Shown: positions 1-64,000, counted from the stretch's first letter. The stretch is DNA of 64,000 nucleotides from Octopus vulgaris (GCA_951406725.2 OX597816.1:135780001-135844000), one strand, 5' to 3'. Numbers and translations are program-made. Notes: a model not told the origin generated them from the letters alone.

Positions 1-174
1 GTATTGTTATCACTAGCGATATCAAAGTATAACTTTGTGTTTTGTATTTTATGTGTAGATGTATATATATATAGATGTACATGTAATATGTACACATATA
101 TATATACACATATATACATGCATAATATATCTACCCATACACACATACGCACACACACACACACACATACATAG

Positions 175-310
175 GGGCAGGTGTGGCTGTGTGGTAACAA
201 ACTATGTTCCAAACACATGATTCCTGGGTTCAGTCCCACTGTGTGGTGACTTGGCATGTGTCTTCTGCTGTAGCTTCAGACCAACAAAAGCCTTCTCAGT
301 GGATTTTGTA
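175..310 (+). mobile_element. tRNA-derived SINE head (family 1), truncated
   Basis: tggctgtgtggtaa...gggttcagtcccact A/B-box-like head shared with the copies at 14822, 22196, 37844 and 44472. Confidence 0.75.
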
Positions 311-359
311 CATATATACAGGCATACATACATATATATACTTGCATACGTACATATTC

Positions 360-2379
360 GGCATAAACACTCTACCACTACAACTAATAACTGTTGGGAA
401 CACTTTCAAACCTGCCTTACATTTGAACCGGAATCTCAACGCCCGAGTTTTCCATCTGAAGTTAATCTCTTTCATGGAGCTCATACAAAAAGGGCAAGTC
501 TTTGGGCCCATACAATGTGACATGTACACAATCGAGTGGCAAAAAATGGCCTTCCACATGCTCATATCCTGCTTTGGCTCTCAGCAAAGATCAATTCCAA
601 TGACATCGACAAGATAATCTCTGCAGAGCTTCCTGATCCAGCTTTAGACAAAGAACTATACGAAATAGTTAAATAAACATGGTACATGGTCCACGTGGGC
701 GTGGATTCAACATAAACACACCATACTTGAAGGACAGCATATGTTCAAAAAGATTTTCAAGGAGGTTCCTACAAGAAACTCAGACAGGTGCTGATGGGTA
801 TCCATCATACAGACGCAGAAAACCAGAAGACGGAGGTTTCACAGCAACTATCGGACAGCACGATGTTGATAATAGATGGCTTGTTCCATACTGCCCACTC
901 CTGTCAAAGACTTTCAATGCCCACATCAATGTTGAGTTTTGCAACTCTGTTAAATCCATCAAGTACGTTTGCAAATATGTAAACAAGGGTTCTGACACTG
1001 CAATGTTTGGACTTCAACAAGAATACTGCCAGGATGAGGTGACGCATTATCAGGTGGGACGGTACATAAGTAGCAACGAGGCTTTCTGGCGCATCTTTGG
1101 CTTTCCAATTCACCGACACCCCGCCATTCAACAGCTTGTAGTGCACCTGGAAAATGGTCAAAGAGTGTACTTCACCGATGCTAATGCTTCTCTGTTGGCA
1201 GAGGAACCAAGGGATAGCACACTCACTGTATTCTTCAAGCTTTGTCAAGTGGATCCATTCGCTCAAACCTTGCTGTATCCACAGATTCCAACGTACTACA
1301 CTTGGAATGGAAAAAAATGGGCCCCATGGAAAGCAGGCCAAAATGTTCATGGATACCCTGGCATTAAGTTTCACACTTGCCTTGGGCAAGTATACACAAT
1401 GCATCCCACTCAACAAGAGTGCTTCTTACCTTCGTCTACTACTGCATGAGGTCAGAGGGCCAATGTCTTTCCAGGCCCTAAAAACTCTCGGTACTGCAGG
1501 ACAAATGGAAGTGTGGTCATTTTCCTCTATTGTTAATTCTGTAGATGATCTCAAAAACAAAGTCTTTCCCAACATCACACAAAACTACCAAAATCACAAT
1601 TGGCTGTGTGAAAGAGCATTATTAGCTAAAAAAGACATCGCTGTTAACAAAATTAATCAACAGCTAATGCATTCTCTTCTCGGCACTATACACACTTACA
1701 AGTCTGTTGATACAATTCCAGATATAAATGAAGTTGTGAACTATCCTCCTGAATTTCTCAATTCACTGGAGCCTCCTGGACTACCTCCACACATATTAGC
1801 ACTTAAAGTTGGAACTCCTGTGATGCTACTCCGCAATCTGGAACCACCAAGACTTTGCAATGGAACACGACTGGTGATAAAGAAAATGATGTCACACGTT
1901 ATCAAGGCGATCATTCTTTCTGGGTGTGGAAAAGGTGATGACGTCTTTATTCCAAGATTTCCTCTTACTCCATCAGGAGCAGAAATTTCATTTACATTCA
2001 GAAGACTGCAATTCCCCCTTCGTGTCAGCTTTGCCATGTCCATTAACAAATCTCATGGTCAAACCCTCTCTGTAGCTGGTCTTCTCTTGGAAGAGCCCTG
2101 CTTCTCGCATGGGCAACTGTATGTTGGTTGCTCAAGAGTAGGAACCAAAAGAAACCTTTTTGTATATGCTCCACAAGGAAAAACAAGGAACATTGTTTAC
2201 AACGAGGTGTTATAATCTCAACAGCCAGGAGGTATATACATGATCCCCCTTTTTTTAACAAACTTCATATACTTTCATGTATTTATATTAATATACATGT
2301 GTGTATCCATATATATATATATATAACAGAAAAGTCTAATTCTTCAATTGAATGTAACCGGCCAACGTATCTCTGCTAG
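360..2379 (+). mobile_element. Helitron remnant (RepHel pseudogene, frameshifted, internally deleted)
   Basis: Rep motif YTIEWQK/GLPHAHILLW broken by a frameshift near 546. Also ISAELPDP, MVHGP, NAHINVEFC, KYVCKYVNKG and C-terminal Pif1 helicase motifs RLQFPLRVSFAMSINKSHGQT and FSHGQLYVGCSRV. Second frameshift near 1426. 3' end ...ctgCTAG|t at 2376-2379. Confidence 0.9.
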
Positions 2380-2394
2380 TATTATATATATATA

Positions 2395-3157
2395 ATGTTG
2401 GACATATGAAGCATTGGATGTCGCATGTGAGAGAGATATCTGCGCTGGTATGGTCATGTACTATTGATGGATGAGGAGAGCTGTATGAAGAAGTGCCACT
2501 CTCAAGCAGTGGAAGGAACCTGTATTAGATGGAGACCCAGAAAGACATTGGATGATGTGGTGAAGCATGACCTTTGAACGTTGGGCTTCACAGAGGCAAT
2601 GATAAAAAACCAAGACCTCTGGAGATATGCTATGAATGAGAAGACCCGCCAAAGAATGTGAGATCTCAGCTGTAGCTTACATCAGTGTCAGATAACCAGC
2701 CCACTGAAAAAAGTACCTTTGGATCGTAAGGTGACATGCTATGCTTGAGGAGGCCTATTTAGTCAAGTACATCAACATCAAAATCTAATCAAACCATAAT
2801 CAAATGGAAATTGTAGCTTTGGCTGATGCCAGCGCCACCTCTGTAACTCCTCATGCCAGTGGCATATAAAAAGCACCATCTGAACATGGCCAATGCCAAC
2901 CCCTACTTAACTGGCTCTCATTCCATTGGCACTTAAAAGTACCATCTAAACGTGGTCGATGCCAGCACAGACTGGCCCCTGTGTCGGTGACACGTAAAAA
3001 GCACTCAGTACACTCTCAGAATGGTTGGCGTTAGGAAGGGCATTTAGCTGTAGAAACACTGCCAGATCAGACTGGAGCCTGGTGCATCCTCCTGGCTTCC
3101 CAGACCCCGATCGAACTGTCCAACCCATGCCAGCATGGAAAACACGTTAAACGATGA
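2395..3157 (+). mobile_element. RTE-clade LINE 3' fragment with (GAT)n tail
   Basis: Decayed LRWYGHV..MDEESCMKKCH...VEGTC...RPRKT followed by the family 3' end ...ccaacccatgccagcatggaaaa...ttaaacgatgat. Confidence 0.8.
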
Positions 3158-3221
3158 TATATATATATATATATGAAAAAACAAGTCAAAATAGAAAATG
3201 CTAAAATAATTTTATAAAGAA

Positions 3222-3269
3222 CATTTCAGTACCGGTTTCGGTCATTTTGAGACCTTTTCAACTGTAACG
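3222..3269 (-). ncRNA. Minimal type I hammerhead ribozyme motif, antisense copy
   Basis: Exact reverse complement of 3438-3485. Confidence 0.6.
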
Positions 3270-3437
3270 ATTAAATAATTAAATTTAGAAAAATTAGAAG
3301 AAAACTTTTCGAGGTCGAACACACAAGTGCAAACAAGGGAGTCAGAGAAAGGCAGAATGCCACTAAAATTTGAAAACTATACAAATATTCCTTTAAAAAA
3401 ACTTTTCTTCTAATTTTTCTAAATTTAATTATTTAAT

Positions 3438-3485
3438 CGTTACAGTTGAAAAGGTCTCAAAATGACCGAAACCGGTACTGAAATG
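3438..3485 (+). ncRNA. Minimal type I hammerhead ribozyme motif (U3-A8 core variant), copy 1
   Basis: cgttacag-UUGAAAA-ggtc(tcaaaat)gacc-GAAA-c(cg)GUA-ctgaaatg. Stem I 7/8 paired, stem II 4 bp, palindromic ACCGGU stem III. Confidence 0.65.
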
Positions 3486-3640
3486 TTCTTTATAATGTTC
3501 TAAATTTAATTATTTAATCGAACACACAAGTGCAAACAAGGGAGTCAGAGAAAGGCAGAATGCCACTAAAATTTGAAAACTATACAAATATTCCTTTAAA
3601 AAAACTTTTCTTCTAAATTTTCTAAATTTAATTATTTAAT

Positions 3641-3688
3641 CGTTACAGTTGAAAAGGTCTCAAAATGACCGAAACCGGTACTGAAATG
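3641..3688 (+). ncRNA. Minimal type I hammerhead ribozyme motif, copy 2
   Basis: Identical to 3438-3485, 203 nt downstream. Confidence 0.65.
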
Positions 3689-3769
3689 TTCTTTATAAAA
3701 TTATTTTAGCATTTTCTATTTTGACTTGTTTTTTCATATATATCAACTCGTGTGTTCCTTTTCACCCTT

Positions 3770-3807
<38 letters not shown>

Positions 3808-4976
3808 TTATGAAATCATTTTTAGTCTTCTTTTTTGCTGTGGTTTTGTTTTGTATTTTTTTGTTTTGTGTGATCTTGTGGCAAATAAAATCATATTAAC
3901 CTACTTAAAATTTATTTTATGATTTTGTTGATAGATATTTGGTAGCTTTAACAGCTTTAATGAAAATAAATGTTAAGAATTAAATAATTGAATTTAATAT
4001 CTCCATGTGATCTTCAGAAAATCACAGATAATTGTCACTTATATTCAAGGCCTACTAATATACAAATGTAATTTCTCAAGAATTTTGGTTTTGATTTCAT
4101 ACTTAAATTGTGTTTGGTTTTAATATTTTTAACTGATATAAAACATGTGCTGATAATTGTTATAAAATTATAATTTTTAATGCTAATATATCTAAACGAA
4201 ATTTTGCATACGATAACATAGTGCTAAACATTGTTTTTGTTTTGTTTGTTTTGTTTTTTTCTTAGTTTATATTTAGGTGGTATGATTTAATATATTAACA
4301 TCAGAATTAAAATCAATTACAAATTTAAAATTCAACATTTTTATTAAGTTATGAAGTTTAGTACTGAAATGAAACTTGATGCTTTACCGTATCTAGTTTT
4401 TGTCTTTCACATTACTATGTTCAAATCCCACTGAGATTTGACTGATCATGCCTGAGTTGATAAAATAAACATAAGTAATAATATATTGCAGTCATTAATT
4501 GATATTCATTCCTGTTTTATTTTCATACAAAAATTATTTTGTGCTTAGAAAAAAACTAGATTTCATCTGAGTTTCATTCAGAGCTTAGTTCATAGCTACT
4601 TGGAGTTCAGGAATTTAAGTTAAATATCTGAACCCTTAAGGAATGAAAATCAAGAATAATTATATATATATTCACATAATAGTTAAGAGAAATCATTTAT
4701 TATGTTGATGCTTTGAATTTATTATGCAAGTTACCGTTCAAGAATTTGTGAGCTATACATTGAAAAATAAATGATATTTTTTTGGTTTTGTAAATTGAAA
4801 ATGGTGCATATCTATTGTATTGCAGACTTTTAAATTACTTTCACTAATAATTTAGTAATATATTGCATATTGCATTGATGCATAAATAATGTAATGTAGC
4901 AATCTTTACTACAACATCCTGATGCAGATGTCTACTTTTCCTACTATTTCTTACTGACTTTTGGTATATTTTTTAG

Positions 4977-5194
4977 TGTCCTGCGACCTCTGATTGTGTT
5001 CCTATGTCGGGCAGTATTTTTTACCGGAGGATTTCATTGGATTTCTGTGAAAGGATCGAGGGCTCGCACTGAACTGGCTCCAATTGTTGCTCTCGCTCCG
5101 CATTCCTCTTACTTCGATGCCTTGCCTGTAGTATATCTAAACTTAACAACAGTAGTAGCAAAGTCAGAAGTGGAAATGGTGCCATTTTTTGGAA
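4977..5194 (+). CDS. LPCAT2: LPCAT catalytic exon, variant A (mutually exclusive; LPCAT1-like)
   Basis: ttttag| ... GGAA|gtatgc; 218 nt, phase 2 in / phase 1 out. Encodes VLRPLIVFLCRAVFFTGGFHWISVKGSRARTELAPIVALAPHSSYFDALPVVYLNLTTVVAKSEVEMVPFFG. Branch point tactgac at 4952-4958. Confidence 0.92.
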
Positions 5195-8100
5195 GTATGC
5201 ACCTCATTTATATTTTTCTCATGTCACTTGTCACGTAGTTCACTGTAGTTAGATATTGTTACTTCAAAATTCTTTCGCATCTTTTTTTTTTTTATCAAGT
5301 GCCAGACTTTTATTTAAGATTAAATGTCGAAGCCTCTTTTGTTTAGAAAAATGAAATGTGTAGGCTTACAAACTGGTGTCTTCAAATTTTCCTTTTCAGT
5401 TGCCTTTCTAGTATTGTTTAATACGTGTTATGCATGTTTTGCATGGCCATTTAATACATTTGCTTGATGTATTTGCTGCAGTGATGAAAGTCTTAATACT
5501 TAACCATGCAAAATATTGTTGGGTGCCAGCCAAGTATCATATGAAGAGTTAGATCAATATTAGACATTAACTCAAAGAAAAGAACCTGGCATTTCTGTTA
5601 TTATAACACATTTTTTTAATTATAATTTATAAAAGCTACTTACAGCATTCTATCATACAGATAAATATCAATTATCAAGTCATACTACAATTATCCAATT
5701 AATGATTAACTTCGCTGAGCCTCAAAGTATTCTGTATGAAAATCAGAAGGGTACTAAGAATTTAATAAATTTTATATAACTTATTTCTTGTAGTTTATAC
5801 TCCCTGTGGATGTTGCATTGTTTTGGAATCTTTCTTGACTAAGCTGTAAATAATCTGTTTTAATGATTTCCTTTCTTTCTAGATTTCTAAAGCTGCTTAT
5901 GTATGTAAATATTTATGTAAATTTTAAATTTGCTGCATTTCATTCTTTATACTACATAGTTTAACATCTTTCTTTTATCTGAAGTAGATTGTATTGAAAC
6001 TGAAAGCCTTTTCTTCTTCATTTACAAATTTTTAAGTATATAAAATTTATTCTTTTCAGTTTAAAACATAATTTTTCATGCTTTCTTACCTATTACTATT
6101 AAGAAATTCATTCTCAGACTCAAGGCACTGAAGCTTTTCTTTCAGTTTATCTGTTCATCTATATTGCTATAATGTATTCATTTCAATACTTGTTTTTTTT
6201 TATGAAAAGGACAACTTTTATTGCCTTAAATTGTGTTTTTTATGAGCAGGGCTCTTTATTTCCATTATCTATCTAGAGTATATATACTAATCTAACAGGT
6301 TGATGCAGAGTTTCTAGCCATCAAAAGTGCTGTTTTAAAGAGTTATATTTTATTCAAAAAATATTTGGTATAAAAAGTATGTTAGATATTGAAATATTTT
6401 CCCATTATAGCTTGAAATAATTTCTTTTTATACATTCTTTTTAAAATTACTTTTAAATAATTTTCTTTTCCATTCCATTTTGCTGGGGACTGGAAATACA
6501 TAGCAGTAGACTTATTCATATTATTTCAATGGACTGATCTAATCCTAATTTCCGAAATAAGTTGAAATTCAGCTTGCTTCTTTTATTTAAAAATCAAATT
6601 CTTTACTGACTAGTATTAGTTTATATTCATTATTGCATAAAATTATCACACACATGTGCATGCACATACACATGCACACACACACACACACACAAATAAT
6701 GATCATTAAATATTATCCTTATTGTTAATTTAGTATCCATGTTGGTGTGAGCTGGACTGATATATATTCTTTTTTAAAGCAATGTTTTACATGGTTAAAT
6801 ACTTTTTGTCTTATCAGGACCCATTGAAATGAAGTAAGCCATATGTCATCATCACCATCATCGTTTAATGTCCATTTTCCATGCTTGCATGGGTTGGACG
6901 GTTTGACTGAGGTCTGGAGAGCCTGCAGCTGCACCGGGCTCCAATCTGATCTGGCAGTGTTTCTATAGCTGGATGCCCTTCTGAGAGAGTAGTGGGTGCT
7001 TTTTATGTGCCACTGGAATGGGGGCCAGTCAGGGGTCACTGGACACAGTTGCAATTTTGGTTTTACTTGTCTCAACAGGTCTTCTCAAGCATATCATATC
7101 ACCTGACACATCAAGAGTACTCTTAAAGGCCGGACATCCAACACTGGAATTGGTCATGGATGTGATCTCACTTTAGTTGCCAGGTCTTCTCAATCACAGC
7201 ATATTTCCAAAGGTCTCAGTCTCCTGTCATTGCCTCTGTAAGGCCCATTGTTTGAAGTTCATGCTTCACCATTTCATCCCATGTCTTCCTGGGTCTACCT
7301 CTTCCACAGGTTCCTTCTACAGTTAGGGAGTGGCACTTTCTCACACAGATGTCTTTATCCATATGTAACACATGATCATAACAGTGCAGTTATCTCTCTT
7401 GCACACCATATTTGATGCTTCTTATGTCCAACTTTTCTCTCAGAGTGCTTACGCTCTGTCGTGTGTGCACACTGACATTACACATCCAGCAGATCATACT
7501 AACTTCATTTCTTTCAAGCCTACACATGTCCTCAGCAGTCATGGCCCATGTTTCACTGCCATGTAGTATGGCAGTTTGGACACATGCATCATACAGTCTA
7601 CCTTTCATCCTGAGAGAGAGGCCCTTAGTTGCCAGCAGAAGTAGGAGCTCCCTGAACTTTGCCCAGGCTATTCATATTCTAGCCGCTACACTCTCAAAGT
7701 AACTACTCCCACTATAAACTACTTCTAGGTTTTCCCCTTGGCATGTGATGGAATCTGTTTTCTGTCCATCTTCAATGTTTACTGCCCTTGTGCATCTGCC
7801 ATACACAAAACTATCTTCCTAGTTAACCTTCCTTCGATATTGCTGCACCTTTTATGTATCCATAGCTTACATCAGATACATCGTATGGAGTTTCTATCCA
7901 TGCTTTTTCTACAGATTGGGTAAGGTCATCTACCTGAAGGTGTTTGTGATTTGTCAGCCTTCCTACTTACTAAGACTATATATATATAGGCATACATATT
8001 ATACTTCGCACCTTAAAATATCTTTTACTACAACACTGGGCCAGCCAAAGATTTGTGAGTGAATTTGGTAAATGGATTCTAATAACAGCTGGTGTTAGGA

Positions 8101-8241
8101 AGAGCATCCAGTTGTAAAAACCCTGCCAAAACAGACACAGTAGCTTGGAGTAGTCTTCTACCTGGCTGGCTCCTGTCAATCATCCTACCCATGCATGCAT
8201 GGAAGACGAACGTTAAATGATGATGATGATGGTGGTGGTGA

Positions 8242-8286
<45 letters not shown>

Positions 8287-8566
8287 TCTATGTTTGTGTC
8301 TCATTCTCTTGACTTTACATTCCTTGGAGGTTTGTAACAAGAATAGTATTTAGTTATAGAAAAATCTGCTTCGATACCCTCTATCCGTCTAGAAAATTGG
8401 ATTTTTTAATGATGATGGTGATGATATTTGGTAGGTGCAGGCATGGTTGTGGGGTTGAGAAATTAGCTTTCTAATCATGTTGATTTAAGGTAGAACCACT
8501 CTTTAGCCTTGAGTTGGGCAATGCTTTGTGAGGGAAAGTTGGTAGACAGAAAGTGTTCAGAAGCTT

Positions 8567-8603
<37 letters not shown>

Positions 8604-11600
8604 ATACATGTGTTTCTATCTACATGACTGCATTGATACTTGATACCACTTTGAGAATAGTGACATTGTTTATGTCCCATGAAAGAAATGTCTAGCAGCT
8701 TTCCAGTTCAGTGTGCAAAGATGTAGAATAAAAGTTGCTTGCTTGAAAAACAAGTGTTGGTTTTAGGAAGGGAATTCATTCATAAAATACTTCCTCAAGA
8801 TGTCTCATTCAGTCATGCCACCAGTAAAAAAAAAAGCAGATGTAAAGATGATGAATATTGCTTCTCACTAAGCACATCTTTCTTTTATGCCTAGGATTGA
8901 AAGGAATGTTTGGTGTAATGTGTAGGACAAAGGAGAGATGACTAAATAAATATCAGAAGAGACTGGACCTATACAAAATAGTATGATGTTTGAGACAGTA
9001 ATGGTGACAGTCATTTTGAGAGAGAGAGGACAATTCTACATTCTGTGTATTATAACTTAAATGTTGAAGGAAAAATGAAAATGATATGTAATTAACATCT
9101 CATTTCACACTGTTTGCAGCAAGCAAATATTTAACCCTGTATTGTCTTGAAATCTGGATTCATACTATCCCTGGTCCCATATGCTGTGAAAGAAGGTGTA
9201 GCACCAAAGTAGCTGTGTAGGAACTGTCTAGCTGAAAAGTTTTATATATCAACTTTCTTGTGCATAACCAAATATATATTTTTAGATTTTCTTATGGAAC
9301 CTTAAGCTTAAGCAACTTTCAAATTTGGTGATTACCACAACTCAATCTTGTCATTCTAATTTGGAAAGAAAATACTTAATTACAACAGCCTAGTCTTCAA
9401 GGGCCAGGTACTTAATTGCTTGCCTAAAAACGTCAGGGATTTAACAAGTTTTTGTTGACATTTAAAAAGTGTAATTTCAAATTGCTAAGGTTCCCATCCA
9501 ACCAGCAGTAGCTGCTGTTTACAGCCTAAATAGTTTCCACTGATGTATTGGTACAACAACTATGTAATCTTATGTAGAAGCTAAAATAACAATGATAAAA
9601 TAAAACCAAAATAGTTTAGATGAGCATAGTGTGAAAATATTTGATGACATGACTATTTGGAGTGTGACTTTTCCAAACTTCATCCTTGGCAGAAATGTTA
9701 GCTTATGTATAATTAACCCTTTATCATTCAGATTACTCTGTCAAATGTAAAGCTTATTTATTCACATTTTAAAAATTAATTATGAATTATTTTGTAACTT
9801 AAAGATTTTGGCTGATGTGATTGTTTATTTTTAGAATAACATTGTAGAGTTGGTGTGAGATGCTTGATCTGACCAGTTTGAACATCATAAGTAGAATATT
9901 TGGGCTGGATATGGCTGGTTTAAATGCTAATGGGTTAAACTTTAAATGTTCTTGCAACAACAAACTTGATAAAATTTATTTAGTTGCTTTAATTCAATAA
10001 TTACAACCTTCGGTTATCTTTTAATGATGCATTGTTTAAATGAAATGTACACATATTGAAAAATAAGCGGTGTTGTGATGGGAACAAATGTGAAGAATTG
10101 AGGGGATAACATTAGTAACTAATAATAAGCATGGAAGATTTAAGGAAAATCTGATCAGAACTGCTTATGTAATATCAGATTTTCTCAACAAAAGCTATCC
10201 ATCCACTTTAAGCTGTTTATGGGTCAGAATGATCTAACTCATTCCTTTGATGAAACTAAATCATAAGAATACAGGGAAATTACAGAAATAGAAAATGTTC
10301 GTGCAATTATTGATAATGCATCATTTTTAGTTGGCAGGAAAAAACCTTTAAGATTACTTTTGATATAAAATAAATTGTGAGTTTTTAATATTTTGTTTAT
10401 TGTCAGAGCAGTGGATATTATACAGTACCAGGCTGGATACTTTACTGAAACTAGTTTGGTATCCATGGATGGATTAGCTTTTCATCTCTTCAGAGTTGAT
10501 CAAATTATTATCAAAACTAGGTCAATCAAATCAACTATTTCTCTCTTCTCTAAAAATTGGCTCTGTACTACTTAGTCAACAGAAAGCAATAGCAATTAGT
10601 ATATTTTTGTGTGTAAAATCAAAGTAAATCAATTTTATGTATACTGCATATTGCAGTGGTAAGTTGGCATTGATTACCTTTTGGAATTATGTTTATGGGA
10701 AAAAGCTGAAAGGTCACAACTTGTAATTTCTCCACTACTAAAGTCTCAAGCTTCGTGTCTATGCCAAAAGACATTATATATTGTCTCACTTTTTTTATTT
10801 TTTTAACTCAGTTGACAAAGCTCAGCTAAATTAAACTCAGTCTACTGAAACAGAAATTCTTTCTGGAATGAATATCAGCACAAATCAACAAAAGTTTATC
10901 AATGTTTCATAATCGAATCAACATGTTGAGCTGATGAATTTAATGGCTGCAGCAGACATGAACTTACATACTGATTTATCAATTATAATTCTATAATATT
11001 TTATTGAATTTTGTCTTAAACAATTTGGTAGTTATTTTTGTTAAGCATGTACTTTTCTTACAAGTGTTCTTCATTGTAGAAAATGAGGCATAAATGCTTT
11101 GTAGATGTCATATAGTGCAGCTAGAATTAGTTTCTAGATTAATGCATTTTTAAAGTAAATAAACTTTAATTTCACTGACTTCTTTGCAAAAACTAAGGGT
11201 TCTAGTATCCAAAAATATTGAGAACTTTCTTGGTTACAGATTTGTAATCTAATCAAAGTTTAATTTTAAAATTTCTTTTATCAAACCAATTTGCTTATAT
11301 TTTGAAATAAATATAACATGTTTTTATAAATATATTTCTATCAGAATATTCCCCTTTATTGCACTAGAATACATAATTTTCAGCTTTAATAAAATCTCTT
11401 CAGTTATATTTAATATTGTTTTACATTTTTAATCATATTTAATTTCAATAATAATGGTTGGCGGGTAAAAAAGTGCTCCAAGAAGTCACTTCAGATAGTT
11501 ACTTTATATTAATTATGGATAAGAAAATTAAAACTCTTCAACTTACAAATGAAAACTGCTCATAGAAGCAGAAAATATATCATTAGAAAAGGAAGCTTGA

Positions 11601-14600
11601 AGTTTTGCCTTTAAAAGGACACACATTAAGAAAATATAAATAAAGAAAATTCAGCTTCTAATGAATAATTCAAATAATGAGGTTCTACCCCAAGGCTTTC
11701 TTTTGTTATTTATATTAGGTAATAACATTAGACTACCACAAAGTTACTATCAACAGTATACCTTGAAAATACATAAAATGTAGGACAATATTTAAACAGT
11801 GGAATTAAGAAAGAACTATTCTGAACTATTTAATTATGTTCAATAATATGAAGGATCCAGATTGAGTAAATTACATACATGCTACCCAAAATAGGATCAT
11901 AAACTGTATGGACACCATTGAATATTTGAAGCTTCTATTTCAAAACAAAAAAGTATAGGATGAACCAGCATAATAAGAAAGTGGGAGAAACCGTTGATCT
12001 CAGATTTCTGGAGGCATAGAAAGCAAGAATGAACAACTAGTTTTTCCTTTACTTTTATGGATATGAAATTTCATAAAGTATGGTATATCCAAAATGTGAG
12101 AAATTTGAGTAGCTGAGCCTTTAGATATGTGCAGTTTAACATTTTTAGATGTGAGTTTTTCAGGCTGTTTCTAAGGTATCCATCACCAACTTCAACATAA
12201 AATTAACATTAACAAAATCACATCTGAAATTAAGTCAGTAACCAAAGACAACAATGTTGTACCATGACCATAACCATTTAATTTATACTGAAAGACTAAC
12301 CGTAACTAACACAATTAGATCATGGAAAAATCAATTTAGCTATTTAAGAACACATAAAAATTATTATACAGTAATCGCCATATCATAGTTCACCTATTGC
12401 AGTTTATTATTTAAGCTTACGTCAATTCCTCCGTAGTGTTGTTTTGCATTTATGATAAAATAAATATATACAAATTATAAAAATAATAAAAAACATATAT
12501 ACAGTACCGTACTGTTTCTACTTTGCAGATTTTCACCTACCGTGGGGGGTTTTGGAACGTAACGCCTGTGATATTCGAGGAATTACTGTATTCACTTTTT
12601 TAAAATTATTAATAGTAAAGTCTACAATAAAGTGTCAAATCATTTCATCCCACTTTTGTGTTCTAGTCACTGATAAAAATTCTATTGCATCATCTCAGTT
12701 CGTAAGATGAAATAGATCTAAGTAGATCTGACCAGGTTGTGGGAGTGTAAAGAAATTTTTTTGACTCTTCTTCATAAGAGACTGTATTGTTCAGAAATAA
12801 GCAAAATGTGAATACAGCAATTTTTGTGTGTTCTTAAATAGCTAAAATAGCTCTTCCATATTGTCACTTTTTAGCCTCAACACAGAGTCTCTAAAATAAG
12901 GGCAAGAACAGCTCCAAAATAGTACCTAAGTTGGTAAATTGTTTTTTAAAGCAGATTTTTGTCAGGAATACTGGTGAAGATATATAACAAAAACAGCTAT
13001 TTTACAATGACTAAGATTGTTTGATATAGATTTATTATTCGTATTCAGAAACTCTATTTTGAACTAATAATTTTTGTTTTTCTGAAGAATTATTTTTACA
13101 TTACTATTAGTAATGAGAGTCAATGTGAACTACCTCAGGCTTGGTCATTACTAGTTGTAAACTATTTCTATTTTCATTTTTTTTTTCTTTTGGTTTACAA
13201 TTTTCTTTCATGTAATGTAATTAAGTTTTCCCGTTTATTATGTTTGTATACAAATTTGTTAATAAATATGCTGATTTTCTTATATGCATCAAATACGTTT
13301 TTTATTTCATTCCTATAAACAACACTGAACGTTTTATTGCAGCTACTGGTTAATCATAGTTAATGTTATAAGCACTAGTTTTTATCCTTCCTTCTCTTAT
13401 TGCAATAGGATCGTGAACTATGTACTCCTAAAAATCTCTCGGATCATCTTCTTTGTGATGGGATTTCACTGGGTGAAAGTCAAAGGACACTGTGCACAAG
13501 CAAAAGAAGCACCAATTGTGTGCATTGCTCCCCATTCCAGCTTGTTTGATGCACTAGTATTTTTTATGATTCCTGAATTACCTGCTGTGGTGTCAGCTGT
13601 AGATCATATAAAAGTACCTTTCATCGGAAGTAGGTACCAAGTTTTTAATTTTAAATCAATTTTATTGCTATGGTTTTACCACTGCTAACTTGAGAAATGG
13701 TGAACTCTTAATCCATGTCCATTACTTTAAAGTTTCAGAGAGAGGAAGTTTCCTTCTTTTTTTTTATGTTCAGCATAGAAAGTTTTAGTTTTAGTCTTAA
13801 AGATTTTTATTTGATTTACAGCTATAGTTTATTATTCACAACAACTCTAACTTACTAACAAGTTTCTTGTATTTAAAAATAACCTATCTAATGTAGCTTG
13901 TGAAAATACATATTTGTAGGGTAGCATTTCTAATTACTTTACACTTGTATTGGCTATTAACATTTTTGCATTAACTATTGTTATCATGAAATACTGCTAT
14001 AAATATTCTCTGCATAGAAGTTTGACCAGCTTATGTTGCGGCCAGATCTACTAACAGGATGGAAAAATTTACATTGGAACCAGATGTAAGCTGTGAACAA
14101 CAGTTCATTTTCTGCAGAGCTATATCTGTTTGTGACTTAAATTACGATAGGGCCCCAGCATGGCTGCAACTTTCAAGCTGAAACTTGTAAAGAAAAACAT
14201 GCTCTCTTGTTCTTGAGAACTTCATTGAAAGCAATGTTGTATTTGACTTCAACAAATGTCCAGTATGAAAACCTCCAGGCAAAGTTTCTTGCCTTTGGGC
14301 TTCACCCATATTTCATATGTTAGATTGGAAATTTTCTGACAGACATTACCATCATAGCATATATTAAAGAACTTCTCCCTCCCTAACCAATTTTCTGCTA
14401 CTTTTAGCATGCCTTAAGTTTGTTATATCCCCTATATACTCTCTTCTTTAACTTACTCTCAATTACTTTCAACCAAAAACACTGCCATGTATAAGTTAAT
14501 ATTCTTCTTTCTTGAATAATCTCTTGTACAATGACATTACCCATACACTGCTCTTGCCGACCAATCCATAAAAAGTAAATGTAAACATGACACCTCATAT

Positions 14601-14984
14601 CACAATGCTAACTCATCATTAAAGTCTATTTGATTCAGTTACCTTCTTTTGTTCCATCATACCCTATTTTGCCATCAAAATCCCATATTATCCAAACTTT
14701 TATCTGCAGAGCTGTCTCTCTGAAGCTCCTTGTCTATTCACATTTCCCCTATAGTTATTAATGAGAAATTGAAGCTGGACATTGACTGCATCAATCCTAA
14801 TAATCAGGGAGCAGTTGCAAAAGGCATGGCTGTGTGGTAAGAAGCTTGCTTCTCAACCACATGGTTCTGGGTTCAGTCCCACTATGTAGCACCTTGGGCA
14901 AATGTCTTTAACTATAGCCTTGGGCCAACCAAAGCCTTGTGAGTGGATTTGGTAGATGGAAACCGAAATAAGATCATCATGTGC

Positions 14985-15028
<44 letters not shown>

Positions 15029-16674
15029 TATATTTGTGTCCGTTTGTCCCCCCACCATTGCTTGACAACCAATGTTGGTGTGTTTACATCCCCATAACTT
15101 AGCAGTTCAACAAAGGAGACCAATAGAATAAGTATTAGGCTTACAAAGAATAAGTCCTGGGGGTCAATTTGTTCAATTAAAACCCTTTAAGGCAATGCTC
15201 CAGCATGGCCACAGTCTAATGGCTGAATCAAATAACAGAATTACAGAATAAAATACTTCTAACAGCATGCCTTTTAATACTGATGTAAAGGCCTTGTTTG
15301 GAATGCTGACTAGTTAATGCAGCCAGCTCTAGACAAATATGCAGCATATGTTTCTAGATGAGATGGAAGAATGTGCTTGATCTGTACATGATATGCAATC
15401 ATTCACTGTTAAATGTTTGCTGCAAGAAAGTTTTCCATTGCTTCTTTTTTGCTCTTTGTGCTTTATTTGCTGATCATATTCAGACTTGCCATTTAGTTCA
15501 TCTATAATTTGTTGTGGGTTAAGATTCTTTAGTTCCAGATTATCACTTATCAAATAGTTCTATGCTGAAAAGTTATTCTTTCTTGTTAAAGATGTATTGT
15601 ATTTCTTATTAAAGATGTATTGTATAGCACAGTCTTAAATACTGTGCTATCCAGTATATCCTTCCATTTTAAATACAGTTGGGTGTAATTTAAAGAAGCT
15701 TTGGCTACTATTTCTAACAGGTTGAGTCACTGTATATGTATAGACACTTTCTTGTTAACTCTTAGGGATAAGACTGATTTATAAAATCCAGTTCATTATA
15801 AAATTTTATGCTACAGTCAGTTTATGGCATTTATTTCTCGGGTATAATCACATAGTTTCCCAAGTAATACATTCTAGATCTATTATTGCCACTTTTACAG
15901 GTAAAAAATCTATGTACAAAACTTGTAACAAGTTAAGACTTAACTATTTTAGATGTTTATGTGCCATTTTGAAATGTTTGTTAGGGTTAATTATTTTGTG
16001 TATATTAATGGTTGTAGGAACGATATGGACTGAATAAGATGTGGATCCCTTGACTTGTCTAGATGGATAGGCTTTTTCCTGCCCATGACAGTTTGGACAG
16101 TGGATCTAAAATGAATGATAATGAAATGTTCCAGAAAGCTACGTGTCATGCAATTTAGCCATAGAATTATGATGTAAAAGTTATGTCTACTAAATTCTTA
16201 ATTAATTTCAATATTGATTAAAACAAAGACAATGTATTTCAACAGAAATATGGTAACAAAGGGATTACAATCATTTGATGAAGTCAGTACTCTCAAGTAA
16301 TTGTCAATGACTGTCTTTGGAGATAATTAGTCTAACTAAAATAAGAATTTTCTTCATGTAACATACATGGGTTAAAGTTGAGGCTTTTTGAGGACCTCTA
16401 CTTGCTAATGGTTTGTTTTCTTGTACTTCAGCAGCTCTAGCTCCATCTGTGAAATTAGAAGTTTTCAGCTAGTTTTATTTTTCTCGCAATTTAATATAAA
16501 TATGGGATTGTTGAAGGATGTTAGACAAAAATTAAAATCAAAATGACTGGGGGTGAGATATTTTCATTGTAAGTTATTTCCATTGCTTTAAAACCTCAAA
16601 TTGTGTTTTACATGTAAGGCAAGCATTATACCTCTGAATCTACCCTTTTTCTTACAACTGGCTTGATTGCAGCA

Positions 16675-16731
<57 letters not shown>

Positions 16732-19314
16732 TGTGTTACATTTGTCCTGATGACTTCAGAAAGAATAAGTAAAGATTTTGCTTTTTAGGTTCAATTATTT
16801 GATGTTTATCCTCACTGTTTCTTTTGCCACCCCTATTCTTTCTTTGCCTCTTTCTCCTCCTATGTCTATTTAAGGTGAGTTTTATTTTTAAGTTGTTTGA
16901 TTAAATCTAAAACTATTTATATTCTCTATGCTGTAATTATGTTATACTATTTAATTATTGAGCCTTGTACATATATTATGAAAAAATATTGACATTGTGT
17001 AAAATTACATAAGATTAGTAAGTTCACCATTTCTGAGCTAAAATACCTTGGGCATTTGCCCTCACATTTTACTAAAATTCAGTGCTTGTAATTCAGTTAT
17101 TAAATGCTGAATTCTGTTTAATTAGACATTGCTTAATTCAACTAACTTATGCTCATTGCCTGCCTTTTGCCCAAATTTTATTCTTGGTAATCAATCCAAT
17201 TATCCTTTAATTACCTTTACTAATTTGTTTGAAATTGACTTCTTTGTTTTGGATTTTCCCCATATGAGTTGTTTTGCAATTCATTAAAAAGTTTGGCCAT
17301 TACAGGTTTATTGAGTTGACATTTTGTCTTTCAGATTTCCAGGGTTAACAAAATATGGGATTAATCTAATCCCATCTTACCTTTCCAAAAGACTCTTGTA
17401 TCATAGCAAGAAACCATTAAAAAACAAACACTATTTACCCACAAACCAAATTTTCTAGAAAATCTACTTAAATAATAATAATAATAAAAGAAAATAGAAA
17501 GAACATGCATGATAATCAACATAGCATGTCCTGGTGACAATAGGATCAAAGAGAAAGAAGAAAAACTGAACAACTATGATGATTTTAAGTGGGAAATATG
17601 AAGGTTGTGGTCAATGAGGAAAGTAGATGTGATACCAATAGTAACTGGTGCACTTGAAAGTATCAGCACTCAACTACCAACATAGCTCAGAAAGATTGGT
17701 ACAAATGTAAAGGTAGAACATCTACAAAAATCAGCATTACTTGGAAATGCAAGAATTCTTTGCAGGGTTCTTGAGGCATGACCAATAAACAAGTGTCACC
17801 TTAGTCTGCTGGCTGGCTGTGGACAGCTGACACTTTCCATCATACCCAGTAAAATAAGCTGAGAGTTTTCTTCAAATAATAATAATGATTGCTTCTAATC
17901 TAGGTACAAGGCCAGTAATTTGGAGAAAGAGGGTTAGTCAATTGCATCGACCCCATAATAATAATGATAAATTTTATATAGAACTAGGAAAAAGTGCTGA
18001 TGTAATGACATACAGGGTGCATCAGAAATACCTCCCACATTTTAAACCTTCACCTATGTGTTGCTAATGAATTTATGCAAGTGCCAATGATATTTTAATT
18101 TAAATAATGAACAAAAACTGTAACCCTTTGTTTAAATAACAGTAAAATTAATTTTTCATAAATGTTTCTTTTTCCTTTTGTCAACCTTACAAATGTGGGA
18201 GGTATTTCTGCCGCACCCTGTATATTGAGATAGGAAAATGTGCTGTTATAATAATGTGTGTTTATGCATGTATGCATACAGGCAAAACACACCCTCTTCT
18301 ACTCATTTCCTTTTTTTCTCTGAGAAATTAATATTTATTTCTTCACTTTCTATTGATTCCAAGTGAAATATTGAAGTTCTGAATTCCGTATTTTTATCAA
18401 ATTATGATATACATACTAATTATCGAATCATTCTATTTTAAATTCTATGATATTCGGGTTAAGTTGTCTGAAAAACAGTGGTGTGCTGTAATTAATTGCT
18501 GGTTTCTATATGTTAATATGTTTGGATTTGTTATCCTAATTAACAACCATTATTTGTTATTTCTCTAGTACACAATTTATAATTATTCTAATTGTGATTT
18601 TGAAAAGCATAATACAACAAAAGGTATTATTCTATTTGATTTTGCATTATTTGTTTGGAATAACTAGATATCAACACTGAATATTCAGGAAGACTCTTCC
18701 TAAATCAGCTAAAAGAAAAATAATGCAAACAAAAAGACTAATCTTTCTATTTAAAATATTTGTTAATTGAGGTTGTAATAATATGTCATATGGTTAATTA
18801 GGTAAAAACAATGCGGCATAACCAGAGCCAAATGGCTGTAGCCAGTAAAAGAATACTGGGAATACTCTAAATTCAATATTAGGCTTTATTTATCAAAGAT
18901 TATGAATTTTTTTAATAAACCCTTAAGTATTCAGATTACTCTGCCAAATGTAATGGTTATTTATTCACATTGTTTTGAATTAATCAAACATTGTCTTCTA
19001 ACTTCAGGATTTCAATGATGTGGTTGTTTATTTATTTTAGAATGGCATTGTAGGATAGGTATCAGAGATCTGATCAGTTTGAACACAAAACAGGCAGAAT
19101 ATTTGGTCCAGATATGGTCAGTTTAAGTGCTAAAGAGTTAAACCAAACTTTCAGGTGCCCAAAATGCAAAGGGTCACATGTTTGTTGAACAGCCAGCCAT
19201 ATTTTCTTTTCTGTATTTCATGATGATCAGAAATGTTGATTTTAAATACATATATATTTTTTAAAATTAAATACTTTCTGAGTAATGTTGGTTTTAGAAT
19301 ATTTATTGTCATTG

Positions 19315-19365
<51 letters not shown>

Positions 19366-22084
19366 CATATATATTATGCCTAATCAACCATATGCTTTTG
19401 ATTGTATAATTACAACTTCAACCTGTTTATCTTATTTAAAACACTCCTTCATTCCAGACACACATATAACCAATTAATTCATAGTGCACTATGTAGCAAT
19501 TTTTTACCTTTTTGTGGCAGTACTGGGAGTGGATAAGTCTAAATGTAAGCTATATCTTTTTTGATAAACATGCAGTTTTAGCCTTGCTGTGAAAAGTAAA
19601 CTAGTGGTTACACCACTAGCTTTATCTCTTTGTGGGGAGAAAAATAAGATTGATCTAACTAGTTTTTAGTCTTTTTAGGCCTTCATCAGAAAAAGAATAT
19701 GCATTTGTGAGGAGATTAGTAACTTGGTAACTATTTATAGTGTAGACAATCTAGATTTCTATTAAACTTACCTGCTTAATTTGCATAACAGTGTCTGTGC
19801 TGACTGGGTGGATTAAGTCATTCATTCCTAAAGCACTACACTGTTTTTTGTTGTTTCTTTTGTGGGGTGGATATAATTTGAAACAAAATATACCTTTTTA
19901 ATAAACACAATTTTAACATCACTGAAAAGTAAATAAAATGGCTAAACCATAAGTTTTACCTCTCTGTGGGCAGAAAAAATTAGAACAATCTGACAAGTCT
20001 TCCTTTTTTACACTATAAATAGCTGTAAGTTATTAGTTTCTTTTGGACAAAGATGGGTATTCTTTCTCTAGGGGCAGTATAAGAAAACTAAAAAACTAAC
20101 TGGATCAGTTCCACTTTGTTTACTTTTCACAGCAAATCTATATTTGTATCTTTATGGAAAAGATATATGCTGCATTTCAAATTATACATGTACAAAACAT
20201 ATTTACTAACCTCTTTATATAAATATATGAATATACCTTTTGGACTCTATTTTAGTCGGATTTTTTCTAAGATTGTCTTTTATCTGAAACTTTATTTTTC
20301 TAATAAAGAATTCTCTTTACAGTTCAATACTATTTAAAAAATACCTTCCTCAATCTGCATGATTCATGCATTCAGTTTTATTGCATCTAGAGAATTGTAG
20401 TATGCCATTGATCTCTTCTTTCTCATTTCCTCTCTTTATGTCTTATTTTCTCTTTTCATCTTACTTCTACACTTATTTTCTTACCTAGTCTAATCATAAT
20501 TATTTTACTATTTCATAATTACTGTTAGGTTGCAGTGCTTGAAACTAATTTAATGTTAAGTTTTATTGTAAAAATTGTAAGCCATCAAATCTCAGCATAT
20601 TAACTCTAATTTTGGCATGAAATTACCTTAATGTCAATCGACTATGTTTCCTTTTTGCTTACTAGACAGCTCTGTACCAAAAGAAATAGCTATTGTTATT
20701 CTGTTGATGTAGATCTTGTTTTCATATAACTAAATACAGGGTGGACATACTGGTTTCTTTCTTAAAGGTTATTAGCAGTTAGTATAAGCAGAATCTAACT
20801 TATATTTCAGAGTGGTATTAAATCAATTCAAGTTGTCTACATTGAGCTAAGAAAATGCTGTGAAAGTCCCACAATTAAGTTACTTTACTCAGCTAATATG
20901 GAAAGATAGTTGGAATGACATAATTATAAAGATATATATGTGTATTTTTTAACTATTTAAAGCAATATAACTCAGAGTTATTTAACAGGATATTAACCAT
21001 TAGAATCTACAAAATTTTCCAACAATAAGCAAATCTATTATAAAATTCTGGAGTCCTGAAGCCATTGAATTCTTTTAAATATTTTGGGCAGCTGTTTGGT
21101 TGTTGAAGACTTTCTGTTGCTGGAAAATACTGAGATGCTTGAAAAAATGGTCATCACTTTGAGTAAGACCAGCTGATTAAGCTGGATAAGTCAGAATTTC
21201 ATAGACCATTTCATTCAATTTCTGAAACATGTGGTCAGGTGTGTTCTGTAGTCACAGACTATGGCAGTCTTCCTCATTTTCAAGGGTCTCATCTGTGAAA
21301 TATTGGAATCAGTGTTGAAGTATGCATTTGTTGACAGTCCCGTAGCCAAATGTTTGGTCGATATTGTGAGTAGTTTCCATTTCTTTGCATTCCATTCTGA
21401 ACTCAGGCAGTAAAATTCAGCTTAATTCCTTGATCTCACTCCAAATGATAGCCACTTTTTCAAGCATCTCAGTATCTTCCTGCAAAAGAAGGTCTTCAAC
21501 AATTTGCTTTTCTTTCTACTTTAATTTAGCATAGTCAATGAAAATGGAACATAAATTAACATAAATACACTGAAATCTATGATTCAAAATAGTATATAAC
21601 AAAAGTTTATTCCAAAATTATTTTCATACCAACCTGATACTAAAAGATAGTTGTCATTGATCTTTCTGATCAGCCAAGAAAACTATCTATTAATTGCAAT
21701 GCTTTTATAGCCTGACATTTAAAAACAAACCTTTAATTTTTAGTCTGTAAAGCCTAACTACAATTTTTATAACTCCTGGATAGGAAATAATAGATCTTAT
21801 TGTCATGAATGAGGTATAAGGGAATCCAAAGATGATGCCAAAAGGTGAAAACTAATCTTAATTCATGTAATAGTATCTATCTAGTTACATAATTTACAAG
21901 GTTTTGATATTTATGTTTAACTCATTTTGTATGTTTGCCTTCACTCTTGATAAGTTTAGCCGTCTTGTGTGTGTGTGTGAATGTGTCTTGTTCTCAGCTT
22001 GAAAAATGACAAAATAAATTATTACTTCAATCAGGAAACCCTGGGTAGCGGTAGTGAAGATTTGTGCTTTTGTTATAACATTCA

Positions 22085-22127
<43 letters not shown>

Positions 22128-22737
22128 GGGTGGCCCAGAAGTAATTGAACCCTGAAAATACAAATCAGCATAACCTTCATCTTGAGACACTATAGGCCAC
22201 AGAGTGGCTGTGTGGTAAGTAGCTTGCTTACCAACCACATGGTTCCGGGTTAGTCCCACTGCGTGGCACCTTGGGCAAGTGTCTTCTACTATAGCCTCGG
22301 GCCTTGTGAGAGGATTTGGTAGATAGAAACTGAAAGAAGCCTGTCGTATATATATGTATATATATATATATATACTAGCAGTATCGCCCGGCGTTGCTCG
22401 GGTTTGTAAGGGAAATAACTACAAAGCATTTTTAGAGAGTTATAGCCAAAAAATAGCAAAAAAAAGGGGAAAAAATTATGGTAAATTTTTTTTTTGAGAG
22501 TTAAAAAGGTCGAGTTGCGTCCCCTAGACAGTCTCTGGTTTCTGATTCTCGACCCCATGTCGAATTTATCGATTTTTTTCAGAACCGGGGGAACTTTTCA
22601 AAATTTTCGCTGCGTTAGTTTTGAATTATGACATTGGGCTATGTGTGTGTCAAGTTTCATCAGAATCGGTTGAAAGCCGTGGTCAGGGTGAGGGTACAAC
22701 CTAACAGACACACAGAAACACACACAGACAAACTGCC

Positions 22738-22783
<46 letters not shown>

Positions 22784-23078
22784 TGTGTTTGTTCGCCCAA
22801 CATCGCTTGACAACCAATGGTGGTGTGTTTACGTCCCTGTAACTTAGCGGTTCGGCAAAAGAGACCGATAGAATAAGTACTAAGCTTACAATGAATAAGT
22901 TCTGGGGTAGACTTGCTCGACTAAAAGCGGTGCTCCAATATAGCCGCAGTCAAATGACTAAAACAAGTAAAAGAGAGTATATGATTCAGCCATCACTATG
23001 TTATCAAAAAAAAAAAGGGAGAGTAATTAGCAATATTTAATAAATTCAATAGGGTTCAGCTACTTTTGGGCCGCCCTG

Positions 23079-23131
<53 letters not shown>

Positions 23132-23850
23132 AGAGTTTACGAAAAAAACAAAAGACGAAGACGGGTGGTGTATAAAACAAACAGATGTTTTAGTATAACG
23201 CTCAGGAATAGAAAAAGTCTTTTATGTTTCGAGCCTATGCTCTTCTACAGAAAGGGACACAGAAAAAAACAAGTAGAGAAAAAAATATATATATACATAC
23301 ACACACACACACACATATACTTGTATACACATATTCTTGTTGTCAGGGTTTCTAATGTATTTGTATTTTTAAATATGTGCTGACGTTAATGTTGCTTATA
23401 TGTATAATTTGAATATTTATAGGTTTTTAACTTCTAGAATACATAGTTTTGTCAAATGTATTTCCCCGCTTTTTTAACTGAATAACTAAAATACATATAA
23501 TGTAAATGATAACCAGATCAATATTTTAATTTTGACAATATCCTTTCTAACTACTTTTATTTTGCTTTTTATAGAATTGTCTTCTTTTCTTTCTTTGTGA
23601 AAGGTTAATTTTCAGATTTGAAATAATAAAGTTCAGTAAAATGGTACATTTTTATGCTCAGACTGGACAGTTAAAACTATTTCATGCACAAGGAAACAGA
23701 AATTACATAATCAACTTCATTAGCTTACAGTTGTTTCTATTATAAGGTGATGCACAAACACTGTAAGCTAATGGAATTATGTCATTCCTGTTCCTATGTT
23801 GCTCTATTGATTAATATACAAATACACGTGTGTGTGTTTGTGCGTGTATT

Positions 23851-23895
<45 letters not shown>

Positions 23896-24383
23896 GTGTG
23901 AGAGAGAGAGATAAGACAGAGTTTATGAGCACCCTTAGGTAGAGAAAAGAAGAGAACAGATTCCTTTACAGGAGTCAAATCTTTTATTTGTTGCTTGTTG
24001 GGCTACTGTATTACTGATTACATCAAAGAAGTTTGCCTATTCAGTGTGTCATATTAGCTCCTATAAATAGTTATATTGGCATAAGCAGTACAACTTCATC
24101 CCATATCACAATGAAATTCAATGTTCAGCACTGGAGCAAATTCCAAGAACATGAATAGTAATTAGATGAAATGGCTGTTATTGTGAAGGAGTTTGCTCTG
24201 CTGTCAATGTAAATTTGATAGATGACAGCTTTGCAGAAGCCTGTTATATATATCATCATCATCATCGTCAGTTAATGTCTGCTTTCCATGCTGGCATGGG
24301 TTGGATGGTTTGACTGAGGGCTGGCAAACCAGAAGGCTGCACCAGGCTCCAATCTTATCTGGCAAAGTTTCTACAGCTAGATG

Positions 24384-24428
<45 letters not shown>

Positions 24429-27400
24429 TAATCCAAACGGGAAAACAGAAAAAACAACAACACGTGGAACAATTACAGTATTATTATTATTAGGCGCTCA
24501 GGAAAATGGAAGGGTATGACGTTTCGAGCGGAGCTCTTCGTCGGAAACATAGGAGAAAGAAAGATCCCGAGACGGGAGGACAGAGGAAAAACAATTGCAG
24601 GTAGTCTTCACGAGGTCACATACTGAAAAGACGGAAGGAGGAAAATGTTTTTTAAAAACAGGAGAGCTGAATCAAAGAGGGAATGGTAAAAAAGGTGTGC
24701 GAGAAAACGAGGGTGTGTGTATGTGTGTGTGTATGTGTGTGTATGGTGGACAGTGGCTAGTAGCAGGCAGTAGTAGAGTTAAAGGAGTGTGTGGGGGTAC
24801 CCTAGCAAGTGAGAAAGGCAGGTCAGAAACAGGGAGGTATGTGTGTGTGCGTATATATATATATATATATATTTACATACATACATTGGTGGAATATATA
24901 CAACCTGCATGGATGTTTGTTTATCACTGCTTTGCAACCAGTGTCTGTTTGTTTATATAAATAAATATCTAGCTTTGATTGACAAAACCTATCAAAACAA
25001 GACCCTAGCATGGCCACTGTCTAATGATTGAATCAAGTAAAGTGAAAAAGAATATGATGTTTACCAGCACAGCCTAAGACAATATAATAAAGAAAAGTAT
25101 CCCATGTATGAGAGTTGCATCACATACCCTTATATGCTAGAGATATGGTAGTGCTTTTTGCTTATTCCACAAAGAAGATTATTGGCGCTAATTTGACAGT
25201 GAGAATTGACAGAATTCTCTTAGTGTAATTGGTAAGGTCTCCCAGCATATGCCACATACATGCTTCGGCCCCTGGGACGGTGGGGGTCTGTTCTTGTTCT
25301 TGTCTTAAAGTGTTTTCATAAACATCTTTTGTATAATCTATATTTAAAATCTTTGTAGTATTTTGTGTATACACATACACACATGTATATGTGTGTTTGT
25401 GTAATTTCTGTATACATTTTTATCTGTATTTTTTCCTGTCAGTTCTTTAATCCAAAATATCTGATGATTTGCCATTACTTGGTACTGGAATTATTTTAAC
25501 TATCGTTATAAAAACTAGTTACTTACCTCAGTTGTTTCACATTTTACATTCAATTTAAAAAGTATCAGAGGAAAGTGACATACGTATTTGAGTTAAAATT
25601 CAGGTTATTCTTTTCCCATTTTATTCTTAGGAAATTTCAAGAATGATAGAAACTTTATGAAGTAACTTGTTAAGCAATTGCATGTAAATGATATCAGATG
25701 TTATAAGTACCAATTTGAGACAAAAGAGCAACAGACAGGATGTAATCCTATTGCTCTTTCCCATCTATAATTGGTGCTTATATGTTTAATATCAATAGAA
25801 ACCGTTGCTGTAAAAACAATTCAGTGTTTATGTTTGGTATTGAAGAACTGCAAAAACTCTAATTATGTTTAACTGTTTACAGATTCAATTTTTGTTTGTT
25901 TTAATGTTAGCTGTACTCAAACAATGGTAAAGTTTGATTTATTCAGTTTGTACACAATTATTTTATTGTCTTTCATACATCTTGCTGTTATTAAATATAA
26001 TTTATGCTGCTTTGCATTTTACTCTGATATTTTTTTTTTGTTACTCTTTCATTTTTATCCAAAACTAATATTACTGAATATATATTTCTGTAAATGTCTT
26101 CTTGTTTGGAATTTAAACAATAGTTTGAATAGAATAGAAATATTTAAGTTGAATATAATTATTAAATTTCATGAAAGAGAATTTTATTCTATTGAGAATT
26201 TAATTTATATTAAATCAAATATGTTCAGCAACTAAATTTTTGTTTTCCTTTTGTTAGTGTTTGTTGATGTAATTATAATTATCATAGTAGCCTTTTCATA
26301 AGTCTAATATCTTTTTTTAATTTGCTCGTTAATATAGGTTGGGTCCATCTTTACATATTGACAGTGGTTGTTATAATGCTGGTGATATGATATAAGATGC
26401 CAACTGATTAGAGTATCTCTTGAAAATATTTTAAAATAAATTACATTTATTACATTTTAATTAATGAATTTAATTACAGTATTTAATTTCTGCAAATATT
26501 TGATATGTTTTTAATGAGTGTTTCCTATTTTCACAAATACTTGTATTTTAATGTACTTTATTCATCAGTTGGCTGTCTGGAGTCTGTGACTATATGGATG
26601 ACCAATTTCTCTGAGAATATAAACAGCTGGTTCTTAGGATAGCTTACAACAGATTACACACCTGCTTTTTCATGGACTTTCTCTGCCATGTCCATTTTTT
26701 TTCATCATAATCACATAATCTATAATCTAGTATCTTGTTCCAGTCTCACAATTTTAATATTCCTTACATTTGATCTCTAAGTCTATCTACAACGGAGATA
26801 TTCAAATGTAAAGGAAACACAAAACAAGTAACAGCTACATCATTACCTAAGCAACAGTAGTTCACTCTACCATGGAGGCAACATAAATCTTTGTGTGTTT
26901 GTACATGTGTTCAATACTGTTTTCTCTCTGTGAGTATGCTTGTTGATATTAGTGTTTTCCTATAGTATGGTTTCAATATTTAGGAATTTTTTTTTAAATC
27001 ACAAGTTGAAGAGAAATTAATGGTTGTTAATTATGGATTCAGTCATATTTGATTGGTCTATGCACTCCATATTTTGTAGTGTGGGTTAACTTCTGACTGA
27101 CATAGAAAATAAGTTAATAGCTAAATCAATCTTAAAAGTAATGGTATGTAATAATACCATGGTTATAAGTTACTATCATGATTGCAAAATTCAAACCTAG
27201 CCATATATGTTGTTCTATCTTGTAAGTATAGCACATTTCTTGGATTAGTTTTCCAAGCTAATGCAGTTGAGCAGTTTGTTACAAGATGATCAAGCTGTTA
27301 AAAAATGGTTTAAGGTATATGCAAATGTTTGATTTACAATTATTTTTCTTAATTAATCCAAACTGAAATACAATATAATCTATTGGAGTTTTGATTTATA

Positions 27401-30400
27401 TTAATATCTATGTTAAAGTGAATTTAAAGAATTTGAGAGTCAGAAGGATTTTTTTTTAGCATAATAATGTTGCCTGCTATCATTGCTTTGAAATCTGTTA
27501 CTATTCTTTGTTGTCAAAATTTTATAAAGATTTAGATTAATCTGCTATAAACAGGCATCAGTTTGAGATAATCCATTCTCTTTTGGTTTGGTTATAGTCC
27601 TGTTTGTCACAAGTGTAATCATTGAAGAGTTGATGTTAGGTCAGCCAGAGCTGGGGGTCTTTTTTTCATCTATTAATCAAAGACTCCTTTTATTTTCTTG
27701 CAAGAAAGGCTAATCTACTATAAAGAGACATCAATTTCTCTTTAGCTTTTGTCATATTGTTCTGTTAGTCACAAGAGGACATTTTGAAGAGTTGATGTTA
27801 GGTCAGCTTAAGCCTTTTTCTTTTTAAAGACTCCATTAATGTACTTGTAATTATAGATTATTTATAAACTTTATATAGTCTATGCTGTTAAGTTATGTGC
27901 ATAAAACATTTTGGTTACCAATGGATCGAAATTCCTGTCCTATCCACCCTCACATATGGGACAAAGGGAAAATTTAATTTTTATAAATGGGTATCTTATA
28001 TAGAAAATATTCATTCTGACATAAGCTGTTTGAGGCAAACAGTAGAAGTTAAATACTGTGCTTTGAGTTTGTGGCTTTTGAAATTCTAGTCTTGTATCTT
28101 AACTTTGCTTTCAGTTCTTTCTATCTCTATTTCTCTGTCTCTCACAATGAATGAGAAGGTAATTGTGTTCAGCGTATCTTAGCAACTGTTAACTTTTTCA
28201 TGGTGTAGTTTCTGATGTTAATTTAGGAACAGTGCAGGTATTAAAGTAACTGATTTAGCATGAGCTCTTTTCTGTAATGAGTATTCTGCTTTAATGTAAT
28301 ATCATACAGGACAAGGTAGTAAAACAAGTTTTACTTTTGAATTATGTTCAATATTATATTGTTTTCTATTTTTCTGATATATATATGTGTGTGTGTGTGT
28401 GAAATAGATTAGCTTCTATGTGTACTATTTGAAATTTTCAGAACTGATCCAGTTCACTCAGCCAGTATTTGTATCTCGAGAAGACCCTAATTCCCGACTT
28501 AACACAATCAAAGAAATCAACAAGAGAGCTCATTCAAAAGGAGCATGGCCACAAATTGTTATTTTTCCTGAAGGGACATGCACCAACAGATCTTGTTTGA
28601 TAGGGTTTAAGCCAGGTGAGGTTATGAAATATTATTAGTAGCTTTATAATTATTGAAACCAATCCTTTTAATTACATACTCATTAACACTTGTTTTAGTA
28701 ATCATTTATTGTCACATTGCAGTATAGTATTATAATATTCTTGTTATCTTTCAATTATTTTATATCTGTTAAATTATGATTCTACTGAATGGTTAACTAT
28801 AATTAATCTAGAAAACATTGGATCAGGCTCTTAGGCTTATTGACAGAATCTGTTCACTTTAGTCTGTACACACTTTTTTTCTAGATTTTTAAAGCTTAAA
28901 ATTTGGAGTGTGCATTACACACAAGAATTAATTATCCTATTTTTCTCTGGCCAAGTACTTGACTTTATTGGGATGGTTTGACCAGGAGTAACATCAGTTC
29001 CCCAAGCTTTAGGTTGGGGAATGGATGACAAATGTTTTTTTTATTGTATAATATGCTAAATGTTTTACAAGTATGTATTAAAGGTGTAAATCTTACCCTT
29101 TTAGTGCAAATTTTGATACCTATTGCATGATATTCACAAAGAATAGTCACCAAACACAGCCACTCTCATCAGAGTTGATATTAACTAGTGTGTACCTAAA
29201 TTATGATGATGATGATGATCATCATCATCCTTTTTATGTTTAGTTCTTATTTAGAGCTCTTACTGACCTCTTAGATAACCATGGAGCCACATCTTAATTG
29301 TACACTTCATATTTGGTGTGGTTTCTATAATTGGATGCCCTTCTTAATACTAACCATTTCATACAGTGTACTGGATGCATTTTATTGTGATACCAGTATT
29401 AGTAAGGTGTCTTGTTATCCATTAAAGAATCATCCCAGTATGATGGGAGAAACACAGTGATAGGACTGAGAAAGTAATGCAGGAAGGTGTTACAGAAGAG
29501 AGATAGCAGCTACATGTTACTTATTGTAAAGGGACTGAATTAAATAATAGTGTATAAGTGAATAAGAATGATGGTGGAGAGCCAGTGCAATGGAAGAAGA
29601 AAAATATGAAGAGATCTGAAACCATCTCTCATTACACAGATGTTATGATTGGAGAAAGTAGTGTGATAAAGGTGGTGGTATGTGGAGATTGATTATGAAT
29701 AGATGCAGTGCAATATCTCATTACACAGGCAGTATGGAAAGAGAATGACAAATGAGAGGGTAACAAAGATGGGAGAGTAAATGGCAATTTAACTGAAACT
29801 TTTTGATGCGTGGTATCAAAAAGTTCCCGGACTAGTTATGTTTAATAAAAAATAACTTACTTACCTAAGTTTTAACATCATCTCCTTTGAAATAGTTACC
29901 TTCCACAGCAATACACTTGTCCCAGCATTCCTACCACTTTTGGAATCTGGCTTGGAAGTCATTTTCCGTGAGTTGAGGACCTTCTGTGATTTGCTCTGGA
30001 TATTGCCAGCGGTATTAAAACAGTGACCTTTGAGCTGCATTGTTATCTGGGGGGAAGAGATAGAAGTCTGCAGGTGATAAATCTGGTTGCAGGGTGGGTG
30101 CAGAAGCAATATCATGTTGTTTTGGACAAAAAATTCATGAGTGAGGAGAGCTCAGTGACAGGGTGCATTGTCTTCATGAAGAGTCTAATTCTTCACGTTC
30201 CATAGATCCAGTCACTTTCACCAAATGTCCTCCCTCAAATGTCCACAACAAAAATAAGACTTCAGCATACACGTGATTACAAAAACAGAAATTTCACAAA
30301 TTTTCACAGTAAACATAGTGATGTCACTCAGCACACTGCCTCATGAAGGTCACTGCTATCTCTCACTGCATATGCAACTGTGTGCTGCCATCTGTTGGTG

Positions 30401-32533
30401 TGCTACAGAATTAGTCCAGGAACTTTTCAATGTCTGTTTTGCCATGCTTGCACAAGTGAGTAGCTCTTTTCTATTCTAGCACTATGTGTTGTCAGCCATT
30501 GTAGGTATTTACCATCTCCTTGAGATTCAGCCTCTTAAGATCAGTCTTCACTAATTCATCCCATGTCCCATAGGTCTCTCCCTTTCACATGTTGTATCCA
30601 CTTTGACGCCTTAGCACTCCTTTACATAACTGACTTCCTCCACATACTTACTTCTACCAGTAGTATTCTCTTTTGTGCACTACATTTGATTCCTTTTATA
30701 TCCATCTTTTCTCTCAGCTCACTTCTATTTCATTGCTCATACACACATCCATGGTAGCATACTTGCATCATTTCTTTCTAGTCTTTAGCAAATCCACTGC
30801 ATTCAAAGCCCATGTTTTGCTCACCATATAGCATCATACAATATTGCTCTTCACTGAGAGGGAAAGAATCCTTTTGTAACCAGTAATGATAATAGCTCCC
30901 TTAATATTTTCACCCTGTTCTTACTTTGGCAACATCAGAACATCCACTTTCACTACTATTTATATTATCTAGGCCACAAGAAGCTACCAATTTATTACTA
31001 GGGAGTCATTTGGGTATTTGAAAGAATCTATTTCACATCTACTTACTACTGACTTTCCTTGTGCATCTGCCACATTCTACTTTCTTTGTCAGCTGCATCT
31101 CTCGTGTGTCCATAGTTTTCCTGGGTACATAGTATGGAATTTTTACCTACTCATTTCCTGCTTATCAAGCATGACCAGTTCACTGAGGGTAGCAGGTTTC
31201 TGCCTTCTTACTAATACTTTAGCTTTTGCTGAGTTTCCTTTGAGGCTTTTTGATTCTTGCCAGTAATTTTGTTCATAAATCTACAGATTTAGTTTTATGA
31301 ACTAGGTCAAGAATATCTAGGAATTCATTTGGACAGTTGATCTTAAATTTCTCTGTTATAGACTGGGAGATTATAATAAGCAGGAGGACCTAAGAACTGA
31401 GTCTTAATGGGATCCTGTGAACATGCTAAATTTGACACTAAATTCATGGTTAATTTTCACCTTGCTGGGTGCACATCTGTACTTAAGAAAATTTGTTCAA
31501 ATTTTAATATAAAGTAATCAGAAAATAAGATTGATATTTGACAAAAAAAAATGACCATCACAAATATAACAGAAATTCATACAAGGGTGTGTGTAACTTG
31601 GTACACTAATTAGATGCTGTTGACATCATTGTTAGTGTCAACACAATTTATGTCCCATAATATTAGATTTGCAATAGACCAGTAACAAAATATTAGAGTG
31701 GTTTAAAATGTTTTAATAGAATGTGAATTTCATCAATGCATTAATAACAAAACAGTGATATAATGCTACAAAATTAAGCACAGTTTAGCAAATTCATTAT
31801 TGTCAGTTTCAGTCAGATTTTCCATTTGCTAAATTCAGTTAAAACTTTGGACATTTACTTTCAGTTTGTGTGCATAGCTTAGAAATTTAATAGTTCATAT
31901 TTCAAAAACTGGTGATTCACCTCTGAAACCATGGAAGTTTAATTCACTATTTTCTGTGGTGAAGACAGACTCCATGACACCATTGTCTGTGTTGTCAGTG
32001 TAATATATATCTTAGTCATGTTGATGTTGTCGTCATTTACTGAGTCTTCAACTTGTTCCTCAAAAGGAATGTCCCCTTCACTGCTATTTTGAGCATTTGT
32101 GATGCAGATTTCTTTAAAAGACCTTACTAGAGATGAGGAATTATGTACATTATTTACATTTGACAGATATTTGTCTTAATCTTGTTTCTTGTTAGCACAA
32201 CGTTTCAGCTGATATATCCTCTTGGGGAAATTTCAAACCTGGGTTCTCATTCCTAAGGTATTTTTCAATGTTGTTATTGTTGTTGTTCAGATCATTTCCT
32301 GGAATTGAACTTGGAATCTTGGGGTTAGTAGCCTGCGCTCTTAACCACTACGCCATATGCCTATGGGCAATTATGGAGTGAATTCTTAGGGCTTATAAAT
32401 CTAATATTTTCCTATCCTTCCTTAATACCGGTTCCCATATGCTATTCATATCTGCACTTGGTCTCCATATGGCATAGTGGTTAAGAGCACGGGCTACTAA
32501 CCCCAAGATTCCGAGTTCGATTCCAGGCAGCGA

Positions 32534-32575
<42 letters not shown>

Positions 32576-35500
32576 CATCAAAAATACCTTATGAATGAGA
32601 ACCCAGGTTTGAAATTTCCCCAAGACACTTGATGAAGGCTGGAGGGTTAACAACAAACAAGATGAAGACTAATATCCGTCAAATGTAAATAATGCTCACT
32701 AGGATGGTTTCATTATCCATGTATGCAAAAGGAAAGCTCTAGTTGGTGAATGTAATCTGTTGGAATGATGGACTTGTACTTCTCTGCCAACCACTGGTTT
32801 CACTTAATATGAGCATACTACTTGAACAGCTTGTTAATGCTGACTGACACCTAGTGGTTATAGATGAGTAGTTATTCCACCAAAAATAATGGCAAGATTT
32901 GTTCTCATGGACTACAACGCTTTTACATTATACCCTCAATGGTATCTAAATGTATCAAGCACCAAGAAGATGGCAGTTTCAACATGCTGTCTGGATACAT
33001 TGGTTTTAATCTAACCACTTGTTATCTCTGCAGTAAACCACACCTTCTTTTCGTTTTGTAAGTGTCTCATCAGACTAAGTCATTTTCTTAAAGACAATAT
33101 GTAACAGCAGCTATTTTCCCTTTACCAGCAACAACCAGTATCACTGTAAATTGTAACTATTTTCTGACCCTTGAAATTAACTAGTGGTTGATAGTTAATT
33201 TCAAGGGTCCTTAGCAGTAGTTAATAGTTAATGTCAAGGGTCAGAAAATAGTTATTGTTTGTAGATACGGCAGTGTCTTATTTTGCATTTTCAATTTGTT
33301 ACAGATCATACTCCTTAGTTTCCTGTAATTCTTGTACTTTTATACTGTGTGAGTCTATCGATAAATTGACAGCTCATGTCTCTGTAAAACACTGAGTCCA
33401 CTCCACAGTAGTCCTGAAGTTGTCAAACATTATTCCCATCATCTTAGTGATTCCATGACTTAAGGTGTATATTAGTTGTGCTAACTCTAATATTGGCCAT
33501 TCTGTATTCCTTCACTCACGTCATCAGTACCTTTTCAAACTTAGGAAATCTAGCAGATTTTCCTGTTTTACTTTTTTGCCTTAAGAATGGAATGGAGGTT
33601 GGATTTGCATCTGTGTTAGAGTTGGATATTGACTTAGAACATCCAAAATAGCAACCAGCTACCCAATTCCCATTTTCATTTACATCAAGATTGCCTTCAC
33701 TTTCTATTTCTGTACAATGTTCATTTAGATATCATAGTTGAAACTGACAACTTTGTAATAAACACATACTCTGCTTTCCTCCTAACACAACTGCACAAAC
33801 TGAAAAGTAAATGTGATCAAAATGTAATTGATTTCTAGGACATTAATTTTGCAGCTTATACCTGTAAAGTTTGAATTTGCTTTTTTATTTCATGTTGAAT
33901 GCGCAAAGTGTTTTAGTTGGAAACAATGTGATATGATTTCCTTCAGCATTTTATTCACTAATTAAAATAAATCTGACTGACTAATCCTTTTAATAATGAA
34001 TTGAAATATGACTTGCCGACTGCAATCTCTGTTGGTAACCCTAAATGACACAAAGGAGAATTCAGTGGAAACATAGAGATAATTGTTTTCCAGGATTTCA
34101 TTGTCCATAATTAGGGCTATGCATTATATATGAGTGCATATTATATCTGAATAAATATGGTGTTTATCTCATAAGGGGAATAATCTGTATAATAATATTT
34201 TAAAAAGTAAAAGCATTATCCCTTTACTTTAAGATATTGCTTATTTACAAGTAAAATTATAGTCATTATCATAATCATAATGATTATTATTTTGTGTCCG
34301 TATATGTATAGGTGCTTTTTATCCTGGTGTCCCTGTTCAGCCTGTATGCGTCCGTTACCCTAATAAATTGGTAAGTAATTTATAACATTCCAATGTAAAA
34401 TATTCTGATTGTATAAAAATGGTAATGGGAGTTGTGCTTGTCATTAATTAAAACCTTTGTATTTATGGTTAAATCTTATTTATATATTTAGCCCTTTAGC
34501 ATTCAGATTACTTTTTCAAATGTAATGCTTATTTATGCACATTGCTTTGAATTAATCATTCATTATTTTGTAGCTTCAAGATTTTGATGATGTGACAGTT
34601 TATCTTTAGAAAAACATTGTTGGGTGGGTGTGAGAGGCAGGACCTAGCTGGTTTGAATATAAAGCAGGTAGAATATTTGAACAGGATATGGCCAGTTTAA
34701 ATGTTAAATGGTTAAGCATACCTCTAATACAGTCAGCAATAATTGAAGTTGATCACTAAATAATACTTTATGCTGGAGCCAACATCTTACATGGATAACT
34801 TAATTAACGATGTTAGGCAAACCTCAACATAACTATTAAGAAGCAAGTATATTCGTAAAAGATAAAATATAGTACCAATCAAAGGCTGAAAGATCAGTGT
34901 CTGAAGAAACTAAATTAATTTGATATTAAATTAGGTATTTTTCCTTTATTCAGTACTTTTATATTTACTCATACTCTCTAACTTCTAGAAAATCGTTAAC
35001 TATATATTGTTCTTATATTTGCAAAAATGAATTTTTTTATAAGCAATATTAAAGTTTTTGCAAAATGATATTTTCAGGATACTATAACTTGGACTTGGGA
35101 TGGACCCGATGCGTATGTATTAAATTAATTTGAATCTTCAGTTAAAATATTTATTTATTTATTTTGCAATGTCCTTAATTCTATACTTTTTCATTACCTT
35201 TTATTTAGGTTAATATATCTTCAAGTTCAAATCATTGTAATGTATATACTGACTGAAAATAGGTGGCTGTTTAAATGGTTGTAATTAGGAAAGTCATCTA
35301 GCTGTAATAATTTTTATCTTGCAATCCACTCCATTTAAATTTGGATCCTGATCTTGTCACTGTTAGTCTGAGAAATGTACATTCACTAAAAAAAAAAGTG
35401 TAAAATCATTAAAAGGCAAAATTAATAGTGGCAAGTTTTTAAAAATGTTCCTCTATGAGACTGTTATACATTCTGTAAGATATTATTATAAAAATTTTAT

Positions 35501-38008
35501 TTTTAGCTTGCCTTTACAAGGACCCTTGCATTCAGTTATTTTTATCACATTAATAGAGCTCACCAGAAAACTGAATTCTCTTTCCAGAACAATATAAGCC
35601 CAATTTTCAGTTTGCAATTCTCAGTTAGATCCCTGATGGTATCAATATTTAGCATACTTCAGTGCTATACATTATAGGTGTAGTATAAATTTAAAAAGCC
35701 AACCTGAAATTCCTATGTGCCATCGGGGAAAAAAAAATCTGTTCATCATCATCAATCTATACTTGTATGGATTGGACAAAATTTATCAAGACAGATTTTC
35801 TACAGTTCATTACCTTTCCTGCCACCAGCCCTCTCCTGTTCCCAAATTAGGTAATATTTTCACAGAAGATGGGAAATGAAGGGCACTATGTGTATGATGC
35901 TGACTACTTGTTTACAACTATCATGTAATGTCAAGACAAGGTGACACTAATGTGCACACGCGCACACAGATATGTATTTGTAATGCTACCATTGGTTTCA
36001 TGGGAAAACATTGCAATTACTAGGCATTCTACTTTAAAATGTTAGGAATTCATCCTGTTTTGGATAAGGCTATCCATTTTTAAGTAGAATACTTGATAAT
36101 TGTGATGTTTTTGCCTGAAATCAAGGGTAGGGTTGTAAATCTACAATTAAAGAGTTTTTATTCACCAAATGCTGAGTTGAACACGCATTTTCACTGTTCA
36201 CCACTATCATATATATATATATATATATATATAAGAAAATGGAGGGAATCAAGAGGTGGTATTCATCAGCTTTTAGACATTATATTATGTCTATTTATTT
36301 ATTTTTTAAAACACCATTGTAACAATATACATACATGTATAACATATTATGCTTTACATATATAATATATAAAAATATAATATAGTTCTAATATACATCC
36401 TCCCTTGTGCTGGTATCACAATAAACTGCATCCAGATCTCACTGGTTGGATATAGCAGCACTGGGGATTCAGCAAGCTGTGGTAATGCAGTCCCTTTGGA
36501 GTAGCAGTAGCACTGAATAAAAAGTGATACAGAGTAAAGAGAACACTTTAATTCTGGCAGACTCTCCTTACTGCATGTAATATTATAAAATGTGCCTGCT
36601 CCATGTTCATGGTTGGTGGTAAGAAGGGCATCCTGCTCTAAAAACATACCCCACTTCCCAATAGAATGCATTGTTTATGCTGCAAAGTGATTCATGTTAG
36701 AAAGGGTATCATGATCATATTCATTTAGTATCTATTTTCTAAGCTAGCATGGATTAGATAGTTTGACTGGAACTGGTAAGCCAGAAAGCTTTACCAGGCT
36801 CCAGTCAGATTTTGGTTTGGTTCCTACAGCTGGATGCCCTTCCTAACACCAACTACTCCAAGAGTTAGTGGGTGCCTTGTACATGTTACTGGCACAAGTA
36901 CCTTTTATGTATCACCAGCACTGTCCACAATTATGATTTCACTTGGCCTGATGAATCTTATCAATCACAGCAAACTACTAAAGGCCTTGACCATTTATCA
37001 TCACCTCCATGAGACCCAACATCCAAAGATCATGCTTCATTACTATGTCTCATGTCTTCTTAGGTCTACCTCTTTCACAGGTTCCCTCCACAGTTAGGGA
37101 TTGACACTTCTTTTTGCAGCTGTCCTCATCCATATGCATCACATGACCATACCAGCACAGTCGTCTCTCTTGCAGACCACATCTGATGCCTCTTACGCCC
37201 ATTTTTTCTCCCAAGACGTTTATACTCTGTTGTACATGGACACTGACATCACACATCTAGTGAAGCATACTAGCTTCATTTCTTTCAAACGTTTGCATGT
37301 CCTCTGCAATCATAGCCCATGTTTCACTGCTGTGTAGCATGGCTGTCTACACACAAGCATCATACAATTTGCCTTTCACTCTGAGGCAGAGGCCCCTTAT
37401 TACCAACAAAGTTAGATCTCTAAACTTCGCTCAGCCTATTCTTATTTTGAAAGCATATCCCCAGTCTCTTCTCTCAATACTTGATATACACAACAATGGA
37501 AATAAGTCTGTTGTTGTGTATGTATGTTAGATAGTGAAGAACCATGATAAGCTTGTGATGTGATGCTGTAATGGAACAGATCATCCAAATATTCCTGTTT
37601 TGTATATGTTTATCAACTTCTAGATTTCACCTCAGTTACATCCCTTTGAGGATCACTGCACTTTTACTAACTGTCATACTATAAGTTTATATTGACATGT
37701 ATGTGCACACACACAGACACACACACACATATTTGTTTATATATTTGCATACTGAATTTCGTAACCACCCTGTTATTTTTGTCCAGCAAACTTGATAACA
37801 TTAAAAAAGACAATATTTTGAATTGAGAAATCCAAGTGATGATAGGCATGGCTGTGTGGTAAGAAGTTTGCTTCCCAACCACATGGTTCCAGGTTCAGTA
37901 CTACTGCATGGTACTTTGGATAAATGTCTTCTACTATAGCCTCAGGCTGACCAAAGCCTTGTGAGTGGATTTGGTAGATGGAAACTTAAAGAAGCCTGTC
38001 ATATATGA

Positions 38009-38045
<37 letters not shown>

Positions 38046-41000
38046 AAATGTGTATGTATTTGTGTCTGTCCCCCACCACTTGACAACTGGGGTTGGTGTG
38101 TTTACACTCCCATAATTTAGCAGTTCAGCAAAAGAAATTGATAGAATAAATATTAGGCTTTAAGAAATATGTACTGGGTTTGATACATTCAGCTAAAACT
38201 TCTTGAAGGTGGTGCCCCAGCATGGGCTAGTCTTAATGACTGAAACAAGTAAAACATAAAAGATAAGAATTCTTAGATAATGCTGATACACTACATTTAT
38301 AAAGAGAATATAACAAGAAAATCATAATTTTCCTATCAGCATTTGAAATATAAGTAAAATGATTCTCGACAGGAATCAGAATTTGGTCACAGACTGAATT
38401 GGTCCACAAGTTACTGCCATATCACTGTAACTATTGTAGTTCTATTAAAGATGTTTTTGTGTTTAATTTCAGATTTAAAGTATTATGGTATACACTGTGC
38501 CAGTTTCATAATAATGTTGAAATAGAGGTGAGTTTATATTTGAGATGTACTGTATTAACATTTAACATTTTTATTGGATTTTTGTATTTGAGGATGGTCA
38601 TGTTGCCAGTTTAGCCAATAAAACGCGCAATATATTTGGTGTTAGTTTGCTTCAGCTATAGTTATTTTTAAGTTAATCGTATTTCAATCAGAGTTCTTTC
38701 ATCATACTTCTGTGACCTCATCAGTGGTCCTTTCTTCTTTCTTATTTGTGTGTCTTTATATTAAATGGCTGATCGTTAGTAAGGAAGAACACACAAATAA
38801 GAAAGAAGAAAGCAGAGGACCACTGATGAGATCACAGAAGTGTGACAAAAGAACTCTGGCCAAAATGCAATTGACGTAAAAGTAAATAAAGCTGAAGTAA
38901 ATTAACACCAAACATAGTGCATGTGTTTTATTGGCTAAACTGGCAACATGACCATCCCCAAATACAACAATATCTGTTTCAACACACGGTTTCACATCAA
39001 AAATCTTGCAAAATGAATATATAAATGTAATTTTTATTGTAGTTTTTTAACTTATTGCTGATATTTTTCTGTTTCTGTATACACACACATATACATATGT
39101 ATATTTCAATATTCTTTATGTTTACAATAAAACACTTAATATACATTATAATACTTGTAAGACTACTTTTATAACTAAATTCATCAGCTGAGCTAGATTG
39201 TCTCCTACAAAAGAAAAAAAAAAGAAGGAAAAAAAAACACACAAAATCTAAACATGCAAAACATACAAAATCAAAGCAGTGAGTAGGTTAATATCTAGGA
39301 TTACTAAAATAAACTGTACAGAGAATGTCTAATTTGATATAGTCCATTTCACACAGTGGAGAACTTTGTGATGAAATTTATAACATTGTCCCGGCAGAGG
39401 CTGAAGCTTGCTTACATAGTGTACTAAGCCTTTGGGGCACTCCTTAATGTTTACTTGGCTGAATCCATGTCATAAGCATATTTAGTCTAGACTGACTGCA
39501 TCTATTAGATAACATTTTGCTGTAATTTTTCCCCTCCAAGTTTCATTATAGTTCCCTGTCTGAATAAAGGGATTGACTGCTAAACTTTGTGATATCTGAT
39601 AGTAAGAGAACTATTAACATATGTGGAAATTATGTTATCAAATTTCATTGTTTCTAGCCTTTTAGTCTCTGTTTTATCATGATGACAGAGCTAAGATGTT
39701 TCAGAACAAAATTACTCTGGTGTAAAATGCTTTAACTATACTCTGTAGGATTGTAGCTCACTTTCTTACTGATTCTCATCTTACGTAATCTTGTTTAAAC
39801 ATTATATTAATCATCATCATCATTATTGTTTAATGTCTGCACTCCATGCTGGCATGGGTTAGACAGTTTGATAGGAGCTGGCCAGGCAGGAGCCTGCACC
39901 AGATTTCTGTATCTGTTTTTGCAAAGTTTTTACAGCTGGATGCCCTTCCTACACCAACCACCCAGCAGAGTAGACTTTGTATGTGCACAAGCACAAGTGA
40001 GATCAGTTTGGCATGGTTTTTACAGCTAGATGCCCTTCCAAATGCCAACTACTTTACAATGTGAACTGAATACTTCTTAAGTGACACCAGCATTGGTAGG
40101 GTCACCAAGTAACTTGCAAGATCCTTTGAGAGGGGAGGGAGCATTGGAGGAGGAGGTCTTGTGTCAGATGATGAAAGGTTATAGTGAGACAGAGAGATAG
40201 AAACAAGTGTCTTACTCTAGGGGAGGTACGTGGTTACCCGGCCAGAGAAAGAGAGAAAAATGAGGACAGAAACAGGTGTGCTACTGTAAAAGAGATACAT
40301 GGTTACCCAACCTGAGGGAAGAGTAGGAGAAGGGGAGAAAAAGTGGGAGACAGCCGGAGAGAGATAGTGGCAAAATGCCAGGGCATACTTACAAGAAACA
40401 GGAATCAGAATATAAATAGAAGAAAAAAAAGTTTAACTATTTACTTAAAAGCTCTTTTATTGTATGTTCCAGTTTCTACCTGTACATATACCAAATGAAC
40501 AAGAATTAAGAGATCCAAAGTTATTTTCTGAAAACGTTCGCCTACGAATGGCCAAGTGAGTTATAAATGTTTTTAAAAATCTAATAGGATATTTTGTGTT
40601 AGCAAAAAATAAAACATCTAAAATACCAATATCTTTTCAGTTGAAATGTGATACTAAAAGTAACCCTACCAAATTTAACACTTGTAATAAATAAAATTAA
40701 GTCAAAATCTTAAATCTTGAAAGATAAAAAGAGACATCTTTCACATACTAAAAGGGGTCAAAGTATGATAATCTTAAAGTTATGTTTGAAATTTTCAATG
40801 ACTTATTTGAGTTTGTAAAACAAACTCAATTAATTCACTTAACTCCAGTTGGATTAAAAGTGATCCTGTTAATTATGTTCAGAAATTGACACTCTGTCAA
40901 AAATCTTCAAACTTGACATAAAATAGGTACAGTCAGTTGTAAATAAAGTGTTTTAAAGATACTGATGAGTTTCATCTATTCAAAAGAATTGTTAGACTAA

Positions 41001-41495
41001 TGTATAAAATTGCTGCTGTACTTGCATTTCATCAATTACAATAAACTGAATTAATTAAAACACAAAATAGATAAATAGGGACAAGATCCAATTTCCTCAA
41101 TATGAACAATATCAGTCAATGGGAAATAAGTAATATAAATTCTAAGTAACAAGTTACTTTCATTGATAACTAATTTTTGTGAATTGTAATCATAGGTATT
41201 GAAAAATCTATGTTGGGTAGTTGGGTGTAAGTAATAGTCAGTACTGGAGTATAACTAAAAATGATCTAAGGTAGGATAATTAAATACAATTTTAGAAAGT
41301 TTGGCCTAAAGTAATATTAAAGAAATAATGGAGATGATGATTGTAATTGAGTTATTCTAAAAATTTAGAAATCTTGCATCTAATAACTTAGTAATAAAAT
41401 ATTTATCGGTTTCTGAATTACAATTTGAGGAAATAAATTAAATAACATTGAAGCAGCAAAGTATCTCTCTATAAGGATTATATTAATAAGATATA

Positions 41496-41543
<48 letters not shown>

Positions 41544-41832
41544 ATTTCGGAATGGTCATTTTGCCAGTTTAGCCAATAAAAACACACGCACCATATATTT
41601 GGTGTTACTTTGCTTCAGTGTTATTTATTTTTTACATTAAACTTAATCTTATTTCGGCTGAAATAAGATTCAGTTTAATGTAAATAACACTGAAGCAAAG
41701 TAACACCAAATATATAGTGCATTGGTTTTTATTGGCTGAACTGGCAAAATGACCATTCCGAAATACAACAATATCTGTTTCAACACACGATTTCACATAA
41801 AAAATCTTGCACAACAAATATATATCTATCTA

Positions 41833-41877
<45 letters not shown>

Positions 41878-41979
41878 CTGGCCTGATGCAGCCTTCGGGC
41901 TCCCCAGACCCCAGTTGAACCGTCCAACCCATGCTAGCATGGAAAGCGGATGTTAAACGATGATGATGATGATGATGAT

Positions 41980-42029
<50 letters not shown>

Positions 42030-42171
42030 TGTATGTATGTATGTATGTATGTATGTATGTATGTATGTATGTATGTATGTATGTATGTATGTATGTATGT
42101 ATGTATGTATGTATGTATGTATGTATGTATGTATGTATGTATGTATGTATGTATGTATGTATGTATGTATG

Positions 42172-42202
<31 letters not shown>

Positions 42203-44611
42203 TGTATGTATGTATAGTATGTATGTATGTATGTATGTATGTATGTATGTATGTATGTATGTATGTATGTATGTATGTATGTATGTATGTATGTATGTAT
42301 GTATGTATGTATGTATGTATGTATGTATGTATAATTGTAGAAGAGGTGGAACTGGCTGAGTTGTTAGCACATTGGACTACTTTATAGCATTTCTTTTAAC
42401 CCTTTACCCCTGAGTTCAAGTCCAGCCAATGTCAACATTGTCTTTTATCTTTTTGGAGTCAAAATAAAGTATCTGTGAAGTAGTAGGATAGATACCATGG
42501 AAAGCAGGTAACCGGCTTTATGAGTCAATATCTTTGGAAACTTAGTATTCATACATATAATTGCAAGTGTAATAAAAGTTGATATTAAGAAGAAAAAATT
42601 AATTACCTGTGTTAAATACATGCAAATAAGAATTTTGCAAGTAGTAACTCAATGCAGTGTGTTTGATATAATATAGTAAAAAAATGAATCATTAATTAGC
42701 CTTCACTGCACTTTATGAAATGTTGGAGATATAGCAAAATTTTTGAACAACAACAAAATCAGTATTCTTTCTCAAATTACCAAAGCATAGCTTAATAATG
42801 ATATAGAAATTGGTTGTTATTGAAAATAATTTTTAGAATTACACATTTAAAAATAAAAATAGTTAGTCTAGAAGTAAATTGTAGATGATTTGGGTGAATT
42901 GTAATATTCAAAATACACATGGTAGAAGTTACTAACGGTTTAGTTTAATAAACTTTTGAAAATGAATATTTTTAATTATGATAAAGTTTTGTCTCCATTT
43001 AGCAGGTAACTTGTAGCTTGAGTATAATTAGACCAATTGAATTAAAAAAAAACAAAACATTTATGCTGTTGCCTCCAGTTATTTACTAGTATAGAAAAAA
43101 AAATTTTCTTCATGGGTCCATTCCAGTAAATTCTTTAGTATTTTACTGTGAGAACCTGTTATATTTAATGTCTGTCTTTTTTTTTCTACAGATGTTTGAA
43201 TTGTACTATAACAGACCACACCTATGATGACTGTCGGCTGATATTATGGGCTGCAAAAGTGAAAATTCCTATTGTTAAAAGAATTGTTGAAATTTTTAAG
43301 CTTCATAAAAAGCTTGGGTAAGCATCAGATGATTATGCCATATTTACATCCTTAACCAAAGTCTTACTGAACTTATTAAGTCTTACGCTGGTGCATTTAA
43401 CACAGATACATATAAACAAGCGTGGAATGGCTGGAGCTAGGTCTTTTAGGCTTCAAGAAATCCTTATTCCTTTAATAAGTATCTTTTGAAGTAAAGAATA
43501 AGACTTAAGTAAATTTTAAGAAATGTGAGAATGGCAGGTGTGACCTACCATTTTCGGTTTGTCTTTGGTTTAATGAAGAGAATTTGTTGTTATAAATGAT
43601 GCATTTGAATTGATGAAAATTTGCCTGACCATTGTTGAGATTAAATGACTGTAGAAATGATATTAGAGAAATCTTACTACTAGTGAGTTAGACAATCAAA
43701 ATAGAGAGTGAAAAATCTATTCTGAAAGGGTCATATATTTGTCAGATGCTATTTCTGTTTTCACTTGCTTGTTATATACATTTTTTAGTTTTTCATATTT
43801 CAATTTCAAGCTATTAAACAATTCTGTTATTTCTGACTAATGGGATTTTTATTATTTTAAGTTTTAACACAGAAGCCATGAATGAAGTTCTACTCAGAAT
43901 TCGTCAACAAGTTTCTTCTGAACCTCAAGAAAAGATAACTTATAGAGAATTTTCTGAATACTTAAATATATCACAAAATGACAGCTTGCAGCGGTTGTTT
44001 AAAATTTATGATTTTGTATGTATCTTTTTGAAAATTAATTCACTTTCTATAAATGTACTTTGAAAATTAATTCACATTCTATAAATGTACTTTAGTGCAA
44101 AATCCCATTTAAATAAAAAAAATGTTTGTGTTCTTGTGGAATTGTTATAGTTCTTACTATCTTCATTTTTATTAGTTTTAATTAACCTGTCTAAAGAATT
44201 CTTCCTAGCTAAAGTTATAGGCAATTGAAATATAACTTCAATTCTGAGAATAATTATTAATGCCTTGCTTTATATTGATTTGACCTTGCTCTTAATTATT
44301 TAACTAATATCATGATTTATATTCAGGAACAGACTGGCCACATTGATATAAGAGATTATGTAGTAGATCTGTGTTTGGTTTCTGGTCCTGCTACTATTGA
44401 AGAGGTATTGAAAATGGCCTTTCAAGTAAGAGATTTTTTTTTTATCTATTGTATTTAAATTTAAGATTTGCACACACATGGTTCTGAGTTCAGTCCCACT
44501 GCATGGCACCTTGGGCAAGTGTCTTCTACTATAGCCTCAGCCTAACCAAAGACTTGTGAGTGGCTTTAGTAGACCAAGATTGAAAGAAGCCTGTCGTGTG
44601 TATATATGATG

Positions 44612-44647
<36 letters not shown>

Positions 44648-47600
44648 TTGTGTGTCAGTGTTTGTCTCCCCAACATCGCTTGACAACCAATGCCGGTGTG
44701 TTTACATCCCCGTAACTTAGCAGTTCGGTTACAGACACCGATAGAATAAGTACTAGGCTTACAAAAGAATAAGTCCTGGGGTCAATTTGGTGGTGCTCCA
44801 GCATGGCTGCAGTCAAATGAGTGAAACATATTAAAGAATAAAAGAATCTAAATTAATATAATTACTAATAAGTTCAATTATTGTTAAAAGTTTTATGCTG
44901 TTGAAGAAAAGTACTTGTGATGTTTTCTTAAATGTATGTAGTTTTGTTAGGCTATTTCATAGATTATGCATTTTAAAAAGTTATTTTCTGTTGTTGGGTT
45001 GTAGCTTATATGAAAGATTAATCTTCTAAATTGTTTGTCATCTACTTCTTTTTGTTATTTCCATTTCCCTTTTGTATGCATCAGAACTTATGGTTCTTGC
45101 CACTAAATCTTGCTTCTCTTGGTTTAGTAACATGATCACACATCACCATTGCTTTCATCATTTTATGTCTCTTTCCCTGCTGGCATGGGTTGGATGGATT
45201 GCCACAGATCTGATCACTTCTTATCTGGAGTTACTCCCTTCTAGACGGGTTGCGAATGACATCTCACTCATACATTTTATTTTTAGATGTGGTTAGCAAT
45301 ATAGAAGGATAATGTTAACTGATAAGAGAGAGAGCATGAACAGTTGACATGGCAATAGTCAGAGAGTGATGGTTGTCATTAAAAATAGGGGTGATGATGG
45401 CTAGCAGTACGGGATGGAGTGTATCTGATGCCAACAGTTTTGATGTAGTTCTTCATTTCCACGGTATTATGATGGGAGGTAAGGAAAAGTATAAAACTAC
45501 AAAGGGTAGTAGTGGAACTGAGTATGGACAGAACTTATATTTTCTTTCAATACATGAGTCACATGGTACAGAGTAGAAACAATGGATGAGAGAATGTCAA
45601 ATATGATGGGTAGCAGATAGAGACTTAGCAAGAATAAAATGGATGAAAGGCCCAGATGCAGACATATATAATATATCCCAGCTTTCATCATTACATACAT
45701 TTCTCCATGCTTTCACATGTGGCATGGTGCCAGTTGCTATAATCCTTTGTGATCTTTGTGAAATACACCTTCAGATCAATTTTTCACCACTTTGCCTTTC
45801 TCACCTTAGCACTTCTTTATTCTGCTATCATTCTTCATTTGCATCACAGACCTATACAAGTATAGTTTTCTCTCTTACACACTATATTTGATTCTTCTGA
45901 TATCCAGTTTTTTTCTCGGATCATTTGTACTTTGTACCATATGCACATTAACATAACACATCCCATAGAAGTATGCTCACTTCATTTCTTTTTAGTCTTT
46001 ACAAATCCTCTGCATTCAAGACCCTTATCTCATTACAATATAGCATCATCCTTCATACACAAGCATCATACAATCTGCCCTTTACTCTGAAGGATAAACC
46101 TTTTATTGCCAGCTGAGATAATATATCCCTGATGGTTTTCAAACTGTTCTTACTCTAGCAGTTATTCTTTTAGAGCAGGGATTCTCAACCATTTTTTACC
46201 TACGGACCCCTTTGATTACTATCTTATTTTGGTAGACCGCCATAGCCATTCAATGTTTAAAAACTAGTTTTATAGAAACTTCTTTCAAAATTCCTATTTT
46301 ATTTATCTCACATTAACTTGTGTAGTTTGAACTATGCAAGATGTTAGAGAAAGAAACCAAGCTAGTTCTTCCAATACATACTAATACATACATCTAAACT
46401 TTTTAGAGCATCCCCTCCCTCCACTAATATGGTCACCTAAGTAACCAAAGCTGTCAACTATACTTCTCATGCTGTTTTTTGTTTATATTGAGTGATAAAA
46501 AACACCATCCGAGCGTGGCCGTCTGCCAGCCTCGTCTGGCACCTGTGTCGGTGGCACATAAAATCACCCACTACACTCTCGGAGTGGTTGGCGTTAGGAA
46601 GGGCATCCAGCTGTAGAAACACTGCCAAATCTGACTGGCCTGGTGCAGCCTTCGGGCTTGCCAGACCCCAGTTGAATCGTCCAACCCATGCTAGCATGGA
46701 AAGCGGACATTAAACGATGATGATGATGATTACAGATAAGTTCACTACCATCAATTCATTGCAAGAGAGTTCACCACCATCAATTCAGCATGAAGGAAGT
46801 TCACCAAGAAAATATATCTTTAGTATCTCACCATTAATAGTTAAAAACTATTTTATTGCAAAAAAAAAAAAAGAAAATGGTGAATTGAAGACAATGAACT
46901 TTCCTTGCAGTGAATTGATGATGATGATCTTTCCCTGTGATGAATTGATGATGATGAACTTTACAGACATGACATTGAGCATACCGTATGGAATTTTTGT
47001 GAACTTCTTTTCTGTATATTCAGTGCAGCTATTTTCTAAATCTGGTTGAAGAATGTGTGTATATGTGTTTGTGTGCATGCCCTTTAGTTTTGTGAAGACA
47101 TGATAACCTCTTTAGTGCTAGAGCCATAATAAAATGCATTCATTATACTCTACCAAGTGGTTGTTGTTAGAAAGTGTATTCAGCTATAGAAACTATTCCA
47201 TAAATGAAGCACACTTACATAAGATGTGATCCTCTGACCTGTCTAGGAGATTACTAACTCCAATGAAGAATTGTCCAATCCATGTGCAAATGCTACTCTT
47301 CTTGGTCCAGTTAGATACAAATATTCACGATTGCATCTAAAAACCATTAAAACTGCATATAGAGATATTTACTACAATGGTAATTAGGATAGTGATGATA
47401 ATAATGTTTATTGTTTATTTTCCAGGCATTTGAATATGGACATGAAGGATTTATCAGAAGTCAAGGTTTTAAATCTGTTATGGTACACATATTTGAAATG
47501 TCTGATAGTGAATGTCAACAGATTTTTCAAGACATAGATTCTGATGATGATCAGAAAATTACTTTTGGTAAATTTTAAATTTTAGTTATTTGTATTTTCT

Positions 47601-49632
47601 TTTGTATGTACGCAAAATATTCTCTCATTGCTAGCACTTTTATTACAGTTCTGTAGGAGTTGACAAAGCCGGCGACTTGGAAGAATCATTGGTGTGTCAG
47701 ACAAAATGCCTTGAGACATTTCTTTTGGCTTTTTATATTCTGAGTTCAAATCCTGTTGAGGTCACCCTTGCATTTTATCCATTAAAGGTCAATAAAATAA
47801 AGTATCAGTTAAATACTGGGATTGATGTTGTCAACCTGTCCCCCTGCCCTAAAAATTGCTGACCTTGAACCTAGCTATCGACCAGTCATGACCTTGGTTA
47901 CTAATACTTCTTGGAAACCAGGTAACTGGCTTTATGAGTCATAGGACTTAAGAAAATAAAAAGTAAAAGAAAAGAAAAGGAGTTGACAGGTTAAGGTGTT
48001 GGATTCCAGAAATAAAGATCAAAATTATGTGGGTTTTGCCTTTTTCATCCTTAGGCTAAACAAAATTGATGTCCTTGTTCACTTAAAAGAAAATCTACCA
48101 ATACCATAAGTGAAATATTTGAATTGTTGTAAATTATCTCTAAGACTAAATGTTAAGTTTACATTACTATCTAATATTATCTAAACTGAATTTAAAAGAA
48201 GGTAAATAACAATTAGCTATAAATCATATACTCACCTTTATAAATGATTTATATAGATATATCCTGTTGATCAATCTTGTAACAACTTTGATAAATCAGT
48301 ACTTTTTTTTTCATATATATTTCTCCGTTCATCTTTTGTCTTGAATTTCTTGAAATAATGGTGATAATTTCTCAATCTCTGACTTAATATTAAGTATTAT
48401 TAGTGGAAAGTTAGATGCTACTCATACAGATGTACTGATACAGGTTTGCTTTCTAGTGCAAATGCTACAAAGACTTCTTCCTGGTCCAGTTAGATATAAA
48501 AACTCACTATCGCATCTAAAACCATCAAAACTGCTTGTATTTAGATAATAAATTATGTGAATTGATGGAAGCAGTGTTATGAATTTGAATGTTCTTCCAG
48601 TGATAACTATTCAGTTATAAAGTTGGGATATCTAATTTGTGATTACATTATACCTGCCACAAGGTTTTAATTTTGTTAGTAGGATCAAATTAGCCATTAT
48701 TTCTTTCTATGTATAATTATAAAAAGAAATTCATATCCCATGCATTAGTTATTAGCCCTGTTTTTCGATAAAACAAAACTGAATTGACCTGAAAATACAA
48801 TGTGACAATTTTTACTCATTTTCTACAAGTCTTAAGACCATATAAAAATGCTGTGTTGCTTTTAATATAAAATAAGGCTTCGTGAATATTTGTTTCAAAT
48901 TTTGGCACAAAGCCAGCAAGTTCAGGAGATAGGGTAAGTCAATTACATTGACCCTAGTCCTCAGCTAGTCCTTATTTTATTGACCCCAAAAGGATTAAAG
49001 GCAAAGTTGACCTTGGCGGAATTTGAACTCAGAACATAAAGATGGACGAAATGCCGCTAAGCATTTTGCCTGGCGTGCTAATGATTCTGCCAGCTCACCA
49101 CATAGAGGCCTAGTGATTATTGATAATAAATTATACAGTGCATTGCCAAACAAATATTGTCTACTAATTCCCCTTGAATACAACATACATCTCTTAGCAT
49201 ACATTTTCATGAATTTGTTTATGTAATATTCATAGTACATTGAATTCAGTGCAATATAGAAAATAATTATATAATATATAAACATTAAATGAATACACAT
49301 ACATGTTTATTCATTTTACTTGAGGTTTCTATGCTAGCTTGCATTAGATGATATATTCATGCACTTGAACACATGCACACACACACACATTTACATCTAC
49401 TTTCTTCGTATTTCAACATTCAACTTAACATATATTTTTTTTATTAATAAGACCTATCAATATTATTATATCTATTATTCATTTTTCTTTCTATTTTATA
49501 GATGAGTTCTATGGATTTTCCAAGACACATTCAAAATATAAAAAGCTGTACCACATTTTTCAAGAGTCCACTAGCAATATATTTGATTTGTGTGTTCTGA
49601 ATGAGATTTCTATTGAGAACAAAGAGGAATGA
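4977..49632 (+). CDS. LPCAT2: Lysophosphatidylcholine acyltransferase (LPCAT1/LPCAT2 family), multi-exon gene, 5'-partial (first exons upstream of window)
   Basis: Manually spliced GT-AG exons join in one frame: 1276 nt with exon A = 1 carried-over nt + 425 codons including the stop. Product has acyltransferase motifs HSSxFD, FVSR, IFPEGTCTN and PGVPVQPV, plus DTITWTW and C-terminal EF-hand-like loops typical of LPCAT1/2. The choice of LPCAT1 vs LPCAT2 as symbol is uncertain. Confidence 0.93.
5431..5445 (+). promoter_or_regulatory. Tandem UGCAUG (Rbfox-type) intronic splicing elements downstream of exon A
   Basis: tgcatgttttgcatg, ~240 nt after the exon A donor. Confidence 0.45.
6846..7972 (-). 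mobile_element. RTE-clade LINE 3' fragment
   Basis: Minus-strand KGRLYDACVQTAILHGSETWAMTAEDMCRLERNEVSMICWMCNVSVHTRQSVSTLREKLDIRSI; (CAT)n tail at ~6846-6862. Confidence 0.85.
8085..8244 (+). mobile_element. RTE-related 3' tail fragment
   Basis: ggtgttaggaagagcatccagttgtaaaaacc...catggaagacgaacgttaaatgatgatg. Confidence 0.65.
9717..9934. mobile_element. piggyBac-like MITE (TTAA-flanked), copy 1 of 3
   Basis: ttaa|cccttt..catt ... aatgctaatggg|ttaa; same ~220-bp body at 18920 and 34492. Confidence 0.75.
12369..12588. mobile_element. Tigger/pogo-like MITE
   Basis: ta|cagtaat ... attactg|ta termini with TA duplication. Confidence 0.6.
13409..13629 (+). CDS. LPCAT2: LPCAT catalytic exon, variant B (mutually exclusive; LPCAT2/4-like)
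   Basis: Pyrimidine tract...caatag| ... GGAA|gtaggt; 221 nt, same phases as A. Encodes IVNYVLLKISRIIFFVMGFHWVKVKGHCAQAKEAPIVCIAPHSSLFDALVFFMIPELPAVVSAVDHIKVPFIG. Confidence 0.92.
13853..14055 (+). promoter_or_regulatory. Two UACUAAC (QKI/STAR-type) elements downstream of exon B
   Basis: tactaac at 13853-13859 (preceded by a ctaac half-site) and at 14049-14055. Confidence 0.35.
14822..15235 (+). mobile_element. tRNA-derived SINE family 1 with internal (TA)n
   Basis: ggcatggctgtgtggtaagaagcttgcttc...ggttcagtcccact...(TA)n...cttgacaaccaatgttggtgtgtttac...ccagcatggccacagtc. Confidence 0.85.
16679..16732. repeat. (GA)n microsatellite
   Basis: Direct inspection. Confidence 0.9.
17350..17886 (+). 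mobile_element. R4/Dong-like non-LTR retrotransposon 3' fragment (restriction-like endonuclease region)
   Basis: IACPGDNRIKEKEEKLNNYDDFKWEI*RLWSMRKVDVIPIVTGAL...LQKSALLGNARILCRVLEA* with in-frame stops, ending in (TAA)n. Confidence 0.75.
18013..18220. mobile_element. Tc1/mariner-type MITE
   Basis: ta|cagggtgcatcagaaatacctcccacattt ... aaatgtgggaggtatttctgccgcaccctg|ta; ~30-bp TIR, TA TSD. Confidence 0.85.
18920..19137. mobile_element. piggyBac-like MITE, copy 2
   Basis: Homologous to 9717-9934. Confidence 0.7.
19580..20140. repeat. Old fold-back/duplicated element
   Basis: gctgtgaaaagtaaac at ~19586 pairs with gtttacttttcacagc at ~20118. A diverged direct copy lies at ~19922-20010. Confidence 0.4.
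21110..21640 (-). mobile_element. Decayed mariner-like DNA transposon
   Basis: End ttattttcataccaacctgata resembles a mariner TIR. Internal ~50-bp inverted duplication (21124-21171 vs 21431-21479). Confidence 0.5.
22196..22976 (+). mobile_element. SINE family 1 interrupted by a non-autonomous Helitron
   Basis: Head 22196-22346 and body 22780-22976 match other copies; the insert sits in the (TA)n spacer. Confidence 0.8.
22375..22760 (-). mobile_element. Non-autonomous Helitron
   Basis: Minus strand ends in the hairpin cccgagcaacgccggg then gatactgCTAG|t; the 5' end merges into (TA)n. Confidence 0.8.
23127..23285 (-). mobile_element. Penelope-like terminal repeat remnant with degenerate hammerhead motif
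   Basis: Minus strand ctttCTGTAGAa-gagc(atag)gctc-GAAAcataaaag at ~23219-23254. Confidence 0.5.
24252..24386 (-). mobile_element. RTE-related 3' tail fragment
   Basis: (CAT)n..ttccatgctggcatgggttggatggtttgactgagg...ctagatgccc. Confidence 0.7.
24424..24640 (-). mobile_element. Penelope-like terminal repeat remnant with variant hammerhead motif
   Basis: Minus strand tttCCGACGAa-gagc(tcc)gctc-GAAAcGTCatac at ~24514-24548. Confidence 0.5.
28442..28615 (+). CDS. LPCAT2: LPCAT exon (acyltransferase motifs II-III)
   Basis: ttttcag| ... CCAG|gtgagg; 174 nt; (K)LIQFTQPVFVSREDPNSRLNTIKEINKRAHSKGAWPQIVIFPEGTCTNRSCLIGFKP(G). Confidence 0.95.
29808..30432 (-). mobile_element. Non-autonomous mariner element
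   Basis: TIRs aaaagttcccggacta / tagtccaggaactttt. Minus-strand remnants of the HPPYSPDLAP-like and MQLKGHCFNT...IQSKSQKVL transposase C-terminus. Confidence 0.8.
30540..31480 (-). mobile_element. Old RTE-like LINE fragment
   Basis: Diverged match to 7280-7970 (catttctttc...cccatgttt...catcatacaat...gtgcatctgcc). Confidence 0.55.
32148..32694. mobile_element. Fold-back element: inverted arms each with a tRNA-like head and a Penelope-type hammerhead remnant
   Basis: Arms 32148-32359 and 32466-32694 are reverse complements. tRNA-like A box tggcatagtgg and B box gagttcgattc at ~32470-32523. Confidence 0.75.
34312..34370 (+). CDS. LPCAT2: LPCAT exon (motif IV)
   Basis: gtatag| ... TTG|gtaagt; 59 nt; (G)AFYPGVPVQPVCVRYPNKL. 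Confidence 0.93.
34492..34711. mobile_element. piggyBac-like MITE, copy 3
   Basis: Homologous to 9717-9934. Confidence 0.7.
35078..35112 (+). CDS. LPCAT2: LPCAT small exon
   Basis: ttttcag| ... GC|gtatgt; 35 nt; DTITWTWDGPD(A). Confidence 0.9.
36715..37445 (-). mobile_element. RTE-clade LINE 3' fragment
   Basis: Minus ORF ...IRCGLQERRLCWYGHVMHMDEDSCKKKCQSLTVEGTCERGRPKKT. Confidence 0.85.
37844..38265 (+). mobile_element. SINE family 1
   Basis: Full-length match to 14822-15235. Confidence 0.85.
38473..38527 (+). CDS. LPCAT2: LPCAT small exon
   Basis: tttcag| ... GAG|gtgagt; 55 nt; (A)FKVLWYTLCQFHNNVEIE. Confidence 0.92.
38577..39010. mobile_element. Penelope-type fold-back repeat with degenerate hammerhead motifs
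   Basis: Arms ~38577-38755 and ~38786-38970 are inverted. CTGATGAG..GAAA motifs at 38686-38730 (-) and 38817-38861 (+). Confidence 0.75.
39810..40070 (-). mobile_element. RTE-related 3' tail/SINE-like element
   Basis: (CAT)n..ccatgctggcatgggtt...ctggatgcccttcc, with the last motif duplicated. Confidence 0.65.
40473..40555 (+). CDS. LPCAT2: LPCAT exon
   Basis: ttccag| ... AA|gtgagt; 83 nt; FLPVHIPNEQELRDPKLFSENVRLRMA(K). Confidence 0.92.
41536..41815. mobile_element. Fold-back repeat of the same family as 38577-39010, centrally deleted near-perfect palindrome
   Basis: ttgttgtatttcggaatggtcattttgccagtt ... aactggcaaaatgaccattccgaaatacaacaa; centre aatcttatttc-ggct-gaaataagatt. Confidence 0.8.
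41876..41979 (+). mobile_element. RTE-related 3' tail fragment
   Basis: ...ccagaccccagttgaaccgtccaacccatgctagcatggaaagcgga...(GAT)n. Confidence 0.7.
42001..42331. repeat. (ATGT)n tetranucleotide microsatellite
   Basis: ~330 bp, nearly pure; explains the MYVC/HTYI ORFs. Confidence 0.97.
43192..43317 (+). CDS. LPCAT2: LPCAT exon
   Basis: ttctacag| ... GG|gtaagc; 126 nt; CLNCTITDHTYDDCRLILWAAKVKIPIVKRIVEIFKLHKKL(G). Confidence 0.9.
43862..44015 (+). CDS. LPCAT2: LPCAT exon (start of EF-hand region)
   Basis: ttttaag| ... TTT|gtatgt; 154 nt; FNTEAMNEVLLRIRQQVSSEPQEKITYREFSEYLNISQNDSLQRLFKIYDF. Phase fits both neighbours. Confidence 0.85.
44027..44093. repeat. ~32-bp tandem duplication just 3' of an exon donor
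   Basis: tttgaaaattaattcac(t/a)ttctataaatgtac twice. Confidence 0.8.
44327..44425 (+). CDS. LPCAT2: LPCAT exon (EF-hand)
   Basis: attcag| ... CAA|gtaaga; 99 nt; EQTGHIDIRDYVVDLCLVSGPATIEEVLKMAFQ. Confidence 0.88.
44472..44845 (+). mobile_element. SINE family 1, 5'-truncated
   Basis: Match to 14822-15235 from cacatggttctgagttcagtcccact onward. Confidence 0.8.
45140..46170 (-). mobile_element. Old RTE-like LINE fragment
   Basis: Diverged match (cacaagcatcatacaatctgccctttactctga...) to 7560-7690 and 37340-37440. Confidence 0.5.
46177..46400. mobile_element. hAT/Charlie-like MITE fragment
   Basis: Starts cagggattctcaacc..., a hAT-type terminus; the other end is not seen. Confidence 0.4.
46494..46730 (+). 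mobile_element. RTE-related 3' tail/SINE-like element (young copy)
   Basis: CpG-retaining copy ending ...gcggacattaaac(GAT)n. Confidence 0.8.
46738..46962. repeat. Fold-back element with internally repeated arms
   Basis: aagttcac..ccatcaattca units on the left pair with tgaattgatgatgatgaactt units on the right. Confidence 0.6.
47426..47567 (+). CDS. LPCAT2: LPCAT exon (EF-hands)
   Basis: ttccag| ... TTTG|gtaaat; 142 nt; AFEYGHEGFIRSQGFKSVMVHIFEMSDSECQQIFQDIDSDDDQKITF(D). Confidence 0.88.
47668..47940 (+). mobile_element. tRNA-derived SINE family 2 (diverged)
   Basis: Reverse-complement relative of 48895-49100. Another diverged copy lies at ~42345-42530. Confidence 0.6.
48895..49100 (-). 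mobile_element. tRNA-derived SINE family 2
   Basis: ttcaaattttggcacaa...ggaatttgaactcagaac...gattctgccagctcacc; same as 63212-63420. Confidence 0.8.
49502..49632 (+). CDS. LPCAT2: LPCAT terminal coding exon
   Basis: Long pyrimidine tract, ttatag|; (D)EFYGFSKTHSKYKKLYHIFQESTSNIFDLCVLNEISIENKEE*, TGA at 49630-49632. Completes the EF-hand loop DSDDDQKITFDE. Confidence 0.85.
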
Positions 49633-50279
49633 ACACAGCAATGCTAACTTTCTTACTTTCAGCCAGTAAACTCATTGTGATACAGGACATATTTTAACTG
49701 TGAAGAAAATATGATACAACTACAGTCATCAGCATATTACTGTTGCCGTATTTGGAAATGGTCAATGCTGACAGATGTCTGTCTTCTTTCTCTCACCTGC
49801 CTTGCTTCTCTTTAACATGGAAACCGGTTTTCTTGTTAAAATAGTAATGTAATTTAAAGTCAGATATTTCTCTTAATCGTTCATTAATGTAGTGACAATA
49901 CTTACATACAAACTGATGCATTTACGCATACATTTAGACACGCATTTACACATCCACTTCCATGTTTACACATGCACATTTATTTATAATTTCAACTGGA
50001 TAATCAAATACATATACACACACAAACACACACACTAATAAATAAATGCAGTCACTCCATTCCCTTATGTTTTCACACTCATATTTATATTCACCTTTTT
50101 GTGTATAAATCAAAAACTCTCTGCTATTTTATGTTAACTCGTACTTGTTTTTCATTTATACATAACCAGGAAAGATATGCATATATATGTGCACATGCAC
50201 ACACACACGCACACACTGTGCATTCTATTTAAGATGTACAATTGGTATGTTTACAAATTAGTCAACAGGTATGTTAAAA

Positions 50280-50327
50280 GTATGCATGTATGTATATGAT
50301 ATATGTGTGTGTTTATATATGTTTATG

Positions 50328-50358
<31 letters not shown>

Positions 50359-50387
50359 TTATATATGTATGTATATATATGTATGTT

Positions 50388-50423
<36 letters not shown>

Positions 50424-50440
50424 TGTGCGTGTGTATATAG

Positions 50441-50478
<38 letters not shown>

Positions 50479-50547
50479 ATACATATATGTGTGTGTATAT
50501 ATATATGTGAATATGCATATATATGTATGTATATATATATATGTATG

Positions 50548-50594
<47 letters not shown>

Positions 50595-50650
50595 GTGTTA
50601 GGTGCGACATACAGGAATAGAATATTGAGAAAAAATGTCAGAATTTCTGT

Positions 50651-50689
<39 letters not shown>

Positions 50690-50776
50690 TATATAAATAT
50701 GTATGTGTGTGTGCGTATATATATATATATAATGTATATGTGTATATAAATAGGTATGTATATGTGTATATATATA

Positions 50777-50821
<45 letters not shown>

Positions 50822-50898
50822 ATATATGTATATACATATGTGTATATATATATATGTATATATATATGTATATATATATGTATATATATATGTATATA

Positions 50899-50953
<55 letters not shown>

Positions 50954-51192
50954 ATGTATATATATATGTATATATATATATATATGTATATATATGTGTA
51001 TATATATGTATATATATGTATATATATGTATATATATGTATATATATGTATATATATGTATATATATATGTATGTATATATATATGTATGTATATATATA
51101 TGTATGTATATATATATGTATGTATATATATATGTATATATATATATATGTATATATATGTATATATATATGTATATGTATATATATGTATG

Positions 51193-51225
<33 letters not shown>

Positions 51226-51435
51226 TGTATATGTATATATGTATATGCATATATATATATGTATATGTATATATGTATATGTATATGTATATATGTATAT
51301 ATATGTATATGTATATATATATATATGTATATGTATATATGTATATATATATATGTATATATGTATATGTATATATGTATATGTATATATATATATGTAT
51401 ATATGTATATGTATATGTGTATATATGTATATGTG

Positions 51436-51469
<34 letters not shown>

Positions 51470-51652
51470 TGTATATGTATATGTATATGTATATATATAT
51501 GTATATGTATATATATATATATGTATATATATATGTATATATATATGTGTATATATGTATATGTATATATATGTGTGTATATATATGTGTGTATATATAT
51601 GTATATATATATATATGTGTGTATATATATATGTGTATATATGTGTATATAT

Positions 51653-51684
<32 letters not shown>

Positions 51685-51978
51685 GTATATGTATATATAT
51701 GTATATATATATATGTATATGTATATATATGTATGTATATATATGTATATGTATATATATGTATATATAATATATGTATATGTATATATGTATATGCATA
51801 TATATATATATATATGTATATATGTATATGTATATGTATATATGTATATATATGTATATGTATATATATATATATGTATATGTATATATATATATGTATA
51901 TATATATGTATATATGTATATGTATATATGTATATGTATATATATATATGTATATATGTATATGTATATGTGTATATA

Positions 51979-52027
<49 letters not shown>

Positions 52028-52506
52028 GTATATATATATGTATATGTATATATATATGTATATGTATATATATATGTATATGTATATATATATGTATATA
52101 TATATATATGTATATATGTATATGTATATATATATGTATATGTATATATATATGTATATATATGTGTGTATATATATGTGTGTATATATATGTGTATATA
52201 TATATATATGTGTGTATATATATATGTGTGTATATATATGTGTGTATATATATGTGTATATATATATATATGTGTGTATATATATATGTGTATATATGTG
52301 TATATATATATATATATGTGTATATATATATATATGTGTATATATATATATATATGTATATATATATGTGTATATATATATATATGTGTATATATATATA
52401 TATGTGTATATATATATATATGTGTGTATATATGTGTATATATATATATATATATGTGTATATATGTGTATATATATATGTGTATATATATATATATGTG
52501 TGTGTA

Positions 52507-52557
<51 letters not shown>

Positions 52558-52790
52558 GTGTGTGTGTATATATGTGCATATATATGTATGTATATATATG
52601 TGTGTATATATATATGTATGTATATATATGTGTGTATACATGTATATATGTATATCTGTATATATATGTATGTATATACATGTCTATGTATATGATGATA
52701 TATTTGTATATATGTATGTGTATATATATGTATATACTTTTGCATTTATGTATATACATGTGTGTGAGTGCTTGTGTGTGTACACACATA
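50280..52790. repeat. Compound (TA)n/(TATG)n/(TG)n low-complexity tract ~2.5 kb
   Basis: Alternating purine-pyrimidine sequence; source of the 300-800 aa YI/HI/CV ORFs. Confidence 0.97.
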
Positions 52791-55700
52791 CAAAACTAAC
52801 TTCTTTATTCTATCATTAGGATTCACTTATTGAAAATCTCATTGCTACTATTCATTTCTCTGTATTCATTTTTTCTTTAATGTTTCTGTTATTTTTAAGA
52901 GAAAATTCCGTATAGGTTACACCTTATTAGATATATTATTTTTTTAAAATTTTAAATTTCATACATTTCCTTCCTATATATATAGATATACATATATATA
53001 TATATATATATTTTGTCTTTCACTAACCTTTTTTTTTTTTTGATTTTTACTTTTATTCGCTGCCGTTCAGATAGATACTCATGCCTTTTAAGTTATGATT
53101 AATATTTGATTAGAAAATATTTCCAGCCGTGATACTTGTGTTACAAATGTTTCGATATATGCAGCTATTTTCAAGAAACTTGTTAATTAAAATAGGTATA
53201 ATTATGTTTGCCAGTTCCAAATATAGATGGATTAGAATAACCTTTGTCTTCATCTCAGACACCTGTAAAGCTATAGTATTTTTGATGACTGTGATGAAAT
53301 TTTTTATTTGGTGCTTTGGGTGTTACAAACAAGCCATGTTGAATACTTTATGTAAAAAGTATCAACAATTACATACATGAAAAATATCAATAAAACACTT
53401 CAACACATTACTTATGACAATTAATAGAACAAGAAAGCCTCCACATGGTCACTCAAGCAGCTTGTAAAAGCAGTCAAATCTCCTTCAAATCATATCTTTT
53501 TTGTCTTAAAGGACACATTGGATAATGTAATCCAGAGTATACTGTTCTTCTAAAAAAGAAGACTGGATAATTATAGATTGAATGATTTGATGAATGGGCT
53601 ACTTGACTGGGTACAACTTGGGGTTCAACAACAACTAAATTTCATCATATTACAATTTAATAAAAGCCAAACTGGATTTAGGACTCATTTCTTATATCTG
53701 TTAGAAGAAATATATGATACTTGAAACACTGGAAAGAAATCAGTTGGGTATGATATTTGCCTTGCTGTTTTGATATCATGTTTGGTGAAAGTTATTGTAA
53801 CATTGAAACCTTGGAAATACAAAACTATATATATTTGATTATTTTGTAACTTTCTATTATCAATAGAAATCAATGCATTATATGGTAAAATAGAGAAAAA
53901 TCAATTATATATGCATAAAGTTTATATCTATTTTTCATTTTTGCTAATATAAGTGGGATGGTTTTCGCAGTATTTTTGGAGCATCTGTTTATATAGATGG
54001 AATCTCATTCTACTGACTATCATTTGGCCATAAAGTAGATATATCTGAAGGAAACGGTACTTTGCCAAGATATGTAACTAAAACTGAACCCTTATTTCTC
54101 TACTTCTAGTCCAATGGAATTAATCTCTTGTCTCCTTCTCAATAAATGTGTGTATATGTGTGTGTGTGTATTTATTATATCTGATTATGCACAAAACTGA
54201 CACACATATATCTACACACACACACACACATAATGTCAGTATTTGAAGTAATGCTTATAATAAAGCTTATAAGCTTATCTGAGTTTTTCACTGTGTAGTT
54301 ATCAGATATTTGCTCAGAAAGAGACTTAAGATAATGATGTTTGAAAATTATAGTTTTTGAATTATTGATTATTGAAATCCTGTTTTGATCCAATGACAGT
54401 ATATTCTTTTGGGGGAAGCTTAGTTATTTATATCATAGTGCCTGGATAATAATATACAGATAATCTTGGAATTCACAAGGGTATTTATGAATAATTGATT
54501 TCAGTGTACACATTTTCACAATTATTTCTATTATTTTTATATTTTCATTTTACTTCATTTCTAACTCAAACTGGTTTTAAGTTGTTTTCTTGAAGGTGTC
54601 TTGTTATGGGGAACACCAAGATCTTTGACTGTATTCAACTAGTTTTCTGAATTTATGGGCTGTAGGTGTGTTTGAACATTTAAGCTTTTAATCATAGCTT
54701 AGATTAGATACTGTTGCAAACATAACATTTAATGGCATATATTTAATAACTTGGATGTAATTTGAATGGTTTGTATAATTTCATCCCTAATGCATTTTTG
54801 TTCATGTTGGCAAATTAGTAAAACAGCCAATGTCATATTGTAATGAAATGAAGCATAAAATTACAATTAGAAGATCACTCAGAGATTTGTTAAATCATTA
54901 ATGCAATGTTAAGTTTAATGTCTTTGAAGAAAAGCAGTTTTAATAAATTTGTGAATTAAGTTGGAGAGTCAGCTTAGTGTGTCAATAAGATGTCTTAACA
55001 GAAAGGAAAATTTAAGTGTCTCAAATCTACTTTTAATTCAAACCATTTTTATTGTAGGCTCTGTTTTTGGTCTGTATATCAGCATTCTTCATTCCAATAG
55101 ATTAATTACTCAAATGATTACATTACTGTCCTCTCAGCATCCTTTTTTTTTTTTTTTTTTCATTTTTGTTATTTACTTTCTTTTTTGAATCACCTAGAAT
55201 TAATCTATGGGTATCTGAGTTATATTTTGAATTGAGTGAAATATTTTTGTAACGTTTCAATTTCATTTCAGAAACTGATCTCATAACTGACAATTAGGGG
55301 GAAAAATTCTTTTTTTTGCCTTACTAGCTTACATTGATATTCCTGCTAAAATTTTGGCTAAAAGAGTTGGTATATACTTGATATTCAGAAATTTGAAAAT
55401 GATGCTAAGCTAAAATATATGTCATTACACATTATGTAGGCAGGGTATGTTCCATTATTGTCAGTTTTTTTTATAGCTTAAATAAATGCAATAGTTACAA
55501 TATTGTTATTGTTGTTTAATGTTTGCCATAAAATTTATATATGATATATAAATTTTGTTCTAGATTTCAGTTACAAATTTACTAAAAATTCGTTTTCTCT
55601 GGGTGTTAATTCAATATTAAGGAATCTCTTTTAATGTGGAGTTTTTTTTTTCTTGTTAGTAGGTAAACTAATATTAAATGGTAAATAAGTTTATATATAT

Positions 55701-57096
55701 TTTTTAAACGTGTTGTTTTTGTGCAGATGTGCAAAGCTAATGGGTGTGTATATCTTGAAAACATTTTAACTTGGTTTTTGTGTTCTGTATTTATTATGGT
55801 TTGATTTGTATTAATCACTTCAGAGGTTCAATTAAGAAAATGTCAAACTGATGAAGTTTCCCAAGTCAGATTTGCTGGTGAAACAGTTTAATAGTTAGCA
55901 ACTCATCCCACTAAAGCATCTTTATCTTTGCTAATAAATTTGTGATAATTTTCTACAATCGACTCTGAACAAAACTTTTGACTGCCCTCCTCACCCCAGC
56001 CATCTTTAAACAAATAGTCAAATGTCTAAATAATTCTTTTCAATTTTATTTTCATATAGACTAGATATTTACTCCAGGTTAGGATATGTTTATTTTATTT
56101 GATAAAAAAAATCAACATTTTTTTCAGTTTTTATAGTAATGATTAAACAAAACAAAAAAAAAAAGATAGATAAAATTTTACTTCAGTAACACAAATGTTA
56201 TTTTGTATCATCATTATAGATTTTATAAATATTGCATTCTTTCTATTGAGTTACTGTAGTATAAAATGCAAATGTGAAAGAAATTTGATCACATTGCTGT
56301 AATTAAATAAGCTGCTCAATATTCAGGATATTCATAGGAGTATCAATTGTATTTAATATCAATAACAAAACAATTTCCTTCTAATAATTTGTTATTTATC
56401 AACTTAGTTTTGAATACCATTTTCCAGTTTTTATTTGTTATACAGATAGTACTTATATATTTTCACCATCATCTGAAGTCTTCTTATATCAAAAATAATA
56501 ATATCAAAATATTTATGTTGTAAATTCTCTTAAATTTCAATTCTAAAATATTTTAGGATTGAACAAAATCATTGTTCCTTGACAATTTAATTCTCATTTA
56601 ACCGTAGTTTTCTTTATCTACATATGCATATACAGACATGCATTTTTTTGCATATTGCTGAAAAAAATAAGCAAAAAATGTTTGGTCGTGTAGCAATTTT
56701 CTTTAAAATTTATTTTAGCATTTTATATAGTTTACTGGGTGGAACTGTTTTAACCATTTTTCTTGTCTTTGAAATTTTATCTCCTAATATTATAAACATT
56801 TTTCTTTTGATTTCCTAACATTTCAGATAATGCCTAAGAACAATGTTAGGTATGAGTCACACAAATATATTTCAAATTAAAAATAATAATTATTTTCTTA
56901 AATTTTAAAATAAATTTTGCAGACCATACCTTTCAATCACCTTCTCCACCTACAGTTTTAAAAAAATCAGTATAATTTTTTTAAGAGAATTTATCTGCTG
57001 AACTTTCCAAAGTAGCAGTCATCATAAGATACTGTATTTGACATCATTTGAATCTTCAAAGCCTGTCTTCACTCTTTGTGTTGCATGGTATATATA

Positions 57097-57144
<48 letters not shown>

Positions 57145-60100
57145 TATATATATATATATATATCTATATTCATTTGGTTCTGCTAATGAGGAAACTGTTA
57201 GTCCTATGACTTGGCATAACCATTCTTAAGTCTTTTACCATCTTGTGCTTTTTTTAAATCCTTTTTTAGTTTGTAAATATATTTTTAAAAACTCAATTGA
57301 ATGTATTATGTAAACCTTAAGGAAGCCATTTGTAAAATTGGAAAATGTTATAAGAAGGAAATATATTCATGGAGAGTGTCTTGTTGTGAGTATCGAAACT
57401 CAGCAACTACTAAAATGCTTTTTATGTAACTTCTCCATCATCCCTCCATTTCATTTCCTCTTCCCTACTATTTGGTAGCATTATTTTTGTATTGAAATTA
57501 TGTACTAACTTGCAATGTTTCATCTGTTGTCCATCTGTTGGGTTCTCAATTCCTATCCATTTGCAACCAGCAGCCAACTTCAACCGCTATTGCTATTGTA
57601 AAACATAATATATTTATTAATGGTGTTTATCTGAGGGTCATATTTTGAGTAAACTATCCTGATCTTACTACCAAACTGTGTGCTGACTAGCTTGTAGTCA
57701 ATTCCTTACTGATTGAGGTTTTTATTCCAAGTTGGGAATGACTAGTTACGCTCTTTGACTCTTTCCAAACAGATGGTGCTCTAAAATTTTTTTTCTTCTG
57801 TCACATATATATCTCAGTATTTCCATTTTTGCATGTATGTGGATGTATGTACATGCATGTACATACAAATGTGTGTGTGTGTGTATCTGTGTGTGTGCAC
57901 CATCTTTTTTTTTATCTGTGACATAGCAACCATAACACCTATTTGTTTTGAAAGCTATTCTCTTGGAAGGAATAAGCTTTTCTTGTTGTCACAGACATAA
58001 AAACTTTACAAAGCAGTGGATTTTACTTTTGCATTGATATCTGTAGCTACTGCATTTGTATTTTCAGTAAGAGATTGGTTCAACAGTGTATATTTGTATA
58101 TCTAGTTGTCATAGCCTCGCCAAAAAAAAGTTTCTTGTAATTTTCTATTTCCTTCTCTTTTTATTAGAATTAATATTTTTATCTCTAAATCTTTTGGTTG
58201 ATTAAGTTGTCCTTTGGAATCCAATTAGTGTGCTTGATGGCCATAATTTCATAAACTATAAACAGAGTTATTCACTCACTCTTTTTCCATATGCATGCAT
58301 ACAGCCTTTCAAAGAAAAAAAAAACCCTATCGTATAACAAAGATATAATATAAACATATGTCGCTGATATTTCCCTTGTAGGCAAGCAAAATTTAGTTGA
58401 GTTCAGTTGTTTCATTTTAAAATATAACTTGAAATTTCTAATAATTTTTTTTCTTCATGTTCTTGAATCATATGTTTATGACACCATTTCCTCATTGATG
58501 TATTTTTTCCTTCACAATTTCATTGAAATAACTGCCCCCTTGAATATTCTCTTTGTTCATACTATTATCTTTTTTTTTTCCTGAATGTTTCTTCCAAGAG
58601 CAATTAAAATTTCTTAGACGATGTATTATCAGTGCAATCTCAAGTACTAGCTTATTGAAACTGTACTCAATAATTCTGTCAGTTTCTTTTTCCATAAAAA
58701 AAAATTATCAATGGATATTGAGTACAGTTCACCTATTATCTGCTGTTTGATTTATTATCTGAAAACAAGGTTTAAATAATCTAAATAAGAAACAAAACAA
58801 AACAATATACTGATAAAATTAATATTGATTTAACTCCCAGAAAATTTTGCTGAGATTGCAATCTCGTCTATTTGTAATTTGTGCATGCATTTAGAGTTAG
58901 TTCATCTAACCAGTGCACTTCATTTCATCCTATCAAGTTATTGTTTATAAAGGCTGTTACTTGAGAAACCACATAAACCATTGTGTGTGCATGTGTAATC
59001 AAATTGTCCTGGGAGAAGGATTAAGGTCTGGCTGACAGCAATCTGTTAAGTATAGTTCAATCTACAGTGATACTAAGCAATAAGAATTACTGTAACTATA
59101 GCTACTTTCAAGTGTGACTTCTGTCTCATATGGTTTTTCATACTGATAGTTTTTATTCATATCAGCTTACTATTATGGTTACTATCACTAAACTGAACGG
59201 AATAGGTTTGGGCATATCGGTAATTGCCTTACTCAAAAATTATGTGGCTGTTTTCTGGGAATTCTCTAATGAGAAGAAAAATTAGCCTTAAAGAAAAGTT
59301 GATAATGCTCTGAATTATTCTGCAAAATTAAGATGTCAACATTAGATCTGATTTCTTTAATCCTTTCCAAGTAATTAGCTTTTAAACTTGTAATTAAGAC
59401 CAGAAGTTTTATCAATGAGTGTCTGGTTTCTTTGTATTTGAGATGTTCAAACTCAATAAATTTGCATTTCAAATTTTGAATTTTGTCACTCCTAAATCTC
59501 ACATCTTACAATGTGTTTGTTAACCAATTAGGTTTTGGAAAGCAAATTATAACACACAACTTCTTTGTTACAAGGATTTCGATATATAATTTAAGGACAA
59601 ATCTTAGATTCTCTAAAGAAGTTTGCTAAAAAAAAAGGGGTTTTCAGACTAAACATTTGAGTTGAAATATTGGGTTAATTCAGTTAATGATATAATTTTA
59701 AATAAGTAAATTGATTTATTTATTAATCAAATATTCATTAAGTTTTTGTTTTGCATTGCTAAATATCTTCAGTAATTTGAACAGTTTGATAATTGTTTGG
59801 TGTCAGATAACATTGTGGATTCTGTACCAAGGTAATTATGATTGTATTGTAAATTACATCATTAAATCAACACACCTTCATCACAGTATATGTCAAAATG
59901 CAAGAATAATTGCTTTGACTGATGTTACAGTTGTTGTTAGTATAGTTACAGGCATAGCATCAATGACAGTGTCAGGAAGCAGGACTTTTATCATTGTATT
60001 TAGTTTGTCTTCATGGCAGCAAGCTAAATTGCTCTTTATCTCATGTTTTACAATTAATAGTCTCCTGCTAATGACTGAGCGCTAACATTGTAGATGTGCT

Positions 60101-60427
60101 TGAATTTTGGTAACATGGCTGCTGGTTGGCTACGATGAAAAATATCGAAAACTATATTTTTGTCTATTTTCATTTTTTATTTATTAAATCTCGTCATTTT
60201 ATCTCTTTTGTTCACTCCTCACTAATGTCTGAGAATCTCTTGTCACTTCTGTCATCTCTGATTACTGGCTGAACATACACTCACACATGCGTGCACGCAT
60301 GCATATACACACACACGCACACACACACACACACAGGTATTCTCAGTTATATCTAACTTTCAGTGTAATGTCTCATCTTTCAAGAAAATACAATCTGTTC
60401 AGCTCTTATATTTTATACTTTCACAGT

Positions 60428-60468
<41 letters not shown>

Positions 60469-60917
60469 GTCTCCAATGCCGAAACATCAGGGAAGAAATA
60501 TGTATTGAAAAGGATACACACTCATACAAACAATGTACTTTTTTTTTTATCACCATTTCAATAAATGTAATGTAATCATGCTCACATTCACAAAATCATG
60601 TTGAATTAGTCTTTAAGTTTTCTTTCTAAATATTTTTTAATGATATTTTCACTTCATTTGACCTTTTTTTCCTGTTTCCCTTTTTTTTTTTTTTTTTGAA
60701 ATTCTCAACTGTTCTGTTGAAATGTATTTAAAGCCAGTAAAATTGTATCCTCTGACTTTCTATGTTTTTTTTTTATATATATTTTCTCAGATAAGAGTAT
60801 AATCTTATTAAAAGTAGCATTATTTCAATATCTGGGTCCTCAGAAAATAGTTTAACTGTTGAAAATTTACTATGAACAGAATGTTAAGATTATATGCTGT
60901 GTGCGTGCACATTGATA

Positions 60918-62070
60918 TATTAGGTCAGAGAGAAAGTCCTGCATTTCATAATGGGAAAGAGACAACTGCCTTTTTTGTCTTGATATATTTAATCGTGATA
61001 CTATTTCCCCTCATTATTGGTAACATAATGCCATCTATTTGGTAAATTTTTAAGCCCTTTTGTGTAAAATTCTTCAGGTTTCAAAGCAAAGAAACACTCA
61101 GTATCACTTCTGACCTCTTCACATTTAATAAACTGTTTTCCCTCTAATGTTGTAAAGATCTGAAAAATTGATAGATGGAGCATGGTCAGGAGTGTAAGGA
61201 GGATGAGGCAAAATCTATATTTAGTACCATAATCTTTTTTTGGGTGACTTGGGTAATATGTGGTCTTGCATTATCATGTAAGAGTAACATCCCTTTACGA
61301 TTGACCAATGATGGGCACTTTTCTTGCAAAGTTTGTGCCATGTTTGCAATTGATGACAATATTTCTCTCCATTAACTGTTTAATTTTGGTTTAATACTTC
61401 ATGATAGATGACACCATTCATATCTTGCGAAACCCTGCATAACTTTTTTCAGGTGCAGTCCTGGTTTGGGATGGATTTTCCTGTAGCATTGGGTGCTAAC
61501 TCTTGTCATTTTCATTGAATATATGATTATAGAGATCCTAATTTTCACTATTATGATGATCCTGTTCATGAAAGTTGGGTAACAAGTCTGCTCTTCAGTG
61601 ACAAGCAGAGGGTGACTCTTGGTGAGAAACAGTCATGTGATGAGGGATCCACCGACCAAGTTTAGACACTTTTTTTTTTTTTTTAGTCTATGAATATCTT
61701 TTATGATTGAAGTATAATTTGAATTGAACTGTTCTGCTAATTCTCATGCAGTTTGCTTTGGTTTTTCTTCAACTATGGTTTTCAGAAGCTCAATATTGAC
61801 AAAACTTAGTCGTCAAGATTGAGGGGAATTTGTAAGAGAAAAATTTCCAAAGCAAATCTGATCAAACCATTGTTGGGATGCCTGAATAACTAAAGCTTCA
61901 CTTCCATAGACAGAACAAATATTTCTTTGCTTTTAGATTGCTGAAGAGTCTTTTTTAAATTCACACAGTATGTAGTGGTTGATATGGGTTTGATCCAAAC
62001 TCATTTTAAAGGGTAAAAATCAATATGAATTTAACCACTATGGTTAACGGTAATCTGCCAAGAAAGAAAA
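60918..62070 (-). mobile_element. Decayed mariner transposon
   Basis: Minus ORF ...LEGKQF..CEEVRSDTECFFALKPEEFYTKGLKNLPNRWHYVTNNEG matches the mariner transposase C-terminus; tattaggtc... terminus. Confidence 0.75.
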
Positions 62071-62473
62071 AAAAACACATTAGAATGTACAAATTAATGC
62101 TTATTCTACTGTAAGTATTGAAAAGAACCCTCAAAATGCAACAGGATTTTCTTTCCAGCCTGATACATAAATGTAAACATATGCACACACGTATACACAT
62201 ACACACTGACTTGCCACATCATTGGCTCTATCTGCTTCATCAGGTTATAGTTCGGCTGACTATACATGTTGTTAAGGCTTGTTTTATTTACTAAAATTGA
62301 TAGAAAGAGTTCAGTGACCTTGCCGTGGAGTTTCGTAGGCTCCTTGTAGAAACTTAGCTCATCGGGCTCAGCATTCGGCTACCCGAGACCAAGAAGCTAG
62401 GTTTCTGTAAAGAACTTGTAAAATTTTAAGGCCGAATCAAACTGTTTTAAGTAAAAACTACAAACACACACAT

Positions 62474-62880
62474 TGACCGAGACCTTTGGCAATATACTGT
62501 GTTTGAGAAGACCCGTCAAGCCAAGTGAACTCGTAGTCGTGGCCGATGCCAGTGTCGCATAACTGGTACCCGTGCCGGTGGTACGTAAAAATCACCCTTC
62601 AAACATTAGGTCTCACGGAGGCAGTGACCAAGATCTTTGGCGATATACCGTGCTTGAGAAGACCTGTCAAGCCAATTGAGATCGTAGTCGTGGCCGATGC
62701 CGGGGTTACGTAATCGGCACCCGTGTCGGTGGCCTGTAAAAACCATCCTTGGAGTGGTGGCGTTAGGAAGAGCATCCAGCCGTAGTAACCATGCCAAATC
62801 TGATTGGAACCTGGTGCAGCTTACCAGTTTTCAGTCAAACCGACCAACCCATGCCAGCATGGAAAACGGACGACGTTCAT
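62474..62880 (+). mobile_element. RTE-related 3' element nested in Gypsy remnant
   Basis: Tandem gacctttggc..gagaagacc..tcaagccaa units, then the family 3' end. Confidence 0.7.
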
Positions 62881-63211
62881 GGTCGTGGGGTAGGGGTCTT
62901 CTAATAGTAAATAAAACAGAAAGTGAGAGTGAAAAGCTTGTGTTGTATTTCTTGTACACTGACTGCTACTGAGAAAAATTACACCTACATAGAGAAGGAA
63001 GTTCTCGTAGTGGTTTTTGTCGTCAAAAAACTTCAATATCTGTATGATCATTTTTCATTCTTTACATCAATTATAAACAATTGCTAGGACTGATGAAAAC
63101 AAGCTCATTCCTCCTCTTACTACTGCCTGAGTGCAACGGTGGGCGCTGTTCCGAGCAGCCTGTAGCTACAAATTAGAATTATCGTGCTAGCTCCTTCAAT
63201 GGTAATAATGA

Positions 63212-63420
63212 TTTCAAATTTTGGCACAAGACCAACAATATCAGGAGAGAGTGTAAGTCGATTACATCGACCCCTATTGTTTAACTGGTACTTATTTTAT
63301 AGACCCCGAAAGGATGAAATTCGATCTTGGTGGTATTTGAACTCAAAACGTAAAGATAGGTGAAATGCTGCTGGGCATTTTGCCAGGTATGCTAATGATT
63401 CTATCAGCTCGCCACCTTTC
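63212..63420 (-). mobile_element. SINE family 2 nested in Gypsy remnant, with target-site duplication
   Basis: Flanked by caatggtaataatgat (~63197-63212) and caacggtaataacgat (~63424-63439). Confidence 0.8.
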
Positions 63421-64000
63421 TCCAACGGTAATAACGATAGTCTTCAGTCGCCTTCCAAGAGAAAGATTGTTTCAAATCAGAGAACAAAGTTCATATGGTG
63501 GATTTGATTAACTCGCCTGTTACTGCGGTTGAACTGCATTCAGAGACCAGAGAAGATTCTGTTCCAAGGAGGGTATACGAATTAGCAGCAAACAGATGGG
63601 AATATAACACCGTAATTCCTGAAATAAAGACATACTTCAACCAGCGACTAAAAATCAGAATACCATAAGCCTGAAAGACGGAATACACAGCGCAACAAAT
63701 CATAAAAATACTTTAGGAAAATAGTAAGAAAAAACGGCCTCCAAAACATTTATTTACAAATTAAAAGATGATTACCGTCTCTACAATGTAAAGGGATCAG
63801 AATTCAAAGATTTGGATCCAAAATGTTTCAAGTGATGAGACATGGAGTGTTGACATCTATTACTGGCTCCTCTAACGTCAGATCTTCTGTTAATGGTTCT
63901 AAATGTGTTCAGATGCTAGTTAAGGAGGGGTTTGAATTTGTTTGGTGGTAGATTACTGTTTTGTCTGCTAGAAAAGTGTGTGGTGATGTTTGTGTAGTAC

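Follow-up and report, generated by a model that had tools for sequence, protein, structure and literature searches.

Does a single octopus gene choose between two versions of the exon that carries its catalytic HxxxxD motif and, if so, how old is that choice and what does it change in the enzyme? The question is raised by a stretch of 64,000 nt from Octopus vulgaris (GCA_951406725.2 OX597816.1:135780001-135844000), referred to below as the window. A preliminary description had proposed that one LPCAT gene in the window has a pair of mutually exclusive exons and hence two swappable active sites.

The exon pair and its distribution

Exon 3A occupies positions 4977 to 5194 (218 nt) and exon 3B positions 13409 to 13629 (221 nt), both on the + strand, as are all the features described here; a repeat-rich intron of 8,214 nt (5195 to 13408) separates them. 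Both exons have an open translation, an AG acceptor, a GT donor, the same GGAA/gt end, entry phase 2, exit phase 1, and lengths that are 2 mod 3, all as first described, and both join in frame to exon 4 (28442 to 28615), a constitutive exon with the motif 2 region and the FPEGT of motif 3. Nine later constitutive coding exons (34311 to 49632, with codon blocks near 34311, 35078, 38474, 40473, 43193, 43863, 44327, 47426, and 49501) encode motif 4 and the C-terminal EF hands and end in a stop codon at about 49632. Upstream of the window are exons 1 and 2, at offsets -40693 and -7598 to -7456. The gene is of the LPCAT1/2 type, having PF01553 with the HxxxxD and FPEG motifs and EF hands at the C terminus; both isoforms score above the Pfam cut-offs, and neither exon, taken alone, gives a Pfam match.

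Global alignment of 3A with 3B gave 72 aligned residues, 31 of them identical, and one gap, in line with the 31 of 73 counted previously. Within the window, tblastn matched the two exons with an E value of ∼1.5e-14, and the next-best chance match had an E value of 0.48. Identity at the three codon positions was 0.47, 0.71, and 0.32, the pattern of an old duplicate maintained at the protein level, as the claim of purifying selection had it. A search of the genome with exon 3B yielded two matches among six scored candidates, namely 3A and 3B. A profile of 64 exon-3 sequences, applied to the window and the 9 kb preceding it (a range that includes all of intron 2), likewise found 3A and 3B only (iE of 1e-31 and 3e-29; next iE of 3) and no third copy. 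Each of the 12 remaining coding exons was located once, so there is one gene here, as proposed, and neither two genes nor two haplotypes; this result and the genome search exclude both.

Among 225 aligned proteins, 17 species from four phyla have isoforms that differ only in exon 3: 13 molluscs, the brachiopod Lingula, the beetle Aethina, and the hemichordates Saccoglossus and Ptychodera, the pairs outside octopus being taken from annotation. Members of a pair are 100% identical in the core after exon 3 and 26 to 49% identical within it. Ptychodera has three exon-3 variants. The octopus order, A followed by B in tandem, recurs in the gene models for Blattella (P0076) and for Mytilus coruscus (P0244). 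Of 15 protostome pairs, 12 have Asn at the junction in A and Lys there in B. Octopus 3A is identical to limpet A at 51 of 72 residues. The hagfish isoforms showed no exon-3 swap. We conclude that 3A and 3B are, very probably, a tandem-duplicated alternative exon 3 of an invertebrate LPCAT1/2-type gene, duplicated before molluscs and arthropods split, and probably before protostomes and deuterostomes did, with both copies kept.

This kind of event is already well known. Like the tandem-duplicated mutually exclusive exons described in passages of PMC8373072, PMC9741552, and PMC7954323, 3A and 3B are homologous and ancient, have the same phases, enter productive mRNAs one at a time, and cause a frameshift when both are included. 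Active-site swaps are uncommon among such events but known, with nine reported in part of PMC7954323 to touch catalytic residues. What differs is the distribution: the LPCAT pair occurs in molluscs, brachiopods, arthropods, and hemichordates, whereas no single vertebrate gene among the records compared is annotated with such a pair. The earlier remark that no description was known for an LPCAT gene agrees with a search of titles and abstracts, which found no alternative LPCAT exon 3 (the fly gene may be in the supplements of Hatje and Kollmar 2013 or in Kassiopeia, outside the search). A term look-up found no LPCAT in the main texts of PMC9741552, PMC8373072, PMC3923563, and PMC7954323 or in six supplements of the last. 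In databases, however, both octopus isoforms are already in the automatic RefSeq annotation, as isoforms X1 and X2 of O. bimaculoides and O. sinensis.

Descent of the two exon types

Judged from sequence, 3A is the slowly evolving, derived type, similar to LPCAT1, and 3B is the ancestral type, similar to LPCAT2 and LPCAT4. In a tree made without exon 3 (379 columns), the 12 vertebrate LPCAT1, LPCAT2, and LPCAT4 rows fell on one side of a branch with support of 100/97. In the tree of exon 3, an alignment of only 72 columns, all 20 protostome A rows shared a side of a branch with four LPCAT1 rows and three ambulacrarian rows, with support of 90/93 under LG+G4 and 98/97 under a mixture model. The B exons formed no single group in either tree (7 to 8 label changes), and the B type is thus defined by retained ancestral residues; LPCAT2 and LPCAT4 retain B-type residues in exon 3.

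We applied seven AU tests, whose P values are uncorrected; two of the groups, protostomes and deuterostomes, were defined once the tree had been inspected. A clade of all mollusc A and B exons was rejected (p-AU = 0.027), as were clades of all protostome exons (P = 0.018) and of all deuterostome exons (P = 0.041). A coleoid A-plus-B clade (P = 0.073), an insect A-plus-B clade (P = 0.12), and a vertebrate exon clade (P = 0.169 and 0.301) were not rejected.

These results suggest that one ancestral two-exon gene was partitioned among the vertebrate paralogs. It seems reasonably probable that vertebrates made the splice choice a gene choice, with LPCAT1 keeping 3A and LPCAT2 and LPCAT4 keeping 3B. 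With slightly less assurance, we lean toward a fuller history in which a mutually exclusive exon-3 pair was already present in the single LPCAT gene of the bilaterian ancestor and is still used as a switch by most invertebrates, while the vertebrate duplications froze the choice, as A in LPCAT1 and as B in LPCAT2 and LPCAT4. Subfunctionalization of tandem exons after gene duplication has precedents in CACNA1F and CACNA1S and in FYN versus FGR, SRC, YES1, and FRK, according to passages of PMC9741552. In those cases, as proposed for LPCAT, each paralog retains one ancestral exon; they differ in that one human paralog retains both exons, whereas the LPCAT pair was found in invertebrates alone, so that a catalogue of human genes would miss it.

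The exon could instead have been duplicated independently in molluscs, arthropods, and hemichordates, with the likeness among A exons, LPCAT1 included, being convergence on a second workable pocket and the vertebrate exons descending from a single exon. The vertebrate clade's survival in the AU tests fits this history, and the three Ptychodera variants show that further duplication did happen. With a protostome-only profile, moreover, one of the four LPCAT1 rows is slightly B-like (-4.8), and scores below zero were also obtained for the hemichordate rows grouped with A in the tree. All six Branchiostoma matches listed are of B type, which also agrees with independent duplication, but this count rests on a B-type query and on cluster representatives. 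Against it, the mollusc, protostome, and deuterostome clades were each rejected at P < 0.05 (uncorrected); LPCAT1 and the protostome A exons share residues at separate columns (Gly87, Tyr115, Pro120, and Lys133); and exon order and junction residues are common to octopus, mussel, cockroach, and beetle. We consider independent duplication unlikely.

Consequences of the swap for the enzyme

Exon 3 encodes motif 1, membrane helix 2, and the loop to the PxxG kink. In 3A, motif 1 is HSSYFD and a Lys matches Lys105 of PlsC; 3B has the same module with HSSLFD and, in octopus, Ala at the Lys105 position. Because the motif 1 His and Asp are identical in A and B and motifs 2 to 4 are constitutive, the swap relines one part of the active site. 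The proposal of two swappable active sites thus stands for the motif 1 exon and fails for the site as a whole. The two isoforms share about 425 of their 495 residues, and all differences fall in exon 3.

The B isoform, modelled with AlphaFold (53 rows), had a pLDDT of 83.7, and of about 90 across the exon, which in the model comprises a helix (residues 68 to 86), two strands, motif 1, and the kink. The model has a PlsC-type fold with an N-terminal two-helix anchor, and its top Foldseek match was PlsC 5KYM (E = 2.6e-6); the A isoform was placed on this fold by sequence alone. The Thermotoga maritima PlsC (PDB 5KYM) is the best solved match in both sequence and fold, with His84/Asp89 and Lys105 aligning within exon 3. 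It differs in being a bacterial LPA acyltransferase without EF hands, at ∼20% identity to octopus LPCAT. Among solved structures, we found none of LPCAT1, LPCAT2, or LPCAT4 and no relevant match to exon B alone. Passages of PMC8753187 and PMC4293825 give LPCAT1 (LPLAT8), LPCAT2 (LPLAT9), LPCAT4 (LPLAT10), and the AGPAT family the PF01553 domain and EF hands, motifs 1 to 4, and the PlsC fold, as in octopus. Vertebrates have three genes where invertebrates have one gene with two versions of exon 3 (the octopus activity being predicted). The fly orthologue, Drosophila CG32699, has LPCAT activity and is located at lipid droplets (passage of PMC4293825); the passages on it in PMC8753187 and PMC4293825 mention no splice forms.

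Two positions within the exon bear on function. Ala115 of mouse LPCAT2, which determines acyl-chain preference according to part of a preprint (bioRxiv 10.1101/2020.10.31.363515), corresponds to position 80. Gly occupies this position in 12 of the 15 B exons and in none of the 15 A exons; in octopus the difference there is only Cys versus Ser. Position 133, the equivalent of PlsC Lys105, is Lys in all 15 A exons, and in B it is Arg (8), Lys (5), or Ala (2). Lys or Arg occupied this site in 20/20 A, 16/18 B, and 12/12 vertebrate rows, with Ala in octopus B and in P0004, a related B exon. By alignment, the isoforms differ in membrane helix 2, in the residue at the base of the acyl pocket, and in the loop with the Lys105 equivalent, so a difference in acyl-CoA preference or catalytic rate is the most likely outcome. 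We think it likely that the isoforms do differ in one of these respects, which would make one gene the source of two phospholipid-remodelling enzymes. The differences at the Ala115 and Lys105 equivalents lend indirect support to the specificity switch first proposed, and such a switch might, as was suggested, follow tissue or temperature.

Octopus B might, however, be a slowed or noncatalytic variant, a regulator or scaffold at the ER or lipid droplets, in which case splicing would act as an activity dial and not as a specificity switch. The Ala at the Lys105 site points in this direction, and so does an Asp-His that replaces the usual Glu-Asn in the B exons of octopus and P0004. Yet the motif 1 His and Asp and the PxxG kink are intact, exon B is identical at 73/73 residues between the O. 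sinensis and O. bimaculoides records, and the model is well folded over the exon. In addition, the role of PlsC Lys105 has been attributed to its backbone amide (part of 10.1101/2021.02.05.429882), which Ala would keep. A slowed or inactive B is thus a distinctly improbable reading.

Choice between the exons in RNA and its meaning

Splicing joins exon 2 to either 3A or 3B. The four runs used were chosen as carriers of exon B and taken as RNA because their contigs skip GT-AG introns; being assembled contigs, they carry no inclusion levels or tissue pattern. In run X8, one contig covered 4977 to 5194 with 30 and 26 extra letters (overhang lengths that match the flanking exons), and another covered 13409 to 13629 and ran on, at its loose ends, into the 3' end of exon 2 on one side and the first letters of exon 4 on the other, the two junctions predicted for 3B. 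Run X3 had contigs for both exons, with 3A whole. Contig depths for the pair were 25 versus 43 (X8) and 10 versus 6 (X3) and are not inclusion levels, and 3A was without contig cover in run X10, which is not evidence of absence. RefSeq isoform X2 contains 3A, and isoform X1 contains 3B. No variant letters indicative of RNA editing were seen inside 3A or 3B in the contigs, which drop rare variants.

Alternative use of the two exons is supported by the finding of either exon in RNA contigs and in the RefSeq isoforms, but in one of the four runs (X6) a contig contained the 5194-13409 joint, with GT..AG ends. Exclusion of one exon by the other is thus leaky, not strict. An mRNA with both exons meets a stop 6 nt into 3B, and one that skips both also stops early, which agrees with the claim that only single-exon forms are productive. 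The A-plus-B mRNAs should go by nonsense-mediated decay, which probably finishes what splicing leaves incomplete.

The occurrence of the A-plus-B joint and the early stops of both unproductive forms would also suit a pair kept for regulation only, in which the isoforms are biochemically alike and decay of unproductive mRNAs tunes the level of the gene product. The split between molluscs and arthropods is more than 500 million years old, and type-specific pocket residues have been kept apart since then, which is unexpected if the proteins are interchangeable; we regard regulation alone as very improbable. With the other exons single, 3A and 3B both in spliced contigs, and both conserved across species, an assembly artefact, a second gene, or a dead copy of one exon can be dismissed.

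How the choice is made was approached through the introns. The intron between 3A and 3B, with 8,214 nt, 452 AG dinucleotides, an ordinary 28-nt AG-free zone before 3B, and an observed A-to-B joint, rules out steric block or a distant branch point, and the GT-AG sites rule out U2/U12 incompatibility. As for docking and selector pairing, the 25 longest inverted repeats listed consisted of microsatellites and dispersed repeats. Sixteen region pairs lying no more than 200 nt from splice sites were scanned for duplexes, with best z scores of -2.5 and -2.1 (crude shuffle), unconvincing over 16 tries. Positions 13630 to 13646, right after the 3B donor, are tentatively a candidate intronic splicing element: in a protein comparison, six residues of the read-through peptide match the P0004 and P0011 to P0013 proteins, whose exon is only 64% identical, and the segment is thus possibly conserved beyond octopus. 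Its complement occurred in the window once, at 25510 with three mismatches, and 4 of 100 shuffles did as well.

The determinants of acyl and acetyl preference in LPCAT1, LPCAT2, and LPCAT4 are poorly known. No fewer than 17 species have natural enzyme pairs whose only difference is the exon lining the acyl pocket, and these pairs offer a direct test of that exon's role in specificity. If LPCAT1 and LPCAT2/LPCAT4 did come from the two exons, the origin of the paralogs would be explained, and the family would be a very ancient example of separate genes taking over from alternative splicing. The division between LPCAT1 (palmitoyl-PC, surfactant) and LPCAT2/LPCAT4 (inducible PAF, other lysolipids) would then predate the genes and lie largely within one 72-residue exon, and the invertebrate isoform pairs would be ready-made chimeras with which to test it. 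For marine invertebrates, the exon pair is a candidate switch of membrane lipid remodelling.

One gene, two alternative third coding exons

The locus is one LPCAT1/2-type gene with two versions of the third coding exon. Exon 3A (4977-5194, 218 nt) and exon 3B (13409-13629, 221 nt) are both preceded by AG, followed by GT, and end in GGAA; both are open, and each joins exon 4 (28442-28615) in frame, as the preliminary description had it. The 31 identities that it counted between A and B were also recovered, but over 72 aligned residues plus one gap rather than over 73. Identity between A and B was 0.47, 0.71, and 0.32 at the first, second, and third codon positions, which is what an old duplicate kept at the protein level would give and agrees with the earlier claim of an old duplication under purifying selection.

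The full-length octopus protein P0007 (source label Octopus vulgaris) corresponds, letter for letter, to 13 coding exons, each present once; besides exon 3A, two of them lie upstream of the window and ten lie 3' of 3A. The remaining matches to P0007 in the genome searched were to EF-hand regions only. We conclude that there is one gene, and two separate genes for 3A and 3B are ruled out. Its protein domains are PF01553 and EF hands. Exon B had two matches in the 2.8-Gb genome, 3A and 3B themselves (six candidates scored), and a profile made from 64 exon-3 sequences found no third copy in the range that begins 9 kb before the window and runs to the window's end.

The introns measure 12432 nt (exon 2 to 3A), 8214 nt (3A to 3B), and 14812 nt (3B to exon 4). 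Intron 2 contains a broken Helitron-like element (673-2212, forward strand). Of its two long ORFs, one encodes a Pif1 helicase 2B domain (PF21530, E 9.5e-18); the upstream one, without a match in Pfam, presumably resembles the Rep part. Some 1.2 kb before exon 3A is a fold-back element (3167-3743), a 203-bp near-perfect tandem repeat with overlapping 143-nt inverted arms that are 99% complementary. A TA/TG microsatellite of ∼2 kb (about 50600-52700, GC 0.16) lies just 3' of the stop codon region. Two short reverse-strand frames had no Pfam match; we take them to resemble a mariner transposase (61189-61371) and an RTE-type LINE (7393-7671).

Splicing of the two exons in octopus RNA

We compared region 4700-13900 with assembled contigs from four runs of four studies, picked for containing exon B and taken as RNA because their contigs skip GT-AG introns. 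Run X8 had one contig exactly spanning 4977-5194, with 30 and 26 additional letters at its ends, and a second exactly spanning 13409-13629, the loose ends of which matched the end of exon 2 on one side and the beginning of exon 4 on the other. Both exons were present whole in run X3, and B only was found in run X10, itself picked as an exon-B holder. In run X6, the last 25 letters of A stood directly before B, with 5194 joined to 13409 across GT..AG borders. Thus, whole A was found in two of the four runs, B in all four (as expected of runs chosen for B), and the A-to-B joint in one. Repeats at 6850-7770 and 9600-9950 had very deep RNA contig cover, which comes from other copies.

Both exons are therefore spliced into mRNA, and double inclusion occurs. 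Of the A-or-B choice previously claimed, alternative use stands and strict exclusion does not. The predicted loss of frame was confirmed: an mRNA with A and B meets a stop 6 nt into B, and one that skips exon 3 meets a stop 47 nt into exon 4. Both stops are far upstream of the last exon junction, a position that makes an mRNA a target of nonsense-mediated decay. The simplest mechanism would be that one exon is chosen by regulation and that decay removes the erroneous mRNAs. RNA pairing deeper within the introns might also enforce the choice; near the splice sites no convincing candidate for such pairing was found. Steric exclusion is ruled out by the 8214-nt intron and the A-to-B joint.

The transcript-derived protein P0024 joins the core at exon 4 and has no exon 3; it is possibly a skipped form. 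Just 3' of the 3B donor (13630-13646), intron bases appear to be conserved beyond octopus: six residues are common to read-through peptides in protein records P0004 and P0011-13. This stretch contains another GT, 4 nt from its start.

Distribution and age of the exon pair

The exon pair is real and already in automatic annotation. In RefSeq, O. bimaculoides and O. sinensis each have an isoform X1 of 495 aa with exon B and an isoform X2 of 494 aa with exon A; between these species 73/73 residues of B, 69/72 of A, and 148/152 of the following core are identical. For a wider comparison, 225 animal-type proteins were aligned, drawn from the best 120 of 1303 and the best 150 of 1238 matches with one representative per cluster; 38 distant rows and tandem gene models were left out. 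Isoform pairs, defined as records of one species that share an identical core downstream of exon 3 and are 26-49% identical in exon 3 itself, were annotated in at least 17 species among the matches listed: 13 molluscs (the two octopuses, Patella caerulea, Pomacea, Gigantopelta, Haliotis, Biomphalaria, Saccostrea, Crassostrea virginica, Ruditapes, Mya, Dreissena, and Mizuhopecten), one brachiopod (Lingula), one beetle (Aethina), and two hemichordates (Saccoglossus and Ptychodera). Ptychodera flava has three exon-3 versions in one gene (P0286, P0298, P0321). In the Blattella (cockroach) and Mytilus coruscus (mussel) gene models, A precedes B within a single chain, as it does in octopus. The codon split by the exon 2/3 junction encodes Asn when A is used and Lys when B is used in 12 of 15 protostome pairs. 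Evolution is slow in A and fast in B: octopus and limpet share 51/72 residues of A and 30/70 of B. All six amphioxus matches among those listed are B-type.

Two arthropod-like predictions, P0137 and P0091, have two HxxxxD segments each and are probably more cases of the pair. The snails Babylonia and Nucella (P0227, P0264, P0228, P0294) each have one A-type and one B-type record that differ along their full length and were not counted; they possibly represent a second, independent split of both exons into two genes.

In a tree of 64 exon-3 rows (72 columns; bootstraps not fully settled under either model), LG+G4 gave a branch with support of 91/86 that holds all 20 protostome A rows and the 4 vertebrate LPCAT1 rows, namely mouse, hagfish, and two rows identified by their grouping; a wider branch that also takes in three ambulacrarian rows had 90/93. 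This 27-row branch had 98/97 under the mixture model, and A plus LPCAT1 alone 64/74. The eight LPCAT2/LPCAT4 rows fell outside the branch. With exon 3 removed (42 rows, 379 columns), all 12 vertebrate rows grouped together (100/97), and LPCAT2 grouped with LPCAT4 (96/78).

Single columns agree with the trees in uniting A with LPCAT1: Gly87 (18/20 A, 3/4 LPCAT1), Tyr115 (13/20, 4/4), Pro120 (11/20, 4/4), and Lys133 (20/20, 4/4). LPCAT2/4 rows have Ser132-Arg133 (8/8) and Asn136 (7/8), as in B and in the four outgroup rows, whose position outside Bilateria is a guess. On a profile from protostome exons only, three of four LPCAT1 rows scored as A (+10 to +18, the low end of the +8 to +118 of true A rows) and one scored -4.8; all eight LPCAT2/4 rows scored as B. 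Seven AU tests (uncorrected) gave P values of 0.027 for a mollusc A+B clade, 0.073 for a coleoid one, 0.12 for an insect one, 0.018 for all protostome exons and 0.041 for all deuterostome exons (both groups named once the tree was known), and 0.169 and 0.301 for vertebrate exons as one clade.

It is thus well supported by these comparisons that the duplication predates molluscs and is common to arthropods, and likely that it predates the protostome-deuterostome split. B looks like the ancestral copy and does not form one group in the trees. Partition of the pair between LPCAT1 (A) and LPCAT2/4 (B) is the reading of the best tree, not proven; it would parallel the way in which tandem exons were divided among paralogs in CACNA1F/CACNA1S and in the FYN family (PMC9741552, in excerpt).

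What the swap changes in the enzyme

The B isoform was modelled with AlphaFold from a 53-row alignment (mean pLDDT 83.7), and the best fold match to the model is the Thermotoga maritima acyltransferase PlsC (PDB 5KYM). In this model, exon 3 is residues 70-143, with a helix (68-86), strands (91-95, 106-110, 129-133), motif 1 (His112, Asp117), and the PxxG kink. "Two swappable active sites" was an overstatement: the motif-1 exon is exchanged, but its His and Asp are common to both versions and motifs 2-4 are constitutive. The model predicts that the swap exchanges one pocket wall and the membrane helix.

A published model of mouse LPCAT2 places Ala115 at the base of the acyl pocket, and making this residue bulky shifted preference among 16:0 to 20:4 acyl-CoAs (Hamano et al., 10.1101/2020.10.31.363515, in part). 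Counting from His146 on five LPCAT2 rows, rather than on mouse LPCAT2 itself, places Ala115 just before a conserved Arg in four and, without a one-residue gap, on the Arg in the fifth, which points to position 80, within exon 3, as its equivalent. Position 80 is Gly in 12/15 B and 0/15 A exons (Cys, Ser, Tyr, or Ile instead), and Met in 4/4 LPCAT1 rows; in octopus, A has Cys here and B has Ser. A bulkier pocket floor in A and LPCAT1 would fit the C16:0-containing PC given as LPCAT1 output in the portion consulted of PMC8753187. Position 133, where A has Lys, B usually has Arg, and octopus B has Ala, aligns with PlsC Lys105, which is described as contributing to catalysis via its backbone amide (10.1101/2021.02.05.429882, excerpt).

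By its testable features the octopus pair belongs to the well-described class of mutually exclusive tandem-duplicated exons, among which swaps at catalytic sites are uncommon (nine in the sections consulted of PMC7954323). The literature and exon catalogues searched did not mention an LPCAT exon-3 pair; the fly exome supplements (Hatje and Kollmar 2013) may list the fly gene. As a bilaterian-wide feature the pair is apparently undescribed. Its interest lies in its age, in the natural chimera test that it offers, and in the possible origin of LPCAT1 versus LPCAT2/4.
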